DNA from: Nitrosopumilus sp.
GTDB taxonomy: Archaea > Thermoproteota > Nitrososphaeria > Nitrososphaerales > Nitrosopumilaceae
Assembly: GCA_965219345.1 (NCBI GenBank)
Contig: OZ244732.1
Location: forward strand, 1,760,001 to 1,824,000
DNA length: 64,000 nt
Reading direction: 5' to 3'
In this document: piece after piece, positions 1-64,000 of the stretch
Layout: each line of letters opens with the position of its first letter
Numbering within the stretch: position 1 is the first letter of the stretch
The notes under the pieces: generated by a model
Database searches by the model: none
Told to the model about the DNA's origin: nothing
Seen by the model: only the letters and a program-made list of their open reading frames with translations
Program-made: the position numbers and the translations under genes

Positions 1-29
1 TAATTAACCCCATTTAACAATTAGACATA

Positions 30-194
30 ATGGGTACAAAATATGCTCTGATTGACATGTTTTCTGGTGCCGGATGTGCATCTTTAGGATTTCAAAAGGC
101 AGGATTTGAAATTGCCGCTACCTTAGAAATCAATCCAAAACGCTGTAATGTATATGAAAAAAATTGTCAAAGAATCAATAAGATGTATTTTTGA
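30..194 (+). pseudogene. 5' fragment of a C5 cytosine DNA methyltransferase
   Basis: Hand translation from ATG 30: MGTKYALIDMFSGAGCASLGFQKAGFEIAATLEINPKRCNVYEKN..., i.e. motif I (IDxFSGxG) and motif II. It stops at 194, long before the PCQ motif. Confidence 0.8.
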
Positions 195-541
195 ATCACA
201 ACAAAAAAATGGTTTATGGGCAAAATCAAACCCGATCTTTGTTAGTCCAAAAAGGGGAAATGTGTATTCACTTGCATTTGAAATGCTTGATGTGCTTTTT
301 TTACCACCAAAATATGCCAAAACATTCACTGGGTATCTTGATAATCTTCAATCTATCATTGATTGGATATCAGACAAAACTATAAACTACAAAAAAGAGA
401 AGAATGACATTTGTGGCTGGAGATCAAATCATATTGCCAATCCAAAAGGATCCCCTATTTCATGGAGTACTGCGATCGTTTTCAACACGATGTTTAAGAT
501 ACAAAGCTTTGTAGCACTATTGCTTAACGAAGCAATTGTTA
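148..541 (+). pseudogene. Upstream part of a split AAA+ ATPase gene (alpha-toroid/prenyltransferase-like segment)
   Basis: QQKNGLW and GWRS..SWSTA motifs. The frame reads LLNEAIV up to the AGCAATTGTTA repeat and resumes in frame after the second copy at 10741. Confidence 0.65.
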
Positions 542-608
542 GTACGCTGGTACCTTGGCGGGTGTTTTGCATGAAATCTCAATTAGTGTTACTTTAGTCG
601 GGTGCCAG

Positions 609-809
609 CTAAATCATGTTTAATTCCTTGAGAATTTCTTCAAGTTTCGACCAGATTTCTTTAGGGCATTCTTTTTCATATTTTCCACTATGCCAAGATT
701 TACGTGTTGTAGTTCCATGAAATCGTTTAATCTCTGCAATCCAACAATCCTGAATCATAGGTTTTTTGTATCGTTTTTCATAAATTTTTCTAGCTTCATC
801 ATAAGTCAC
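609..809 (-). CDS. Small basic protein resembling the stand-alone C-terminal domain of some RlmD/TrmA RNA methyltransferases
   Basis: TY..A...Y...Y.....CWIAEIKR..G...R......CP......E..L....MI pattern. Confidence 0.55.
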   Translation of the reverse strand: MTYDEARKIYEKRYKKPMIQDCWIAEIKRFHGTTTRKSWHSGKYEKECPKEIWSKLEEILKELNMI

Positions 810-842
810 AAATACTTCTAAAAATCAACTAAATAAAAGAAT

Positions 843-1003
843 TTAGGAAATTATCTTGAACCAACAACGATCCTTGCCATTAGACAACCACGCAAATTTG
901 TACAGTCTTAGAATGTTATTTATCTTACGCCATACTTTTTTATCAGTCCATATCTCGGGCATAATCTTGATGAATCTCCTTCATTAACTATAGTTACTCC
1001 CAT
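843..1003 (-). pseudogene. Second copy of the C-terminal tail of the IS6-type transposase
   Basis: VTIVNEGDS/IKIMPEIWTDKKVWRKINNILRLYKFAWLSNGKDRCWFKIIS* (one frameshift) aligns with VTIINESDSIKITPKTWIDKQIWREINDILRLHEFSWLSNGKDSCWLKMNS* at 3430-3590. Confidence 0.75.
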
Positions 1004-1038
1004 ACGAAACCATCTCTTATCAGGTTTTATTCTTCCCC

Positions 1039-2337
1039 CTACATTTCTGAGATTTTAGTAACTTTCCAGTCTGCTCGTCTTTCCCAATTTGAAGGCAATT
1101 TTGCTACCATGAACTGAATTTTGGTTTTCTTAAGGAATTTCCTTGCATCAGGTTCTATGTTTTTGGTTGTTGTGACAAACCAAAAATTAAATGATGTCAC
1201 CCCTGTTTTTGATTCATTTTTTTTAATTTCTGTTGATTTTGTCAGAAAATAATCCAATTCATCTTTAGTAATCTTTGTGTTATTGCGTTTAAGCTTGCAT
1301 TCACAGATCACAACTTCTCTATTTTTTCTTGAACCCCTTTCTCCAAAAATGTCAATCTCTTTTTCTAAGTAATTTGGAACAAGTCTCGTAGTTGTGTTAT
1401 AATGTTCATAACTGCGTAAATATTCTGAAATGGCATCTTCAAAAATTCGTGCCAGCACATTTTCATATGAATATAGCCCTTTTCCAAAGGATGATTCCTG
1501 GGAAACTTCTTTAGATGTTTCTGGTTTTTTTATACTTGTTTGTTTTTGGATATCCCAGATTCTTTTATCAAATCCTTCTATGTATCCAATAAACTCCTTC
1601 TTCCAAGATAAATTTTTTACATCTTTTAGTAGCTCTTTACTTCCTTTTAGGAATCTACGTTCACTAAATTTTTTTTGCAACATCTTCCAATTTTTTCTCT
1701 CTTTTCTGCTATTCCGTGATTCAATGAACGGTTCCATAAATCTGCCAGTCAATTTTCCGCTTTTTGTAACACTTAACTCTATGGCATCAAAAAAATCATC
1801 AACTACTTCAAAAATTTCTGTTTTATAACTAAAATTTGTTCCAAAATTAATTACGGTGATGTGACTATGTACTCCTGATTGTATTTCATTTTTAAATTCT
1901 TGGGCTGTTTTATAAAATAATTTGTATTTTTTCTCTTCAAAATCAAAGAGTTTATGACTCACTTGTATATGTTCGTTAATCCTTAGATATCCATCAGGAA
2001 ACACAAGTGGTAAATATGGTTTAGCATTGTAGTTAAGATAAACTCGGTAGATTTTCCCGTTGGTTTTTTTAACATAACCTAGATCGGTTAGATTATTTAA
2101 TGCCGTTATCTCTTTATCAGGTATTTTGGTTTTGTTACGATACTTTCCATCTTTTTTTATCTGTTCAGCAACTTTTGGATCTTTTAACTGAGTATCCGAA
2201 AGCATCTCCCTTGGAATCTCATCGTGTACTATTTCTACCTGAATTGTTTTTCTTTTCATTAGTCTGCGCCATACATCTGAAATTGTTTTCTTCTGCTCTT
2301 TTGAGAGTTTCATATCAAGGTGTTTTTTTCCAGCCAC
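1039..2337 (-). CDS. Protein with C-terminal PD-(D/E)XK restriction-endonuclease-like (Mrr-like) domain
   Basis: FE..I..YL...EIDIFG...VICECK...ELDYF...FWFVTT motif set; N-terminal ~280 aa not recognised. Confidence 0.7.
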   Translation of the reverse strand: MAGKKHLDMKLSKEQKKTISDVWRRLMKRKTIQVEIVHDEIPREMLSDTQLKDPKVAEQIKKDGKYRNKTKIPDKEITALNNLTDLGYVKKTNGKIYRVYLNYNAKPYLPLVFPDGYLRINEHIQVSHKLFDFEEKKYKLFYKTAQEFKNEIQSGVHSHITVINFGTNFSYKTEIFEVVDDFFDAIELSVTKSGKLTGRFMEPFIESRNSRKERKNWKMLQKKFSERRFLKGSKELLKDVKNLSWKKEFIGYIEGFDKRIWDIQKQTSIKKPETSKEVSQESSFGKGLYSYENVLARIFEDAISEYLRSYEHYNTTTRLVPNYLEKEIDIFGERGSRKNREVVICECKLKRNNTKITKDELDYFLTKSTEIKKNESKTGVTSFNFWFVTTTKNIEPDARKFLKKTKIQFMVAKLPSNWERRADWKVTKISEM

Positions 2338-3136
2338 TTAACTTTTCAGGAAAATCATTTGAGATTTCTTGAGCAAGGTGCATGACATTAAGGAATACAC
2401 AAGCAGTAGAATAAGAATTATTTTTGCCAATCCAAACATGGATCCGATAAAATTTGACAGTAGAAAAAACCAGCTCAGATTTGACAGACGTTATACGAAA
2501 CCTTTTCCATCCTGTAATGTGTCATTATTGCTGGGACTGAGAGTCGAAGTATTATTGCCATGTACAAGTACCTTGTAGACTGACTCAAAAGACCAATTGC
2601 GTAATTATTAACAAAAACACATAATTTTCAATTGCACTGATCTCCCATCTCATGGAATCACAATAGAATGTGGTAAATTTTGGTGATAAACACTCAGACA
2701 CAGTTTTAGGATCTTTTCTGAGTTAAGATTTTGTAACTTTGCAAGTATTTTGTATGCAAATAAAATCAAAAAATAGAGGATTCAGTCAAGATTACACCAA
2801 AAGGTTGAATTGACAAGCAGATTTGGAGAGAAATAAATGATATTTTAAAACTTTACAAATTTAGCTGATTATCAAATGGAAAAGATAGTTGCTGGCTTAA
2901 ACTAGTTATTTAAGTAACAATTAAACCAGAACCATTTGAATCATTAATACTTTTTCCTTCGTATTTGTTTACTTGGATTATTGATTTGATTTTACCGTCA
3001 CCTTTTCTTAGGTTAGGATGAATGACACGACTTGTATCTACTATTTGTTTAGAGCCGTCAGTATTTTCCATAATCTGGTTAATTACTAGTTACATATAAT
3101 TCTAAAAATCTCAATACACTGTTCAATCACCCTAAA

Positions 3137-3235
3137 TAGACCTTATGCATAATTGATTAATTTTCAGCTAAAAAATTTGGATCACCCTAAAAATCACGCA
3201 TTTCTAATTTAAAATTAGATTACGCATAAGGTCTA
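3137..3235. repeat. 99-bp MITE-like unit with 17-bp terminal inverted repeats
   Basis: TAGACCTTATGCATAAT (3137-3153) vs ATTACGCATAAGGTCTA (3219-3235), 16/17 complementary; no coding capacity. Confidence 0.55.
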
Positions 3236-3429
3236 ATGAACACCTTGTTGAAAATTGGGAAAACCACATGCTAGAGTATGTAATTAAGGTGTTGAGAAAT
3301 TATGGAAGTGGTTCGTGCCCTCTTTTATATCCTGAGAATTTATGATACTCATAATCCGTTAAAGGGGTTTAACGTCCACATTTACAAAATGTTTTCATGT
3401 TTTCAATTAATAACACATGTACAAAAAGA

Positions 3430-4449
3430 TTAAGAGTTCATCTTAAGCCAACAACTATCCTTTCCATTGGATAACCAGCTAAACTCATGTAGTCTTAGAA
3501 TGTCATTAATTTCTCTCCAAATTTGCTTGTCAATCCATGTTTTAGGAGTTATTTTGATAGAATCACTTTCATTGATTATGGTTACTTTGCCGATTCTCTT
3601 TCCCAAGTTGTTTGCAAAGTTTGACTTTGTTCCAGTTGCTTTATCAAATCTATATACTTGTCATCGCCTAGTTCCAAATCAATTCCAGCCACTTCAGCTG
3701 AGGTTTTGCCATCCAATCCATGATGTGGTTTGACAAAGTTATGGTTTATCTTCAACAACTCTGAGAATGTCTGAGCTAATTCATCATTACCCAATTCACG
3801 TCTGGTCTTTAGTCTTTCCCTTATCTCATTATGGTATCTCTTTATGGGCCTGTTGACAAACCCATCCTTTATCGACTTGGTTTTAACATGTGCAACCCTG
3901 CTTTCAAATTCCTTTCTGATTGCCTCTTAATAGGAGTTTAAGGAATCAGTCAAGACGTAATTGGGATTTTTTAATATTCGTTTTTTGCCACTTGATATTA
4001 TTTTTCTTGCATCTGCAATCTCTCTTTTCTTTGAGACTTCTATTGCTATGAGAAATCGGGTCTTTGGATCAATGATGTTCTACAGCCATACATGAAATCC
4101 TTTTGCCATCTTTTCTGTATCCTTGACGTTTAGAACCATTTCATCAATAGGCCTTGGTAAATGTAGTAGAACTGTACTTTGGGCAAAAGTATGTCAGATT
4201 GTCAAATCTCTCTATGTTTTTCTTGGCAAATTCTTCTTCTCTATACCTCACACATGTTTTGATATGATAGCAGTATCTTTTTTTCCCATTGCTTCTGGCA
4301 ATGTGATGGTGAAAATATTTGCAGCCACAATACCAGATGTTACTTTGTGGCACTCTCTGAACCATATGATGTCTTGTAGGATCAGACTTTGAATCTACTC
4401 CGAATCTGTGTTTTGTTATCTTTGTTACCATGTCTGCATATTCCATCAC
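3430..4449 (-). pseudogene. IS6-family (DDE) transposase with N-terminal SWIM-like Zn finger, disrupted
   Basis: WYCGCKY..CYH SWIM motif; IDEMVLNV, IDPKTRFLIA, LTDSLNSY, NRPIKRYHN, NHNFVKPHHGLDGKT. Frame break near 4144, in-frame TAA at 3927-3929, frameshift near 3630. Confidence 0.85.
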
Positions 4450-4568
4450 GGTCTCGCTTACAACGCTTTATTTTCTATTCATTATACTTTATTGGCAGTA
4501 TAACTATAACATGAAGTTAGTTTCTCTAAAAAGTATAACTTTATTGTATGTGTTGGATATGTCTAGAT

Positions 4569-4790
4569 ATGGGATCCCGCAATTTGAAAAATACCAAGGA
4601 CAGGGATTATCTATATTATGTAATCGCAGAAAATGGAAAAAAAGGCACACACTATTGTGGTTTGGCATCCAAGCCAGAATCAGAAAAAAAGGCATTGGAA
4701 CTAGAACTGTTGGAGCTCAGGGAACAAGGTAGACAAATAACAAAAAAAATGGAGGTCATAAAGAGCAAGATATCCAAAATCAAATCTTAA
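4569..4790 (+). CDS. Small basic protein divergent from the transposase (beta-hairpin plus coiled coil; putative element-encoded DNA-binding/accessory protein)
   Basis: K..KDRDYLYY....GKK..HYCG motif followed by a heptad helix. Confidence 0.55.
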   Translation: MGSRNLKNTKDRDYLYYVIAENGKKGTHYCGLASKPESEKKALELELLELREQGRQITKKMEVIKSKISKIKS

Positions 4791-4819
4791 TACCGTAATT
4801 TGATCCGTCAGACATGATC

Positions 4820-5086
4820 TTATTTGGATTTTAGCATGCAGCCAATTTTTTTTCCACTGCGGGTGAGTGCATATAATCTACCTTTTCTTGATTTTGGATT
4901 TATGCATGTGACTAGATCTCGTTTTGCTAGTTCTGATAAAGTGTGACTTACATGACTTGAATAGTATTTTGTCTGTTCTGCTATTTCTTTAGGGCACAAA
5001 TACTCATCTTTTAGCGCAAGGATCACATTTTTCCTATATCTGCTGGCTTTGACAAAACCTAGGATCTCTGGTATGGTCTTTTCCAT
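4820..5086 (-). CDS. Winged helix-turn-helix regulator (ArsR/MarR-like)
   Basis: PKEIAEQT..YSSHVSHTLSEL...LV.C......KGRLYALT..G. Confidence 0.85.
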   Translation of the reverse strand: MEKTIPEILGFVKASRYRKNVILALKDEYLCPKEIAEQTKYYSSHVSHTLSELAKRDLVTCINPKSRKGRLYALTRSGKKIGCMLKSK

Positions 5087-5226
5087 GTATCTATCTTGTA
5101 GTTATCTCATGACTGCCTTTTTCGATTATTACAGGTTAGCTACAAAATATATACAATTTACATACAAGATTTTTAATTGATCATAATATCTTCAAAATTC
5201 ATCGCAGTATTTTCTCAAGTGGGGGG

Positions 5227-7725
5227 TTGCTTTTGAAAAAGAAGGCAAAATCAGAATCAGTCGATCAGTATACTCACAGTAATGAAAAAAGGCCGAATAA
5301 TCCTCCAGTTGGTCTTGTAACGCCTGGAACTGATCCTGATCAACCAAGCAAAAAATATTCATATGATCCAAGATTGGATCCACAGCTACAGTGGTCTGGA
5401 AAACAAGAAAATTCAGAGTTTGAAGTAGATACCGTATCTTTACACGTACATGAAAGAATAGATCCTCTTACAATTCTTGAAAAAGCAATGAAACCAAAAC
5501 AGTCAACACAGCAAACCATGTTTAATTATTTTGAAACTCCAGGAAATAATCCTCCATTGCGTGAAGCAATTGATTTTTACAAACATGATCAAAATTGGTC
5601 GAATCGATTGATTGCAGGAGATTCCTTACTGGTAATGAATTCGCTTTTAGAAAAAGAAGGAATGGAAGGAAAAGTACAGATGATCTATATGGATCCCCCC
5701 TATGGCATCAAGTACGGTTCGAATTTTCAACCATTTGTAAACAAGCGAGATGTCAAAGATGGCAAAGATGAAGATCTTACGCAAGAGCCAGAAATGATTA
5801 AGGCATTTAGAGACACTTGGCAGCTTGGAATTCATTCATATTTATCATATTTACGTAATCGTTTATTTTTATCACATAGATTGCTTACTGATTCAGGAAG
5901 TATTTTTATACAAATTTCAAACAAGAATATGCATCTAATAAGAATTATTTTAGATGAAATATTTAACCCACAAAATTTTTGTGGGATAATTTATTATAAA
6001 ACTAAAGCAAGTCCACAACAAGTTCAAACTATTCCTCAAATGGGAGATTTTATTTTATGGTATGCAAAAAATAAACAAAATATCAAAGTTAAAAATCTCT
6101 ACATACCAAAACAAATGGATGAAGAAATAAAAAAAGAATTTGGATTGATTGAGCTTGAAAATGGAGAAATAAAGCACGCCAAAGAATTAAATTGGAAAAT
6201 TCCAAACAATTCTAAAATTTTCCGAACTCAATCGATTTTAACAGCTAGACAATCAGAAGATAGAAATTTTAGTTTCGAAATTGCTGGCAGAGTAATAAAG
6301 CCTCCTATAAATTATTCTTGGGCAATTGATAAAAAAGGCATGAATAATCTTTTAATGCAAAACAGACTTTTAGATAGAGATGCAACATTTAGGCTTTATA
6401 AACAATATTTTGATGATTTTCCATATGTTTTAAGATCAAATTTATGGTTAGATGCAATGGGTGCAATTGATAAAATATATGCAGTCCAAACGTCTGATAA
6501 AATTATTCAAAATTGTGTGTTGATGACTACTGATCCTGGAGACTTAATTTTGGATCCTACATGTGGTTCAGGCACAACAGCATTTGTTGCTGAACAAACT
6601 GGAAGACGATGGCTTACTTGTGATTCATCACGTGTTTCTATCACAATTACTAAAAAAAGATTAATGACTTCGATATACCCGTATTACAAATTAAAATCTA
6701 CATCTCTAAAGGATGGATTTATTTACAAAGAAATTTTACGCAAATCATTAAAAACTATCGCATCAAAAGAATCACCTGAAATCATTATTTTGTATGATGA
6801 ACCTAAAGCTGATCTTTCTAAAAAAAGAATTTCTGGGCCATTTACCGTAGAAGCAGTACCTTCCCCAATTGCTAAATCACTTGATGTTTTATCAGAAGAT
6901 GACTCAAAATCAAATTCTAGCATCTCTACAAATAATAAAAATTCACAGCAAGAACAATGGCGAGATGAATTACTAAAGACAGGAATCAGAGCCAAAGCTG
7001 GTCAGAAGATAGAATTTAGCAGAGTTGAAACGCATCCAGCAACTAAATGGCTTCATGCAGATGCAGAAACAAAGGAAGACAAACCAAAACGAGTAATGAT
7101 ATCTTTTGGTCCTGAACATGCACCACTAGAACAACGTCAAGTCGCACTGGCAATAGAGGAAGCTCAAACTCTAGTTCCAAAGCCAAAGATGATAATCTTT
7201 GCTGCAATGCAGTTTGATCCCGAAGCTGCAAAAGACATTGATGAGCTAAGCTGGCCTGATGTTACCATGCTAAAAGTAGAGATGAACAAGGATCTACTCA
7301 CAGCGGATCTGAAAAAGAAACGCGTAAGCAATGAATCATTTTGGCTTATGGGACAGCCAGATGTGGAACTGCGAAAAACCAAAGATGTAAAATACATCAT
7401 AACAGTAAATGGCTTTGATTATTACAATACGAGAACTGGCGAGGTTGAATCCGGTAGTTCATCTAAAATTGCAATGTGGATGCTAGACACTGATTATGAT
7501 GGAAGAAGTGTCTATCCACAACAGGTATTTTTTCCAATGGAAGAAAAGACTGGAGGATGGAGCAAGCTTGCCAAAACCTTACAGGCTCAAATTGATGAGG
7601 AGTTAATTACAAAATATCAGGGAACTGAATCCATACCATTTGAAGCAGGATCAAACAAGAGGGCAGCTGTAAAGATTATTGACGACAGAGGAATCGAATC
7701 ACTAAAGATCATCAGGCTGGAATAA
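5227..7725 (+). CDS. mod: Type III restriction-modification methyltransferase (Mod, beta class)
   Basis: QMIYMDPPYG catalytic motif before LILDPTCGSGTT SAM motif; stop overlaps the res start (TAATG). Confidence 0.92.
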   Translation: MLLKKKAKSESVDQYTHSNEKRPNNPPVGLVTPGTDPDQPSKKYSYDPRLDPQLQWSGKQENSEFEVDTVSLHVHERIDPLTILEKAMKPKQSTQQTMFNYFETPGNNPPLREAIDFYKHDQNWSNRLIAGDSLLVMNSLLEKEGMEGKVQMIYMDPPYGIKYGSNFQPFVNKRDVKDGKDEDLTQEPEMIKAFRDTWQLGIHSYLSYLRNRLFLSHRLLTDSGSIFIQISNKNMHLIRIILDEIFNPQNFCGIIYYKTKASPQQVQTIPQMGDFILWYAKNKQNIKVKNLYIPKQMDEEIKKEFGLIELENGEIKHAKELNWKIPNNSKIFRTQSILTARQSEDRNFSFEIAGRVIKPPINYSWAIDKKGMNNLLMQNRLLDRDATFRLYKQYFDDFPYVLRSNLWLDAMGAIDKIYAVQTSDKIIQNCVLMTTDPGDLILDPTCGSGTTAFVAEQTGRRWLTCDSSRVSITITKKRLMTSIYPYYKLKSTSLKDGFIYKEILRKSLKTIASKESPEIIILYDEPKADLSKKRISGPFTVEAVPSPIAKSLDVLSEDDSKSNSSISTNNKNSQQEQWRDELLKTGIRAKAGQKIEFSRVETHPATKWLHADAETKEDKPKRVMISFGPEHAPLEQRQVALAIEEAQTLVPKPKMIIFAAMQFDPEAAKDIDELSWPDVTMLKVEMNKDLLTADLKKKRVSNESFWLMGQPDVELRKTKDVKYIITVNGFDYYNTRTGEVESGSSSKIAMWMLDTDYDGRSVYPQQVFFPMEEKTGGWSKLAKTLQAQIDEELITKYQGTESIPFEAGSNKRAAVKIIDDRGIESLKIIRLE

Positions 7726-10583
7726 TGTCTGGCATTGAAAACCTCATAATTTGTAACCCGTATAAAATGCCCTCATATCACTGGAAGTATGATCGTACGA
7801 ATAGAAAGTTTGATCTAGTATCAGACAGAAGGCCAGCAGGATTTCTTATTGCATCAGAAGACAGCAAGACATTTGATGATCCTGGGGAATTCAGAGAGTT
7901 AGAACTAGTAAACAGGATACGAGAGAAAGTCGATAGTTGGAGAGCAAAAGACTATCCAAATGTTACGGGAATTACAAAGCAGCTGCTCCGATTTTGGCAC
8001 GATGGAACAAAACGAGAAAACAAGTTCTTTTTTTGTCAGCTAGAGGCAATTGAGACTTTAATCTGGCTGGCAGAAGCATCTGATGCAGAAAAACAGGGAA
8101 TACAAATTCCATCTGATGGCGGTTTGTTTCAAAGGCTGTGTTGCAAGATGGCAACAGGAACAGGCAAGACAATTGTAATGGCAATGCTGATTGCATGGCA
8201 GGTAATCAACAAAGTAACCTATCCACAAGACACACGGTTTTCAAAAAACATTTTGGTCATGGCGCCAGGACTCACTGTAAAATCAAGATTACAGGTTTTG
8301 TTTCCCACAAATGCGGATAATTCTTATGACATGTTTTGTATAATTCCAGAGTCATTTTATGAGAAATTATTTCAAGGCAAATTCACCTTACATAACTGGC
8401 ACACATTAATGCCCGAAGATGACGCGCCAAGAAGCGTTGTAAAACTAGGCAAAGAAAGCAATGGTATCTTTTCAAGAAGAATTCTAGGACATGATTCCAA
8501 AAACATCATTGTCATAAATGACGAGGCACATCATGCGTATCGCGCAAATGTTGATCAGGCATCCAAGATATCAAAAACAGAGCTAGAACGTGACAAGCGA
8601 TGGATTGAAGGATTAGACAAGATACACGATGCACGAAACATTGTAAAATGCTTTGATTTTTCTGCAACCCCATTCATACCATCAGGAAAAAATGTAACTG
8701 AGGATACGTTGTTTGAATGGATTGTATCAGATTTTTCATTAAATGACGCAATTGAATCCGGACTGACCAAAACGCCTAGAATTGCAATCAGGGACGATGG
8801 TGGCAAATTCTCCAAGGAATATCGCTCCAGATTTTATCACCTGTACAGAGACGATGAGGTAAAGCCAGATCTTAACAGAAATGCAAAACCGCATGAAAAG
8901 TTGCCTGACTTGATATCTAATGCATATTTTCTTTTGGGTCAGGACTGGATTGAGACAAAAAAACTATGGGATAAACAAGGATCAAAGATTCCACCTGTAA
9001 TGATTACCGTATGCAACAAGACGCAGACTGCAGCTAGAGTCATGTATTCATTTGAGAAAAACAAATTTGGATTAGAAGAGCTCTCAAATCCTGAGCACCT
9101 GCTGCACATTGATTCAACTACAATAAACAAAGCAGAAGAGCAAGAATCTGCCGGATCCGAATCAGACGAGGCAGAAGGCCTCAGAGAAAAGGTAGATACT
9201 GTAGGCAAGATAGGCAGGCCAGGCGAGCAGATCAGAAACATCATTGCAGTACAGATGTTATCAGAAGGATGGGATGCAAGAAATGTCACCCACATTATGG
9301 GTCTGAGGGCGTTTTCTAGTCAATTGTTGTGTGAGCAGGTAGTGGGCAGGGGATTGCGAAGAACATCATATGAAATCGACTCTGATAAGGGATTATTCTC
9401 ACCAGAATATGTCAATGTGTTTGGTGTGCCATTTACCTTCTTGCCTCACGAGGGTGGAGAGGGAACACCACCGCCCCCAACTCCACATACTATGATAGCG
9501 CCAGATCCTGACAAGGCAGAACACAAGATCTCTTGGCCAAACATTGACAGAATCGATGTGGATTTTTTACCAAAGCTTACAGTTGACTGGAAGAAAATAA
9601 AACCACTAGAGCTGCGAAGCGACGGTATTGCTACAAGTGTAGGAATGGCTCAGGTTTTGGATGGAAAGCCACATGTAGATAAAATGTCAGAAATTGATCT
9701 GTACGAGTTAAACAAAGAGATAAGACTGCAACGGATAATCTTTCTTGCCGCAAAAGATGTCTATGACAGCATGTCTCCTAACTGGAAAGGAAACAAGGAA
9801 TTTCTTCTAATACAAGTTGTAAAGCTAGTTGAGGAGTTTATCTGTTCATTTCAGATCAACGTAGTTGATGTCTCTGATGATGACCTGCGAACAAAGATGA
9901 CCATTATGTTTAACATGCAAAAGGTCGTAGCTCATGTCTGTAAAAGCATTACAGATTCTAATGTGGAGAAAAGACAGATTCATCTCAATTCAAACAAGCC
10001 AATAAAGTCTACATCCGATATGCGTCCATGGAATACAAAAAAGCCTGCTGAATACACTGTAAAATCCCACATCAACATGGCAGTGTACGATTCAAAATGG
10101 GAGATTGGCACAGGGCAAGAATTAGAGAGAAACAAAAATGTGGTATCTTGGGTAAGAAATGATCATATCGGCTTTGTGATAAGGTATCTGTATAACGGAA
10201 TCATACATGACTATTATCCAGATTTTTTAATTCATTTAGAGAATAATGTTACCTTGGTTTTGGAGATAAAGGGAGTGGATGATAACCAGAACAAGGAAAA
10301 ACGCAGATATCTAGCAGAATGGATAGATGTGGTAAACGAGAATGGAAGTTACGGAACATGGACATGGGATGTTGCGTTTCATCCAAGCGAGGTACGGGGA
10401 ATAATTGCAGATCATGGCAAGACGAGGGTCTCTGCCAATGAATATGCAAGATGTCCCAAATGTGGTAAGGATGCCAAATCAAGGCAGGAGATTGACAAAG
10501 AGTTTGGGTTTAGGAATATGGATGGGATGAGTAGACCTCAATCATGGTGCAGGAATTGCAGAAAAGGCATAACTGTTGCATAA
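7725..10583 (+). CDS. res: Type III restriction endonuclease (Res) with C-terminal Zn-ribbon
   Basis: KMATGTGKT, INDEAHH, FSATP, LSEGWD, QVVGRGLRR helicase motifs; YYPDF..LEIKG nuclease; CPKC..CRNC tail. Confidence 0.92.
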   Translation: MSGIENLIICNPYKMPSYHWKYDRTNRKFDLVSDRRPAGFLIASEDSKTFDDPGEFRELELVNRIREKVDSWRAKDYPNVTGITKQLLRFWHDGTKRENKFFFCQLEAIETLIWLAEASDAEKQGIQIPSDGGLFQRLCCKMATGTGKTIVMAMLIAWQVINKVTYPQDTRFSKNILVMAPGLTVKSRLQVLFPTNADNSYDMFCIIPESFYEKLFQGKFTLHNWHTLMPEDDAPRSVVKLGKESNGIFSRRILGHDSKNIIVINDEAHHAYRANVDQASKISKTELERDKRWIEGLDKIHDARNIVKCFDFSATPFIPSGKNVTEDTLFEWIVSDFSLNDAIESGLTKTPRIAIRDDGGKFSKEYRSRFYHLYRDDEVKPDLNRNAKPHEKLPDLISNAYFLLGQDWIETKKLWDKQGSKIPPVMITVCNKTQTAARVMYSFEKNKFGLEELSNPEHLLHIDSTTINKAEEQESAGSESDEAEGLREKVDTVGKIGRPGEQIRNIIAVQMLSEGWDARNVTHIMGLRAFSSQLLCEQVVGRGLRRTSYEIDSDKGLFSPEYVNVFGVPFTFLPHEGGEGTPPPPTPHTMIAPDPDKAEHKISWPNIDRIDVDFLPKLTVDWKKIKPLELRSDGIATSVGMAQVLDGKPHVDKMSEIDLYELNKEIRLQRIIFLAAKDVYDSMSPNWKGNKEFLLIQVVKLVEEFICSFQINVVDVSDDDLRTKMTIMFNMQKVVAHVCKSITDSNVEKRQIHLNSNKPIKSTSDMRPWNTKKPAEYTVKSHINMAVYDSKWEIGTGQELERNKNVVSWVRNDHIGFVIRYLYNGIIHDYYPDFLIHLENNVTLVLEIKGVDDNQNKEKRRYLAEWIDVVNENGSYGTWTWDVAFHPSEVRGIIADHGKTRVSANEYARCPKCGKDAKSRQEIDKEFGFRNMDGMSRPQSWCRNCRKGITVA

Positions 10584-10741
10584 AACATGATGCAAAAAAA
10601 TCAACAGTGGTTCAAGATAGTCCAATCTTTCGAAACCCTATAGAACCGTATTTGTTATTCAAAGATGTTAAAGAATCTCACTTGATCCCTGAAAACACCC
10701 TAACTTGACAAAGCAGTAAAAACTCCCACTAAGTTAACAGA

Positions 10742-11649
10742 GCAATTGTTAAAGAATTCAATGGAAGATTTGCATCCAGTCTAACAACTAACGGCATAGA
10801 CAAAATCAAAGATTCTAATGTCATGATCAAAGACAAGGAAACGGGATTAAAGAATATCATAATGGAGAACATGATCAATCCCAGATCAGATGGATACAAG
10901 GGAGTCAAGGAACCATTGTACTCAGCGATTTTTTTGGCCCTCCTAATACTAGCAAAACTAGCTTGGCAGAAGCTATATCTTCTGTTCTTGGATAGAATTT
11001 CATCAAGTTTCAATCAGGAGGTTTCCTTACGGACGGCATCCAGAAAGCAACGGGTAGAGCCAGATACGTCTTTGACAGACTACTGCATTTGGAAGACACA
11101 GTTGTGTTGTTTGACGAGATTGAAGGGTTTGTAAGATCAAGAGAACCAGGTAAAGAAGGAGAAAAACCAGAATTAGACAACAGGATGCTGACAACATCCA
11201 TGTTGATTCTTATCAATGATCTAAGACGTAAAGAAAAAATAATTTTCATCGTAGCAACAAATTATTTTGAAGGTTTTGATTCGGCTGTAAAAAGACCAGG
11301 CAGGTTTGACATGATATTACATGTAGGCCCGCCCCACAAGGCATCAATGAAGGAAGTTGCAGAAGAGTTCCAAGGTAAGAAAAAACTTGGTGAAAATGTG
11401 GATCTGGAAATCGTCAACAAAATCATAGATGAGGAATACGATAACAACCTAGAATATTTTACATACGGCGAATGGACGTTTTTATTGAAAGAGTTGAACG
11501 AGGAGATGGAGAATGGATTAGACATACAAGACGTTGAAAAAAGGTGCAGGGAGATGGTCAAGGATAAATTCAGGTCAACAATTTTGTCTGACGAAAAATT
11601 AAAAGAAAGATATGATGAAAACAAGGGTAAGTCGAGGGCAAGAGGATAA
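10742..11649 (+). pseudogene. Downstream part of the split AAA+ ATPase gene
   Basis: AIVKEFNG... in frame with 148-541. After a frameshift in a T run (~10930): degenerate Walker A GPPNTSKT, premature TAG at 10993-10995, Walker B VVLFDEIE, ATN, and SRH DSAVKRPGRFD. Confidence 0.85.
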
Positions 11650-11653
11650 GCAA

Positions 11654-12184
11654 ATGACAATCAATTGTACAGTGTCAGGAAGTTTCAACAAACATTTGAA
11701 CTTAGTATTTGACAAGATAAAGGAACTTGAAAAAAACGGCATTGCAGTACTGTCTCCCAAAATAAATCCAACTGTACGAAAAACAGATGATTTTGTCTAT
11801 CTAGAAGGAGATGTAGGATCACCAAGAGAAATTGAGCTCATGCACCTAGATGCAATCTCGAGAAGTGATTTTCTATACGTGGTAAATCCAAAAGGATATG
11901 TTGGAAAGAGCACCTTACTTGAAATAGGATTTGAGTTGTCAAAAGGAATCAGAATATTTTCTAGTGACAAAGTGACGGATACGCCATTTAACGAGATTGT
12001 GATGCATGCACCAAATATTTCAGACATCAGAAATGAGATTGCGGATTGCCTCACATACCTGATTGATTTGGCCAATCTTGCAAACGTAAACCTGCAGGAT
12101 GCTTTCATGGAAAAAGAAAACATCAACAAAGACAGAACATGGGGAACTAAGAAAGATATCCAACGACTAACGACAGAGGAATAA
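11654..12184 (+). CDS. Nucleoside 2-deoxyribosyltransferase-like domain fused to a partial MazG-like pyrophosphatase domain
   Basis: SGSF..H, HLDAISRSDFLYVVNPKGYVGKSTLLEIG (NDT/TIR-like fold); C-terminal EIADCLTYLIDLANLANVNLQDAFMEKE.IN..R.W (MazG C-terminal half). Confidence 0.7.
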   Translation: MTINCTVSGSFNKHLNLVFDKIKELEKNGIAVLSPKINPTVRKTDDFVYLEGDVGSPREIELMHLDAISRSDFLYVVNPKGYVGKSTLLEIGFELSKGIRIFSSDKVTDTPFNEIVMHAPNISDIRNEIADCLTYLIDLANLANVNLQDAFMEKENINKDRTWGTKKDIQRLTTEE

Positions 12185-12441
12185 AATGGAAACAAAAAGA
12201 TTTGCAAAAAAGGAATCAGGGAACATATAAAAAAAAATTGAGATAAAAATCCCTTGGAGAGATTTATGAAATTAGTTTAACACTCTAAGATCTTAGAGAC
12301 TTGAACCAATCATACAATTCCCCTAATGCGAACCGAGTCTTCACAAATCCAAACATTTATGGCACATTTTAACTCACTAAATACCGATTGGTTTGCACGC
12401 CAACAAACCTAGAGGGATAGCAATGTTATTCCTCTAGGACA

Positions 12442-14328
12442 TTACATTCTATCAGGTGCAACTATACCTAAAAGATCTAATGCTTTTTCAATAGTAATTT
12501 TAAAAGAATCCACAATGCAGAGACGAGAATTCTCTAATGATTCATCTCCTAATTCTAAAACCTTGACATGCTCATAAAATGAATTGAATGATACAGCCAA
12601 ATCATGACAATATCTTGCAATGACTTTGGGAGATAAATTGTTTGTAGCATCACGAACATGTATATCAAATAGGCCAATTGTTTTAATCAAATCTAATTCA
12701 GATTGTTCTTTGAGTAAAGAAAAATCAACGTCAATAGATACAGTACGTTCAGATTTTTCTAAAATTCTAACAGCTCTTGCATGTGTATATTGTATGTATG
12801 GTGCAGTGTCACCGTCCAAGCTAAGTGACTTTGTTAAATCAAATGCAATAATTTTATCCAAATCTTGTTTTATCATCTCATAACGCAAAGTGCCAACTGA
12901 GACATTATGAGCAATTTTTTCAATCTCAGATGAATCCATTTTAGGATGTCTTTTAGTAGTTTCCTCAATTGTTTTCTTTTTTAACAAATCATACACAGAA
13001 TCAGCATTGACATAAAGTCCCTTTCGTCCCGACATTTGAGCTTGCTTCCCATCAGTATTCAGTCCAAGAATTTTTGCAGTCTCAGAACTAAGAGTAACTG
13101 ATTCATACCCAAGATGAACATATGCATCTGGAATTGATTTGAATTTCCCCATCATAAAAGTAATGATTTTTTGTAATCTTGCCTGACGGGAATCAATTAC
13201 AGTGATGACTTTATCTCCAGTAAAGTTCTGAGATGACGAATCACTTTCATTTAGGCTAGTCTGCCACAATACTCGAGAATTAGGTTGTTTTTTTTCATAT
13301 TTTTCATAATGAAATGGATCATCTAGTAATCCCAGTTTCCACGCAGCATATGGAATGTCTTTGGCAATGTAGGTAGCAGTTCCATTACTTCGCACAATTA
13401 CCTTGTCTTCTTTTTTACCATCACCACGAATTACCCAGCATCTCGCATTCTTACCTTCATTTTCAAATTCTATTAGGCTCATTTCTTTTAATTTTTCAAA
13501 GATTTTACTCCATAATCCTGAACGAATAATCTGAGATTCAAAATTAAGACAATCATAAGAAACTGACAAATTCCAACATGTTTCTAGCTGATTTGCTAAA
13601 ACTTTGCGTGTAATGGTATCGGCAAATTTTGCAGTTTCAGAATTTCCATCCTCAAGTTCTTGTAAAACATTTTTTCTAATCTCTTCAAGACTAGAATCAG
13701 ATTCATATTTTTCTGTGGTTTTGACATATACGTCATCACCACAATAATGATCAAACTTCTTTCCATCAGGTGGTTCTGGATCAAATCCTAAATGTTTGAA
13801 TCCAACTATAATATCAGCTACTTGAAGACCAGAATCATCAACATAGTTTAGAACATTAACTTTGTAGTTTGCTTTTTGCAAAATTCGTGAAATGCAATCT
13901 CCAATGATAATATTTCTAACATGTCCTATGTGTAAAGCCTTGTTAGGATTTACACTTGTATGCTCTACTACAATTGTAGAATTTTTTCCAATATCAACAT
14001 CACCAAATTCCGGAAGATGAGCCTCAGCTAGAATTAAGTGGTTTAGTTTTTCCCAATTAGCAAAGAAATTCAAGTATCCTGATGGATGTGCTTCTGATTT
14101 TAAAACAAGTGTACTAGAACAAGAATCATATTTTTCAGATAACATTTCAGCAATATCTTTTGGGTTTTTTTTGAGTTGTTTTGAAAGTAAAAATGAAACA
14201 TTTGAGCTAACATCACCAAAACCAAGTTTTGCAGGTTCAACAGTGAATTTTACATCAGATATTGAAAGGTCTCCAAGTATCTTGTTAAGGTTATTTTCAA
14301 TTTCATCAATAATTGATTTGAATGTCAT
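12442..14328 (-). CDS. argS: Arginine--tRNA ligase
   Basis: VEHTSVNPNKALHIGH (HIGH), MSGRKG, DALR-type YIQYTHAR. Confidence 0.97.
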   Translation of the reverse strand: MTFKSIIDEIENNLNKILGDLSISDVKFTVEPAKLGFGDVSSNVSFLLSKQLKKNPKDIAEMLSEKYDSCSSTLVLKSEAHPSGYLNFFANWEKLNHLILAEAHLPEFGDVDIGKNSTIVVEHTSVNPNKALHIGHVRNIIIGDCISRILQKANYKVNVLNYVDDSGLQVADIIVGFKHLGFDPEPPDGKKFDHYCGDDVYVKTTEKYESDSSLEEIRKNVLQELEDGNSETAKFADTITRKVLANQLETCWNLSVSYDCLNFESQIIRSGLWSKIFEKLKEMSLIEFENEGKNARCWVIRGDGKKEDKVIVRSNGTATYIAKDIPYAAWKLGLLDDPFHYEKYEKKQPNSRVLWQTSLNESDSSSQNFTGDKVITVIDSRQARLQKIITFMMGKFKSIPDAYVHLGYESVTLSSETAKILGLNTDGKQAQMSGRKGLYVNADSVYDLLKKKTIEETTKRHPKMDSSEIEKIAHNVSVGTLRYEMIKQDLDKIIAFDLTKSLSLDGDTAPYIQYTHARAVRILEKSERTVSIDVDFSLLKEQSELDLIKTIGLFDIHVRDATNNLSPKVIARYCHDLAVSFNSFYEHVKVLELGDESLENSRLCIVDSFKITIEKALDLLGIVAPDRM

Positions 14329-14422
14329 CTTATATCTCAGATAATTTAGGTGCTAATTTATCTAATGGCGTAATGATTCGTAATTGTTTTACAATCACTG
14401 TGCCTAGATTAGATTGATAATT

Positions 14423-14545
14423 ATGATAAATGCGTGGATTGATGCTAAAATGCTATTTCCAATTCATACAGAACATCCTACTGAATATATGCGAGTAACA
14501 AACAAGATCAATATTGTTAAATTGAACAAAAAATATGAGATTTAG
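14423..14545 (+). pseudogene. 3' remnant of an MBL-fold/beta-CASP hydrolase
   Basis: IDAKMLFPIHTEHP...VKLNKKYEI* resembles the RNA-metabolising MBL C-terminal PxHxEH motif; the rest of the gene is missing. Confidence 0.6.
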
Positions 14546-15041
14546 AATGGTTAAACAAGAAAATTACAATATTGTTTCAGAAGCAATTGTAGAAGAACTT
14601 CTAAAAAAAGAGTACGGGGACAAAGTAAAAAAAATTAGTGGAACTGGTGCTGGAAAAGTAGGCGATTTTAAAGTTGGACAAAAAATAATTGAAGTTAAAG
14701 GGTCGTGGTCTGATGAGTCTGGGAAAAAAGATGATGAATTTGATTTTGTTTCAAGTGGTTTTGACGTTTCTGATAAAGAATGGGAAATCATTGAAAATAA
14801 TTCAAAAAATTTTGAATTATGGGTTGTTTATAGATTAAATAGAACGCATAAAGATGTAAAAGGTTGGCCTGTAAGATATGCTATTCTAAGTGGAACAATA
14901 TTAAAAAAATGTAAACATACTTTTCCCAAAGTAAGATTACACATTCTAAAAGAGTTATGGAAAGAATCTGATCAAGAAGATGTACCAAAAAAAATTTTAA
15001 CTAAACATATAAACAAAAAGAAAAAAAAGACAATCAGATAA
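14535..15041 (+). CDS. PD-(D/E)XK nuclease-like protein (DUF3883/NOV-like); probable start at ATG 14547
   Basis: SE..V...L, GDFKV...IEVKGS, S.KEWE.....FELWVV. Confidence 0.6.
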   Translation: MRFRMVKQENYNIVSEAIVEELLKKEYGDKVKKISGTGAGKVGDFKVGQKIIEVKGSWSDESGKKDDEFDFVSSGFDVSDKEWEIIENNSKNFELWVVYRLNRTHKDVKGWPVRYAILSGTILKKCKHTFPKVRLHILKELWKESDQEDVPKKILTKHINKKKKKTIR

Positions 15042-15042
15042 C

Positions 15043-15291
15043 TCAGTCATTTATTTTTCTGCAAATTTTTTTGATTCCCTTTATTCCTATTCCAATAAAA
15101 TTATCATCAATTCCAAATCTCTCAAAAATTCTTCTCAAGAAATAACTTCTAGCAAATGAAACTGTAGCATAAACAAAGGTGATTGCTAAATTTGCAACAA
15201 GTGGATCTTCTTTAATCCAGCCCATTGATATAGACCTATTGAGGTTATACGTGAGTATCGTACCTATAAATTTGAAAATTTTTGTGTTCAA
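15043..15291 (-). CDS. Small membrane protein, possibly 5'-truncated
   Basis: NLAITFVYATVSFARSYFLRRIFE hydrophobic helix with RSY..RR.F motif. Confidence 0.45.
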   Translation of the reverse strand: MNTKIFKFIGTILTYNLNRSISMGWIKEDPLVANLAITFVYATVSFARSYFLRRIFERFGIDDNFIGIGIKGIKKICRKIND

Positions 15292-15336
15292 GAAACAGAA
15301 ATCATTCTGACTGTCTTTATTCCCAAGGAAGTCTCC

Positions 15337-16140
15337 ATGTATATCATGCCCTTCAAAAATTATTCTCCAAATTTAAAAATTGAATTACAAGATGGAAAAC
15401 CATCTCCTATTTTTTCCTATAAAGAACTACATAGAATACTAGGAAGAGAATTCACTTTGGATGAAATTAGAGGATTATGTGCTGAAAGTTATGGTTTAGA
15501 TAAAAAAGAATTTGAAATATACACTAATTTTGGAATAATTTTATTTCCTGATCATGAAGATCATATTAATGAAATAAAAATTACGTATCTTGAACCTGGA
15601 GAATTAGAAAAAGATACTTCTTTCTTTCTCACAAAAAATGTAAAATTTTCACATAGATTTTTGCCTGCTGATAAATCTAGTCTTTATGTTTCGGTAAATG
15701 TGAATGACAAATATGAAATCGAAAAAGAACCCACAATCTCAAAAATTAAAGAAGAACATTATGGATTCGATAATACTTCAGTTGCTGAAAATTATGAACC
15801 TATTGATTCCAAACCTCACGTTATTTTAGACGATAAGAAACATAACGTTTTGAATTTTCCAAGAAAATTTTCTGATGAAATAAAAATTGATTACAGAATT
15901 AAAATTCCTCAGATGGTTATAGTTTGGCTTTGGTTTGGTTTTTTTATTGGTGTAGGAACCATATTTTTCACTATTTTTGCTTCTATTCAAAATTACCCTG
16001 TAGCTTTGGGAGGTATTGGTGTGTTGATTGGTCTCAGAATTATGTTATTTCATGATGTAGAATTACTTGATAGATGGAATTGGGCTTACTTGATTTTAAT
16101 TGCTTTGAATATCATAGTTTTAGGATTAGTTTTGTTATGA
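15337..16140 (+). CDS. Hypothetical protein with three C-terminal transmembrane helices
   Basis: 267-aa ORF with hydrophobic C-terminal third; very AT-rich. Confidence 0.7.
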   Translation: MYIMPFKNYSPNLKIELQDGKPSPIFSYKELHRILGREFTLDEIRGLCAESYGLDKKEFEIYTNFGIILFPDHEDHINEIKITYLEPGELEKDTSFFLTKNVKFSHRFLPADKSSLYVSVNVNDKYEIEKEPTISKIKEEHYGFDNTSVAENYEPIDSKPHVILDDKKHNVLNFPRKFSDEIKIDYRIKIPQMVIVWLWFGFFIGVGTIFFTIFASIQNYPVALGGIGVLIGLRIMLFHDVELLDRWNWAYLILIALNIIVLGLVLL

Positions 16141-16469
16141 AAATAAAATGGAGATTCTATAACTCTGCGGTTAATTTGTTTCCTAATGATGCCTTAACAA
16201 TTTTAGAACAGTCATCATCTTGCAAGTCTAAACAACGTATTGGAATTCCCATTACAGCCACTCATTTTTTATAAATAATATTCTGTATATAAATCCCCCA
16301 TATCTGCTTGAGTTGAAACTTTTGTTGGATTTTGTCATGTTTGCTTACATTTTGATTATTAGGTAGATCTAATTCATTACTTTTCTATGCGTGGTAAATA
16401 TGAGGTCAACATATGACATAATTTCTGTAAGGGGAATGTTATCAAGTAATTTGTAGGAATAAAAACAAT

Positions 16470-17165
16470 CTATTTGTTCAAATCGGTAAAGGCGAGTTTA
16501 TCTAGTGCCTCTAAAACACCATCACCTGCTTTGGCAGAAACTACCATTGCAGCCTCAGATTGTACCGATTCAGAAGCATTTCCTAGTGCAATACTTGTTT
16601 TTGCCACCTTAAACAATGGAATATCTGTGGCACTGTCTCCAATGGCTATAACATCATCTCTCAAAATAGAAAATTTTTTCATGATTTCACTAAATCCTGC
16701 ACCCTTATCAATTCCAGAAGAATTGATATGGTAAGCATATTGACTGTCAGATAGTTCTACATCAAGATTATTTTCAGCTATCACCTTTCTTGCAAGATCT
16801 AGATCAAATGTTCTTTGTAAAACAACTTCAGTCATTCTTGGGAAAACAGGTTTTTCTTTGACGTTTTCAACATTACTTTTGATAACTCGAAATGCATTTT
16901 TACATTCTTCAATATTCCCTAACAGAATATGTTCATTAGAACCAAGAGTAATGCAACCACCATTTTCACCAACAGAGATTTTTGTAGTTCCCCCAAATAT
17001 TGATAGCAAGAATCCTTCAACGGAAGAACGTCCAGTTACAAAGATCACATTATGTCCCATGTTAGTTAATCGCCTTAATGCCTCAAGTGCATCCAAATGT
17101 ATTCTGCCTCCACCATTTTCAGTAATTGTTCCATCAATATCTACTGCAAATGTTCTCTTTTTCAT
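16470..17165 (-). CDS. Phosphoglycolate phosphatase (HAD, SPP-like)
   Basis: DIDGT, VTGR, GENG, DKG, IGDSATD motifs. Confidence 0.9.
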   Translation of the reverse strand: MKKRTFAVDIDGTITENGGGRIHLDALEALRRLTNMGHNVIFVTGRSSVEGFLLSIFGGTTKISVGENGGCITLGSNEHILLGNIEECKNAFRVIKSNVENVKEKPVFPRMTEVVLQRTFDLDLARKVIAENNLDVELSDSQYAYHINSSGIDKGAGFSEIMKKFSILRDDVIAIGDSATDIPLFKVAKTSIALGNASESVQSEAAMVVSAKAGDGVLEALDKLAFTDLNK

Positions 17166-17254
17166 ACAAAGTATCTTACAAACCGAATAATATTTGCTAC
17201 GTACACAAGTAATACGGTTTTATTTGAAGGGAATGTTGCAAGAGATGAATAGTA

Positions 17255-18364
17255 TTGGGAATTCCTGAAAAAATTAAAGCCATTCAAGACGAGATGTCAA
17301 AAACTCAGATCAACAAAGCAACAGAGCACCACATAGGTTTACTCAAAGCAAAAATTGCAAAACTGAAAAGAGAGCAAGAAGAGAGTATCATTAAAAAATC
17401 AGGCATGAAATCTGATGGATTTGATGTCAGGAGATCAGGTGATGCAACAGTTGTATTTATTGGATTACCAAGTGTTGGAAAATCCACATTATTGAATAAA
17501 ATGACAAAAGCAAAATCCACGGTAGGTGCTTTTACATTTACAACACTTACCGTAGTTCCAGGTATGATGGAATATAGGGGTGCAAAAATTCAAGTCTTAG
17601 ACCTTCCAGGAATTATTAAAGGAGCATCTACAGGTAAAGGGTTAGGAAAGAGAATTTTATCGGTTGCAAGAACAGCAGATCTTGTATTACTAATGTTAGA
17701 TGTATTTCAGCCATATCACGAAAATGTTTTAGTAAATGAATTAGGCAATATCGGAATCAGACTTAATCAACTACCACCAAACATCACTATTGAAAAAGCA
17801 GCAATGGGTGGAATTGCAGTTGCCCAACAGGTTAAACTTAAAAAAATTTCAGAAAAACATCTAAAAGATATATTGCATCTTTATGGAATTGTTAGTGCTC
17901 GTGTTGTTATCAGAGAAGATATCACATCAGAACAACTAGCAGATTTTATTGCAGGAAATATTAGTTATTCAAAATCAATTACAATTTTAAACAAAATTGA
18001 TTTAGTTGATAAAAAGTTTCTAAAAGAGTTGAAGAAGAAAATAAAATCAGAGGTAATAGAAGTATCAGCAGAATCAGACATCAACATTGAATCACTCAAA
18101 GAGGAGATCTATCAGAAATTAAAATTTATTAGAATTTACATGAGACCGAAAGGGGAAGAAACAGATTTCAAAGAACCATTGATTGCAAGAGAGGGAGACA
18201 CGGTTGAAGATATTTGCAACAAACTCCATCGTAGGATGAAAAGAGCATTCAGATATGGTTTAGTTTGGGGTAAAAGTGTAAAGTTTGGCGGACAAAGAGT
18301 AGGTTTGACTCATATTTTGCTAGATGAGGACGTATTAACAATTATCAAGAAACGTGGAACATAA
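17255..18364 (+). CDS. DRG/Rbg family GTP-binding protein with TGS domain
   Basis: GLPSVGKS, FTT, DLPG, NKID; N-terminal TQINKATEHH. Confidence 0.95.
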   Translation: MGIPEKIKAIQDEMSKTQINKATEHHIGLLKAKIAKLKREQEESIIKKSGMKSDGFDVRRSGDATVVFIGLPSVGKSTLLNKMTKAKSTVGAFTFTTLTVVPGMMEYRGAKIQVLDLPGIIKGASTGKGLGKRILSVARTADLVLLMLDVFQPYHENVLVNELGNIGIRLNQLPPNITIEKAAMGGIAVAQQVKLKKISEKHLKDILHLYGIVSARVVIREDITSEQLADFIAGNISYSKSITILNKIDLVDKKFLKELKKKIKSEVIEVSAESDINIESLKEEIYQKLKFIRIYMRPKGEETDFKEPLIAREGDTVEDICNKLHRRMKRAFRYGLVWGKSVKFGGQRVGLTHILLDEDVLTIIKKRGT

Positions 18365-18379
18365 TTCAAAAAACGTAAC

Positions 18380-18556
18380 ATGGAATATGAAGTTGAGCAC
18401 AGATGGTGCAAATATTGTATGACAAAAACAAAACAAGAGCTAATTTTTCTTCCAGATATGGCAACTTACAAGCGTAGAAGAAAATACAAATGCACAGTTT
18501 GTAGTAAAACTAGTTGGTTGCAAGGTAGAAGACCATCTGCAGAAAGTGTTTATTAA
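18380..18556 (+). CDS. 58-aa Zn-ribbon protein (below the ORF-track cutoff)
   Basis: MEYEVEHRWCKYCMTKTKQ...YKCTVCSKTSWLQGRRPSAESVY*, two CxxC motifs, 15 bp after the DRG gene. Confidence 0.7.
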   Translation: MEYEVEHRWCKYCMTKTKQELIFLPDMATYKRRRKYKCTVCSKTSWLQGRRPSAESVY

Positions 18557-18669
18557 AAAATATTATCAAAAGAAATTTTTTGGTAAAAAATTACGTGGTA
18601 AATTGTTATCAATTTGTGTAATTTTCTTTAGTTTAACCACTGAAAAACAATGAAAATGTCGACTGAACA

Positions 18670-19035
18670 ATGGCTACAAAAAGAAAAGCTGCAACTAAAC
18701 GTAGATCAACTAAACGTAAAGCAGCTCCAAAAAGAAAAGCAGCAACTAAACGTAAAGCAGCTCCAAAACGTAAAGCAGCTCCAAAACGTAAAGCAGCTCC
18801 AAAACGTAAAGCAGCTCCAAAACGTAAAGCAGCTCCAAAACGTAAAGCAGCTCCAAAACGTAAAGCAGCTCCAAAAAGAAAAGCAGCTCCAAAAAGAAAA
18901 GCAGCTCCAAAAAGAAAAGCAGCTCCAAAACGTAAAGCAGCTCCAAAACGTAAAGCAGCTCCAAAACGTAAAGCAGCTCCAAAACGTAAAGCAGCTCCAA
19001 AACGTAAAGCAGCTCCAAAACGTAAAAGACGATAA
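18670..19035 (+). CDS. Histone H1/Hc2-like basic repeat protein (KRKAAP)n
   Basis: 121 aa with 18 KRKAA(P/T) units and a KRKRR end; variation between units is synonymous (CGT/AGA). Confidence 0.8.
   Translation: MATKRKAATKRRSTKRKAAPKRKAATKRKAAPKRKAAPKRKAAPKRKAAPKRKAAPKRKAAPKRKAAPKRKAAPKRKAAPKRKAAPKRKAAPKRKAAPKRKAAPKRKAAPKRKAAPKRKRR
18712..19026. repeat. 18-bp tandem repeat AAACGTAAAGCAGCTCCA
   Basis: About 17 near-identical copies are directly visible. Confidence 0.95.
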
Positions 19036-19107
19036 TCTCGTCAACAAACTAACATTCGTCATCTAGACGACGAATTGTTTTCTCTTTTTCTAAATTCTAA
19101 AGCAGTG

Positions 19108-19392
19108 TTAACTAAACATTTGTCCTGGAGGTTGAGTATTGGTTCCTTTAACAGATTTTTTTTCTACTGAGAACTTTTTATCAGGGGGTATTATTGATAA
19201 TTTAACAGCAGTGCTAATCGCATAATGAGGAGTGCCATCCGGATTTTTATAATTTACAGCTTTTCCAACTCTGTCTAAATCAACTTTAACTTTTACTACA
19301 GTTCCATCTTCTAATTCGAAAGATACAAAGTCATTTTCTAATCGTTTGTAATCTAACATCTTAAATTCAATTTTATTTGGTTTTTCACTCAT
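19108..19392 (-). CDS. Hypothetical protein
   Basis: 94-aa ORF co-oriented with, and directly after, the collagen gene. Confidence 0.75.
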   Translation of the reverse strand: MSEKPNKIEFKMLDYKRLENDFVSFELEDGTVVKVKVDLDRVGKAVNYKNPDGTPHYAISTAVKLSIIPPDKKFSVEKKSVKGTNTQPPGQMFS

Positions 19393-19414
19393 TGTAATTA
19401 CCTATTCAAACTGG

Positions 19415-20914
19415 TTAGTAAAGATAACTCATTAGTTTAATTTCTTCTTCAGTTGTAATGATATTTTTACTAGTCAAAATTTCTAATAGTTCTTTGAAAA
19501 TTGTTTTTTGTTCAGATGACATTCCTCCCGCAGCGCCTTTTTCACCTGGGGGGCCTGGTGGACCTCGTGGACCGGGTTGTCCTATTGGGCCTTGTTCTCC
19601 GGAAGTACCTTGTTCGCCTGCTGAACCAAGTGGACCTGTTGGACCACGTTCACCTTGTGGACCTTGAATTCCTTGTGGACCTTGTGGACCTTTTTCTCCT
19701 GGCGGTCCTGTTACACCACGCTCACCTTGAGAACCTTGTGGACCTTGTGGACCTTTTTCTCCAGATGTGCCAATGGGGCCAGTCTGACCTTTTTCTCCAA
19801 TAATTCCAACTGGTCCTTTTTCACCTTTTTCTCCTTGTGGACCCGCAACTCCTGTAAGCCCTTTTGCTCCTGCAGGACCTTGTGGACCTTGTGGACCTTT
19901 TTCTCCGGATGGACCTTCTGAACCTTTGTTGCCTTTTTCTCCAATTGGACCTGACAAACCTGCCGGACCTTTCTCTCCAATTGGACCTGTAACACCTTTT
20001 TCTCCTTTTATTCCAATTGAGCCAGTGGCTCCTTGAATTCCTTTTTCACCTTGAACACCTGCTTGTCCTGTCGGACCTTTATTGCCGGAGGTACCAATAG
20101 GACCAGTCAATCCTTTATCGCCAGGTGGACCTTGTGGACCTTTTTCTCCTTTTTCTCCCGGAGAACCTCTTAATCCGGATGGACCTTTATCACCGGGTTG
20201 ACCTGTTGGACCTTTTTCTCCGGATGGACCGGTTGGACCTTTTAATCCGGATGGACCTTTATCACCGGATGGACCGGTTGGACCTTTGTCCCCTTTGTCA
20301 CCAAGTGGACCAGTAACTCCTTTATCTCCCCTATCTCCTTTATCACCGACAATTCCTTTGTCACCAGTAATTCCCTTCTCACCAGGAGCACCTTTCGGAC
20401 CTGGTGTACCTTTGTCGCCCGGTGTGCCGGGTACACCATCCAAACCTTTGTTACCTTTTTCACCCTGTGGACCAGATGATCCCTTGTCACCAGGCGGACC
20501 TTGTGACCCAACGCTAGTTGATTTTGTAGAACGTTTTGTTTTTCCCCCTTCAGAAATTGTTTTAGTTTCAGATTGTAATTTTCGTTTTGATTTTGCCAAA
20601 GGAACATCAAATACAGAGTATAATGAAGAAAATAGATCAGTAACAATAATCCAAATTTTATCAAGATCATCAAGAGATGAAGGAAGAGGATTTTCTGGAG
20701 AACCAATTATTTCAGAAAATATACCATTTTTGACTTGAAGATGAAAATTGCCTTTCCATAAAGATGAGAATTGTTTAGTTTTAATTGAATCATCTGAAGG
20801 CTTACTATCAGTTATTGCAATTTGGGCTTCATATACACCTGATTGCTTAAAAGGTGCCTGTCCTTGAATTTCTACTCGTGACTGAGATGACACATTCGTT
20901 TGTGCAATTTTCAA
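19415..20914 (-). CDS. Collagen-like protein
   Basis: About 110 consecutive Gly-X-Y triplets (GPQ, GEK, GPT) between globular ends. Confidence 0.92.
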
Positions 20915-21002
20915 GTATTTCTGTATTTAGATCGCATAAGACTATTACAAATTCAATCAAACTATGTCAAGCCCATTAAGGATAGTATTTATCTAGAGAA
21001 AA

Positions 21003-22139
21003 ATGCATTTTGGGCTAGTGAAGAAACTATTCGGAAAAAAATCAAAGGGAATTGATGAGCCAAAATCAGAAAATAAAGTTGAAAAAAAGATGAGTCTGGT
21101 TAATCCTGATTATAATCGAATGAAGTTATTTAAAAAAGGAATCAATTTGATGGCTGATGAAAAACTAGAAGATGCTGTTGAGATGTTTCAACAAGCACTA
21201 AGAATTGATCCTAATAGTGTTGATACTTTGATGAAGTTGGGTTATGCGAGATTCCATTTAGATGATCACAATGAAGCACTAGCAATATATGATAAAATTT
21301 TGGATATTGATGTTACAAATCCAGAAGCTTGGAATCTTAAAGGACTTGTATATTATGAACAAAAAAAATATGCAAAAGCATTAGATGCAGTTGAAAAAGC
21401 AATTGAGTCGGACCCCACATACGGAATGGCTTGGTACAACAAAGCTTGTTTCTTATCATTACTCAATCAAGTGCCAGATTCATTAGAAGCATTGAAACGC
21501 TCGATTGAGATTGATGTTAAAAATGCTAGAAGATCAATTCGAGACTTTGACTTTGCAAATGTAAGAATTGAGGAGGGATTTAAGAGAATTCAAGAAGTCG
21601 TAGTTTTGGAATCAGTCAGACAAGGATATCACACAATAGGGGCAATAGTTTGGACAACATATCTTGATAAAGTTGATGCTGAAGAGGGATTAAGAAAATT
21701 AAAAGAAAAAGGGCTCATAGTACAAAATGAAAAACGTGATGGTTTAAGCAAAATTCCAATTTATGATCTTGCACCTAATGTTGCAGAAAAAATGGGAAAG
21801 GCAAAGAAGGGATTATTTGGAATCACAAGAAAAACATTACCAAAACCTGTTAAGAATTTAAAAGAACTAAGTCAAGCCATTCAATCTGCAAAAGAAGCAA
21901 TTGAGGAAGGGGATGCGGAGAAAACTATTGATGTTTTTGAGGAATTCATAGATACCACAAAATCTGGAGAACAGATGATTGAGATGTTCTTAGATGAACA
22001 TAGAGAAATTAGATTATGGCAAATTAGATTGAAAGACAGGGGAGGAGATTATATTGTGGACAACAAAGATAAGATGCTAACATTGTTTGATAACATCGAA
22101 GTAACAATTACTAAAAAACTCAGAAATGAGATTTCTTAA
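21003..22139 (+). CDS. Tetratricopeptide-repeat protein with a probable winged-helix segment
   Basis: Repeated AWNLKG/AWYNKA...A.AIE.DP TPR consensus. Confidence 0.9.
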   Translation: MHFGLVKKLFGKKSKGIDEPKSENKVEKKMSLVNPDYNRMKLFKKGINLMADEKLEDAVEMFQQALRIDPNSVDTLMKLGYARFHLDDHNEALAIYDKILDIDVTNPEAWNLKGLVYYEQKKYAKALDAVEKAIESDPTYGMAWYNKACFLSLLNQVPDSLEALKRSIEIDVKNARRSIRDFDFANVRIEEGFKRIQEVVVLESVRQGYHTIGAIVWTTYLDKVDAEEGLRKLKEKGLIVQNEKRDGLSKIPIYDLAPNVAEKMGKAKKGLFGITRKTLPKPVKNLKELSQAIQSAKEAIEEGDAEKTIDVFEEFIDTTKSGEQMIEMFLDEHREIRLWQIRLKDRGGDYIVDNKDKMLTLFDNIEVTITKKLRNEIS

Positions 22140-22946
22140 TTATTCTGCAGATAAATCCCAGTAGGTTGCATCTTCTTGTTTTTCTGTAGGCTTTTGAAGA
22201 TTTTTCCATTCCTTGAAAGAGCGAACATATAATTTTGCATTAGACAAACCTGCAGATTTTAATGCATAATATGCCAAACCAGAAAGAGTGCCAACGCTAC
22301 CACAATAGGTGATTATTTCTGAATTTCCAGTAATACCACGATTTTCAAGTAATCGCTTCATGTCATCTTTTGGACGTAAAATTTTATCTTTACTAGCAAG
22401 TGTTCGATATGGCAGACTAATTGCACCTGGAATATGTTGTTCAAGAAAATTCAGGCGTTCTCTATTGTCAATCAAGATTACGTCATTTCGTTCTTTGACA
22501 CTTTGCAAATAATCAGCTGTTGCCAGAATATTTGGTTGTAAATTCAAAGTGTGTTCTTTATGTTGTATTTCAGGAATCTTAGAATCGCTTTCCAACTCAA
22601 GAGATTTCCAATTACTATAAGTGGTTTCAAGTAAAGTTACATCTGAATGTCCAAGATATTCAAAGGTCCAAGATACTCTTGATGCGAGAGCACCAAAAGT
22701 ATCATCATAAACAACAACTGGTGTTTCATTATCAATTCCCATATTATTCATGAGTTTCAAAACACGTTCTGGGCTATCATCAGACAGAAGATTTGCCAAA
22801 GGTAAATTGACAGCAGTAGGAATATGATCTTGTTTGTAATCGTCTTCCTTTCTTACATCAATTACTCGAACACTTTTGTCCCTTATTTCTGAACGTAAAG
22901 AATCAATATCTTTTGTAATTTTGCCAGAATCTGTCAAGCAGCACAT
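22140..22946 (-). CDS. Thiosulfate sulfurtransferase (tandem rhodanese)
   Basis: HIPTA/HIPGA, VVVYDD, TYCGS active site. Confidence 0.92.
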   Translation of the reverse strand: MCCLTDSGKITKDIDSLRSEIRDKSVRVIDVRKEDDYKQDHIPTAVNLPLANLLSDDSPERVLKLMNNMGIDNETPVVVYDDTFGALASRVSWTFEYLGHSDVTLLETTYSNWKSLELESDSKIPEIQHKEHTLNLQPNILATADYLQSVKERNDVILIDNRERLNFLEQHIPGAISLPYRTLASKDKILRPKDDMKRLLENRGITGNSEIITYCGSVGTLSGLAYYALKSAGLSNAKLYVRSFKEWKNLQKPTEKQEDATYWDLSAE

Positions 22947-24742
22947 TCACCTTTTCCAGTTTTTGTGTGATAACTAGTTTCATCACCATAATCTAGGTAA
23001 AAATCAGGATCCTCTTCTTTTGTAGGAGGAATTGTCAGTGGCTCTAAAACTTTTTTGATATCATTAATGGACTTTATTTCAGAGTCTTCATTGCTATTTA
23101 CAACTCTATGAATCCAAGATTCAAGGGTATCATCAGATTTCTTATTTTGTTTGAATAGTTCAATGATTTTTAGAATTACAGGAATTACTCTCTTTGCAGG
23201 AACTCTGAGACATGTTAGACCTAACATTGTATCACCATCAGAACGCCCACCTAAAGACATCTGATAATTTGCGTACATATCTTTTCCAACACGTCCTCCA
23301 CCCCCAAAGAAACCAATAGTTGCAATTCCATGTTGGCCACAAGAGTTTGGACAGCCACTTATCTTAATAGAAGAATCACTCAAATCGTCATCTTCATCAA
23401 ATTTCAATTCAAGTAATTTTCTTTGAATTTCTTTTGCTAGTCTGTGCGAGTTTGTCAAAGCAAGATTACAGGAAGTTGTTCCTGAACAGCCAATTGGGGC
23501 AGTCATTGTTAATGCGCCGGATTTTGCTAGTCCAGATTCTAGAAGATTTGAATACAAACGTGGTAAATCATCTTCATGAACATAACGTAATGCAACATTT
23601 TGTACAAATCCAAATCTTGCTTTACCCTCAGAAGAGAAATCACGAATGAGATCTGCTAATGCGTCAAGTTGGCTGGTAGTGATATCGCCTGCTTCAAGAG
23701 TGATAAAGATAGAATGATAATCAGATTGTTTTTGTTTAATGGTATTTGTTTTGAGCCATCTTGCATAACCATCAGGAGTAGATACACCACTTTCATCAGA
23801 GATTCTAATTGGTCGTTTGATTTCGTTTGGAGTATGATCAACTTCTAACTGAGTAATTACTGATTGAGTAGCTCTTACAATCGCTCTTTCTTTTAGAACT
23901 AGATTTTGGAATTTTTCCCATCCCATATCATTTACAAGATAACGCATTCTGTTTCTTGCCATATTTTTTCTATCACCAAGTCTATCAAAGATTCTCAATA
24001 CTGCCATTGAAGTATAAACTAAATCTTCCTCAGGGGTAAACTCTTCTAATTGATGTCCAACAAAGGATTTATTTCCCAATCCACCTCCAAGGAAGACTTT
24101 GAAACCTCTTTGTGTAGTTCCATCAACTTCTTTGGTTTGTGGAATTAATCCAACATCAACCATTCTTACCATTCCATGTTTTTCACAACAAGTGAAATTG
24201 AATTTGAATTTACGTGGAAGATTTTGAACCATAGGATTTCTCAGAAAGAATCTTGCTGTTGCAAGTGCATATGGAGTTGAATCAAATTCTTCATCAGGAC
24301 AAACACCTGACAAAGGGCTGCACATTACATTTCTTATTGTATTTCCACATGCTTCTCTTGATGTTAGTCCAACTTCAGTAAGTCCTCTAAATATCTCGGA
24401 AACATCTTCAAGTACTACCCAGTGCAGTTGAATGTTTTCTCTTGTTGAAAAGTGTGCACTGCCTATTGAAAACTGCTCACTTAATTGGGATATTTTTTCA
24501 AGTTGATGTGGATAAATTTCACCTGCAGGAATCTTGATTCGGACCATAGCATAATCTCCTGTCATTCTGGTACCATATGCACCATGTTGAAGTCTAAATC
24601 GTCTAAAACTATCCTCGTCATATTTTCCTTGGCGGAATAGTTTTACTGTCTTTGCAAAATTATCCGCCTCCTCTACATTAGCCCAATTAATTTTGGGTTT
24701 TGTGGAGTCAAGTTTTGATTGTTTTGAATCAGATACTGTCAT
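22934..24742 (-). CDS. Ferredoxin-dependent sulfite/nitrite reductase (siroheme, 4Fe-4S)
   Basis: MVRIKIPAG, TRENIQLH, LPRKFK, CSGTTSCNLA, SGCPNSCGQH. Confidence 0.93.
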   Translation of the reverse strand: MTVSDSKQSKLDSTKPKINWANVEEADNFAKTVKLFRQGKYDEDSFRRFRLQHGAYGTRMTGDYAMVRIKIPAGEIYPHQLEKISQLSEQFSIGSAHFSTRENIQLHWVVLEDVSEIFRGLTEVGLTSREACGNTIRNVMCSPLSGVCPDEEFDSTPYALATARFFLRNPMVQNLPRKFKFNFTCCEKHGMVRMVDVGLIPQTKEVDGTTQRGFKVFLGGGLGNKSFVGHQLEEFTPEEDLVYTSMAVLRIFDRLGDRKNMARNRMRYLVNDMGWEKFQNLVLKERAIVRATQSVITQLEVDHTPNEIKRPIRISDESGVSTPDGYARWLKTNTIKQKQSDYHSIFITLEAGDITTSQLDALADLIRDFSSEGKARFGFVQNVALRYVHEDDLPRLYSNLLESGLAKSGALTMTAPIGCSGTTSCNLALTNSHRLAKEIQRKLLELKFDEDDDLSDSSIKISGCPNSCGQHGIATIGFFGGGGRVGKDMYANYQMSLGGRSDGDTMLGLTCLRVPAKRVIPVILKIIELFKQNKKSDDTLESWIHRVVNSNEDSEIKSINDIKKVLEPLTIPPTKEEDPDFYLDYGDETSYHTKTGKGECAA

Positions 24743-24921
24743 TACAGGGAAATTCCTTTGAATTTAGTTATAAATTTATGATATATGGGGGTTTTAGGAG
24801 AAAAATTTTCAGCAAAGTACATAATTTTCCTGCTTTTCAGTAATTTACTAGCAGAGAAAAATCATTAGCATTACCTAATTTTTTAAAAAAAATTGTGAGA
24901 AAGTATTAATGGGTTTGGAGA

Positions 24922-25752
24922 ATGAGCATCGATATGCAAGAAACAACAATTGCAGAAGAATCATCCAAAATATTTGTAGATGTACGTGAAGTTGAAATTA
25001 CACGTGCAATAGCAAATGAATTTCATGAAGTTTTAATCGATAGAGCAGATTCAGATGTTATCATCATTGGTGCTGGACCTGCAGGATTAACAGCAAGCAG
25101 AGAGCTTTCAAATATGGGTTACAAAGTTCTTGTCATTGAACAAAACAACTACCTTGGTGGAGGTTATTGGTTAGGAGGATACATGATGAATCCTGTCACT
25201 GTCAGAGAACCCGCACAGAAAATTTGGGATGAATTAGGAGTGCCATACAAAAAAGTTGCAGAAGGATTGTACATAACACCAGGACCACATGCTGTATCAA
25301 AGTTAATTGCAGCTGCATGTGATGCAGGAGTGAAATTCCTTAATCTTACAAAGTTTGATGATTTAGTTATGAAAAATGGCAGAGTGGTAGGAATTGTTGT
25401 CAATTGGATGCCAGTTTCAGCATTGCCACGTAACATAACATGTGTTGATCCAATTGCTTTGGAAGCCAAAGTGATCATTGATGCATCAGGTCACGATTCT
25501 GTAGCAGTGAAAAGGCTTGTCGACAGAGGATTAGTTGAATGGAAAGGAATGAACCCTATGCATGTTAATGAAGGTGAAGAACATGTTGTTCACAAAACAG
25601 GTGAAGTATTTCCAGGACTTGTTGCAGCAGGCATGTCAGTTACTGAAACACATGGTTTAGCAAGAATGGGCCCTACATTTGGTTCAATGTTATTCTCAGG
25701 AAAAAGAGCAGCAGAAATTGTAGCAGCAAAAATCAAAGAGTTAGAAAGATAA
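24922..25752 (+). CDS. thi4: Thiazole synthase Thi4
   Basis: GAGPAGL, GGGYWLGG, TCVDP, ASGHD, RMGPTFGSMLFSG. Confidence 0.95.
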   Translation: MSIDMQETTIAEESSKIFVDVREVEITRAIANEFHEVLIDRADSDVIIIGAGPAGLTASRELSNMGYKVLVIEQNNYLGGGYWLGGYMMNPVTVREPAQKIWDELGVPYKKVAEGLYITPGPHAVSKLIAAACDAGVKFLNLTKFDDLVMKNGRVVGIVVNWMPVSALPRNITCVDPIALEAKVIIDASGHDSVAVKRLVDRGLVEWKGMNPMHVNEGEEHVVHKTGEVFPGLVAAGMSVTETHGLARMGPTFGSMLFSGKRAAEIVAAKIKELER

Positions 25753-25775
25753 GCCATTATATCGAAAATATCTTA

Positions 25776-26558
25776 TTGAAAACTTGTAAAATTATTTTAT
25801 ATAACGAGCCCACAGTTCCTGAAATTCAATTAGAACGATTAGAAAAATTTCTCAAAGAAACATTTCCAGTAGAAATTGAGACAAGAGAAAATATCATTCA
25901 AGGTTCAAATGAAGATATGTTTGAAAAAATCGCAGGTTGTAGAATTTTTGATTTAAAAAAACCATTTGAAAAACATAATCCTTCAGATGAAGACATGCGG
26001 TTAGAAAAAGAAAACAAAGACATGTCAGAGAGAGAAGAAATGACACTATATGATGGATTTGAATTTCATAAAGTAATTACTGAATTAATTCCGATTAATG
26101 AAAACAATATAGACACTTTACATATTATTTTTACAAATAAGCTCACATGTACATTTGATGAAAATGACTTTAGATATCATGCAAGAGCCTTAATTGGATC
26201 CAATCCTACAATTATCTCAACAACAGGAATTATAGAAGCCCCAGCAAAACCAAAACAATACTATCTAGATCTAATGACAAATTTTTCCGATAAAAGAGTA
26301 GAAGAAATCAAGAAAAAGTACAGAGGGGAATTTTTAGAATATCACGATTCACGAATATCAGAAATTACAGAGGGTTATCTATTACAAGCCATAATTTATT
26401 ATGAAACAGGAGAAGCATTTTGTGAGCATAAAGATTGCAGAATGTTTAACGCTCACTGGCAGAAAGATCTTTTTTTCTCACAATTAGAAAATAAAAGATT
26501 TTGCAAAAAACATCAAAAAATTTTAAACGAATTAAAAAATCAAATTCAAAGGCAATAG
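25776..26558 (+). CDS. Conserved archaeal putative metallopeptidase-like protein
   Basis: RYHAR..I, EAPAKP, FC...CRMFNAHWQ..L, FC..H. Confidence 0.7.
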   Translation: MKTCKIILYNEPTVPEIQLERLEKFLKETFPVEIETRENIIQGSNEDMFEKIAGCRIFDLKKPFEKHNPSDEDMRLEKENKDMSEREEMTLYDGFEFHKVITELIPINENNIDTLHIIFTNKLTCTFDENDFRYHARALIGSNPTIISTTGIIEAPAKPKQYYLDLMTNFSDKRVEEIKKKYRGEFLEYHDSRISEITEGYLLQAIIYYETGEAFCEHKDCRMFNAHWQKDLFFSQLENKRFCKKHQKILNELKNQIQRQ

Positions 26559-26628
26559 ATGCAGATTTTATTTGTAATACAAAGAGGATATTCACTTAAA
26601 TTATTGAAGCATGCGAAGGTGAATTATC

Positions 26629-27633
26629 ATGATGGCAGCAGATGAGGGATCAACAGTGCTCGAAACAAAAGATGAGGGTCCAAAAATACCAGACAAAAAG
26701 AAAACAAAGTTTGATGTAGTGATCATCGGCGCAGGTCCATCAGGATATACTGCAGGAATTTATTGTTCCAGAGCAGGTTATGATACTTTGATTTTATCAG
26801 GAATACTGCCAGGAGGTCAATTAGTCAACACTACTGAAGTTGAAAATTATCCTGGATTTGAAAATGCGATAATGGGTCCAGATTTGATGATTGATATGAG
26901 AAAACAATGCCAAAAAATGGGAACAGCAATTATTGATGATGCAGCAGTTGATGTAGATTTTAGACGCAAACCTTTCAAAGTTCTCACAGCAACCGAAGAA
27001 TATGAAGGACGTGCAGTCATTATTGCAACAGGTGCTAATCCAAGAAAACTGGGGTTAGAGGGAGAACAGACATTTGCTGGAAAAGGTGTTTCATATTGTG
27101 CCACATGTGATGGGCCTTTCTTTAGAAATCTAGAATTAGTAGTTGCTGGAGGAGGAGATTCAGCGATGGAGGAAGCAACATTTCTAACAAAATTTGCAAC
27201 AAAAATTCATCTAGTTCATAGACGAAGTAAATTACGTGCAAGTAAAGTGATGCAAGAAAGAGCATTTAACAATGAAAAAATAAAATTTCATTGGGATTCA
27301 GCGGTAATTGATATTAAAGGAGACCAAAAAATGCAACAAGCAGTTCTAAAAAATCTAAAAACAAATGAAGAAACAACACTTGATGTAGGTGGTCTTTTTG
27401 TCGCAATTGGACATGAACCTAACACAGAACTATTCAAAAATCAGATTGAATTAGATGATAAAGGATACGTGGTTTTAAAAAACAAGACCAACACAAGTGT
27501 CGAAGGAGTTTTTGCCGCAGGAGATGTGCACGACAGAACTTATAGGCAAGCAGTTACTGCTGCAGGATTTGGCTGTATGGCGGCAATTGATCTCGACAAA
27601 TATCTCACAGAAAGTTCAGACAAGCAAGAATGA
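26629..27633 (+). CDS. trxB: Thioredoxin-disulfide reductase
   Basis: GAGPSG, CATCDG, GGGDSA, GVFAAGD. Confidence 0.96.
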   Translation: MMAADEGSTVLETKDEGPKIPDKKKTKFDVVIIGAGPSGYTAGIYCSRAGYDTLILSGILPGGQLVNTTEVENYPGFENAIMGPDLMIDMRKQCQKMGTAIIDDAAVDVDFRRKPFKVLTATEEYEGRAVIIATGANPRKLGLEGEQTFAGKGVSYCATCDGPFFRNLELVVAGGGDSAMEEATFLTKFATKIHLVHRRSKLRASKVMQERAFNNEKIKFHWDSAVIDIKGDQKMQQAVLKNLKTNEETTLDVGGLFVAIGHEPNTELFKNQIELDDKGYVVLKNKTNTSVEGVFAAGDVHDRTYRQAVTAAGFGCMAAIDLDKYLTESSDKQE

Positions 27634-27688
27634 AGAATTCACAATGCAAAAAATTAAAGGTCTAAAATCTTTATTGTAAGAAAAAATA

Positions 27689-28171
27689 GTGAACTTTATG
27701 AGCCCAGATCAAGAGAATCTAAAAAAATCAGCTAAAGAACATAGTGAAAAACTGGCAGAATTAGGAATGGAACTAGGTAAAATTCAATTCAGTTACAAGG
27801 TTAAGGAGAATTCATCCAAAGAATATTGGCAAAAAAGAATTGATGATTTTAAAAAATACAATGAAAAAGGCATGAAATATTACAATCAGGCATATTCCTT
27901 GATGAATTTAGTTAACAAGGAAGAATCACAAACGTTCCTATTACGAATCAGTAAATTTCGCCAGCTTGGATTAACATTAATAGAAATTATAGAGAAGATA
28001 AAAGAAAATCCATCGATCATTGATTCTAAAGATAGACAACAGAGTCAATGGAGTAAAGAAATCAGAGGCCAAATTACTGAACATAGTAACAAATGTCTCC
28101 ATCATGAAAAGGATATGAATACATCATTCAGAGAATTTTATGAAAAACATATGAAAAAAATTCTAGAGTAG
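27689..28171 (+). CDS. Hypothetical helical protein
   Basis: 160-aa ORF with normal spacing to neighbours. Confidence 0.7.
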   Translation: MNFMSPDQENLKKSAKEHSEKLAELGMELGKIQFSYKVKENSSKEYWQKRIDDFKKYNEKGMKYYNQAYSLMNLVNKEESQTFLLRISKFRQLGLTLIEIIEKIKENPSIIDSKDRQQSQWSKEIRGQITEHSNKCLHHEKDMNTSFREFYEKHMKKILE

Positions 28172-28177
28172 TTACAA

Positions 28178-28260
28178 TCAGTATGCTAATTCAGACATGT
28201 GTTTTGCTTCTTTGAGTGTGTTATCAAATTCTTCTTCGGTCATAACATTTTGTGTAGAAT
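28178..28260 (-). pseudogene. Orphaned 3' end of the cysteine synthase gene
   Basis: (Y)STQNVMTEEEFDNTLKEAKHMSELAY* continues RSVYS in frame once the IS and one TSD copy are removed. Confidence 0.85.
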
Positions 28261-29560
28261 CAGTAGTCGGAAATGTCCCCATAAAACCAGCCAACAGATG
28301 CTCTCTGATGCGTTAACATTTTTCGATCATACAGATCTATTATCTACAGTGCCCTTACCCACCTTAGTGTTAGTGCAAAAAGGTGGGCAGGTACACCGTA
28401 ACAAGATTGGAGAAAGGATACTTAATACCTTGTCAGCAATACTAGAGTCTTCATCCATAGGATTCTCTACTAGGAAGAATGCTCAATATGGGGTAAGCGA
28501 GTTTGTAGCCATACTGATGAAGATGTCTGAATCCAACATAGCTTCCGAGGAAGCAATCAGGCTTCTCAAGCACGCAGAAAAGAAGATGCCATCACCCAAG
28601 TGGTTTCGCAACAGGATAAACTCGTTGGGATCAGGCAGTGCAGACAAACTCTGCAGGGACATGCTCACACGCACCGCAAGACTTGCCAAGAATACATGCC
28701 GATACAAGGGAGGCGTACTAGTAGCAATAGACAAGCACCTGATACCAAGGCATGACAAGGACAACATGTCACATTTGACAAGATCCAAACCAAAGGGCGG
28801 TACAAGCAAGTTCGAGTGTTACGCAACAATGCATGTGGTAGCAGAACGGGTTCCTGCCATTTTGGAGTGCATGCAGGTAACGCGCAGCGTGGATGATGCC
28901 GATTTTGTGCGTAAATTCGTACAAAAACTCAAGGGTTACAGGATACGGGCCCGGCTGCTGCTGATGGACCGCGAGTTCTACTCTACTGAAATAATCAATC
29001 TTGTATCAGAACATAGATGCAAGTTCCTGATGCCTGCAGTCAAGAACGCGGGGATAAAGAGGATGATACGGGAGCACCACGATAAATCACGCAAGGCAGT
29101 CTCACAGTACGCCATCAGAAACGCAGCAGGTCAGTCTGCCACATTCACATTGATAATCACGCCATCAAAAAAGATAGACGATCCTGATGCTGACATCACG
29201 GAAAGATACAATGTCTTTGCCACCAACCTTTCCCCAGCCAAGGCATTAGAAGAGATTGAGACGCTTCCAGATGAGTACAAGAGTAGGTGGGGAATAGAGA
29301 CAGGATACAAGCAGGTCGAGCAGGTGCGTCCGAGGACAACAAGCCGCAATGCGTCATTTAGGGGAATCATGTTTCACGTCTCGATGTTCATGTACAATGC
29401 ATGGGCAGTGGAGCAGTACCGAACAGATTCAAATTATGATCGGGTAACCCTGGCACTTGTCGCATATGCTACGGCAATGGCTGCGTTGGAATTATGCAGG
29501 ATGGCGGGTCAACCGTATGATGTCGGAGGATCTGCCTAAGAGGCATATTTCCGACTACTG
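28261..29560 (+). mobile_element. Complete 1300-bp ISH3-type insertion sequence
   Basis: Perfect 14-bp TIRs CAGTAGTCGGAAAT / ATTTCCGACTACTG; 5-bp TSD AGAAT (28256-28260, 29561-29565); visibly higher GC than flanks. Confidence 0.93.
28298..29539 (+). CDS. ISH3-type DDE transposase (start must lie inside the IS; exact start uncertain)
   Basis: VAIDKH, LLMDREFYS, YKSRWGIETGYK...RTTS. Confidence 0.9.
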   Translation: MLSDALTFFDHTDLLSTVPLPTLVLVQKGGQVHRNKIGERILNTLSAILESSSIGFSTRKNAQYGVSEFVAILMKMSESNIASEEAIRLLKHAEKKMPSPKWFRNRINSLGSGSADKLCRDMLTRTARLAKNTCRYKGGVLVAIDKHLIPRHDKDNMSHLTRSKPKGGTSKFECYATMHVVAERVPAILECMQVTRSVDDADFVRKFVQKLKGYRIRARLLLMDREFYSTEIINLVSEHRCKFLMPAVKNAGIKRMIREHHDKSRKAVSQYAIRNAAGQSATFTLIITPSKKIDDPDADITERYNVFATNLSPAKALEEIETLPDEYKSRWGIETGYKQVEQVRPRTTSRNASFRGIMFHVSMFMYNAWAVEQYRTDSNYDRVTLALVAYATAMAALELCRMAGQPYDVGGSA

Positions 29561-30475
29561 AGAATAAACACTTCTGAATTTTCTTCCATCATCAGCAAAA
29601 ATTCCTACTACACACGCGCCATCTTCAACAGAATATTTCTTCATACATGCATAAACAGCAGCAGATGAAGGACTGATGAGAAGCTTATCTTTTTCAAATA
29701 CTTCTTTTATCACAGAAAATGCTTCATCATTATCTACAGAAATCCAATCATCCACAATATTTTCTCTTTTCAAAAACAAGTCTGGTTTTGCAGATTCTTC
29801 AAAATTCCTCCATCCTTGAATCAGGTGATTTTGTTGTGGCTGACATCCAATGATCTTGACATTAGGATTTTTTTCTTTAAGAAAAGTGCCAATTCCAGTA
29901 ATTGTGCCTCCGGTACCCACACCTGTAAAGAAATGAGTTACTTTTCCTTCAGTTTGTTTCCAAATCTCAGGACCCGTTCCAACATAATGTCCCTTGAAAT
30001 TTGCTTCATTGGCATATTGATTTGGAGAATAATAGGTATCAGGTCTTGATGATGCAATAGATGTTGCAAGCGCAATACTTTGGTCAGTTCCTGCACCAAC
30101 CTTTGGACATAAATCATCACTTGTCTCAAATACTTTGGCACCGAGATTTCTAATGATTTCTTTGGTTTCGTTACTAGCTTTTTCTGGAATAACTATCTCA
30201 GCTTTGTAACCTAACACATTAGCAATTCCTGTTAATGCGATTCCGGTATTTCCAGAAGTGGGTTCAATGATAATGCTCTTTCCTTTTGTTAAAATTCCTC
30301 GTTCTTCGCCATCTTTAATCATCCAATATGCAGCTCTATCTTTAACAGAACCAAACGGGTTATGACCTTCTAATTTTGCAAAGTACTCCGTATTATTTTG
30401 AGAAAGAGAATCTAATTTTACAAGAGGGGTATTGCCCACTCGACTTAACACATCAATATCAGTAACAGTAGTCAT
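29555..30475 (-). CDS. cysK: Cysteine synthase (PLP-dependent), C-terminally truncated by the IS
   Basis: GNTPLV, NPFGSVKDR, EPTSGNTG, NQY.N, GVGTGGT; stop codon supplied by the IS end. Confidence 0.92.
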   Translation of the reverse strand: MTTVTDIDVLSRVGNTPLVKLDSLSQNNTEYFAKLEGHNPFGSVKDRAAYWMIKDGEERGILTKGKSIIIEPTSGNTGIALTGIANVLGYKAEIVIPEKASNETKEIIRNLGAKVFETSDDLCPKVGAGTDQSIALATSIASSRPDTYYSPNQYANEANFKGHYVGTGPEIWKQTEGKVTHFFTGVGTGGTITGIGTFLKEKNPNVKIIGCQPQQNHLIQGWRNFEESAKPDLFLKRENIVDDWISVDNDEAFSVIKEVFEKDKLLISPSSAAVYACMKKYSVEDGACVVGIFADDGRKFRSVYSQ

Positions 30476-30482
30476 GAGTTAA

Positions 30483-30719
30483 TTATTTCACCTTTTTAAT
30501 TTTGAATGTAATTACATCTCCATCTTTAGACATGTCTAATAATTCATGTCCTGTTCTCGTAACCCATCTTGAAATATCATCTTCAGCAGCAGGATCATCT
30601 GCAGAAACAGTTAGAGTTTCACCAACTTGCATTCTTTCGATTTCAATTTTTGTTCTAAACACAGGTTCAGGACAATACAAGCCAGTTGCATCTAATTTTT
30701 TTTCAGTTGATTCAGACAT
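30483..30719 (-). CDS. tusA: TusA/SirA-family sulfur carrier
   Basis: LDATGLYCPEP, DDP.A..DI..W. Confidence 0.92.
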   Translation of the reverse strand: MSESTEKKLDATGLYCPEPVFRTKIEIERMQVGETLTVSADDPAAEDDISRWVTRTGHELLDMSKDGDVITFKIKKVK

Positions 30720-30804
30720 ATGGAACCATTTCATCAAGAGCGTTTTGTCATATTAAAATCTATTTCAATGTAACAAAAGAACAGCTAAAGCTAACAGGCT
30801 TATA

Positions 30805-31530
30805 TTATTTGAAAAGATCTTCATTTTCTGGACGAATTAATTCATCAATCACATGGTCTTCAATCTTAAATGAATAATCGCGAATAATTGCCACAGGGCA
30901 GTTCAAGGCTTTTTTCATAACCAGTTCTGCAGCAGAAGAGAGTTCATCGGCAACAGCAATTTCAGTTATGCGTAAAATTCTTTTAAAAGAGTCTAATGTT
31001 CCAGCATAGTTTAGAATAGGATTCAGTCCTGAAATTCCAATTGCACAGTTAGTTTGACCCATTCTAAAAGGACGACCAAATGTGTCTGAAATTATTATTG
31101 CTACATTTTTGTTTGTTTGTTCTCTAATTTTTTTGCGGATCGTTTGTGCAGAGATATCAGAATTAACTGGAAGTAAAGTCGCATATCCTTCTTGTACATT
31201 GCTTTCATCAACACCAGCATTTGCACAGATAGTTCCATTATTGGTCTCAACAATGATGATTCCATTCTTCATTCTAACGATTCTTTTTGTTTCGGATAAA
31301 ATTAATTCAATTATTCTAGAATCTTTTTGATACTGAGAACCGATACCTTCTGACAGCAATGAAGGCTTTACAGCTGATAAATCAACAATCCTTCCTTCTT
31401 GCTTTGAGACAATTTTTTGTGCAACAACAAGAATATCCCCATCACGTAGATCAGAAGACATTAAAATTAATTCAGAAATGTCATCTGAGGGTTCAATCTC
31501 TTTTTCAATGTGAAGTGGAATGATTTCCAA
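30805..31530 (-). CDS. cofE: Coenzyme F420-0:L-glutamate ligase
   Basis: QKIVSKQEG, ANAGVDESN, SDTFGRPFRMG. Confidence 0.95.
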   Translation of the reverse strand: MEIIPLHIEKEIEPSDDISELILMSSDLRDGDILVVAQKIVSKQEGRIVDLSAVKPSLLSEGIGSQYQKDSRIIELILSETKRIVRMKNGIIIVETNNGTICANAGVDESNVQEGYATLLPVNSDISAQTIRKKIREQTNKNVAIIISDTFGRPFRMGQTNCAIGISGLNPILNYAGTLDSFKRILRITEIAVADELSSAAELVMKKALNCPVAIIRDYSFKIEDHVIDELIRPENEDLFK

Positions 31531-31564
31531 TTATGGTATCTGAGATAAGGGACTAAAAAATTGT

Positions 31565-32233
31565 TTATGCGGTAGGTGTAGTTTCTAATTCTAACTTGAA
31601 GTGCTGGTTGATGATATCTAAAATTTTTGATAGATCTTTTTCTTCCAAAATAGTTGTAGCTAAATCCTTGACTATATCTTGAGCCCTATAAGCAATGTTT
31701 AATCCACAGATATCAAACAATTTCACATCATTTGCACCATCCACAACACAAACAATGTCTTCTTTCTTCTCACCCCATTCTGCGATTTTTATTTTTGCGG
31801 ATTTTGATTTATCAGAATCAACATTAATTTTTACACCATCAAGCTTTCCGTCTTTGAATACTAATTCATTAGAATAGACATAATCTAGTTGCAATTCTTT
31901 TTGTAATCTTTCCATCATCAATGTAAAACCTCCAGATACTGCCACGAGTTTCCATCCAGCAGCCTTTAGCACCCTACAAGCCTCCTTTGCACCAGTCATA
32001 ATAGGCAATGAATCAGCTACTTCTTGACAGGTTTTTTCATCAAGTCCTTTCAGAGCAGCAACACGAGTTCTAAGTCCTTCTTCCCAGTTAATTTTTCCTT
32101 GAATTCCTTGTTTAGTGATTGCCCAAATCTCATCTTCTTTGTTGAGTTTTTCTGAAAGAAGTGGAAGATATTCTTCATCATACAAAACACCTTCAACATC
32201 AAAAATCACTAGCAATTGGTTTCTAATTTGCAA
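31565..32233 (-). CDS. serB: Phosphoserine phosphatase (HAD)
   Basis: FDVEG, RVAALKG, VSGGF, DGAND. Confidence 0.88.
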   Translation of the reverse strand: MQIRNQLLVIFDVEGVLYDEEYLPLLSEKLNKEDEIWAITKQGIQGKINWEEGLRTRVAALKGLDEKTCQEVADSLPIMTGAKEACRVLKAAGWKLVAVSGGFTLMMERLQKELQLDYVYSNELVFKDGKLDGVKINVDSDKSKSAKIKIAEWGEKKEDIVCVVDGANDVKLFDICGLNIAYRAQDIVKDLATTILEEKDLSKILDIINQHFKLELETTPTA

Positions 32234-32318
32234 AAAAATTTCTAATTATATTAAAGTTTGAACTTTTTTAATATATAAAAAACGCTAGTAATAAATCCCC
32301 CAAAGTTAGGAATTTAGT

Positions 32319-32603
32319 ATGGCTGAACTAGAACACAAATACGAAGTAGATATCAAATCAACAGAAAAAAGACAAAAACTTCCAGATAATGTAAAAGAAG
32401 AACTAAAAGCATCAGGAATGATGGATGAGAAAGGGAAATTAAAGCTTAAAGGAGTTAGCCCAAAAATGCTTAAAAGAATGAAACTAGAATTTGTGGATTG
32501 TCCAGTTTTAAAAGAAGATATTCAATTCATCCAATGTTTTGTGTGTCCAAACTTCCAAAGCAGAGTTATGGGTAAAGTGCTTTGCAAGGGCGACCCTCTA
32601 TAA
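32319..32603 (+). CDS. Hypothetical Cys-containing protein
   Basis: VDCP...CFVC...LC, possible metal site. Confidence 0.75.
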   Translation: MAELEHKYEVDIKSTEKRQKLPDNVKEELKASGMMDEKGKLKLKGVSPKMLKRMKLEFVDCPVLKEDIQFIQCFVCPNFQSRVMGKVLCKGDPL

Positions 32604-32662
32604 CGCAAACAGAACTAAAATATCAAAATTCTCACGAAAAGCTCATTAGTTAAATTAATTCT

Positions 32663-34120
32663 TTGAATTCTAGTTTGAGTAAAGAAGACATAGGAATTAC
32701 AGTTTCAAAAAAAGATGATTTCAGTGAATGGTACACACAGATAGTCCTAAAAGCTAAACTTGCCGATTATGCCCCAGTTAAGGGACTTATTGTCCTTAGA
32801 CCAGATGGATATTCTATTTGGGAATCATTACAAAATACATTTGACAAAAAATTTGCAAATAATGGAATCAGAAATGGATTTTTACCCATACTAATTCCAG
32901 AATCACTATTAGGAAAAGAGCAAAAACATTTTGCAGGATTCAATCCAGAAGTATTTTGGGTAACTCATTCAGGGGATAGTGAAGTTGGGGATAGGCTCGC
33001 ATTGAGACCAACATCTGAAACATTAGCATACACAATGTATTCCAAATGGATTCAAAGTTGGAGAGATTTACCATTAAAGATGAATTTTTGGAATTCAGCA
33101 CTGAGAGCAGAGATTAAAGGAACAAAACCATTTCTCAGAACATCGGAATTTTTGTGGCAAGAAGGTCATACAGTCCATGCAACACAAGAAGAAGCAGAAG
33201 AAGAAGTGAAAAAAATTCTAGAGATTTATAAAAATACTGTTGAGGAAGAATTAGCAATTCCAGTAACAACAGGAATGAAAAGCGAGAAAGAAAAGTTTGT
33301 AGGTGCAGTATACACAACTACTATGGAATCCATAATGTCCGATGGAAAGGCACTACAAATGGGCACTTCACATTTTCTAGGACAGAATTTTTCAAAACCA
33401 TTTGAAGTTAAATTTGCAGACAAAGACAATGTTGAACATTTTGCATGGCAAACTTCGTGGGGGGTCTCTTGGAGGCTGATTGGAGCAATGATTATGACTC
33501 ATGGTGATGATCAAGGTCTAGTTTTACCACCAAAGATTGCACCGATTCAAGTAGTGATTGTTCCAATATACAAAAATGACGAAGGAAAAGATAAGGTATT
33601 ACCAAAAGTAGAAGAGATTAGAAAAAGTCTAGAGTCAAAAGAGATTAGAGTTCATGTTGATGACAGAAGTGAGCTAACTCCGGGATACAAATTCAATGAT
33701 TGGGAACTAAAAGGAGTTCCCATTCGAGTGGAGATAGGTCCTAAAGACATAGAGAACCAAAGTGTCGTAATAGCAAAAAGATACAATCGTGAAAAGTCAA
33801 GTTTAGGGTTTACTGAAATTGAAAAAATTCCTACAGTCTTAGATGAAATCCAAGATGAGATGCTAAAGACTGCCAGAGAACAAGCCAAAGAAAACACTAT
33901 AGACATTTCAGATTATACAGACTTTAAATCAAAGATTGAGAAGGGAGGTTTCTTTAGTGCTCCCTGGTGCGGAAAAGTAGAATGTGAAGAGAAGATCAAA
34001 GAAGAAACAGGAGCAGACATTCGAGTTATTCCATTTGATGGTGCAGATGCTTCTTCAGGAAAATGTATCTATTGTTCTAATCAGAGCGAGTCTAGGGTAA
34101 TTTTTGCCCGAGGATATTGA
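32663..34120 (+). CDS. proS: Proline--tRNA ligase (archaeal/eukaryotic type)
   Basis: LRPTSET, FLRTSEFLWQEGH, QTSWGVS.R, C-terminal Zn site and FARGY. Confidence 0.97.
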   Translation: MNSSLSKEDIGITVSKKDDFSEWYTQIVLKAKLADYAPVKGLIVLRPDGYSIWESLQNTFDKKFANNGIRNGFLPILIPESLLGKEQKHFAGFNPEVFWVTHSGDSEVGDRLALRPTSETLAYTMYSKWIQSWRDLPLKMNFWNSALRAEIKGTKPFLRTSEFLWQEGHTVHATQEEAEEEVKKILEIYKNTVEEELAIPVTTGMKSEKEKFVGAVYTTTMESIMSDGKALQMGTSHFLGQNFSKPFEVKFADKDNVEHFAWQTSWGVSWRLIGAMIMTHGDDQGLVLPPKIAPIQVVIVPIYKNDEGKDKVLPKVEEIRKSLESKEIRVHVDDRSELTPGYKFNDWELKGVPIRVEIGPKDIENQSVVIAKRYNREKSSLGFTEIEKIPTVLDEIQDEMLKTAREQAKENTIDISDYTDFKSKIEKGGFFSAPWCGKVECEEKIKEETGADIRVIPFDGADASSGKCIYCSNQSESRVIFARGY

Positions 34121-34137
34121 AATAATTTCAGAAAAAA

Positions 34138-34191
34138 TGATACCTTAATGATACTTTAATTGAGGTATCACTTTTGGAATAAAGTATAAAG
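34138..34191 (+). promoter_or_regulatory. Three abutting 11-bp boxes followed by a BRE/TATA-like element upstream of egtB
   Basis: TGATACCTTAA-TGATACTTTAA-TTGAGGTATCA (third box inverted), then GAATAAAGTATAAAG about 25-35 bp before ATG 34215. Confidence 0.6.
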
Positions 34192-34208
34192 TAGAATCAT
34201 TCTTTGGA

Positions 34209-35519
34209 TTGCTAATGGCAACCGTTTCAGCTCAAAAATCATCAAAATCTCTCCTAGAAATATTTAACATAGTCAGAGAACAGACACTAGAACTAGTCCA
34301 AACATTAGAAAAAGATGATTTTGTGATCCAAACCGCATTCTACACGAGCCCACCAAAGTGGCACATTGGCCATGTAAGCTGGCTCTACGAAGTTGTGATG
34401 AGCAAAACTAATCCAAATTACCAATTTTACTCCAAGGAATTTTCTGAATATCTAAACTCTTACTATCAACAATTTGGTACACCACATGACAAAGGAGAAC
34501 GCGGAATAGCCTCACGGCCAACAGTTGATCAAATTTTTGAATATTTTGAAACAATAAACACTAGAGTTAGGGATTTTATCAATTCTGGAATAGATGAAGA
34601 AGCCAAGTACCTCTTAACAATGGCATTTCATCACGAATGTCAACATCAAGAGCTCTTGACATGTGATCTACAACATCTTTTAACTGATGTGTATAAACCT
34701 GTTAAGAAGATTGCAAGACCTCAAGCTTCTCAAGTTGAACAAAAATCAGTTTCAATCAAAGGTGGATTATATCCCATGGGATATAATGGAACAGACTACT
34801 CTTATGATATAGAACTACCAGAACACAAAGTATTTCTGAATGATTACAAGATTGATGCTTATCCAATTACAAATGGACAGTATCTAAAATTCATTGAAGA
34901 TGGCGGTTATGAAAATTTCAAGTTCTGGTTGTCAGACGGATGGGAAAAAGTCAAACAAAATAATTGGAAGGCACCAATGTATTGGACTAAAGAAGATCAA
35001 TGGTATGTTCAAGATTTTATGGGAAAACGAGAGATAAATCCAAATGAACCAGTTTGTCACGTTAGCTTTTACGAAGCAGCAGCATACTCCAAATGGGCAG
35101 ATAAGAGACTCCCAACAGAAGCTGAATGGGAGAAAGCTTGTTGTTGGAATGAGCAAAAACAAACAAAGACAATATTCCCATGGGGAGATGATGAACCAAA
35201 GGAAGATCAAGCTAATCTGCTAGAATCCCATCTATGGGCACAAACAGAAATTGGTTCATATCCAGATGGAATGAGTTCTGCAGGATGTCAACAGATGATT
35301 GGGGATGTGTGGGAATGGACATCATCAGAATTTACTGGATATCCCGGATTCAAGACAGGATTTGATGAATATAATGACAAATGGTTTACAAACCAAAAAG
35401 TCTTGAGAGGAGGCTCGTTTGGAACTCCAAAGATGTCAATCAGAGGAAGTTACAGAAATTTCTTCAGACTAGATGAGAGATGGTTATTCTCAGGCTTTAG
35501 ATGTGCAGAAGATATCTAA
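34209..35519 (+). CDS. egtB: Ergothioneine biosynthesis sulfoxide synthase EgtB
   Basis: SPPKWHIGH, NSYY, HHECQHQE iron motif, FGE-sulfatase domain (RLPTEAEWE, GDVWEWT, SGFRCA). Confidence 0.92.
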   Translation: MLMATVSAQKSSKSLLEIFNIVREQTLELVQTLEKDDFVIQTAFYTSPPKWHIGHVSWLYEVVMSKTNPNYQFYSKEFSEYLNSYYQQFGTPHDKGERGIASRPTVDQIFEYFETINTRVRDFINSGIDEEAKYLLTMAFHHECQHQELLTCDLQHLLTDVYKPVKKIARPQASQVEQKSVSIKGGLYPMGYNGTDYSYDIELPEHKVFLNDYKIDAYPITNGQYLKFIEDGGYENFKFWLSDGWEKVKQNNWKAPMYWTKEDQWYVQDFMGKREINPNEPVCHVSFYEAAAYSKWADKRLPTEAEWEKACCWNEQKQTKTIFPWGDDEPKEDQANLLESHLWAQTEIGSYPDGMSSAGCQQMIGDVWEWTSSEFTGYPGFKTGFDEYNDKWFTNQKVLRGGSFGTPKMSIRGSYRNFFRLDERWLFSGFRCAEDI

Positions 35520-36538
35520 TTTTTTGACGCCAAAGTTAGTGAAAAGTGCTTGTTATCATCTAACCATGTTTGTTTAATTTGAAATCCCGTACTATCAAGC
35601 AGTTCACTAATTTGAGATAATTTGAATTTGTGTGAATGCTCGGTATGGATTAACTCATCTTTTTCTAAATTCAGTAAAAGATTAGATTTTGATACTATTA
35701 CTGATTGATTTACAAGAGATTTTAGATACATCTCAATTCTTTGCTCCTCGTCATTGTAAATTGCATGATGTGAAAAGTTTTTCAAAGAAAAATCAGCATC
35801 AAGTTCGTCATTAATTCTGGAAATAACATTCAGATTAAATTCTGCGGTTACACCTTGTGAGTCATTATATGCAGATTCCAAAATCTGTTTGTCTTTTACT
35901 AAGTCCAATCCAATCAAAAAGAGATCACCAGACTTCATTGTAGAATTTATTTTCTGTAAAAATTTGTAACCATCACTTGGAGAAAAATTACCAAAACTAG
36001 AACCCAAAAAGATTATCAAATTTTTCTTACCATCAAAATTCTTAAGAAATTGTAAACCGCCTTCATAAGTATCAATTAATCCGGTGATACGCAATCCATC
36101 ATGGCCTTTTAGTAATTGTTCAGAGCTTTCTGTGAGAATCTCAGAGATATCTATTGGAAAATACTCTATAGTATCTTGTAATTTTGATAAAATATCAAGA
36201 ATCAGCCTAGTTTTTACAGATGTGCCACTTCCAAGTTCAACTAATCGAAAGCTTTCATCAAGGTAAGAAGGCAATTCATCTTGTAGTTTTTTTAGTATAG
36301 AAATCTCAGTCCTAGTGGGATAATATTCAGGTAAAGAGCAAATTTTTTCAAACAAATCTGAGCCTTTTTTATCATAGAAGAACTTTGGAGGGATAGATTT
36401 AGAATCCTTATTCAAGCTAGAAGATACTTCTTCGGCAAATGTTTTCTCAATTTTTGTAGCATGTGGTTTAAAGTATTGAAGTTTAGGCGATACTACGTAT
36501 TTTTTGTAATCAAGATTTTTTTGAATTGTGTTGCTCAA
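35516..36538 (-). CDS. egtD: L-histidine N-alpha-methyltransferase EgtD
   Basis: PPKFFYD..GS.LFE.IC.LPEYYPTRTE, ELGSG, AYNDSQGVTAEFN, IHTE.SHK. Confidence 0.95.
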   Translation of the reverse strand: MSNTIQKNLDYKKYVVSPKLQYFKPHATKIEKTFAEEVSSSLNKDSKSIPPKFFYDKKGSDLFEKICSLPEYYPTRTEISILKKLQDELPSYLDESFRLVELGSGTSVKTRLILDILSKLQDTIEYFPIDISEILTESSEQLLKGHDGLRITGLIDTYEGGLQFLKNFDGKKNLIIFLGSSFGNFSPSDGYKFLQKINSTMKSGDLFLIGLDLVKDKQILESAYNDSQGVTAEFNLNVISRINDELDADFSLKNFSHHAIYNDEEQRIEMYLKSLVNQSVIVSKSNLLLNLEKDELIHTEHSHKFKLSQISELLDSTGFQIKQTWLDDNKHFSLTLASKN

Positions 36539-36634
36539 GTCTTAAGATCGTTTATACTTGACATAAATGCGTTATCCCAAATTTTTACGCACAAATCATA
36601 TTTCTTGATATACTTCTTTGTTCAATAATATCTA

Positions 36635-37600
36635 GTGAATGAAATACTCAAAGTAGAACGTTTGAAAAAACACTTTTCAAAAAAAGGATTGTTTGGTTCA
36701 AAATCCACCACAGTCAGACCAGCAGATGATGTTTCATTTTCTCTTGAAAAAGGTGAAGTTTTTGTTTTAGCTGGAGAATCAGGTTCTGGAAAATCAACTA
36801 TTGCAAAACTGATTCTAAAATCAATTGATGCAGATTCTGGAAAAATTTTTTTTGAAGATCAAGAGATCAATAACGAACAAAAGAATTTAAAAAAAATCAG
36901 AATGAGCTGTCAAATGATTCACCAAGATCCCTATGACTCTATCAATCCAAGAATGAGGATTGAGAATATTGTTTCTGAACCTCTTGAAATACATAACATC
37001 GGAAATAAAGATGAAAGATTCAAAAGGGTGATTGAAGTTTTGCGCGAAGTAAAATTAGAACCTGCTGAGGAAATAGCGAAGAGGTATCCGCACATGTTAT
37101 CCGGAGGGCAAAGACAAAGAGCGGTATTGGCAAGAGCATTGTCACTAAAGCCTAAACTAATCATAGCAGATGAACCAGTTTCAATGTTAGATGTATCAAT
37201 TAGGGCAGAGATGCTTGAGTTAATGCAGGAATTGCAAAAAAAATACAGTATTTCTTTCATCTATATCACTCATGACTTGGCAACAGCGAGATATTTTGGC
37301 CAAAGAATAGGAATTTTGTATCTTGGTAAAATTGTAGAGATGGGACCAATTAACAAAGTTCTGGGTAATCCAAAACATCCATACACACAAGCACTAATTG
37401 ATGCAATTTCAGAGCCAGATCCTGAAAATCTTCACAGAGAAAAGAAAATTAGAATAAATGAACCATCTGATGTTGATGTTTACCAGGGATGCAGATTTAG
37501 AGCAAGATGTCCCTATGTGATTGAAAAATGTAAAGATGAACCTAATTTAGAAAGTGATGATGATGAGCATTATGCTGCATGTTTTGTAAAATTAGACTAG
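36635..37600 (+). CDS. Oligopeptide/dipeptide ABC transporter ATP-binding protein
   Basis: GESGSGKS, LSGGQRQR, ADEP, HPYT, C-terminal CRF..RCP. Confidence 0.93.
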   Translation: MNEILKVERLKKHFSKKGLFGSKSTTVRPADDVSFSLEKGEVFVLAGESGSGKSTIAKLILKSIDADSGKIFFEDQEINNEQKNLKKIRMSCQMIHQDPYDSINPRMRIENIVSEPLEIHNIGNKDERFKRVIEVLREVKLEPAEEIAKRYPHMLSGGQRQRAVLARALSLKPKLIIADEPVSMLDVSIRAEMLELMQELQKKYSISFIYITHDLATARYFGQRIGILYLGKIVEMGPINKVLGNPKHPYTQALIDAISEPDPENLHREKKIRINEPSDVDVYQGCRFRARCPYVIEKCKDEPNLESDDDEHYAACFVKLD

Positions 37601-40600
37601 GAAGTTCTGACAGATGGCATTCGCTTATCTTTGTAAGTAACAACATGGGAAACGCCATTCTTTGGGAAAACACCATAGATCAGTTTTGCTTTTTGTACAA
37701 CAGAGTCCTTTAGAGACACCAAAATGAATTGGCTTTCTTTAGATCGTTCTTCTAAGATCTTTGCAAGTTTTTCAGAGTTTGGTGCATCAAGGTGTGCATC
37801 AATCTCATCAAACAAGTAAAATGGGGAAGGTTTTAGTTTTTGAAGTGCAAGTACAAACACAATTGCAGCTAATGTCTTTTCACCGCCACTAATTGATGTA
37901 GATTCTCTTTTTGGTTTATTTTGGAATTGAATTAGATAAGAAATTCCAGAATTAAAAATATCATCTTCGTTTTGTAATTCTAACCAAGCATTTCCATTAG
38001 TCATTTTATTAAATATTAAACGAATTTCTTTATCGACAGTATCAAATGCATCCAAGAATGTTTGTCGTTTTTCTTTGTTAACGCCTTCAAGGAATTTTAT
38101 AATTGCATTTTTTTCTTCCTCAAGAGAATTCTTTCTTGTGGACATTGAACGATAACCATAAGAGACTTCAAGATACATTTGAGGTGCCTTTGCGTTTAGT
38201 GAATTAAGTGAAGTTAATTCAGCATTGAGCCCCTGAACAATAGGTTCAACATCAAAGGCATCCATGTCTTTATCAAAGCTAAAAGTAGAAATAATTTGCT
38301 TTAATTTTAATTCGTTTTCTTTCAAATCATCTAAATCATGATTCAATGAATCAGACTGACGTTCCAATGTACTGATTTGTTTTGTTATCTCAGTTTTCTT
38401 ATCATATAAAATTTTTAGTTTGTCATCATATTCTTTGAGTTCCCCAATAGACGAACCAGAAGTGGCAATAAGATTTTGTTCTTTTTCTCTTAATTTTTCA
38501 AGAACTTGTTTTTTTGGTTCTTTTTGTTTTTCTAATTCTTGGATCTTTGTTTCCAATTCTTGGCGTTCTAAATTCAAAGAATGTTCTTCCTCATAAAGTT
38601 GATTAGATTGAGACTTTTCTTGACTAGCTTGAGTTTCTAGTACTGTTAGCTGAGAAGATTTGTCACGAAACTCATTCATTATTGTTGTGAATAGTTTCTC
38701 AACTTCTGCTTTCTTTACGTTAATTCTAGATAACTCATTTGCAATACGATCTTGTTCTCCACCAGCGTAGTTTTTCTCTACAATTGAGATACGTTCATTC
38801 AATGATTCAATGTGAGATTCGTTTGTAATTATTTCTGATTCAACATGTGTATTTCTTGAAGTTAATTCAGAATTTCTTTTTGTTCGCTGTTCTTGTAGAT
38901 TCATTACAGAAACAATGTTTGATTTCAAATTAGAGTAATTCTCATTTGTTGTAGATAGAGACTTTTCTGAAATGGAAAGTTTCTCTTTATGTGATTCAAT
39001 TGAATCTTCTAATTTTTTCAAAGAATGTTTTTTCTGTAGTAGATAATTTTTAATCAAGCTTATGGATTGGAACAAACCATCAATGTCGCTACTCATTGAA
39101 ATTAGTTTTGTAAGTTTTGAAACCTTTGAATTAATATCAATTACAACAGTGCCACCTCTTGCCGCAAAATATTCACCATCTATGGTAACCGCTTTGTATC
39201 CTAATTTTGATACATTATAGGCAGATTCTCGATTTTCTGTAAGTACGACATTTCCAAATAGGAATGTTTTGAGCGTAGAATAGGCGGGATCGCAGGTTAC
39301 ATAATCAGCTAGAACCCCCATGACCCCAGATTCTTTTGGTATAGTTAGCTTGAATTTTGGAATGGCATCAAGTGGTATAATCTTTAGTTTTGGAAGTTTC
39401 TTAACTCTAGCAGCTTCTGCAATTCCAATTAGAGTTGCAAAGTCTTGAACAACAATTGCCTTGATCCAATCAGAGCTCACAGCTAAAACAGAACGTTCGT
39501 ATTGTTTGTCCCATGAAATCATTTCATATACTAAACCTTTAATGCCAAGTTTGTCAGAATCTTCTTTTAATTTTGCAACAGTGTAATCTTCATGCATGAA
39601 TCCTTTCACTGTTTTGATTTTAGATTTGGCAGTAATTGCGGCTTTAGTTGATTTTTCTAATATTGAGTCCCATTCTTCCATGTCATTGTTTAACTTTGAT
39701 TTTTTTGTTTGTAATTTTATAATTTTAGATTTCAATTCAGTAATAGTCACATCATCACGTTTCATCATTGATTCAAACTTAGATTTAGATGCAGATAAAT
39801 TCACCATACCATGTACTAATCCATCAAATTTTCTAGAATTTCTTTTAATTTGATTTTTTAAGTATTCTTTTTCTTGTTGAGCTTTTGAAAGTTTGAGTTT
39901 AGTATCATTTAGTTCACCAGTAAGAATTTGAATTTTGTTATCAATTTCAGATTTTTTAGCTGCAATATCTGACTGTGCTGTTAGAACTTTTTCATATTCA
40001 GAGTCAACAATTACTACATCATTATTGATTTTATTCTTTTTGAGATTTGTCTCTTCTATTGATTCTTTTATTTTTAGGATTTGAGTGTCAACATCGATTA
40101 TAGAATTTTTGATGTCTTCTAGCTCAGTTTTGATTTTTGGACTTCTGTTATCAATTTGTTCTATTCTTTTTGTGGATACTGAGATTATGCTATTATCAGC
40201 TTCATATTGTTCAAATGCTGAGCTTATTTCTGTCTCAAGTAATGCTTTTTCTTGATTGAAGTTATCAGCTTCTTTCATTAACTTGGATTTTTTACTCTCC
40301 AAAACATCAATCTCATCTTTCATGACAGTTTTTTGACCATCTAATTCTGTGATTTCAGTAGTCATAGTGTGCAAAGTGGATTCTTTTGAAGTTTTTTGGC
40401 TTAAAACCACCTTCATTTCATTGGCAGCAGCTAGTGCATTATACCGATTTAGTTCACGCTCTAGAAAATCATGACGTAATTGTTGATTTCTTTCTTCTTC
40501 GAGTTCATCAATTCTTTTTTTGATTTCACCCATTTTTGCAGTTGCAACTTCAAATCTTCTATCAGCATCATCTAGCTGTTTTAGAGCCTCTGTCTTTTTT

Positions 40601-41121
40601 TCATCAAAGTAAGATAACCCAATTAAATCCTCAATTGTTTCTCTTTTTTCTTCGGATGTAAATTCAGAAATTCTAGTTACGGTTCCTTGTTGAATTGCAT
40701 TAAGTTGACCTAAACCCGCATTTGCCATGTCAAGTAAATCAAGAACTTGACTTCGAGTTGTTTTCTTTTTGTTGAGATAGTATATGCTTTCACCATGTTC
40801 ATTCATTTCTCTTGTAATCACAACAAGATCAGAGTCAACCGGGATTTTTCTGTCCGAATTATCAAAGTGTACAGTAGATCTTGTCAGTTTGGGTCCACGA
40901 CGACTTCCCTCAACATCATGAATTAATGATCGTAATTTGTCAGCCCTCAATGTTTTTGGTTTATTTTCACCCATTGCAAACTGAATGGCATCTAAGATGT
41001 TACTTTTTCCTGAACCATTTGGGCCGGAGATGGATACAAGACCAGGTTCAAACGGAACTATGGTATTCTTAAATCCAAAAGATTTGAAGCCAAAGATCTC
41101 AACTTTTTTAACATGAACCAA
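37597..41121 (-). CDS. smc: Chromosome segregation protein SMC
   Basis: GPNGSGKSN, coiled coils with central hinge, SGGEK, FDEIDAHLD. Confidence 0.96.
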   Translation of the reverse strand: MVHVKKVEIFGFKSFGFKNTIVPFEPGLVSISGPNGSGKSNILDAIQFAMGENKPKTLRADKLRSLIHDVEGSRRGPKLTRSTVHFDNSDRKIPVDSDLVVITREMNEHGESIYYLNKKKTTRSQVLDLLDMANAGLGQLNAIQQGTVTRISEFTSEEKRETIEDLIGLSYFDEKKTEALKQLDDADRRFEVATAKMGEIKKRIDELEEERNQQLRHDFLERELNRYNALAAANEMKVVLSQKTSKESTLHTMTTEITELDGQKTVMKDEIDVLESKKSKLMKEADNFNQEKALLETEISSAFEQYEADNSIISVSTKRIEQIDNRSPKIKTELEDIKNSIIDVDTQILKIKESIEETNLKKNKINNDVVIVDSEYEKVLTAQSDIAAKKSEIDNKIQILTGELNDTKLKLSKAQQEKEYLKNQIKRNSRKFDGLVHGMVNLSASKSKFESMMKRDDVTITELKSKIIKLQTKKSKLNNDMEEWDSILEKSTKAAITAKSKIKTVKGFMHEDYTVAKLKEDSDKLGIKGLVYEMISWDKQYERSVLAVSSDWIKAIVVQDFATLIGIAEAARVKKLPKLKIIPLDAIPKFKLTIPKESGVMGVLADYVTCDPAYSTLKTFLFGNVVLTENRESAYNVSKLGYKAVTIDGEYFAARGGTVVIDINSKVSKLTKLISMSSDIDGLFQSISLIKNYLLQKKHSLKKLEDSIESHKEKLSISEKSLSTTNENYSNLKSNIVSVMNLQEQRTKRNSELTSRNTHVESEIITNESHIESLNERISIVEKNYAGGEQDRIANELSRINVKKAEVEKLFTTIMNEFRDKSSQLTVLETQASQEKSQSNQLYEEEHSLNLERQELETKIQELEKQKEPKKQVLEKLREKEQNLIATSGSSIGELKEYDDKLKILYDKKTEITKQISTLERQSDSLNHDLDDLKENELKLKQIISTFSFDKDMDAFDVEPIVQGLNAELTSLNSLNAKAPQMYLEVSYGYRSMSTRKNSLEEEKNAIIKFLEGVNKEKRQTFLDAFDTVDKEIRLIFNKMTNGNAWLELQNEDDIFNSGISYLIQFQNKPKRESTSISGGEKTLAAIVFVLALQKLKPSPFYLFDEIDAHLDAPNSEKLAKILEERSKESQFILVSLKDSVVQKAKLIYGVFPKNGVSHVVTYKDKRMPSVRTS

Positions 41122-41300
41122 TAGCGATCTTTTCTTAATCTGTAGGATAATCGGTGATTAACAAGTTTAGTTGACATAATTGCATAATTTTTCTTGTTTT
41201 ATTATGAAATTTTTCGTAGTGGGTGTAATGATGAAACACTAGAAAATAAAGAGTCTAAAATTGTGCCTACCTATAATTATGAAGTAGTTATTGTAAATTC

Positions 41301-42034
41301 ATGGTAAAATTAGGACTATTCAAACTATCTCATACAGCACAAATCAAAAGGGAATTTCTAGAGTTTCAGCAATGTTAAAAAAATTGGGCAAAAAAGAGAC
41401 GGAAATAGTATGCTTGCCTGAACAATGGTTGAAGAACAATGAAATTTCAGATTTTGATTCAGAGTTTTTAGACTTTAAGAAAATTGCAAAAGATTTCTCT
41501 ATGACAATAATTCCTGGAGCGTTTTATGAAATCACAGATAGAAAACCATCAATATCGCGCCCATAATTGGTCCAGAAGGGGAGTTCATAGGAAGACAGGA
41601 AAAAATACACCCATTTGATTATGAAAGAGATGTTGTAAAGCCTGGAAGAGAAGCCAAAATTTCCAATACTGCCTGTAAATTTGGAGTAGTGATTTATTAC
41701 GATCTAGTATTTCCAAAAGTTGCAAACACTCTAGTGAAAAAAGGAGCCCAGGCGTTGTTATCTCCAAGCAGGATTGTAAGAAGAGGAATAGAACATGGCA
41801 GTTGTATGTTCAGGTAAGAGCACTAGAAAATGGGACTCCCATTCTTGCTGCAAATGTAGAAAACCACAGATTTGGGGGAACAGCATGTCGTAGATTTAAC
41901 TGAAAATAACAAAGTTGTTACCGCAAAAATCACTAAACTAAACGGAGAGAGTGAAGTTACAAGAGAGTTCATGCTTGACAAATATGAAAAAAAGTAGAAA
42001 AATCAGATTTTCAGATTCAAATAAGTTTCAATGA
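41301..42034 (+). pseudogene. Carbon-nitrogen hydrolase (nitrilase family) pseudogene
   Basis: Fragments MVKLG, CLPEQW, GRQEKIHPF, GVVIYYDLVFP (catalytic Cys of ICYD replaced by Tyr), VRALENG, spread over several frames. Confidence 0.88.
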
Positions 42035-43129
42035 TTATTCACCAGCAACAAATTTTTCACATGCAGCTTTTGCTTGAACATCAGAAGTTTGTTCTATTGG
42101 ATGTTTCATCAAATATGCGCTTGCCGGTTTGATTGGTCCACCAACCCCTCTATCAAGAGCAATTTTTGCCAATCTAATTGCATCAATTACAATTCCTGCA
42201 GAATTTGCTTTATCATCAACTTCTAAGCGAACTTCCATATTGTAAGGGATGTTTGCCCATTGACGACCTTCGATTCTCATAAACATGAGTTTAGTATTAC
42301 CCAAAAACGGAATGAAATCAGAAGGGCCAACATAAATTTGATCATCATCTAGTCGTTCAGCAAGTTGGCTTTGAACACTTTCTGTTTTAGAAATTCTCTT
42401 CGAGGCAAGTCTATCTTGTTCTTTCATATTTAGAAAATCAGTATTTCCTCCAACATTGATTTGGTATGTTTTTTCAATTTTGGTTCCTCTGTCACTGCAT
42501 AGTTTAGCTAATGTTCTATGAACTATGGTTGCACCAACTTGACCTTTGATATCATCACCAATGCAAGGGATATTTTTTTCTTCAAATTTTTTCGCCCATT
42601 TTTCATCTGAGGCAATAAATGATGGTATACAATTTACAAAGGCAGTGTTAGTATCAAGACAGATTTGAGCCCAAAACTCAGTTACCTTATCAGAACCAAC
42701 AGGCAAATAAGACACAATGATTTCAACACCAGTGTCTTTGAGTACTTGTTTTACATCTTCAGCAATCTGTTCAGTAGTTTTAGAACTTTGAATTGGTTTA
42801 ATTCTGTTTTCCACCCATATTCCAACTCCATCTAATACAGGACTTTCATAGACATTAGCATCTGTTTTTGGCATTTCATCTTTTGGAATCCAGTCAACCA
42901 TGTTTGGGTACTCATAAATCGCTTCATTGAGTGGTTTTCCAACTTTGTTTTCACCTACATCAAATCCACATACAAAATCAATGTCGTGAATTCCATATCC
43001 AGCTAATTTATCATGAATAATTCCAGTAACCTCTTGAGAGGGATTTATTCGATAGTATTCAATTCCTTCAATTAATCCGGAAAAACAATTCCCAATACCC
43101 ACTAAACCAACTTTAATTCTACCTGCCAT
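42035..43129 (-). CDS. ino1: Myo-inositol-1-phosphate synthase
   Basis: GIGNC, SYLPVGS, GDDIKGQVGAT, QINVGGNTDFLNM, SKRISKT, DK.NSAG. Confidence 0.95.
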   Translation of the reverse strand: MAGRIKVGLVGIGNCFSGLIEGIEYYRINPSQEVTGIIHDKLAGYGIHDIDFVCGFDVGENKVGKPLNEAIYEYPNMVDWIPKDEMPKTDANVYESPVLDGVGIWVENRIKPIQSSKTTEQIAEDVKQVLKDTGVEIIVSYLPVGSDKVTEFWAQICLDTNTAFVNCIPSFIASDEKWAKKFEEKNIPCIGDDIKGQVGATIVHRTLAKLCSDRGTKIEKTYQINVGGNTDFLNMKEQDRLASKRISKTESVQSQLAERLDDDQIYVGPSDFIPFLGNTKLMFMRIEGRQWANIPYNMEVRLEVDDKANSAGIVIDAIRLAKIALDRGVGGPIKPASAYLMKHPIEQTSDVQAKAACEKFVAGE

Positions 43130-43210
43130 TCAAAAAGTGTGTCATTGGGCCGGTTAAAAGTTTTCTCAGAAAAATAATAAAATAATTTCATTTAAGACAG
43201 GAATTTATAC

Positions 43211-44173
43211 TTGCTTTCAACGAGTAAAAAGATGATAGAGTCAGGTCGTCCAGTCAAAGATATTGAGATTGATTCAAATTCATCTATTGAAAAAATATTT
43301 GAAGAAATATCTCAGTCGGGAGGGTTTGAATCAGTAAATCTATCAGACGGATTAGAAATTTTAACAGAGATGATTTCAGATGAACAATGTCTCGGATTTA
43401 TCTCGTTTGTAGCAGCTGTAATGTCAACAGGGTTAAGAGGGATTGTCAAAGATATGATCAAAAACAAGTGGTTTGATGTAGCCATAACAACATGTGGGGC
43501 ATTAGATCATGATATTGCAAGACATTTCTCACATTACAAAGAAGGTTCTTTTACAATGGATGACAAAGAGTTGGCAGACCAAAACATTCACAGATTAGGT
43601 AACGTACTTGTGCCTATGGAAAGCTATGGACCAATCATTGAAGAAAAGATGCAAGAATTTTTGGAAGAAGAGTATCAAAATGGAACAAGAGAGATGACAA
43701 CTGCAGAAATATGCAAAATGATTGGAAAGCATTTAGGGGAAGATTCATTTCTTTTTTGGGCATACAAAAATGATGTTAGTGTAGTAGTTCCAGGAATTGT
43801 GGATGGTGCGGTAGGAAGTCAAATTTGGCTCTTCACACAGAAACATAATGATTTCAAACTAAACATAATAGGAGATGCAGAACTACTTTCAGGATTAATT
43901 TTCAAAGCTAAAAAATCCGGAGCATTTATGATTGGAGGAGGAATTTCAAAACATCACACATTATGGTGGAATCAATACAGAGAAGGATTGGATTATGCAT
44001 TTTACATTACAACTGCACAAGAGTTTGACGGAAGTCTTAGTGGTGCATTAGTAAAAGAAGCAATTTCTTGGGGAAAAGTAACACAAAAGGCAAAGCAGAC
44101 AACACTCCATGCAGAAGTAACAACAGTATTACCATTCATCTATTCAGCACTTATTTCAAAATTAAAAAAATAA
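43211..44173 (+). CDS. dys: Deoxyhypusine synthase
   Basis: STGLRG, HRLGN, GGGISKH, DGSLSGA...EAISWGK. Confidence 0.95.
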   Translation: MLSTSKKMIESGRPVKDIEIDSNSSIEKIFEEISQSGGFESVNLSDGLEILTEMISDEQCLGFISFVAAVMSTGLRGIVKDMIKNKWFDVAITTCGALDHDIARHFSHYKEGSFTMDDKELADQNIHRLGNVLVPMESYGPIIEEKMQEFLEEEYQNGTREMTTAEICKMIGKHLGEDSFLFWAYKNDVSVVVPGIVDGAVGSQIWLFTQKHNDFKLNIIGDAELLSGLIFKAKKSGAFMIGGGISKHHTLWWNQYREGLDYAFYITTAQEFDGSLSGALVKEAISWGKVTQKAKQTTLHAEVTTVLPFIYSALISKLKK

Positions 44174-44222
44174 ATTTAAAATTAACCAAAAATTATTATT
44201 CTATTAATACAAAAATTATTCA

Positions 44223-44936
44223 ATGTTTCCTAGAATTAGAATTAGAGAATTAAAACCATTCAATTTAGAAGGCGGGTATCTTATTGATGGTTTTCCGTCA
44301 GTTGGGTTTACTAGTGCAATTGCATCTGAATCAATGATACACACATCAAAATTTGAGTTGGCAGGAGTCATTGATTCGGATATTTTTCCACCAATCAGTG
44401 TCATCAAAGATGGAAAACCAAATTATCCAACAAGAATTTTTGTTAACGAAGATTTGAAAGTTGGAATGTTTTTGTCATATCTTACTCTTGATCGGTCGTT
44501 GCATCGAACTCTAGCTAAAACAATGTTAAAGTGGGCAAAGAAACACAAAATTGAATTAATTGTCAGTAGTGTTGCAATCAAATCATCAGATGGTGATGAA
44601 AAGATGATGGCTATTGGGAGTACAGATTCTGCTAGAGTAAAAGTGAAAGAGGCAGGTTTGAAAGTTTTAGAACATGGAACTGTACCAGGAATTCCTGGAA
44701 TTTTGTTAAATGAAGGAAGTATGACAGGTCAAGACGTTATTGTTATAATTTTTCACACAGATGGAAAAGGTCCAGATTTTAAATCAAGTGCACAGCTTTG
44801 TATGGCAATGTCTCAATTAATTCCCGGAGCATCATGCGATATTCCATCATTACAGCAAGAGGCTGAAAAAGCTGAAGTAGTAATAAAAGAAGCAGAAGAA
44901 GAATCAAGACATCTTAAAGATTCCATGTATAGATAG
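44223..44936 (+). CDS. PAC2-family proteasome assembly chaperone-like protein
   Basis: GFPSVG..S.IA, PP.S.I..G....P.RI, G..G.LL, PD...A. Confidence 0.88.
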   Translation: MFPRIRIRELKPFNLEGGYLIDGFPSVGFTSAIASESMIHTSKFELAGVIDSDIFPPISVIKDGKPNYPTRIFVNEDLKVGMFLSYLTLDRSLHRTLAKTMLKWAKKHKIELIVSSVAIKSSDGDEKMMAIGSTDSARVKVKEAGLKVLEHGTVPGIPGILLNEGSMTGQDVIVIIFHTDGKGPDFKSSAQLCMAMSQLIPGASCDIPSLQQEAEKAEVVIKEAEEESRHLKDSMYR

Positions 44937-44989
44937 AATTTTTCAATTATGTTTATTTCATAACTGAAAACAAGTAATGTCAGAAAACA

Positions 44990-45610
44990 ATGGTTGAGAT
45001 CCTTGAATTTGCAGTAATAGTAATAGTAATTTCAGCATCAGGAGTCATGGCACCTGGGCCTCTTTTTGCAGCAACTGTATCGTACGGGTTAAGAGAAAGC
45101 ACAAGAGCAGGTGTTAAGATAGCAATTGGTCATACAATTGTTGAATTACCATTAATAATTTTGTTAGGAATAGGGGTTTTTTCTTTAGAATCGTTTCCAG
45201 AATTTAGGACTATAATTTCAATTTTCGGAGCAATCACACTTTTCGTATTTGCAACAATACAGATTAGGACAATATTTAGAAAAAAAGAACTTGTTTTATC
45301 TAATTCAAAACATGGTCCGCTAATTACAGGAATTGCATTAAGTGCATTAAATCCATTTTTCATAATTTGGTGGCTAGCCATTGGATTCAGATTAATTTCA
45401 GATGCAATGTTAATGTGGTCTTTTGCAGGCATACTAATTGTATTTGTATTACACATTTGGATGGATTTTGCATGGTTAGGAACAGTTTCATTTCTAGCAT
45501 CAAAAAGTTCAAAAATTCTTTCCAACAAAAATTACAAGATAGTGATGATAGGATTAAGTTTAATGTTAATTTATTTTGGAATAACGTTTTTGGTAGACAT
45601 ATTGCCTTAA
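44990..45610 (+). CDS. LysE-family transporter
   Basis: SGVMAPGP, GH..VE, LNPFF..WW. Confidence 0.9.
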   Translation: MVEILEFAVIVIVISASGVMAPGPLFAATVSYGLRESTRAGVKIAIGHTIVELPLIILLGIGVFSLESFPEFRTIISIFGAITLFVFATIQIRTIFRKKELVLSNSKHGPLITGIALSALNPFFIIWWLAIGFRLISDAMLMWSFAGILIVFVLHIWMDFAWLGTVSFLASKSSKILSNKNYKIVMIGLSLMLIYFGITFLVDILP

Positions 45611-45846
45611 CCGCAATCTAAAATTTCTATTTGTGGTTCACAATCGTCATTAAATAAATCAATTTTTTCAACTACAGTTTCACAGAATTCAGGTTCAAGA
45701 GATTTCTCATATGAAGTAATTTCATTTAAAATTATCATATGTTGAGTTCCACAAGAATAACCAATTAAATTAATTGAAATTCCAATAATTGAAATTCCGA
45801 TTATAATTAAAATTAAATTTTTCAAATTAGTCTTTTGTAATGTCAA
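45607..45846 (-). CDS. Small membrane-anchored protein with three Cys-containing motifs
   Basis: N-terminal TM helix followed by SCG..H, EFCE, FNDDC. Confidence 0.65.
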
Positions 45847-47128
45847 TTTCCATTATAGAAACATTACGCTGTTTTCCATCTTGAGAAGTAAGGGAGTCAG
45901 ACGAAATTCTTACATCACTAACAAAATAACCAACTGAATCCATTCTTTTAACAATCATTTGAGATACATCAACTGCTTGCGTGATTCTTTTTCCTCTAGC
46001 CTTGATAGTGACAGTGTGTCTTGTTGATAATTGAGTTAAGGTTGCAGAAACATAAGTCATAATTGGTTTAGTACCAACAAAAATTGTATCTCGTTCTTCT
46101 GATTTTTGGGGGGAGTCTGAAGTTTCGCTAGAAGGTATTTCATGTTCTGGTTCAGGTGTTGGTTCTGGTTCAGGTGTTGGTTCTGGTTCTGGTGTTGGTT
46201 CTGGTTCAGGTGTTGGTTCTGGTTCAGGTGTTGGTTCTGGTTCAGGTGTTGGTTCTGGTTCAGGTGTTGGTTCTGGTTCAGGTGTTGGTTCTGGTTCAGG
46301 TGTTGGTTCTGGTTCAGGTGTTGGTTCTGGTTCAGGTGTTGGTTCTGGTTCAGGTGTTGGTTCTGGTTCAGGTGTTGGTTCTGGTTCAGGTGTTGGTTCT
46401 GGTTCAGGTGTTGGTTCTGGTTCTGGTTCAGGTGTTGGTTCTGGTTCAGGTGTTGGTTCTGGTTCTGGTGTTGGTTCTGGTTCAGGTGTTGGTTCTGGTT
46501 CAGGTGTTGGTTCTGGTTCAGGTGTTGGTTCTGGTTCAGGTGTTGGTTCTGGTTCAGGTGTTGGTTCTGGTTCAGGTGTTGGTTCTGGTTCAGGTGTTGG
46601 TTCTGGTTCAGGTGTTGGTTCTGGTTCAGGTGTTGGTTCTGGTTCAGGTGTTGGTTCTGGTTCAGGTGTTGGTTCTGGTTCAGGTGTTGGTTCTGGTTCA
46701 GGTGTTGGTTCTGGTTCAGGTGTTGGTTCTGGTTCAGGTGTTGGTTCTGGTTCTGGTTCAGGTGTTGGTTCTGGTTCAGGTGTTGGTTCTGGTTCAGGTG
46801 TTGGTTCTGGTTCAGGTGTTGGTTCTGGTTCAGGTGTTGGTTCTGGTTCAGGTGTTGGTTCTGGTTCAGGTGTTGGTTCTGGTTCAGGTGTTGGTTCTGG
46901 TTCAGGTGTTGGTTCTGGTTCAGGTGTTGGTTCTGGTTCAGGTGTTGGTTCTGGTTCAGGTGTTGGTTCTGGTTCAGGTGTTGGTTCTGGTTCAGGTGTT
47001 GGTTCTGGTTCAGGTGTTGGTTCTGGTTCAGGTGTTGGTTCTGGTTCAGGTTGTTCTTGAGGTTTAGTTCGAGAATCAAATTCTGATAAAATATCTTCTG
47101 CGTCTTTTGATTTTTTAGAGTCACTCAA
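45827..47128 (-). CDS. albA: Alba-domain protein with a very long acidic (PEPEPT)n N-terminal extension
   Basis: C-terminal [12 protein letters not shown]...[15 protein letters not shown]...RNVS.MEI Alba signature. Confidence 0.9.
46145..47052. repeat. ~50 copies of the 18-bp repeat TTCTGGTTCAGGTGTTGG
   Basis: Directly visible; two 6-bp insertions (~46421, ~46751) and two synonymous variants (46190, 46466). Confidence 0.97.
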
Positions 47129-47169
47129 TTTTAGATTCCTTTTATAACAAAATCTTCTTTTGCTTTTAT

Positions 47170-47418
47170 TTAATTTTTAAGGTTTTGTCCTTTGATATAC
47201 TCTTCAAATAATTTTTCAAGTTCTTCATCATTATCACATATTCTAATTTGCTCGACTAGATCCTCTTGTTCGATCTCATAACAATTTAAGATATCTCGGG
47301 AATCTTTGAAAATCAAAAATGCCTTGTTCTTAAATATACAATGATATAGTTTTTCTTTTTCCATTTTCTCAGGTTTTAAATTAACACCATTTTCATCTGC
47401 TGAAACAGGATAAACCAC
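47170..47418 (-). CDS. Hypothetical protein
   Basis: 82-aa ORF upstream of and co-oriented with alba. Confidence 0.7.
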
Positions 47419-47490
47419 AAAAACAATGGAACTGTTCAGTATTTAGATTAATACACAATATAGTAATAATCAAAAGAGCTAAGAACAGTA

Positions 47491-48585
47491 TTGGAAACAA
47501 AAGTAGTTTTTCACATAGATTTTGATTATTTTTATGCTCAATGCGAAGAGATAAGATCCCCTGAACTAAGATCAAAACCAGTATGTGTTTGTGTCTTTTC
47601 GGATAGGGGTGGAGACAGTGGTGCTATTGCCACAGCTAACTATACTGCAAGAAAATATGGAGCCAAGTCAGGAATACCCATAATCTTTGCAAAAAAAATA
47701 CTTGAGGAGAGAAAAGATGCAGTGTTCTTACCAATAGATTTCGACTACTATTTCGAAATATCTGAAAAGGCTATGAAGATAATGGAAGATAATGCAGATG
47801 TTTTTGAATATGTAGGAAAAGATGAAGCATATTTGGATGTAACAAAAAAAGTTGAAGCTAATTTTGAAAAAGCAAGTCATCTTGCACAACAAATTAAAAA
47901 TTCAATTAGAGACAAGACAAAACTTAGCTGTTCTGTAGGGATCTCACCAAACAAGTTAATTTCAAAAATAGCATCAGATTTTCAAAAACCAAATGGTCTT
48001 ACAATTGTGTCTCCAGATAAAGTTGATGAATTTTTGGAACCATTAAAAATTAGATCAATACCAGGAATTGGAAAAAAGACTGAGAAAAGATTTTCAGAAA
48101 TGAATCTAGAAACAATTCAAGATTTAAAAAAATTAGATATTTTTACTTTAAACAAAGAATTTGGGAGAAAGAGTGGAACTTACATCTATAATGCAGTCAG
48201 AGGGATAGACAATGAACCAGTTAAGGAAAGAGAAGCTAGAACACAATACAGTAAAATCGTAACTTTGAAAAAAGATTCAAAAGAGTATCAATTTCTATCT
48301 GAAAATCTAATAAAATTATGCAAGGAAGTACATGATGTTGTTATGAAAAATAATATTATGTTCAAATCAATTGGAATACATTTTGTTCAGTCAGATTTAT
48401 CAAGCAAGTCAAAATCAAGAATGTTAAGAAATCCAACTTCAAATCTTAAAGAACTAGAAAAAAATGCTGATCAATTACTAAAAGAAGCCCTAGAAAACCA
48501 AGCAATCACAATTAGAAGACTAGGGGTCAAAGTTTCCGAACTTTCAGAAGTTCAAGGGCAAAGCGACATTACAAACTATTTCTAG
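47491..48585 (+). CDS. dinB: DNA polymerase IV (Y family, Dpo4/DinB)
   Basis: HIDFDYFYAQCE, ANY.ARKYG, DEAYLD, KIASD..KP.G, IPGIG. Confidence 0.96.
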   Translation: METKVVFHIDFDYFYAQCEEIRSPELRSKPVCVCVFSDRGGDSGAIATANYTARKYGAKSGIPIIFAKKILEERKDAVFLPIDFDYYFEISEKAMKIMEDNADVFEYVGKDEAYLDVTKKVEANFEKASHLAQQIKNSIRDKTKLSCSVGISPNKLISKIASDFQKPNGLTIVSPDKVDEFLEPLKIRSIPGIGKKTEKRFSEMNLETIQDLKKLDIFTLNKEFGRKSGTYIYNAVRGIDNEPVKEREARTQYSKIVTLKKDSKEYQFLSENLIKLCKEVHDVVMKNNIMFKSIGIHFVQSDLSSKSKSRMLRNPTSNLKELEKNADQLLKEALENQAITIRRLGVKVSELSEVQGQSDITNYF

Positions 48586-49540
48586 GCGGGGCTTTTCCTG
48601 TAGATTCCAACTTCTTTAGACGTCTAGATTCTATCATTATTACAACTAGGATAAATGCAAAGAGCCACGGCAAAAACATAATTTCGCCTGCAATTTTGTG
48701 AAATTCTTCCCATGCCACAGGATCCGTAGTAACTTTTAGGGCATACCAAGATAACGAAAAAATTCTGATTAAATTTACAATAATTGTGCCAATAATTCCT
48801 AAAACAAAATACACAGCTTTTCTGTTTCTAGGAATATTCATCTTTAACATGAATGCACCAATTACCAAAGAGAAGATGATAATGCTGTGAACTCCTGCAG
48901 ATGGCCAAAATACTTGAAGTGCCATTGAACCATGTTCACCTCGTAAGAACATCACGTTATCTCTAGCTACTGCAGTTCCAAGATCAAGTATGGTAATTAA
49001 CCATACATTTGCCTGTACAAAATAAGGAACAACGTATTGTAATGGACCAAGAGTGTCATATGGGAAAAATGCATCAAGTGAAAGAATTATTGCAGTTCCA
49101 GATAGAAAGATGGGTCCTGCAGGAGCAATTCTAATCCACCGCTTCCCAAAGAAGATATGCAATGCAACAATGGCAAAAATTGCCATCACAACAAAGTCCC
49201 ACATCCACATCCATGAATAAATTAATTGTACATCAAATTGTTCTGCAGATTCTATAATGTAATCTCTTAACCCATATTCTAATGAAATTAGATACAAGAT
49301 AGTAACGAGTGCCATAGGAATTACTGCAAACAGTCGTTTTTTTGAAATGACAATTTTAAGACCAATGAGCTCAGCCACTAGAAAAACAACTGCAAAAAGA
49401 TAACCTCCTCTTCCTTCATTCCAACTAAAAGATATAGAATCTGGAAATGCAATCATTGCAAAAAGAATTGGACTGGAAATAATCAAAATTCCAAATATAA
49501 GATTCCAATTCCACATCATGTTTAACCTAAAAAATGGCAA
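48569..49540 (-). CDS. Thaumarchaeosortase (archaeosortase family)
   Basis: Multi-TM protein; SWNEGRGG, VFWPSAGVHS, NLIRI, FH..AGE. Confidence 0.85.
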   Translation of the reverse strand: MPFFRLNMMWNWNLIFGILIISSPILFAMIAFPDSISFSWNEGRGGYLFAVVFLVAELIGLKIVISKKRLFAVIPMALVTILYLISLEYGLRDYIIESAEQFDVQLIYSWMWMWDFVVMAIFAIVALHIFFGKRWIRIAPAGPIFLSGTAIILSLDAFFPYDTLGPLQYVVPYFVQANVWLITILDLGTAVARDNVMFLRGEHGSMALQVFWPSAGVHSIIIFSLVIGAFMLKMNIPRNRKAVYFVLGIIGTIIVNLIRIFSLSWYALKVTTDPVAWEEFHKIAGEIMFLPWLFAFILVVIMIESRRLKKLESTGKAPPRNSL

Positions 49541-49763
49541 ATAAATATCTCAACTTTACAAGGTCTAAAAATTCTTTAGTTCATCATAGAAATTGAGAAA
49601 AAGATGTTAATCCTCTATATCTTCTATTTCATCAGCTTCTGGATCTCGTTTATGAGGTCTAATTGGAACATAAATGAATGTCACAATAATTATTCAAACG
49701 ACTCAGAGATACATTCCAAGGTTACAAAAATTTGTCTAATTAGTAATTTCTAATACATCAAGG

Positions 49764-50243
49764 TCAATGATTGAGATTACATTCAACTTTAAGGGATTTG
49801 ACAGTTGTAAAATACGTAACAGTCAGAATTACAATAGCTATTATTCTAATTGGGATCTCATAATTGGTTAGAAACGCAGTAGCAGTAGCCCCAACAGAAC
49901 CAAATGTGGAGATTACTGCAAACCCAACGGGTCCACAGCTGCATACACCGGAAGCAGCACCAATAATTGAACCAAAAATTCCACCTCCCATTTTTTGTTT
50001 TGAACTTTTGAGGATATTTATCCTAAAAATGTTCATTGGGATAACCAATGCAGATGACGCCGAAAGTATTACAATTAGGATAAAGCCAAATTCACTTCCA
50101 GAAGGAAGATGAGCAACAACATAAGGTTCTAAGAAAATATATTCGGATAATATCAATAAACCAACTAACATCGATACAAAAATTACAGATGATAAGAGAA
50201 CATATTTGGAATTAGAGTATACGAGTTTAGTTGTTTGTACCAT
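49764..50243 (-). CDS. Membrane protein with a CSC motif, downstream of the DsbA gene
   Basis: Four hydrophobic helices; GVCSCG. Confidence 0.75.
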   Translation of the reverse strand: MVQTTKLVYSNSKYVLLSSVIFVSMLVGLLILSEYIFLEPYVVAHLPSGSEFGFILIVILSASSALVIPMNIFRINILKSSKQKMGGGIFGSIIGAASGVCSCGPVGFAVISTFGSVGATATAFLTNYEIPIRIIAIVILTVTYFTTVKSLKVECNLNH

Positions 50244-50903
50244 TTAGATCATAGGATCCAATATTTGTTTAAAGACAGAGAAGGGTTGTGCTCCGCCAAT
50301 TTGTTGTTGTCCATTAGGGCCAACAATGAAGAATCCAGGAGTTCCTTTTACACCATTTTCTCTTGCTTGTTGTATGTTATACTGTACACGTTTAGAATAT
50401 TTTCCAGAATCAAGACAACTTTCAAACAGTTCCATATCAAGTTCTAAGCTATCTGCAAAAGCTTTGAGTCTTTCAGAATTTGCCCATCCATTATCTACAT
50501 GTTCTTGAAAATTGTATAGGACGTCGTGGTATTCCCAATACATTCCTTGGTCTTCAGCACAATATGATGCTTGAGCTGCCCTCGGAGAATCTTTTCCCAA
50601 GAATGCCAAATCAACAAATACTAGATTTGCTTTTCCAGTATCAATATAATCTAGGACTATTGCGGATTTTGTATTATGAAACCATGCATAACATTGTTCA
50701 CATTGATAATCACCAAATTCAACAATAGTAATTGTGGCAGATGGATCACCTAAAATTGGCGAGCCCATAGCCGTAGAAATAGTACCATGGGTTCGGCCCA
50801 TATCAAGATTTACAGTTTCAGATGAAGGTAATGAGTATGATGCAGCTATTCCAACAACAATTGCTGCAACAATGACGCCTATAATTACACCATTCTTATT
50901 CAT
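50244..50903 (-). CDS. DsbA-family thioredoxin-fold protein
   Basis: EFGDYQCEQC, GVKGTPGF, GAQP; N-terminal anchor. Confidence 0.92.
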   Translation of the reverse strand: MNKNGVIIGVIVAAIVVGIAASYSLPSSETVNLDMGRTHGTISTAMGSPILGDPSATITIVEFGDYQCEQCYAWFHNTKSAIVLDYIDTGKANLVFVDLAFLGKDSPRAAQASYCAEDQGMYWEYHDVLYNFQEHVDNGWANSERLKAFADSLELDMELFESCLDSGKYSKRVQYNIQQARENGVKGTPGFFIVGPNGQQQIGGAQPFSVFKQILDPMI

Positions 50904-50934
50904 AATCTAAAACAGTAAAAATGGCTAAAAAAAC

Positions 50935-51132
50935 TTATTCCAAATTTCTGGACGATTTTCGTTTAAAAATATTTACAAATTTTGAGATAACAGTATCAAT
51001 TGGACACACCTCGCAAGCAACATTTGATGAATGTCGGTCAAAATGCTTTTCAAATTTTTCTCGTGATTCAAAAATTAAATCACATCTAGTACAATAAACC
51101 TTGGTTACATTATGTTTTGATGCTCTTTTCAT
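50935..51132 (-). CDS. Small C2H2 zinc-finger protein
   Basis: CTRC..F......KH...H plus CEVC. Confidence 0.75.
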   Translation of the reverse strand: MKRASKHNVTKVYCTRCDLIFESREKFEKHFDRHSSNVACEVCPIDTVISKFVNIFKRKSSRNLE

Positions 51133-51219
51133 AATTAACTTCTGCGATTAGTGCTTATAAAGATCCTGTATAGTTATAGAAATATCAAAAATTAAAAGAA
51201 ACACAATTTTTAAACAGAT

Positions 51220-51588
51220 TTAAAGATAATGTATTCGCATGTGGACATTAAGTTCAACTTCATATCTTGTTACAAATCCACAATGTGTACATGAAAACAT
51301 ATCAGATTGAGGTGCGGTATCTCTCTCTATGGTTTTACCAGAGATTGATTTAATACTTATAATTTCATTATTGGCGATTACAGCAAAATTGTTACCTTCT
51401 CCAATTGAATCTAAAAATTCTTTAATTGAAGTGATAACTGTATTAGTATCAATAACTTCATCATCGTCTAAAGTAGATAGAGTAAATTGATGATGCTTTA
51501 GAGTTGGAATAGCGGCAGCTTGATCCGAAACATAAACAAGTAATTCATTTTTTATTGATAAAACATCCTTGCAATCAATTGTAAGCAT
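51220..51588 (-). CDS. C2H2 zinc-finger protein
   Basis: C-terminal CTHCGF.....L..HMRIH. Confidence 0.8.
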   Translation of the reverse strand: MLTIDCKDVLSIKNELLVYVSDQAAAIPTLKHHQFTLSTLDDDEVIDTNTVITSIKEFLDSIGEGNNFAVIANNEIISIKSISGKTIERDTAPQSDMFSCTHCGFVTRYEVELNVHMRIHYL

Positions 51589-51660
51589 GAAATTTCAGGG
51601 TCAAATCAGTATTTTAGTTTAACAATGATTATTATGGTTTGACATAGTAAAATTTACTAG

Positions 51661-52047
51661 ATGGCAATTTCAGAAACATTTGGAATTGAGAAAGGTCAGG
51701 GGGAAGAAGTCATTACATGGCTAAATGGGCAAGCAAAATCTCAAGGTACAAAACTGGAAGCAAGACTATATGGTTATGATATTTCCACTAAAAATTTTGG
51801 AGATTTTGAAATGTTTTCATGGATAGGAGATGTGCAAATTGCAAGAAAGTTGATCATCAAAGCAAGTAAACGATTCAGGATAAAAATTATTGAAGGAGGA
51901 TACAAACCAAAAGAAAAAGTGTTTAGAATGAGGAAATTTGATTATGCAAAAGTCAAAAGAGGGGATAAAACAATAGGGCAGTTAGAATTCGTAGTATCAA
52001 GACTAGGAAATAATCAATGGGAAGTTCAAAATGAAGAACGCCATTAA
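51661..52047 (+). CDS. Hypothetical protein
   Basis: 128-aa ORF directly upstream of the oxidoreductase. Confidence 0.75.
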   Translation: MAISETFGIEKGQGEEVITWLNGQAKSQGTKLEARLYGYDISTKNFGDFEMFSWIGDVQIARKLIIKASKRFRIKIIEGGYKPKEKVFRMRKFDYAKVKRGDKTIGQLEFVVSRLGNNQWEVQNEERH

Positions 52048-52059
52048 ACTTACAATTGT

Positions 52060-52953
52060 ATGGAACAAGAAAAGATGAAAAAAATAGGAATTATTGGACT
52101 TGGAATATTAGGAAATGCAGTTGCCTTACATTTACTTAATTCAGGTTTTGAAGTGACAGTTTACAATAGAACAGAAGAAAAAACAATACAAGTAAGAGAA
52201 AAAGGAGCAAAAGTTGTAACATCACCAAAAGAGGTTGCAAAGAATTCAGAATTAATCATTATAGTAGTAAAAGATGCAACAGCAGTGAAAGAAATTTCAT
52301 TTGGAAAAGACGGAATCATAGAAGGAAAATATGAGAAATTAATTGTTGCAGATATGAGTACTATCGATCCATCAGAATCTAAAAATATTTCAAAAAAATT
52401 TCATGAACATAATATCAATAAATTAGATATTCCTGTAATGGGTGGGCCAAATGTTGCCATCACAGGAAATTTGGTCATGATGGTATCAGGAAACAAAGAA
52501 AGTTTTGATTATTGTAAAAATGTCTTTGAAAAAATTGCAAACAAAGTATTTTTTCTAGGAGAAAGTGGTGTAGCCCACTCTATTAAACTAGCCATGAATC
52601 TACAAATAACTATGCTTGCACTAGCGTTATCTGAAGGAATTACTCTTGTCAAAAAGGCAGATGTAGATCCAAAAATTTTTCTTGAAGTTTTAAACTCCAC
52701 ATATTTCAAAACTGGAATGAGTGAAAAAAAGGCATTCAAGATGATTGATGGGAACTATGAAACTACATTCACACTTAGTAATCTAAAAAAAGACATTAAC
52801 ACAATAACAAGTGCTGCAAAATCATTAGGAATTGAACTTCCAATGGTCAAAAAAGCAGAACAAGTGTATGAAAAGGCCGTAAAAGAGGGATTTGGGAAAA
52901 TAGACTATACAGGAATTATCGAATACATCAAAAAAATTAATGATCTCAAATAA
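52060..52953 (+). CDS. NAD(P)-dependent beta-hydroxyacid dehydrogenase family protein
   Basis: IGLGILG, YNRT, DMSTI, PVMGG, KLAMN, KKD. Confidence 0.92.
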   Translation: MEQEKMKKIGIIGLGILGNAVALHLLNSGFEVTVYNRTEEKTIQVREKGAKVVTSPKEVAKNSELIIIVVKDATAVKEISFGKDGIIEGKYEKLIVADMSTIDPSESKNISKKFHEHNINKLDIPVMGGPNVAITGNLVMMVSGNKESFDYCKNVFEKIANKVFFLGESGVAHSIKLAMNLQITMLALALSEGITLVKKADVDPKIFLEVLNSTYFKTGMSEKKAFKMIDGNYETTFTLSNLKKDINTITSAAKSLGIELPMVKKAEQVYEKAVKEGFGKIDYTGIIEYIKKINDLK

Positions 52954-53014
52954 AATCAAAATTACGAATGGATCTAAACAAAAATTCTATAAGTTATGAC
53001 AATAACACAATTTT

Positions 53015-53776
53015 ATGCGATTAAAGGATAAAGTTGTAATTGTCACAGGAGCATCAAGTGATATAGGCAAAGGAATTGTAAAGAGGTTTGTAGAAGAAGG
53101 TGCCAAAGTTGTTCTAGTTGCAAGAAATCTAGAAGGATTAGAAAAAACTAGAAAAGAAGTAGGAAATGATGAGCCTACTACATCAATTACCTGTGATTTG
53201 AAGGATGAATTACAAGTGTTACAAGCTGTAAATCAAATTATGGATACATATGGCAAAATTGATATTTTGGTGAACAGTGCAGGAGCAATTAATGATCCGG
53301 TACATTTTCACGATATGAGGGATTCAGAAATTAAAAAACTCATTGACATAAACTTGTTAGGTGTATTTCACATGACAAAGGCAGTGCTTTCAAAAATGTC
53401 AGATGTCAAAAGTGGGTCAATTGTAAACATTGGTTCCATTTCAAGTGAAAGGGCAATTCCAAGAGTTCATTTGGCTGTATATTCTGCCACTAAGGCGGCA
53501 ATTTCGATGTTTACAAAATCAATTGCTATAGAATATGCAAGAAGACATATCAGATGCAATTGTGTTAATCCAGGGATTATCAATTCAGGAATGATAAAGC
53601 CATATCTTGATGATCCTCAAGCAAGAAAAGTTCTAGAGGAAAGATTACCACTCGCCAGAATAGGAGAACCAGTAGATGTTGCAAATGCAGCACTCTATTT
53701 AGCTTCAGATGAGGCAAGTTGGGTTACAGGAATTATTCTGAATGTTGATGGCGGTAAAACAGCTTCAGAAGGATAA
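53015..53776 (+). CDS. Short-chain dehydrogenase/reductase
   Basis: [21 protein letters not shown]. Confidence 0.93.
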
Positions 53777-54346
53777 TCATTTCTGAAGTAATGTTTTTGC
53801 AAGTAATTGTGATACTCGTATAGGTTCTGGAACAGAACCATGTAATGTTAATTTATTCAGAAGATGTTTTACATCTACTAAAGTACAACCCTCTTTTCTA
53901 ACAAAAACATCATAAGAAGTGTTTAAAGAAATTTTTTCGCGTTTATCTAATTTTTGGTATGCAGAAATTTTTGATTCAAACGAATTTGGAAAATGATTCT
54001 TGATAGCATCTTCAATCCCTTCAGATGCATTGTATGATATTCCAATTATCGGAATTCTTAGAGAATCGTATAATTTTTTAATGTTTATGATATTATACAT
54101 AGATACTATCAAACCAGAAATCAAAACATAACTAATATCAGGTCTTTGAAGTTCATCATACATCTCCAATATTGTGTCAGTGGCATCATCCCCTTCTAAG
54201 GTAGCACTTCCAAAGACAAACCCATCGATCACAAAATCTCGTCGCATTACAATTCCAGCAAAGATAGATTTTGAAGAATTTTGTTTGAAGCTTTCAGCAA
54301 TTGCGAGTCCACGTAACCCCTTTTTCTCAAGATGAAGAGATCTCAT
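53777..54346 (-). CDS. DUF99 / endonuclease V-like protein
   Basis: IDGF, GDDAT, YNII, PEP.R motifs. Confidence 0.8.
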   Translation of the reverse strand: MRSLHLEKKGLRGLAIAESFKQNSSKSIFAGIVMRRDFVIDGFVFGSATLEGDDATDTILEMYDELQRPDISYVLISGLIVSMYNIINIKKLYDSLRIPIIGISYNASEGIEDAIKNHFPNSFESKISAYQKLDKREKISLNTSYDVFVRKEGCTLVDVKHLLNKLTLHGSVPEPIRVSQLLAKTLLQK

Positions 54347-54452
54347 GATTCTTTCTCCTCAGATATACACGATAACTTAGTCCAGTAACTATCATAATAA
54401 TTCCAGTTACCACTGACCACATTACAAGAGATGAGATTGCAGATTCATCCAC
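54327..54452 (-). CDS. 41-aa single-TM microprotein
   Basis: GTG start; MDESAISSLVMWSVVTGIIMIVTGLSYRVYLRRKNHEISSS*; overlaps the DUF99 start. Confidence 0.45.
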   Translation of the reverse strand: MDESAISSLVMWSVVTGIIMIVTGLSYRVYLRRKNHEISSS

Positions 54453-54558
54453 AATGAATTATGAATTCCTAAACATCTAAAGTTTCGGTTAACTAGGAAT
54501 AAATAATTTTCATGACAAAATCTGAAACATCTAAATAGATTTAATACGGACTGAATTC

Positions 54559-54768
54559 ATGCCTGAATTCATATGTCCTGATTGTGGAAAACGACTATTT
54601 CATGAAAATGAAACTACATTAGACATAGAAAAAACAGTTCATTCAAAATTCTGTAGAAAGGAAGAGGGGGAAACTCACAGTTTTATGCACAGAGACCCTG
54701 CACATATGCAAACTTTTGATTCAGAAAGAAAAAATGATACAGCAGGCGCTGCTATTTTGAAAAAATAG
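54559..54768 (+). CDS. Small Zn-finger-like protein
   Basis: CPDCG...H..FC. Confidence 0.7.
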   Translation: MPEFICPDCGKRLFHENETTLDIEKTVHSKFCRKEEGETHSFMHRDPAHMQTFDSERKNDTAGAAILKK

Positions 54769-54819
54769 TTCCTACAACACACCTCAAAATTATATTCTAG
54801 GTAGGATGATTCAAGTTAA

Positions 54820-56034
54820 TTGTCGGAAGAATGTCATTATGATTTAGTAGTTGTAGGCGGGGGTCCAGCAGGATCATCTGCAGCGATGGTAGCGGCAAAA
54901 AATGGAATCAAAGTTGCATTGCTTGAAAAAGAAAGTTCTATTGCAGAGACAGTTAGAACTAGTGGAGTAACATGGATTCAAAGTATCAAAGAATTTGGAA
55001 TTCCAGAGGATTGTTTTAATCCAATTAGAAATTTTTCATTTTGTTCACCAAATAATGAAATTACTATCAATGACTCAGTCCCCAGAGCGGCAGTTTTAGA
55101 TGTAAGAAAAACATACAGATGGTTAGCACATGAAGCAGAAAAAGCTGGTGCAGATATTTTTCTTAAAATTAATGTCAATCAGGTAATAAAAAATGACAAA
55201 GGAGACATCGTAGGGGTAAGTGGAGTTGGACCCAATGGAAAAATAACATTTCATTCCAAAGTAGTAATTGACGCAAGTGGATTTCCTTCAACAGTTTGTA
55301 AAGCAATGGGTTTTGTAACTCAATGGGAAAGATTTGGTGCAGGAGCTGAATATGAAGCAAAAGTGGGGAATGTAGATTCTGAAACATGGTGGTTAATGGT
55401 AGGAAAACAATATTCGCCAGCAGGATATGCGTGGATTTTTCCTTTAGGAAACAATATTGTAAGAATTGGAGTAGGCATAGGTAAACCAGAATCAAATGTT
55501 GACCCAACACAAAGACTAGAAGAACTAATGAAAAAACAACTGGGTCCGATTAAAAAACTAGGAAAAATAACACCATTAGAATTTCATTATGGACTAATCC
55601 CAAATGACGGATTATCAAGAAAAACAGTCTTTAACAATTTGATACTTGTTGGAGATTCAGCTGGACAGGCAAATCCTCTTGTTTTAGAAGGAATTAGATA
55701 CGCAATAAAATTTGGGAGAGTAGCAGGAAAGGTATCATCAGACGCCATTAAATCTGGAAAGACAGATGAGACTGTACTTTATTCATACGAAAAAAATTGG
55801 AGAAATGAGATTGAGTCAAAAATCAAATCTGCAGGAAAAGTCCAGGACAGATGGATTGGTCTATCAGATGAGGAATGGGACAAAGAATTAGATATTATCA
55901 AAGAATTAAAAGCTGAAGAATTTCTTGATTTCATAAAAGCTGATTTTGGGTTATCTAATATGGTTAAATTAGCAACACATCATCCAAAACTTGCTGTAAG
56001 ACAACTCTTCAATTTAGTTAAAGGAAAAAACTAA
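54820..56034 (+). CDS. Geranylgeranyl reductase family (DGGGPL reductase-like)
   Basis: GGGPAG, PAGYAWIFP, GDSAGQANPL..EGI. Confidence 0.92.
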   Translation: MSEECHYDLVVVGGGPAGSSAAMVAAKNGIKVALLEKESSIAETVRTSGVTWIQSIKEFGIPEDCFNPIRNFSFCSPNNEITINDSVPRAAVLDVRKTYRWLAHEAEKAGADIFLKINVNQVIKNDKGDIVGVSGVGPNGKITFHSKVVIDASGFPSTVCKAMGFVTQWERFGAGAEYEAKVGNVDSETWWLMVGKQYSPAGYAWIFPLGNNIVRIGVGIGKPESNVDPTQRLEELMKKQLGPIKKLGKITPLEFHYGLIPNDGLSRKTVFNNLILVGDSAGQANPLVLEGIRYAIKFGRVAGKVSSDAIKSGKTDETVLYSYEKNWRNEIESKIKSAGKVQDRWIGLSDEEWDKELDIIKELKAEEFLDFIKADFGLSNMVKLATHHPKLAVRQLFNLVKGKN

Positions 56035-58992
56035 TTATCTTACATTAAAAAAGTCAGTTACTATCATATCATGATACTGTAACTGAGCAACATAAACTCC
56101 AGAATCAAATGGTTTTGACAATACTTCAGTAAATAATCCTGAAGAATTATCTTTTAGTGCAATCTCTTCAATCAGAGTACCTCTTTGATCATATACATCA
56201 ACAAAAAGATCCTCTCTAAACGCGATAGTCTTTTGAACGGCACCAGATACTATCAATTTATCATTGTCATAACTTGCTTCAATCACTGCAACACGTGATC
56301 TTATAGGAAGATATCTTTCAATAATTGTTTTGAGTTCATTTAGATCATCATCTACATTTTCAGCATTCCTGTTACTAAAACTAGACTTGATTTCATTAAT
56401 TACGGAAACAAATCTAGGATTTTCATAAAAATTCTCCCCGCCGAATTCTTTTGCAAATGACTTTAATTCCTCAAATTCGCGTGCTAGATCAACCATGTTC
56501 AAATCAGATTGGCCGTATTCATAATCAAACTTCTCTTCAATATGAACAATCTGAGTGGCCTTTGAATTTTGATATTGTAACATCACAACATAAAGGCCAG
56601 GATCTGTTGGTGCAGCCCACTGGGTGTAAAAGTTGCCCTGTTTAGTATCAGTGAATTCCAAACTACTATGAGCACTGCCATCCATATTGTAAACAGTGAC
56701 ATGCAGATTTTTTCTCTTTTCAAATATTGGTTTGTCAGTAGCTCCTTTGATGATCCAAATGTCTTTTTCAGTATCAAATGAGATATCATAGATAATTTTA
56801 GGATTATGAAGAACCAAATATTCACTAAGATAATCTCCAATCTCCAAAATCTTAGATTCCGCATCAACAAAATTTGTTATCTCAATTAACTCATAGGCAT
56901 CGTCCATCATCATATTATAGCCATCAACGTGTGCAGAGAATTCGCTATTATAGAAAGTAGAAACTGTATTTGAGAATGCATCTAGTTTTTCACGGAATTC
57001 AATACGTTTGATTTCATCTACACTGTATCCTACATCAGAACCATGTGGATTATCAGCATATGCTTTAGAAACAAGAGTCCATTCACTAAACAGGTCACGG
57101 ACTTGAGCGTCGGCTTGATCAAGATCATTTTTGATTACTAGATCTCTCACATCATCAATTTTTTCATTAATTGTCTCAGTAAATTCAATATAATTTGGTA
57201 AAAAGCGATTCTTAGTCAGACTTAGTTCAACAAGATTTTCAAGTGATTTTGCTCTCTGTAAAACATCACTAGCACGAACTTTGAATGCATCTTTGTTATA
57301 AGAATCCAAATCTGTTTTAATTTGAGGAGCTTTTTCACTGACCCATGTTAACAAAACCTCAATTCTATCAATTCTAGTAATTGAGGGATTTCCAGATTCC
57401 ATTTGTTTAGCAGTATCTAAAATTTTTAAAGCATTATCAATTAAAAACAGATTTTCATAGTCTGCTTGAAGTTCAGCCTTCTCTTTCATGGTTTTATATT
57501 GAAATTCCAAAATGAACAAAGGATTTCGTTTCTCTCGTAGTTCAGTTATTGATTGATCAAACATTGAAATAGTTTCTAAAATCTCGCCCACTGATTCTGC
57601 ATTTCCAACTCTTTCCAAAAGCAATTTCCATTCATCTACAAGGGCAGAACCAGCACCGCTTGTCTGTGAAATCTGAATACTTTTACTAATTCGTGATGAG
57701 ATCTCTATAATCTGAGTCATTTGATGAATTTCAGATTCAGATTCCAAAATATCCTCAACTGAAGTTGCAAATACCAAATCAGATTCTAATTTGCTCCAAT
57801 CAGGCATTATCAAATTTGCAAGGTCGCTATTTTCTTGAGAATTAGAAGAAACAAATCTATCAACTGTATCTAGCTGTCGCAAAAGTATTGCTGCTTTATG
57901 TAATTCCGATACAGAAGTCTTTGATGCAATTAATTCCGAAATAGATTCTTTTCCCTCTAATGAAGGCTTGATAGTTTCCCAATTATTTTGAACAAGTCTG
58001 TAAAGATCACTTTGCTTTCGTGACACAACATCAAGATATCTCGATTTTGTAAGAATATCAATGAGTTCAGTGATTTCGTCAGAGTAAATTGGAGCCGTGC
58101 CTCTAGCAAAGATAAAGCCAATTTCATTTTTTACAGACTTGCTCATTATCGTATCAGATTTTTTCATCAAGTTTAGTAATGTTTCTTCTAATTCATCAAA
58201 AGTTGGCGCTCTTGTACTAGTTATTTTTTCAGGATTAGCATTTCTAATATCAACAAAGACATCAGTTAACAAATCAATAGCTTTTACTTTGTCACCAATT
58301 TCATAATAAAATACTGCTGCAAAAATTGTTCTGTCGATAGACTTTGCAACATCAAAAGATATCTCATCTTCATTTAATAATTGCTCTACAGAGTCTAATG
58401 ATGAAGATACTGCAGGTCTGATTAATGGTTCTATTTCAATAATCAAATCATCTATAAAGAATTCATCCCACAAATCAACATAAACAGATTCCAACTCAGA
58501 CAAATTAGCAGAAGTTTGATTTGATATTGGAGATGAAATGCCAAATATTTCACTAATTAACGATGCATGATCTGATACCAAGTTTTGTGCTAAAGAAATC
58601 TTTTGGCTATTATTTTGTTCAGCAAAAAAATCAGAAGAAACATTGAAGGCAGTAGATTTTGAATAATTGCCATAGAATAATTTAATTTCATATTCACCAG
58701 AAATCCCACAAATTCTACCTTTTAATGGGATTATATCTGTGATAAAAACACCATTTGGTAATGGCATGAGTTGTTGGATTTGACACAGATCACCAAGAGG
58801 ATTAATTATTTGCATTATCAGAAAAGAATCATCTGAGATGTTTGCAACTTGGCCATAAATGAATAGAGGTGCACCATGGTCATAATTACCAAAATTTTCA
58901 ATAATTATGATCCTATCTGGACTTTGAGCAGAAGCATATACTGGCATTAAAAGAATGACAATCATGCTTAAAACAACAGGAATTTGTCTCAC
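56035..58992 (-). CDS. Large secreted protein with Ig-like domains and a helical core
   Basis: Signal peptide (YASA|Q); three beta-rich repeats ending G.Y...L.Y. Confidence 0.8.
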   Translation of the reverse strand: MRQIPVVLSMIVILLMPVYASAQSPDRIIIIENFGNYDHGAPLFIYGQVANISDDSFLIMQIINPLGDLCQIQQLMPLPNGVFITDIIPLKGRICGISGEYEIKLFYGNYSKSTAFNVSSDFFAEQNNSQKISLAQNLVSDHASLISEIFGISSPISNQTSANLSELESVYVDLWDEFFIDDLIIEIEPLIRPAVSSSLDSVEQLLNEDEISFDVAKSIDRTIFAAVFYYEIGDKVKAIDLLTDVFVDIRNANPEKITSTRAPTFDELEETLLNLMKKSDTIMSKSVKNEIGFIFARGTAPIYSDEITELIDILTKSRYLDVVSRKQSDLYRLVQNNWETIKPSLEGKESISELIASKTSVSELHKAAILLRQLDTVDRFVSSNSQENSDLANLIMPDWSKLESDLVFATSVEDILESESEIHQMTQIIEISSRISKSIQISQTSGAGSALVDEWKLLLERVGNAESVGEILETISMFDQSITELREKRNPLFILEFQYKTMKEKAELQADYENLFLIDNALKILDTAKQMESGNPSITRIDRIEVLLTWVSEKAPQIKTDLDSYNKDAFKVRASDVLQRAKSLENLVELSLTKNRFLPNYIEFTETINEKIDDVRDLVIKNDLDQADAQVRDLFSEWTLVSKAYADNPHGSDVGYSVDEIKRIEFREKLDAFSNTVSTFYNSEFSAHVDGYNMMMDDAYELIEITNFVDAESKILEIGDYLSEYLVLHNPKIIYDISFDTEKDIWIIKGATDKPIFEKRKNLHVTVYNMDGSAHSSLEFTDTKQGNFYTQWAAPTDPGLYVVMLQYQNSKATQIVHIEEKFDYEYGQSDLNMVDLAREFEELKSFAKEFGGENFYENPRFVSVINEIKSSFSNRNAENVDDDLNELKTIIERYLPIRSRVAVIEASYDNDKLIVSGAVQKTIAFREDLFVDVYDQRGTLIEEIALKDNSSGLFTEVLSKPFDSGVYVAQLQYHDMIVTDFFNVR

Positions 58993-59100
58993 AAATATCC
59001 AAATCGATGCTCATCTTACTTAAAAGATAGGCAGCTATACTACGAATATTTTTGATTTGAAAAAATCAAGGTTATAATGGAAATATAAAAATAAAAAATC

Positions 59101-59730
59101 ATGGATGGGGTTAAAAAAACGTTTGACAAATGGGCTGAAAATGGCAGGGCAGAATTAATGGAGAAAGAGCATGGGAATAATGTCTCGAAATTTTTGCAAA
59201 CGATATCATTTGATAAAGCATTTACATTTCTTGATGTTGGATGTGGTAATGGGTGGGTAGTAAGAAAAATTGCAAAAGAAAATAATTGCAAAAAATCTAT
59301 GGGGATTGATATTAGTAAGAAGATGATTACTCAAGCTAAAAAGAAAAAGGAAGATAACAAAGAAGAGTTTTTTCATACAGATGTTGAATCTTGGAATTAT
59401 AAAGGAAAGTTTAATTTCATTTTCTCAATGGAATCACTTTACTATGTAGACTCGATTGAAATGACACTTGATAAAATCTACAAATTATTGAAGCCTAATG
59501 GACAATTTTTCTGTGGAACAGATTTTTACTCAGACAACATTGCAACCGCAAGATGGGCAAACATTATGAAAATACAGATGCATCTTCATTCAAAAAAAGA
59601 ATGGAAAAAGTTTTTTCAAAATGCAGGGTTTGTAGTAAAAACAAAACACATCAAAGACATGAAAAACAAAAAGAAGTGGAAAAGAGATTTTGGGACTTTA
59701 TTCATAATAGGCACAAAACCTGAAAAGTAA
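59101..59730 (+). CDS. Class I SAM-dependent methyltransferase
   Basis: LDVGCGNG, GIDIS..M, LKPNG. Confidence 0.9.
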   Translation: MDGVKKTFDKWAENGRAELMEKEHGNNVSKFLQTISFDKAFTFLDVGCGNGWVVRKIAKENNCKKSMGIDISKKMITQAKKKKEDNKEEFFHTDVESWNYKGKFNFIFSMESLYYVDSIEMTLDKIYKLLKPNGQFFCGTDFYSDNIATARWANIMKIQMHLHSKKEWKKFFQNAGFVVKTKHIKDMKNKKKWKRDFGTLFIIGTKPEK

Positions 59731-59761
59731 AACTCAAATGCAATAAAGGAATGTTATTTTC

Positions 59762-64000: not shown

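Follow-up and report, generated by a model that had tools for sequence, protein, structure and literature searches.

The question raised by this locus is whether two separate open reading frames are the halves of one gene and, if so, how the DNA between them, which includes a restriction-modification system, came to lie there. The window that we analyzed is a stretch of 64,000 nucleotides from Nitrosopumilus sp. (assembly GCA_965219345.1, contig OZ244732.1, positions 1,760,001-1,824,000 of the forward strand), and all coordinates are window positions unless a genome is named. As archaeal AmoA is encoded in the genome, the organism is an ammonia-oxidizing archaeon. Ammonia-oxidizing archaea have a large part in the nitrogen cycle, and little is known about the movement of their defence genes. 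The comparison set was at the genus level and consisted of 151 genomes, 150 besides the genome studied. The reading frames outside the intervening DNA are as follows.

30-194, plus strand: 54-aa N-terminal fragment from the gene of a C5 cytosine DNA methyltransferase, covering positions 2-43 of the 324 in the Pfam DNA_methylase profile (8.1e-10)
148-542, plus strand: upstream piece of the host gene, which is that of a toroid-AAA+ ATPase, encoding the last part of the alpha/alpha-toroid-like N domain
10751-11649, plus strand: downstream piece of the host gene, linker and AAA+ module (Pfam AAA, 4.4e-12)
11654-12184, plus strand: gene partnered with the host module, encoding a short protein with deoxyribosyltransferase-like and MazG-like parts

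The first-pass annotation had proposed that the two ORFs are halves of one ATPase gene, and our comparison confirmed this. A 656-aa relative, P0001, was used as the reference for residue numbering. The upstream piece is 64% identical to its residues 231-358 (E 6e-57), and the downstream piece is 40% identical to residues 360-419 and 63% identical to residues 441-656. In translation, LLNEAIV closes the upstream frame at 540, and the frame at 10751 continues with KEFNG; the break corresponds to P0001 358|359, the first piece stopping at 358 and the second beginning at 360, with K at 359. All three homologs read (the database proteins P0001 and P0002, and a 774-aa protein of G168, in the same genus) are uninterrupted across the break. 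The match of the studied genome itself to P0001 covers only residues 224-359. The toroid-like fold of the N domain is only a lead, with TM scores of 0.55-0.62.

The annotation had also noted that the spliced protein needed correction, which holds, and had left the correction unspecified. There are in fact three further lesions: about 225-230 N-terminal residues are missing, a frameshift lies in a T7 run (10929-10935), and a TAG at 10993-10995 replaces a conserved W. The methyltransferase fragment, which extends into the beginning of the truncated host ORF, is probably a deletion scar. The product of the partner gene shows 34% identity (E 6e-33) to the product of the gene downstream of the bacterial homolog, which has Nuc_deoxyrib_tr and MazG matches; it had no PADLOC match. 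The proposal that the host gene is a probable defence gene was not borne out by PADLOC, which gave only matches at the level of the AAA domain (IetA and TRIP13 models against the AAA module of P0001, 3.1e-16 and weaker) and no system protein beyond this generic domain.

We then consider the boundaries of the intervening DNA. The direct repeat and the inverted ends described in the annotation are present: an 18-nt repeat at 524-541 and 10734-10751 is identical at 16/18 positions and includes an exact 11-mer on its 3' side, and 547-568 matches the reverse complement of 10719-10740 at 17/22. The 18-nt repeat alone is not above chance, since the first 12.5 kb contains 94 exact 11-mer direct pairs (shuffled sequences, 44 ± 9) and six pairs of at least 16/18 at distances of 5-12 kb. 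We count the observation as real because of the position of the repeat, at a junction over which the homologs are contiguous, and not because of the repeat itself. For fixed positions, the chance of at least 17/22 is about 1.4e-6 and that of at least 7/8 is about 6.6e-4. From a comparison of 15 termini, the element was delimited to 543-10744 (10,202 bp), with the following ends.

535-542, no strand: left copy of the target-site duplication, ATTGTTAG, flanking the family-defined tip
543-605, plus strand: left terminal inverted repeat, 'GGTACC' subtype (R1 model, 46.9 bits), with two GGGnG-type subrepeats
10676-10744, minus strand: right terminal inverted repeat, long-spacer subtype (R1 model, 43 bits), the tip of which includes AGCA at 10741-10744
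10745-10752, no strand: right copy of the target-site duplication, ATTGTTAA, flanking the family-defined tip

The left ATTGTTAG and the right ATTGTTAA match at 7/8 positions. An 8-bp duplication exists as the annotation had suggested, but its register, given there as AATTGTTA, was one base off. The whole 18-nt repeat is not a duplication: the TTAAC..AGCA part of the right copy is a conserved transposon tip and not duplicated host DNA. The left repeat is 87% identical to that of G091 and 72% identical to that of G163 by BLAST (52/60 and 50/60 positions). The right repeat has a 62-nt solo copy in the same genome (96.8%, G000:C1:1029186-1029247), which ends at the identical base, and it is identical to the ends of G160, G162, and G130 at 45-48/60 positions. 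The tips are TACG (left) and TGCT (right), not GG; CTGTT is present at the right end and CTGGT at the left. The element's own two ends are of different subtypes and identical at only 40/60 positions, as compared with 47-60/60 in five other bounded elements; their alignment score is 40, and control pairings gave 18-24. As the ends belong to two subtypes, a hybrid origin from two related elements is probable, judging from these sequences, and recognition of both ends by one transposase has to be assumed. When the R1 model was run over positions 1-13000 with the filters off, it matched the two outer ends only; no internal terminal repeats remain in the element.

The same family of ends was found around other cargo in related genomes, in bounded members with 8-bp duplications, which was one of the checks the annotation had proposed. 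The element-end pattern occurs at 45 places in 28 of the 151 genomes (reversed control, 9), and the R1 model has matches in 42 of 151. At the family-defined tips, the duplications are 8/8 in G159, G160, and G130, and 7/8 in G009 and in the window; these five duplicated targets are unrelated sequences. Among the seven bounded pairs examined, the two in G163 lack a target duplication. The G159 element (3.9 kb) is autonomous: between perfect 60/60 terminal repeats with the tip GGTTCTGT lie an intact DDE_Tnp_IS240 transposase of 380 aa (68.9 bits) and two passenger ORFs. Tips of GGTTCTGT or GGCTCTGT occur in G159, G163, and G167, GGTTCTGT, a GG tip, being that of G159 and G163. As cargo, G159 has an SDH-type protease pair, G009 a methyltransferase and a HicB-like gene, and G163 a thymidylate-synthase-like gene with two UDG-family genes; in G091, a PDC-S18 candidate defence gene lies beside the transposase. 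As four other bounded cargo elements have duplications and one of them is autonomous, the lineage appears to move with cargo.

Inside the element of the window, the following features were found, and the cargo list given previously (an ORF with a weak Mrr-like match, IS6-type remnants, a winged-helix gene, and intact mod and res) proved correct.

609-809, minus strand: small ORF (66 aa), which travels with the left-repeat subtype (tblastn)
846-1051, minus strand: 3' fragment of an IS6-type transposase, residues 382-442 of a 442-aa relative (tblastn)
1039-2337, minus strand: 432-aa ORF with a weak Mrr-like restriction-endonuclease C-terminus (Pfam Mrr_cat_2, 3.5e-4, 20.9 bits, below the cut-off of 22)
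2779-2907, plus strand: second transposase 3' fragment (tblastn), a repeat inverted relative to 3443-3564 (122 nt at 80%)
3439-4428, minus strand: IS6-type transposase pseudogene retaining a SWIM/Zn part (residues 14-116) and a DDE part (203-440)
4820-5086, minus strand: winged-helix (ArsR-like) gene, 88 aa (weak Pfam and NCBIfam HTH matches), divergent from mod
5227-7725, plus strand: mod, Type III-like N6-adenine DNA methyltransferase, 832 aa, full length (Pfam N6_N4_Mtase, 2.4e-31; PADLOC MTase_III, 1.3e-136)
7725-10583, plus strand: res, SF2-helicase restriction subunit, 952 aa, full length (NCBIfam NF046055; Pfam ResIII)

The pseudogene lacks residues 117-202 and contains one frameshift and two stops (one TAG and one TAA). 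It is 74% identical over residues 203-378 to the 442-aa IS6-like transposase of G091 (tblastn) and matches PF13610 (DDE_Tnp_IS240) with 39.6 bits (cut-off 27; intact relatives, 54.5 and 68.9). The 442-aa relative scores 108.7 bits against NCBIfam transpos_IS6, below the cut-off of 125, with IS6 still the best family (IS1 is next at 75.3); therefore, we call it IS6-like, and its lineage is possibly a distinct clade. The element is non-autonomous, its own transposase being a broken remnant. The genome has 19 DDE_Tnp_IS240 matches, 11 of which lie within open frames of at least 337 aa. The three transposase fragments and other repeats inside the element indicate that the interior was rearranged. 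As its ends belong to a family with 8-bp duplications tied to DDE_Tnp_IS240 / IS6-like transposases, the earlier reading of an IS6-derived, cargo-carrying element is supported.

The mod and res genes, in which the res start overlaps the mod stop at 7725, are a full-length Type III-like restriction-modification pair as predicted from sequence. The DPPY motif of mod is encoded at 5692-5703, and the protein is 59-69% identical to nine homologs, of which the five with the mod ORF wholly inside the fetched locus have 829-852 aa. The res product matches NF046055 (BPTD_3080 family restriction endonuclease) with 1006.6 bits (cut-off 800) over profile positions 1-968 of 970, and is 68-85% identical to nine homologs of 947-990 aa; its match to PADLOC REase_III is weak (1.1e-11), and the nuclease motif was read by eye. 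The GC content at 7-11 kb is 0.38-0.42 versus 0.36 in the genome, which suggests that the cargo is foreign. At 12 mod/res loci in 11 other genomes, the match ended short of the right end of the element; no terminal repeat was found within about 1.5 kb of mod/res at the nine loci scanned, and the winged-helix gene is not beside mod/res at nine other loci. No second copy of the 10-kb unit was found, and the 432-aa ORF had no DNA-level relative in the 150 genomes. Relatives of the 66-aa ORF, matching at 47% (G000:C1:906365-906565), 50% (G163), and 79% (G167, partial), adjoin terminal-repeat copies; this ORF had no family match in Pfam, PADLOC, or NCBIfam.

We consider it somewhat probable that 543-10744 is a non-autonomous IS6-related transposon of 10,202 bp that moved with its cargo and was inserted in codon 359 of the toroid-AAA+ ATPase gene with an 8-bp duplication. 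An IS6-type DDE transposase, either the element's own before its decay or a resident genome copy acting in trans, would have bound both ends. The whole unit, cargo included, would have moved by the replicative cointegrate route known for IS6/IS26, and the cointegrate would then have been resolved by recombination between the two copies; insertion into codon 359 would have duplicated the 8-bp target. The restriction system would thus have been delivered as one unit. The host gene may have been inactivated by the insertion and then decayed, or its decay may have preceded the insertion. Read from the right end, the architecture (terminal repeat, passengers antiparallel to the transposase, transposase, terminal repeat) is the same as in the G159 relative.

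Several observations do not fit this explanation well: the duplication is 7/8 and not 8/8, the tips lack GG, the ends differ, the interior is rearranged, mod/res at the other loci scanned has no such repeats nearby, no second copy of the unit was found, two G163 pairs lack a duplication, and the NCBIfam score is under the IS6 cut-off. Some of them, namely the two end subtypes, the three transposase fragments in both orientations among other repeats, and the mod/res loci unlinked to terminal repeats, together with the uneven GC content within the element, would also be expected if a small IS6-type element was inserted, made the 8-bp duplication, and received the restriction-modification system, the nuclease, and the IS copies later. 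These could have arrived by nested insertion or by IS26-like targeted incorporation beside a resident copy, later deletions having removed the internal ends; IS26 is known for targeted incorporation next to resident copies. However, no internal terminal repeat is left, every later arrival would have had to land in an element between one and a few kb long, and the four other bounded cargo elements, with clean duplications, point to a lineage that moves with cargo; we regard such accretion in place as possible but rather unlikely.

The alternative raised in the annotation, that the semi-palindromic repeat (TTAAC-N9-GTTA) is the attachment-site core of a recombinase, draws on a repeat that exceeds 8 bp, as 9 of the 11 positions beyond these also match (for a fixed position, P about 2.5e-4). 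It did not hold up and is very improbable: the extra right-side bases are the conserved transposon tip, also present with other flanks in the solo copy and at the G160 right end, the five related insertions are in unrelated 8-bp targets, and the other four have no such extension (flanks read by eye). An integrase-mediated integrative element was rejected as well, because no tyrosine recombinase (PF00589, Phage_integrase) match lies within the element, the nine in the genome all being elsewhere, and the five targets share no conserved attachment core. Exact 11-mers recur frequently in this AT-rich DNA, and unrelated ORFs beside a chance repeat, or ORFs wrongly joined around one, might be supposed; as the homologs are contiguous over the exact junction, and both junctions are spanned by contigs from four runs of a single study, this explanation deserves hardly any credence.

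If the element moved as a unit with its cargo, small IS6-type transposons can carry defence genes in this archaeal group, and the window is a base-resolved example of an IS6-type unit with a complete restriction-modification system, at a locus where one defence-like island was overwritten by another. The autonomous relative, the terminal-repeat model, and the set of target duplications make the family searchable and testable.

The IS6 family is described in PMC7986276 as having 8-bp direct target repeats, short terminal repeats of 15-20 bp with a GG tip and cTGTt and caaa motifs, and a size of about 0.8 kb (range about 0.7-1.8 kb) with the transposase as the sole gene. Like the family (IS26, IS257, and archaeal clades), our element has a DDE_Tnp_IS240-type transposase in its relatives, an 8-bp duplication, a CTGT(T) motif at the right end (the left having CTGGT), and, in some relatives, a GG tip. 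Unlike the family, it is 10.2 kb long, its repeats are bipartite and about 60 nt, its tips are TACG/TGCT, and, instead of the simple organization with a transposase alone, it carries multi-gene cargo with at least five non-transposase ORFs; moreover, the transposases of this lineage have SWIM and Zn-ribbon parts at the N-terminus and an additional domain at the C-terminus. The ISfinder tree in PMC7986276 gives no thaumarchaeal clade. ISDsp3 is given there as the one IS6 member to carry a passenger gene ('tIS'); by this description, it too is an IS6-type unit that encloses passenger DNA, but with one hypothetical gene, whereas ours combines an intact restriction-modification pair with a nuclease-like ORF and a regulator and lacks a working transposase. 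In the IS26 pseudo-compound transposons of the same source, IS6-type machinery likewise moves the genes beside it, and an 8-bp duplication flanks the entire structure; these have two complete, directly repeated IS copies at the ends, and here there are terminal repeats only. A structure of this type was rejected for our element, in which only 160 bp separate the res stop from the right tip, and the left end consists of a repeat, a small ORF, and a transposase 3' fragment. Mobile insertion cassettes, described for other IS families in bacteria, are terminal repeats around passenger genes mobilized in trans. Our element resembles them in having terminal repeats, passenger genes, and no functional transposase, and trans-mobilization by resident copies is possible.

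Cargo-carrying IS6 elements are almost undescribed. The chances are about even that our element belongs to an undescribed lineage of IS6-related 'transporter' transposons in ammonia-oxidizing archaea, with bipartite repeats of about 60 nt and DDE transposases of the SWIM/Zn-finger type. Its members would carry several genes for conflict and DNA modification as cargo and would move as units or be mobilized in trans by resident copies. The host group is the same as that of the integrated mobile elements of Thaumarchaeota surveyed in 2019 (PMC6563490), where IS elements are abundant; in the main text of that survey, the whole word 'IS6' is absent, and transposons with passenger genes are stated to be undetected in archaea. 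If our reading is true, these would be the first cargo-carrying DNA transposons recognized in ammonia-oxidizing archaea and a route for the spread of defence systems among their genomes.

The host gene, encoding an AAA+ ATPase, is interrupted in the window by an insert, and its pieces lie at 148-542 and 10751-11649. The reading frames are those given by the first-pass annotation (...LLNEAIV up to 540 and KEFNG... from 10751), and both repeats that it described were found. The 18-nt direct repeat (524-541 and 10734-10751) agrees at 16 of 18 positions, with an exact 11-mer on the 3' side, and the inverted ends (547-568 and 10719-10740) agree at 17 of 22. The 18-nt repeat alone is unremarkable in AT-rich DNA, and its position is what matters: in the first 12.5 kb, exact 11-mers form 94 direct pairs (shuffled sequence gives 44 +/- 9), and six pairs spaced 5-12 kb apart agree at 16 or more of 18 positions.

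A search for longer proteins with the 131-aa upstream piece gave two relatives among 97 candidates, P0001 (656 aa, 64% identity to the piece) and P0002 (482 aa, 41% identity), and the AAA domain is present in both. The upstream piece aligns to residues 231-358 of P0001, the piece from 10751 aligns from residue 360 (the K being residue 359), and the last piece is 63% identical to residues 441-656. P0002 and a 774-aa protein from another genome of the genus (G168) are uninterrupted across the same break point, and a 663-aa bacterial homologue (L031) aligns to residues 21-654 of P0001 as a single stretch. As the first-pass annotation proposed, the two halves are thus one gene split at the junction, where P0001, P0002, and the G168 protein are contiguous. 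Contigs assembled from four sequencing runs of a single study span both junctions. Over window 1-12400, these contigs, which drop rare variants and are silent on excision, reported no empty-site or circle joint. As to an orthologous empty site, an N-domain relative was absent from the 60 relatives examined; with the N piece as the query, only G168 matched among the 150 other genomes of the genus (35% identity, intact 774 aa), which is not syntenic evidence. Neither tRNA genes nor Rfam families were found in window 1-16000 and 1-13000.

The inverted terminal repeats of the insert, about 60 nt long, recur elsewhere. The last 62 nt (10683-10744) recur at 96.8% in the same genome (G000:C1:1029186-1029247), where the copy stops at the same base and the DNA beyond differs. 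The left end (543-605, about 62 nt) recurs at 87% in G091, and 530-854 recurs at 72% in G163, both of the same genus. A second copy of the unit was sought in metagenomes with a 39-nt right-end stretch, which gave 0 stretches, and by BLAST in its own genome, which gave only the 62-nt solo copy. The alignment score between the left and right ends was 40 (18-24 for control pairings), and a degenerate 22-mer from both ends was found at 45 places in 28 of the 151 genus genomes (9 for the reversed control); a pattern search that tolerated as many as 4 mismatches gave too much noise to be useful. R1, a sequence model from 15 aligned termini (alignment A2), matched in 42 of the 151 genomes; in an unfiltered search of window 1-13000, it scored at 543-605 and 10676-10744 only. 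Both window ends were among the training termini of R1; therefore, the independent support comes from the BLAST and pattern results.

In the termini alignment, the tip is a conserved T, four bases ahead of C(T/G/C)G, which fixes the element at 543-10744 (10,202 bp). The bounded pairs examined are listed below.

Bounded terminal-repeat pairs, with length, 8-nt flanks, and agreement of the flanks
Window element (543-10744): 10.2 kb; ATTGTTAG / ATTGTTAA; 7/8
G159 element: 3.87 kb; AAGTATTC; 8/8
G160 element: 2.85 kb; ATACAGAG; 8/8
G130 element: 1.62 kb; CAAAAATT; 8/8
G009 element: 3.45 kb; AAAATTCT / AGAATTCT; 7/8
G163 pair: 4.1 kb; no duplication
G163 pair: 0.63 kb; no duplication

An 8-bp duplication was present in five of the seven pairs, and every target was different. 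Ends of the same family surround other cargo in related genomes, in four other bounded elements with duplications. Because the duplications sit at the aligned tips, the 18-nt repeat of the first-pass annotation does contain an 8-bp duplication, but the rest of it is the right end's conserved tip (..TTAACAGAGCA), not duplicated target. The right tip resembles host DNA to the left of the insertion site at 9 of 11 positions; target choice by end mimicry was considered, and the likeness, not seen at the other four bounded insertions, was taken as coincidence.

Judged by sequence likeness, the two window ends belong to different subtypes: the left end is nearest to termini of G091, G163, and G009 (49-52/60), and the right end to those of G162, G160, and G130 (45-48/60). 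Just inside the left repeat is a 66-aa ORF (609-809) without a family match, which accompanies the left subtype at three other places. Its relatives occupy the same position beside repeat copies in the same genome (G000:C1:906288-906565), G163, and G167, and the ORF may serve the IS lineage as an accessory gene.

The G159 element (L034, G159:C1:19729-23595) has ends identical at 60 of 60 positions, starting with GGTTCTGT, and an intact 380-aa transposase (DDE_Tnp_IS240, 68.9 bits). Its two passenger ORFs encode a 306-aa SDH-type ClpP-like protease and a 180-aa protein without a family match. It is apparently an active IS6-type element. The window element contains a transposase remnant (3439-4428), in which residues 117-202 are gone and a frameshift and two stops are present, and two more transposase 3' fragments (846-1051 and 2779-2907). 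Over its DDE part, the remnant is 74% identical to a transposase of 442 aa from G091. This G091 protein matches DDE_Tnp_IS240 (54.5 bits), has a Zn-binding domain at its N-terminus (NCBIfam IS1/IS1595 model), and shows a SWIM motif recognized by eye in the translation; among NCBIfam models, IS6 scores highest for it, at 108.7 bits, below the cut-off of 125. The genome carrying the window has 19 DDE_Tnp_IS240 matches, 11 of which are within open frames of at least 337 aa; thus, trans-acting enzymes are available. The 8-bp duplications and the DDE_Tnp_IS240 transposases tied to the repeat family bear out the earlier description of the element as an IS6-derived, cargo-carrying transposon.

A stretch of roughly 100 nt that follows the remnant directly on its downstream side (3297-3432) recurs at 71-92% across the genus, with 31 among the matches listed (starts 3297-3338) in about 30 genomes. 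Sought as the internal IS remnant's own ends, it showed no similarity to the repeat family, and it had no Rfam family. A copy in the same genome (G000:C1:745104-745193) is intergenic, directly abuts an IS6-type tip, and adjoins an ORF that appears by eye to be ribosomal-protein-like. The stretch could have been captured as flanking DNA, serve as a preferred target, or belong to the IS.

In the cargo, mod (5227-7725) matches PADLOC MTase_III (1.3e-136) and Pfam N6_N4_Mtase, and res (7725-10583) matches NCBIfam NF046055 along its full length (1006.6 bits; cut-off 800). Both are comparable in length to their homologues in nine other genus loci wherever the homologous ORFs are complete, with identities of 68-85% for res and 59-69% for mod. 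A mod/res DNA search found 12 loci in 11 of the 150 other genomes, in all of which the match extends no further than 10566, and the flanks (about 1.5 kb) of the nine loci scanned lacked terminal repeats. Therefore, the restriction-modification system is mobile in the genus and not generally tied to the repeats. The wHTH gene of the element is unlinked to mod/res elsewhere, and a 432-aa ORF has an Mrr-like match below the threshold. The GC content is 0.38-0.42 at 7-11 kb, compared with 0.36 for the genome. A C6 run (5695-5700) encoding the DPPY catalytic motif of mod has one additional C in the contigs of two of the four runs (X8 and X11), and the extra C is absent from X9, X10, and the assembly, the runs being from the same organism; it would shift the frame of mod and could reflect on/off switching of the gene or its inactivation during culture. 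At 2481-2589 is a repeat some 110 nt long, which recurs at 79-81% at three other places in the genome (C1:72127-72239, 483775-483887, and 1486456-1486568).

Other repeat-associated loci carry different genes. In G091 (L028, contig C83), a 313-aa gene of the PADLOC candidate defence family PDC-S18 (ORF 3935-4876, 2.5e-100) is situated between a terminal repeat and the gene for the 442-aa IS6-like transposase, which is intact; the left repeat of this transposase-plus-passenger unit was not found upstream of the transposase. Between the ends of the 4.1-kb pair in G163 (L033, G163:C1:2444063-2448177) lie a gene resembling that for thymidylate synthase, two genes of the UDG superfamily, and a fragment of an rve-type transposase; from its gene content, the locus looks like a base-modification cassette.

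The element probably moved in as one unit: it shares its architecture with the autonomous element of G159, duplications flank four other bounded elements that bear cargo, and no internal terminal repeats remain. Accretion of the cargo in place is a distinctly less likely origin, for which the two end subtypes (40/60 between the window ends versus 47-60/60 in the other five pairs) and the IS debris strewn through the interior can be cited. The first-pass annotation had offered a recombinase core as its alternative; this is highly improbable, as there is no Phage_integrase match within the element and the targets vary from insertion to insertion.

The host gene has also decayed. Its N-terminal 225-230 or so residues are absent, a 54-aa C5-methyltransferase fragment (30-194) overlaps the ORF start, a frameshift lies within a T7 run (10929-10935), and a conserved W is replaced by TAG (10993-10995); no differences were listed at these lesions in the contigs of the four runs. 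The island is flanked by core genes, namely ArgRS (12442-14328) and upstream ORFs judged by eye from translations to be housekeeping-like. Elsewhere in the window, 46001-47000 has an odd composition in a 1-kb profile (GC 0.479, GC skew 0.53, AT skew -0.68). In the host module, an N domain, whose toroid-like fold is a lead only, is fused to AAA+, and the next gene is deoxyribosyltransferase-like plus MazG-like. This pair is kept in two bacterial MAGs, one Burkholderiales and one Actinomycetes, and one of the two loci adjoins a phage-type integrase. The P-loop of the host AAA+ is atypical (GPPxTxKT). The host had been called a probable defence gene; PADLOC gave AAA-level matches only, so that a defence role is no more than possible. 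The two-gene module itself is absent from PADLOC and may represent a conflict system, centred on nucleotides, that is as yet undescribed.

The genome encodes archaeal AmoA. No paper was found on ammonia-oxidising archaea with IS6 transposases and restriction-modification, and archaeal IS6 cargo elements were absent among the matches listed for transporter IS and passenger genes; a survey of integrated elements in Thaumarchaeota, according to which passenger-bearing transposons had yet to be detected in archaea, lacks 'IS6' as a whole word in its main text (PMC6563490). As described in PMC7986276, IS6 elements make 8-bp duplications, have repeats of 15-20 bp with GG at the tip and an internal cTGTt motif, and are mostly 0.7-0.9 kb long, with a passenger gene in one member. 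The lineage of the window element has the duplication length, the DDE domain, and the CTGT core (in the window element CTGTT at the right end, with CTGGT at the left) in common with the IS6 family, but differs in its long bipartite repeats and its cargo, and the tips of the window element are TACG and TGCT.
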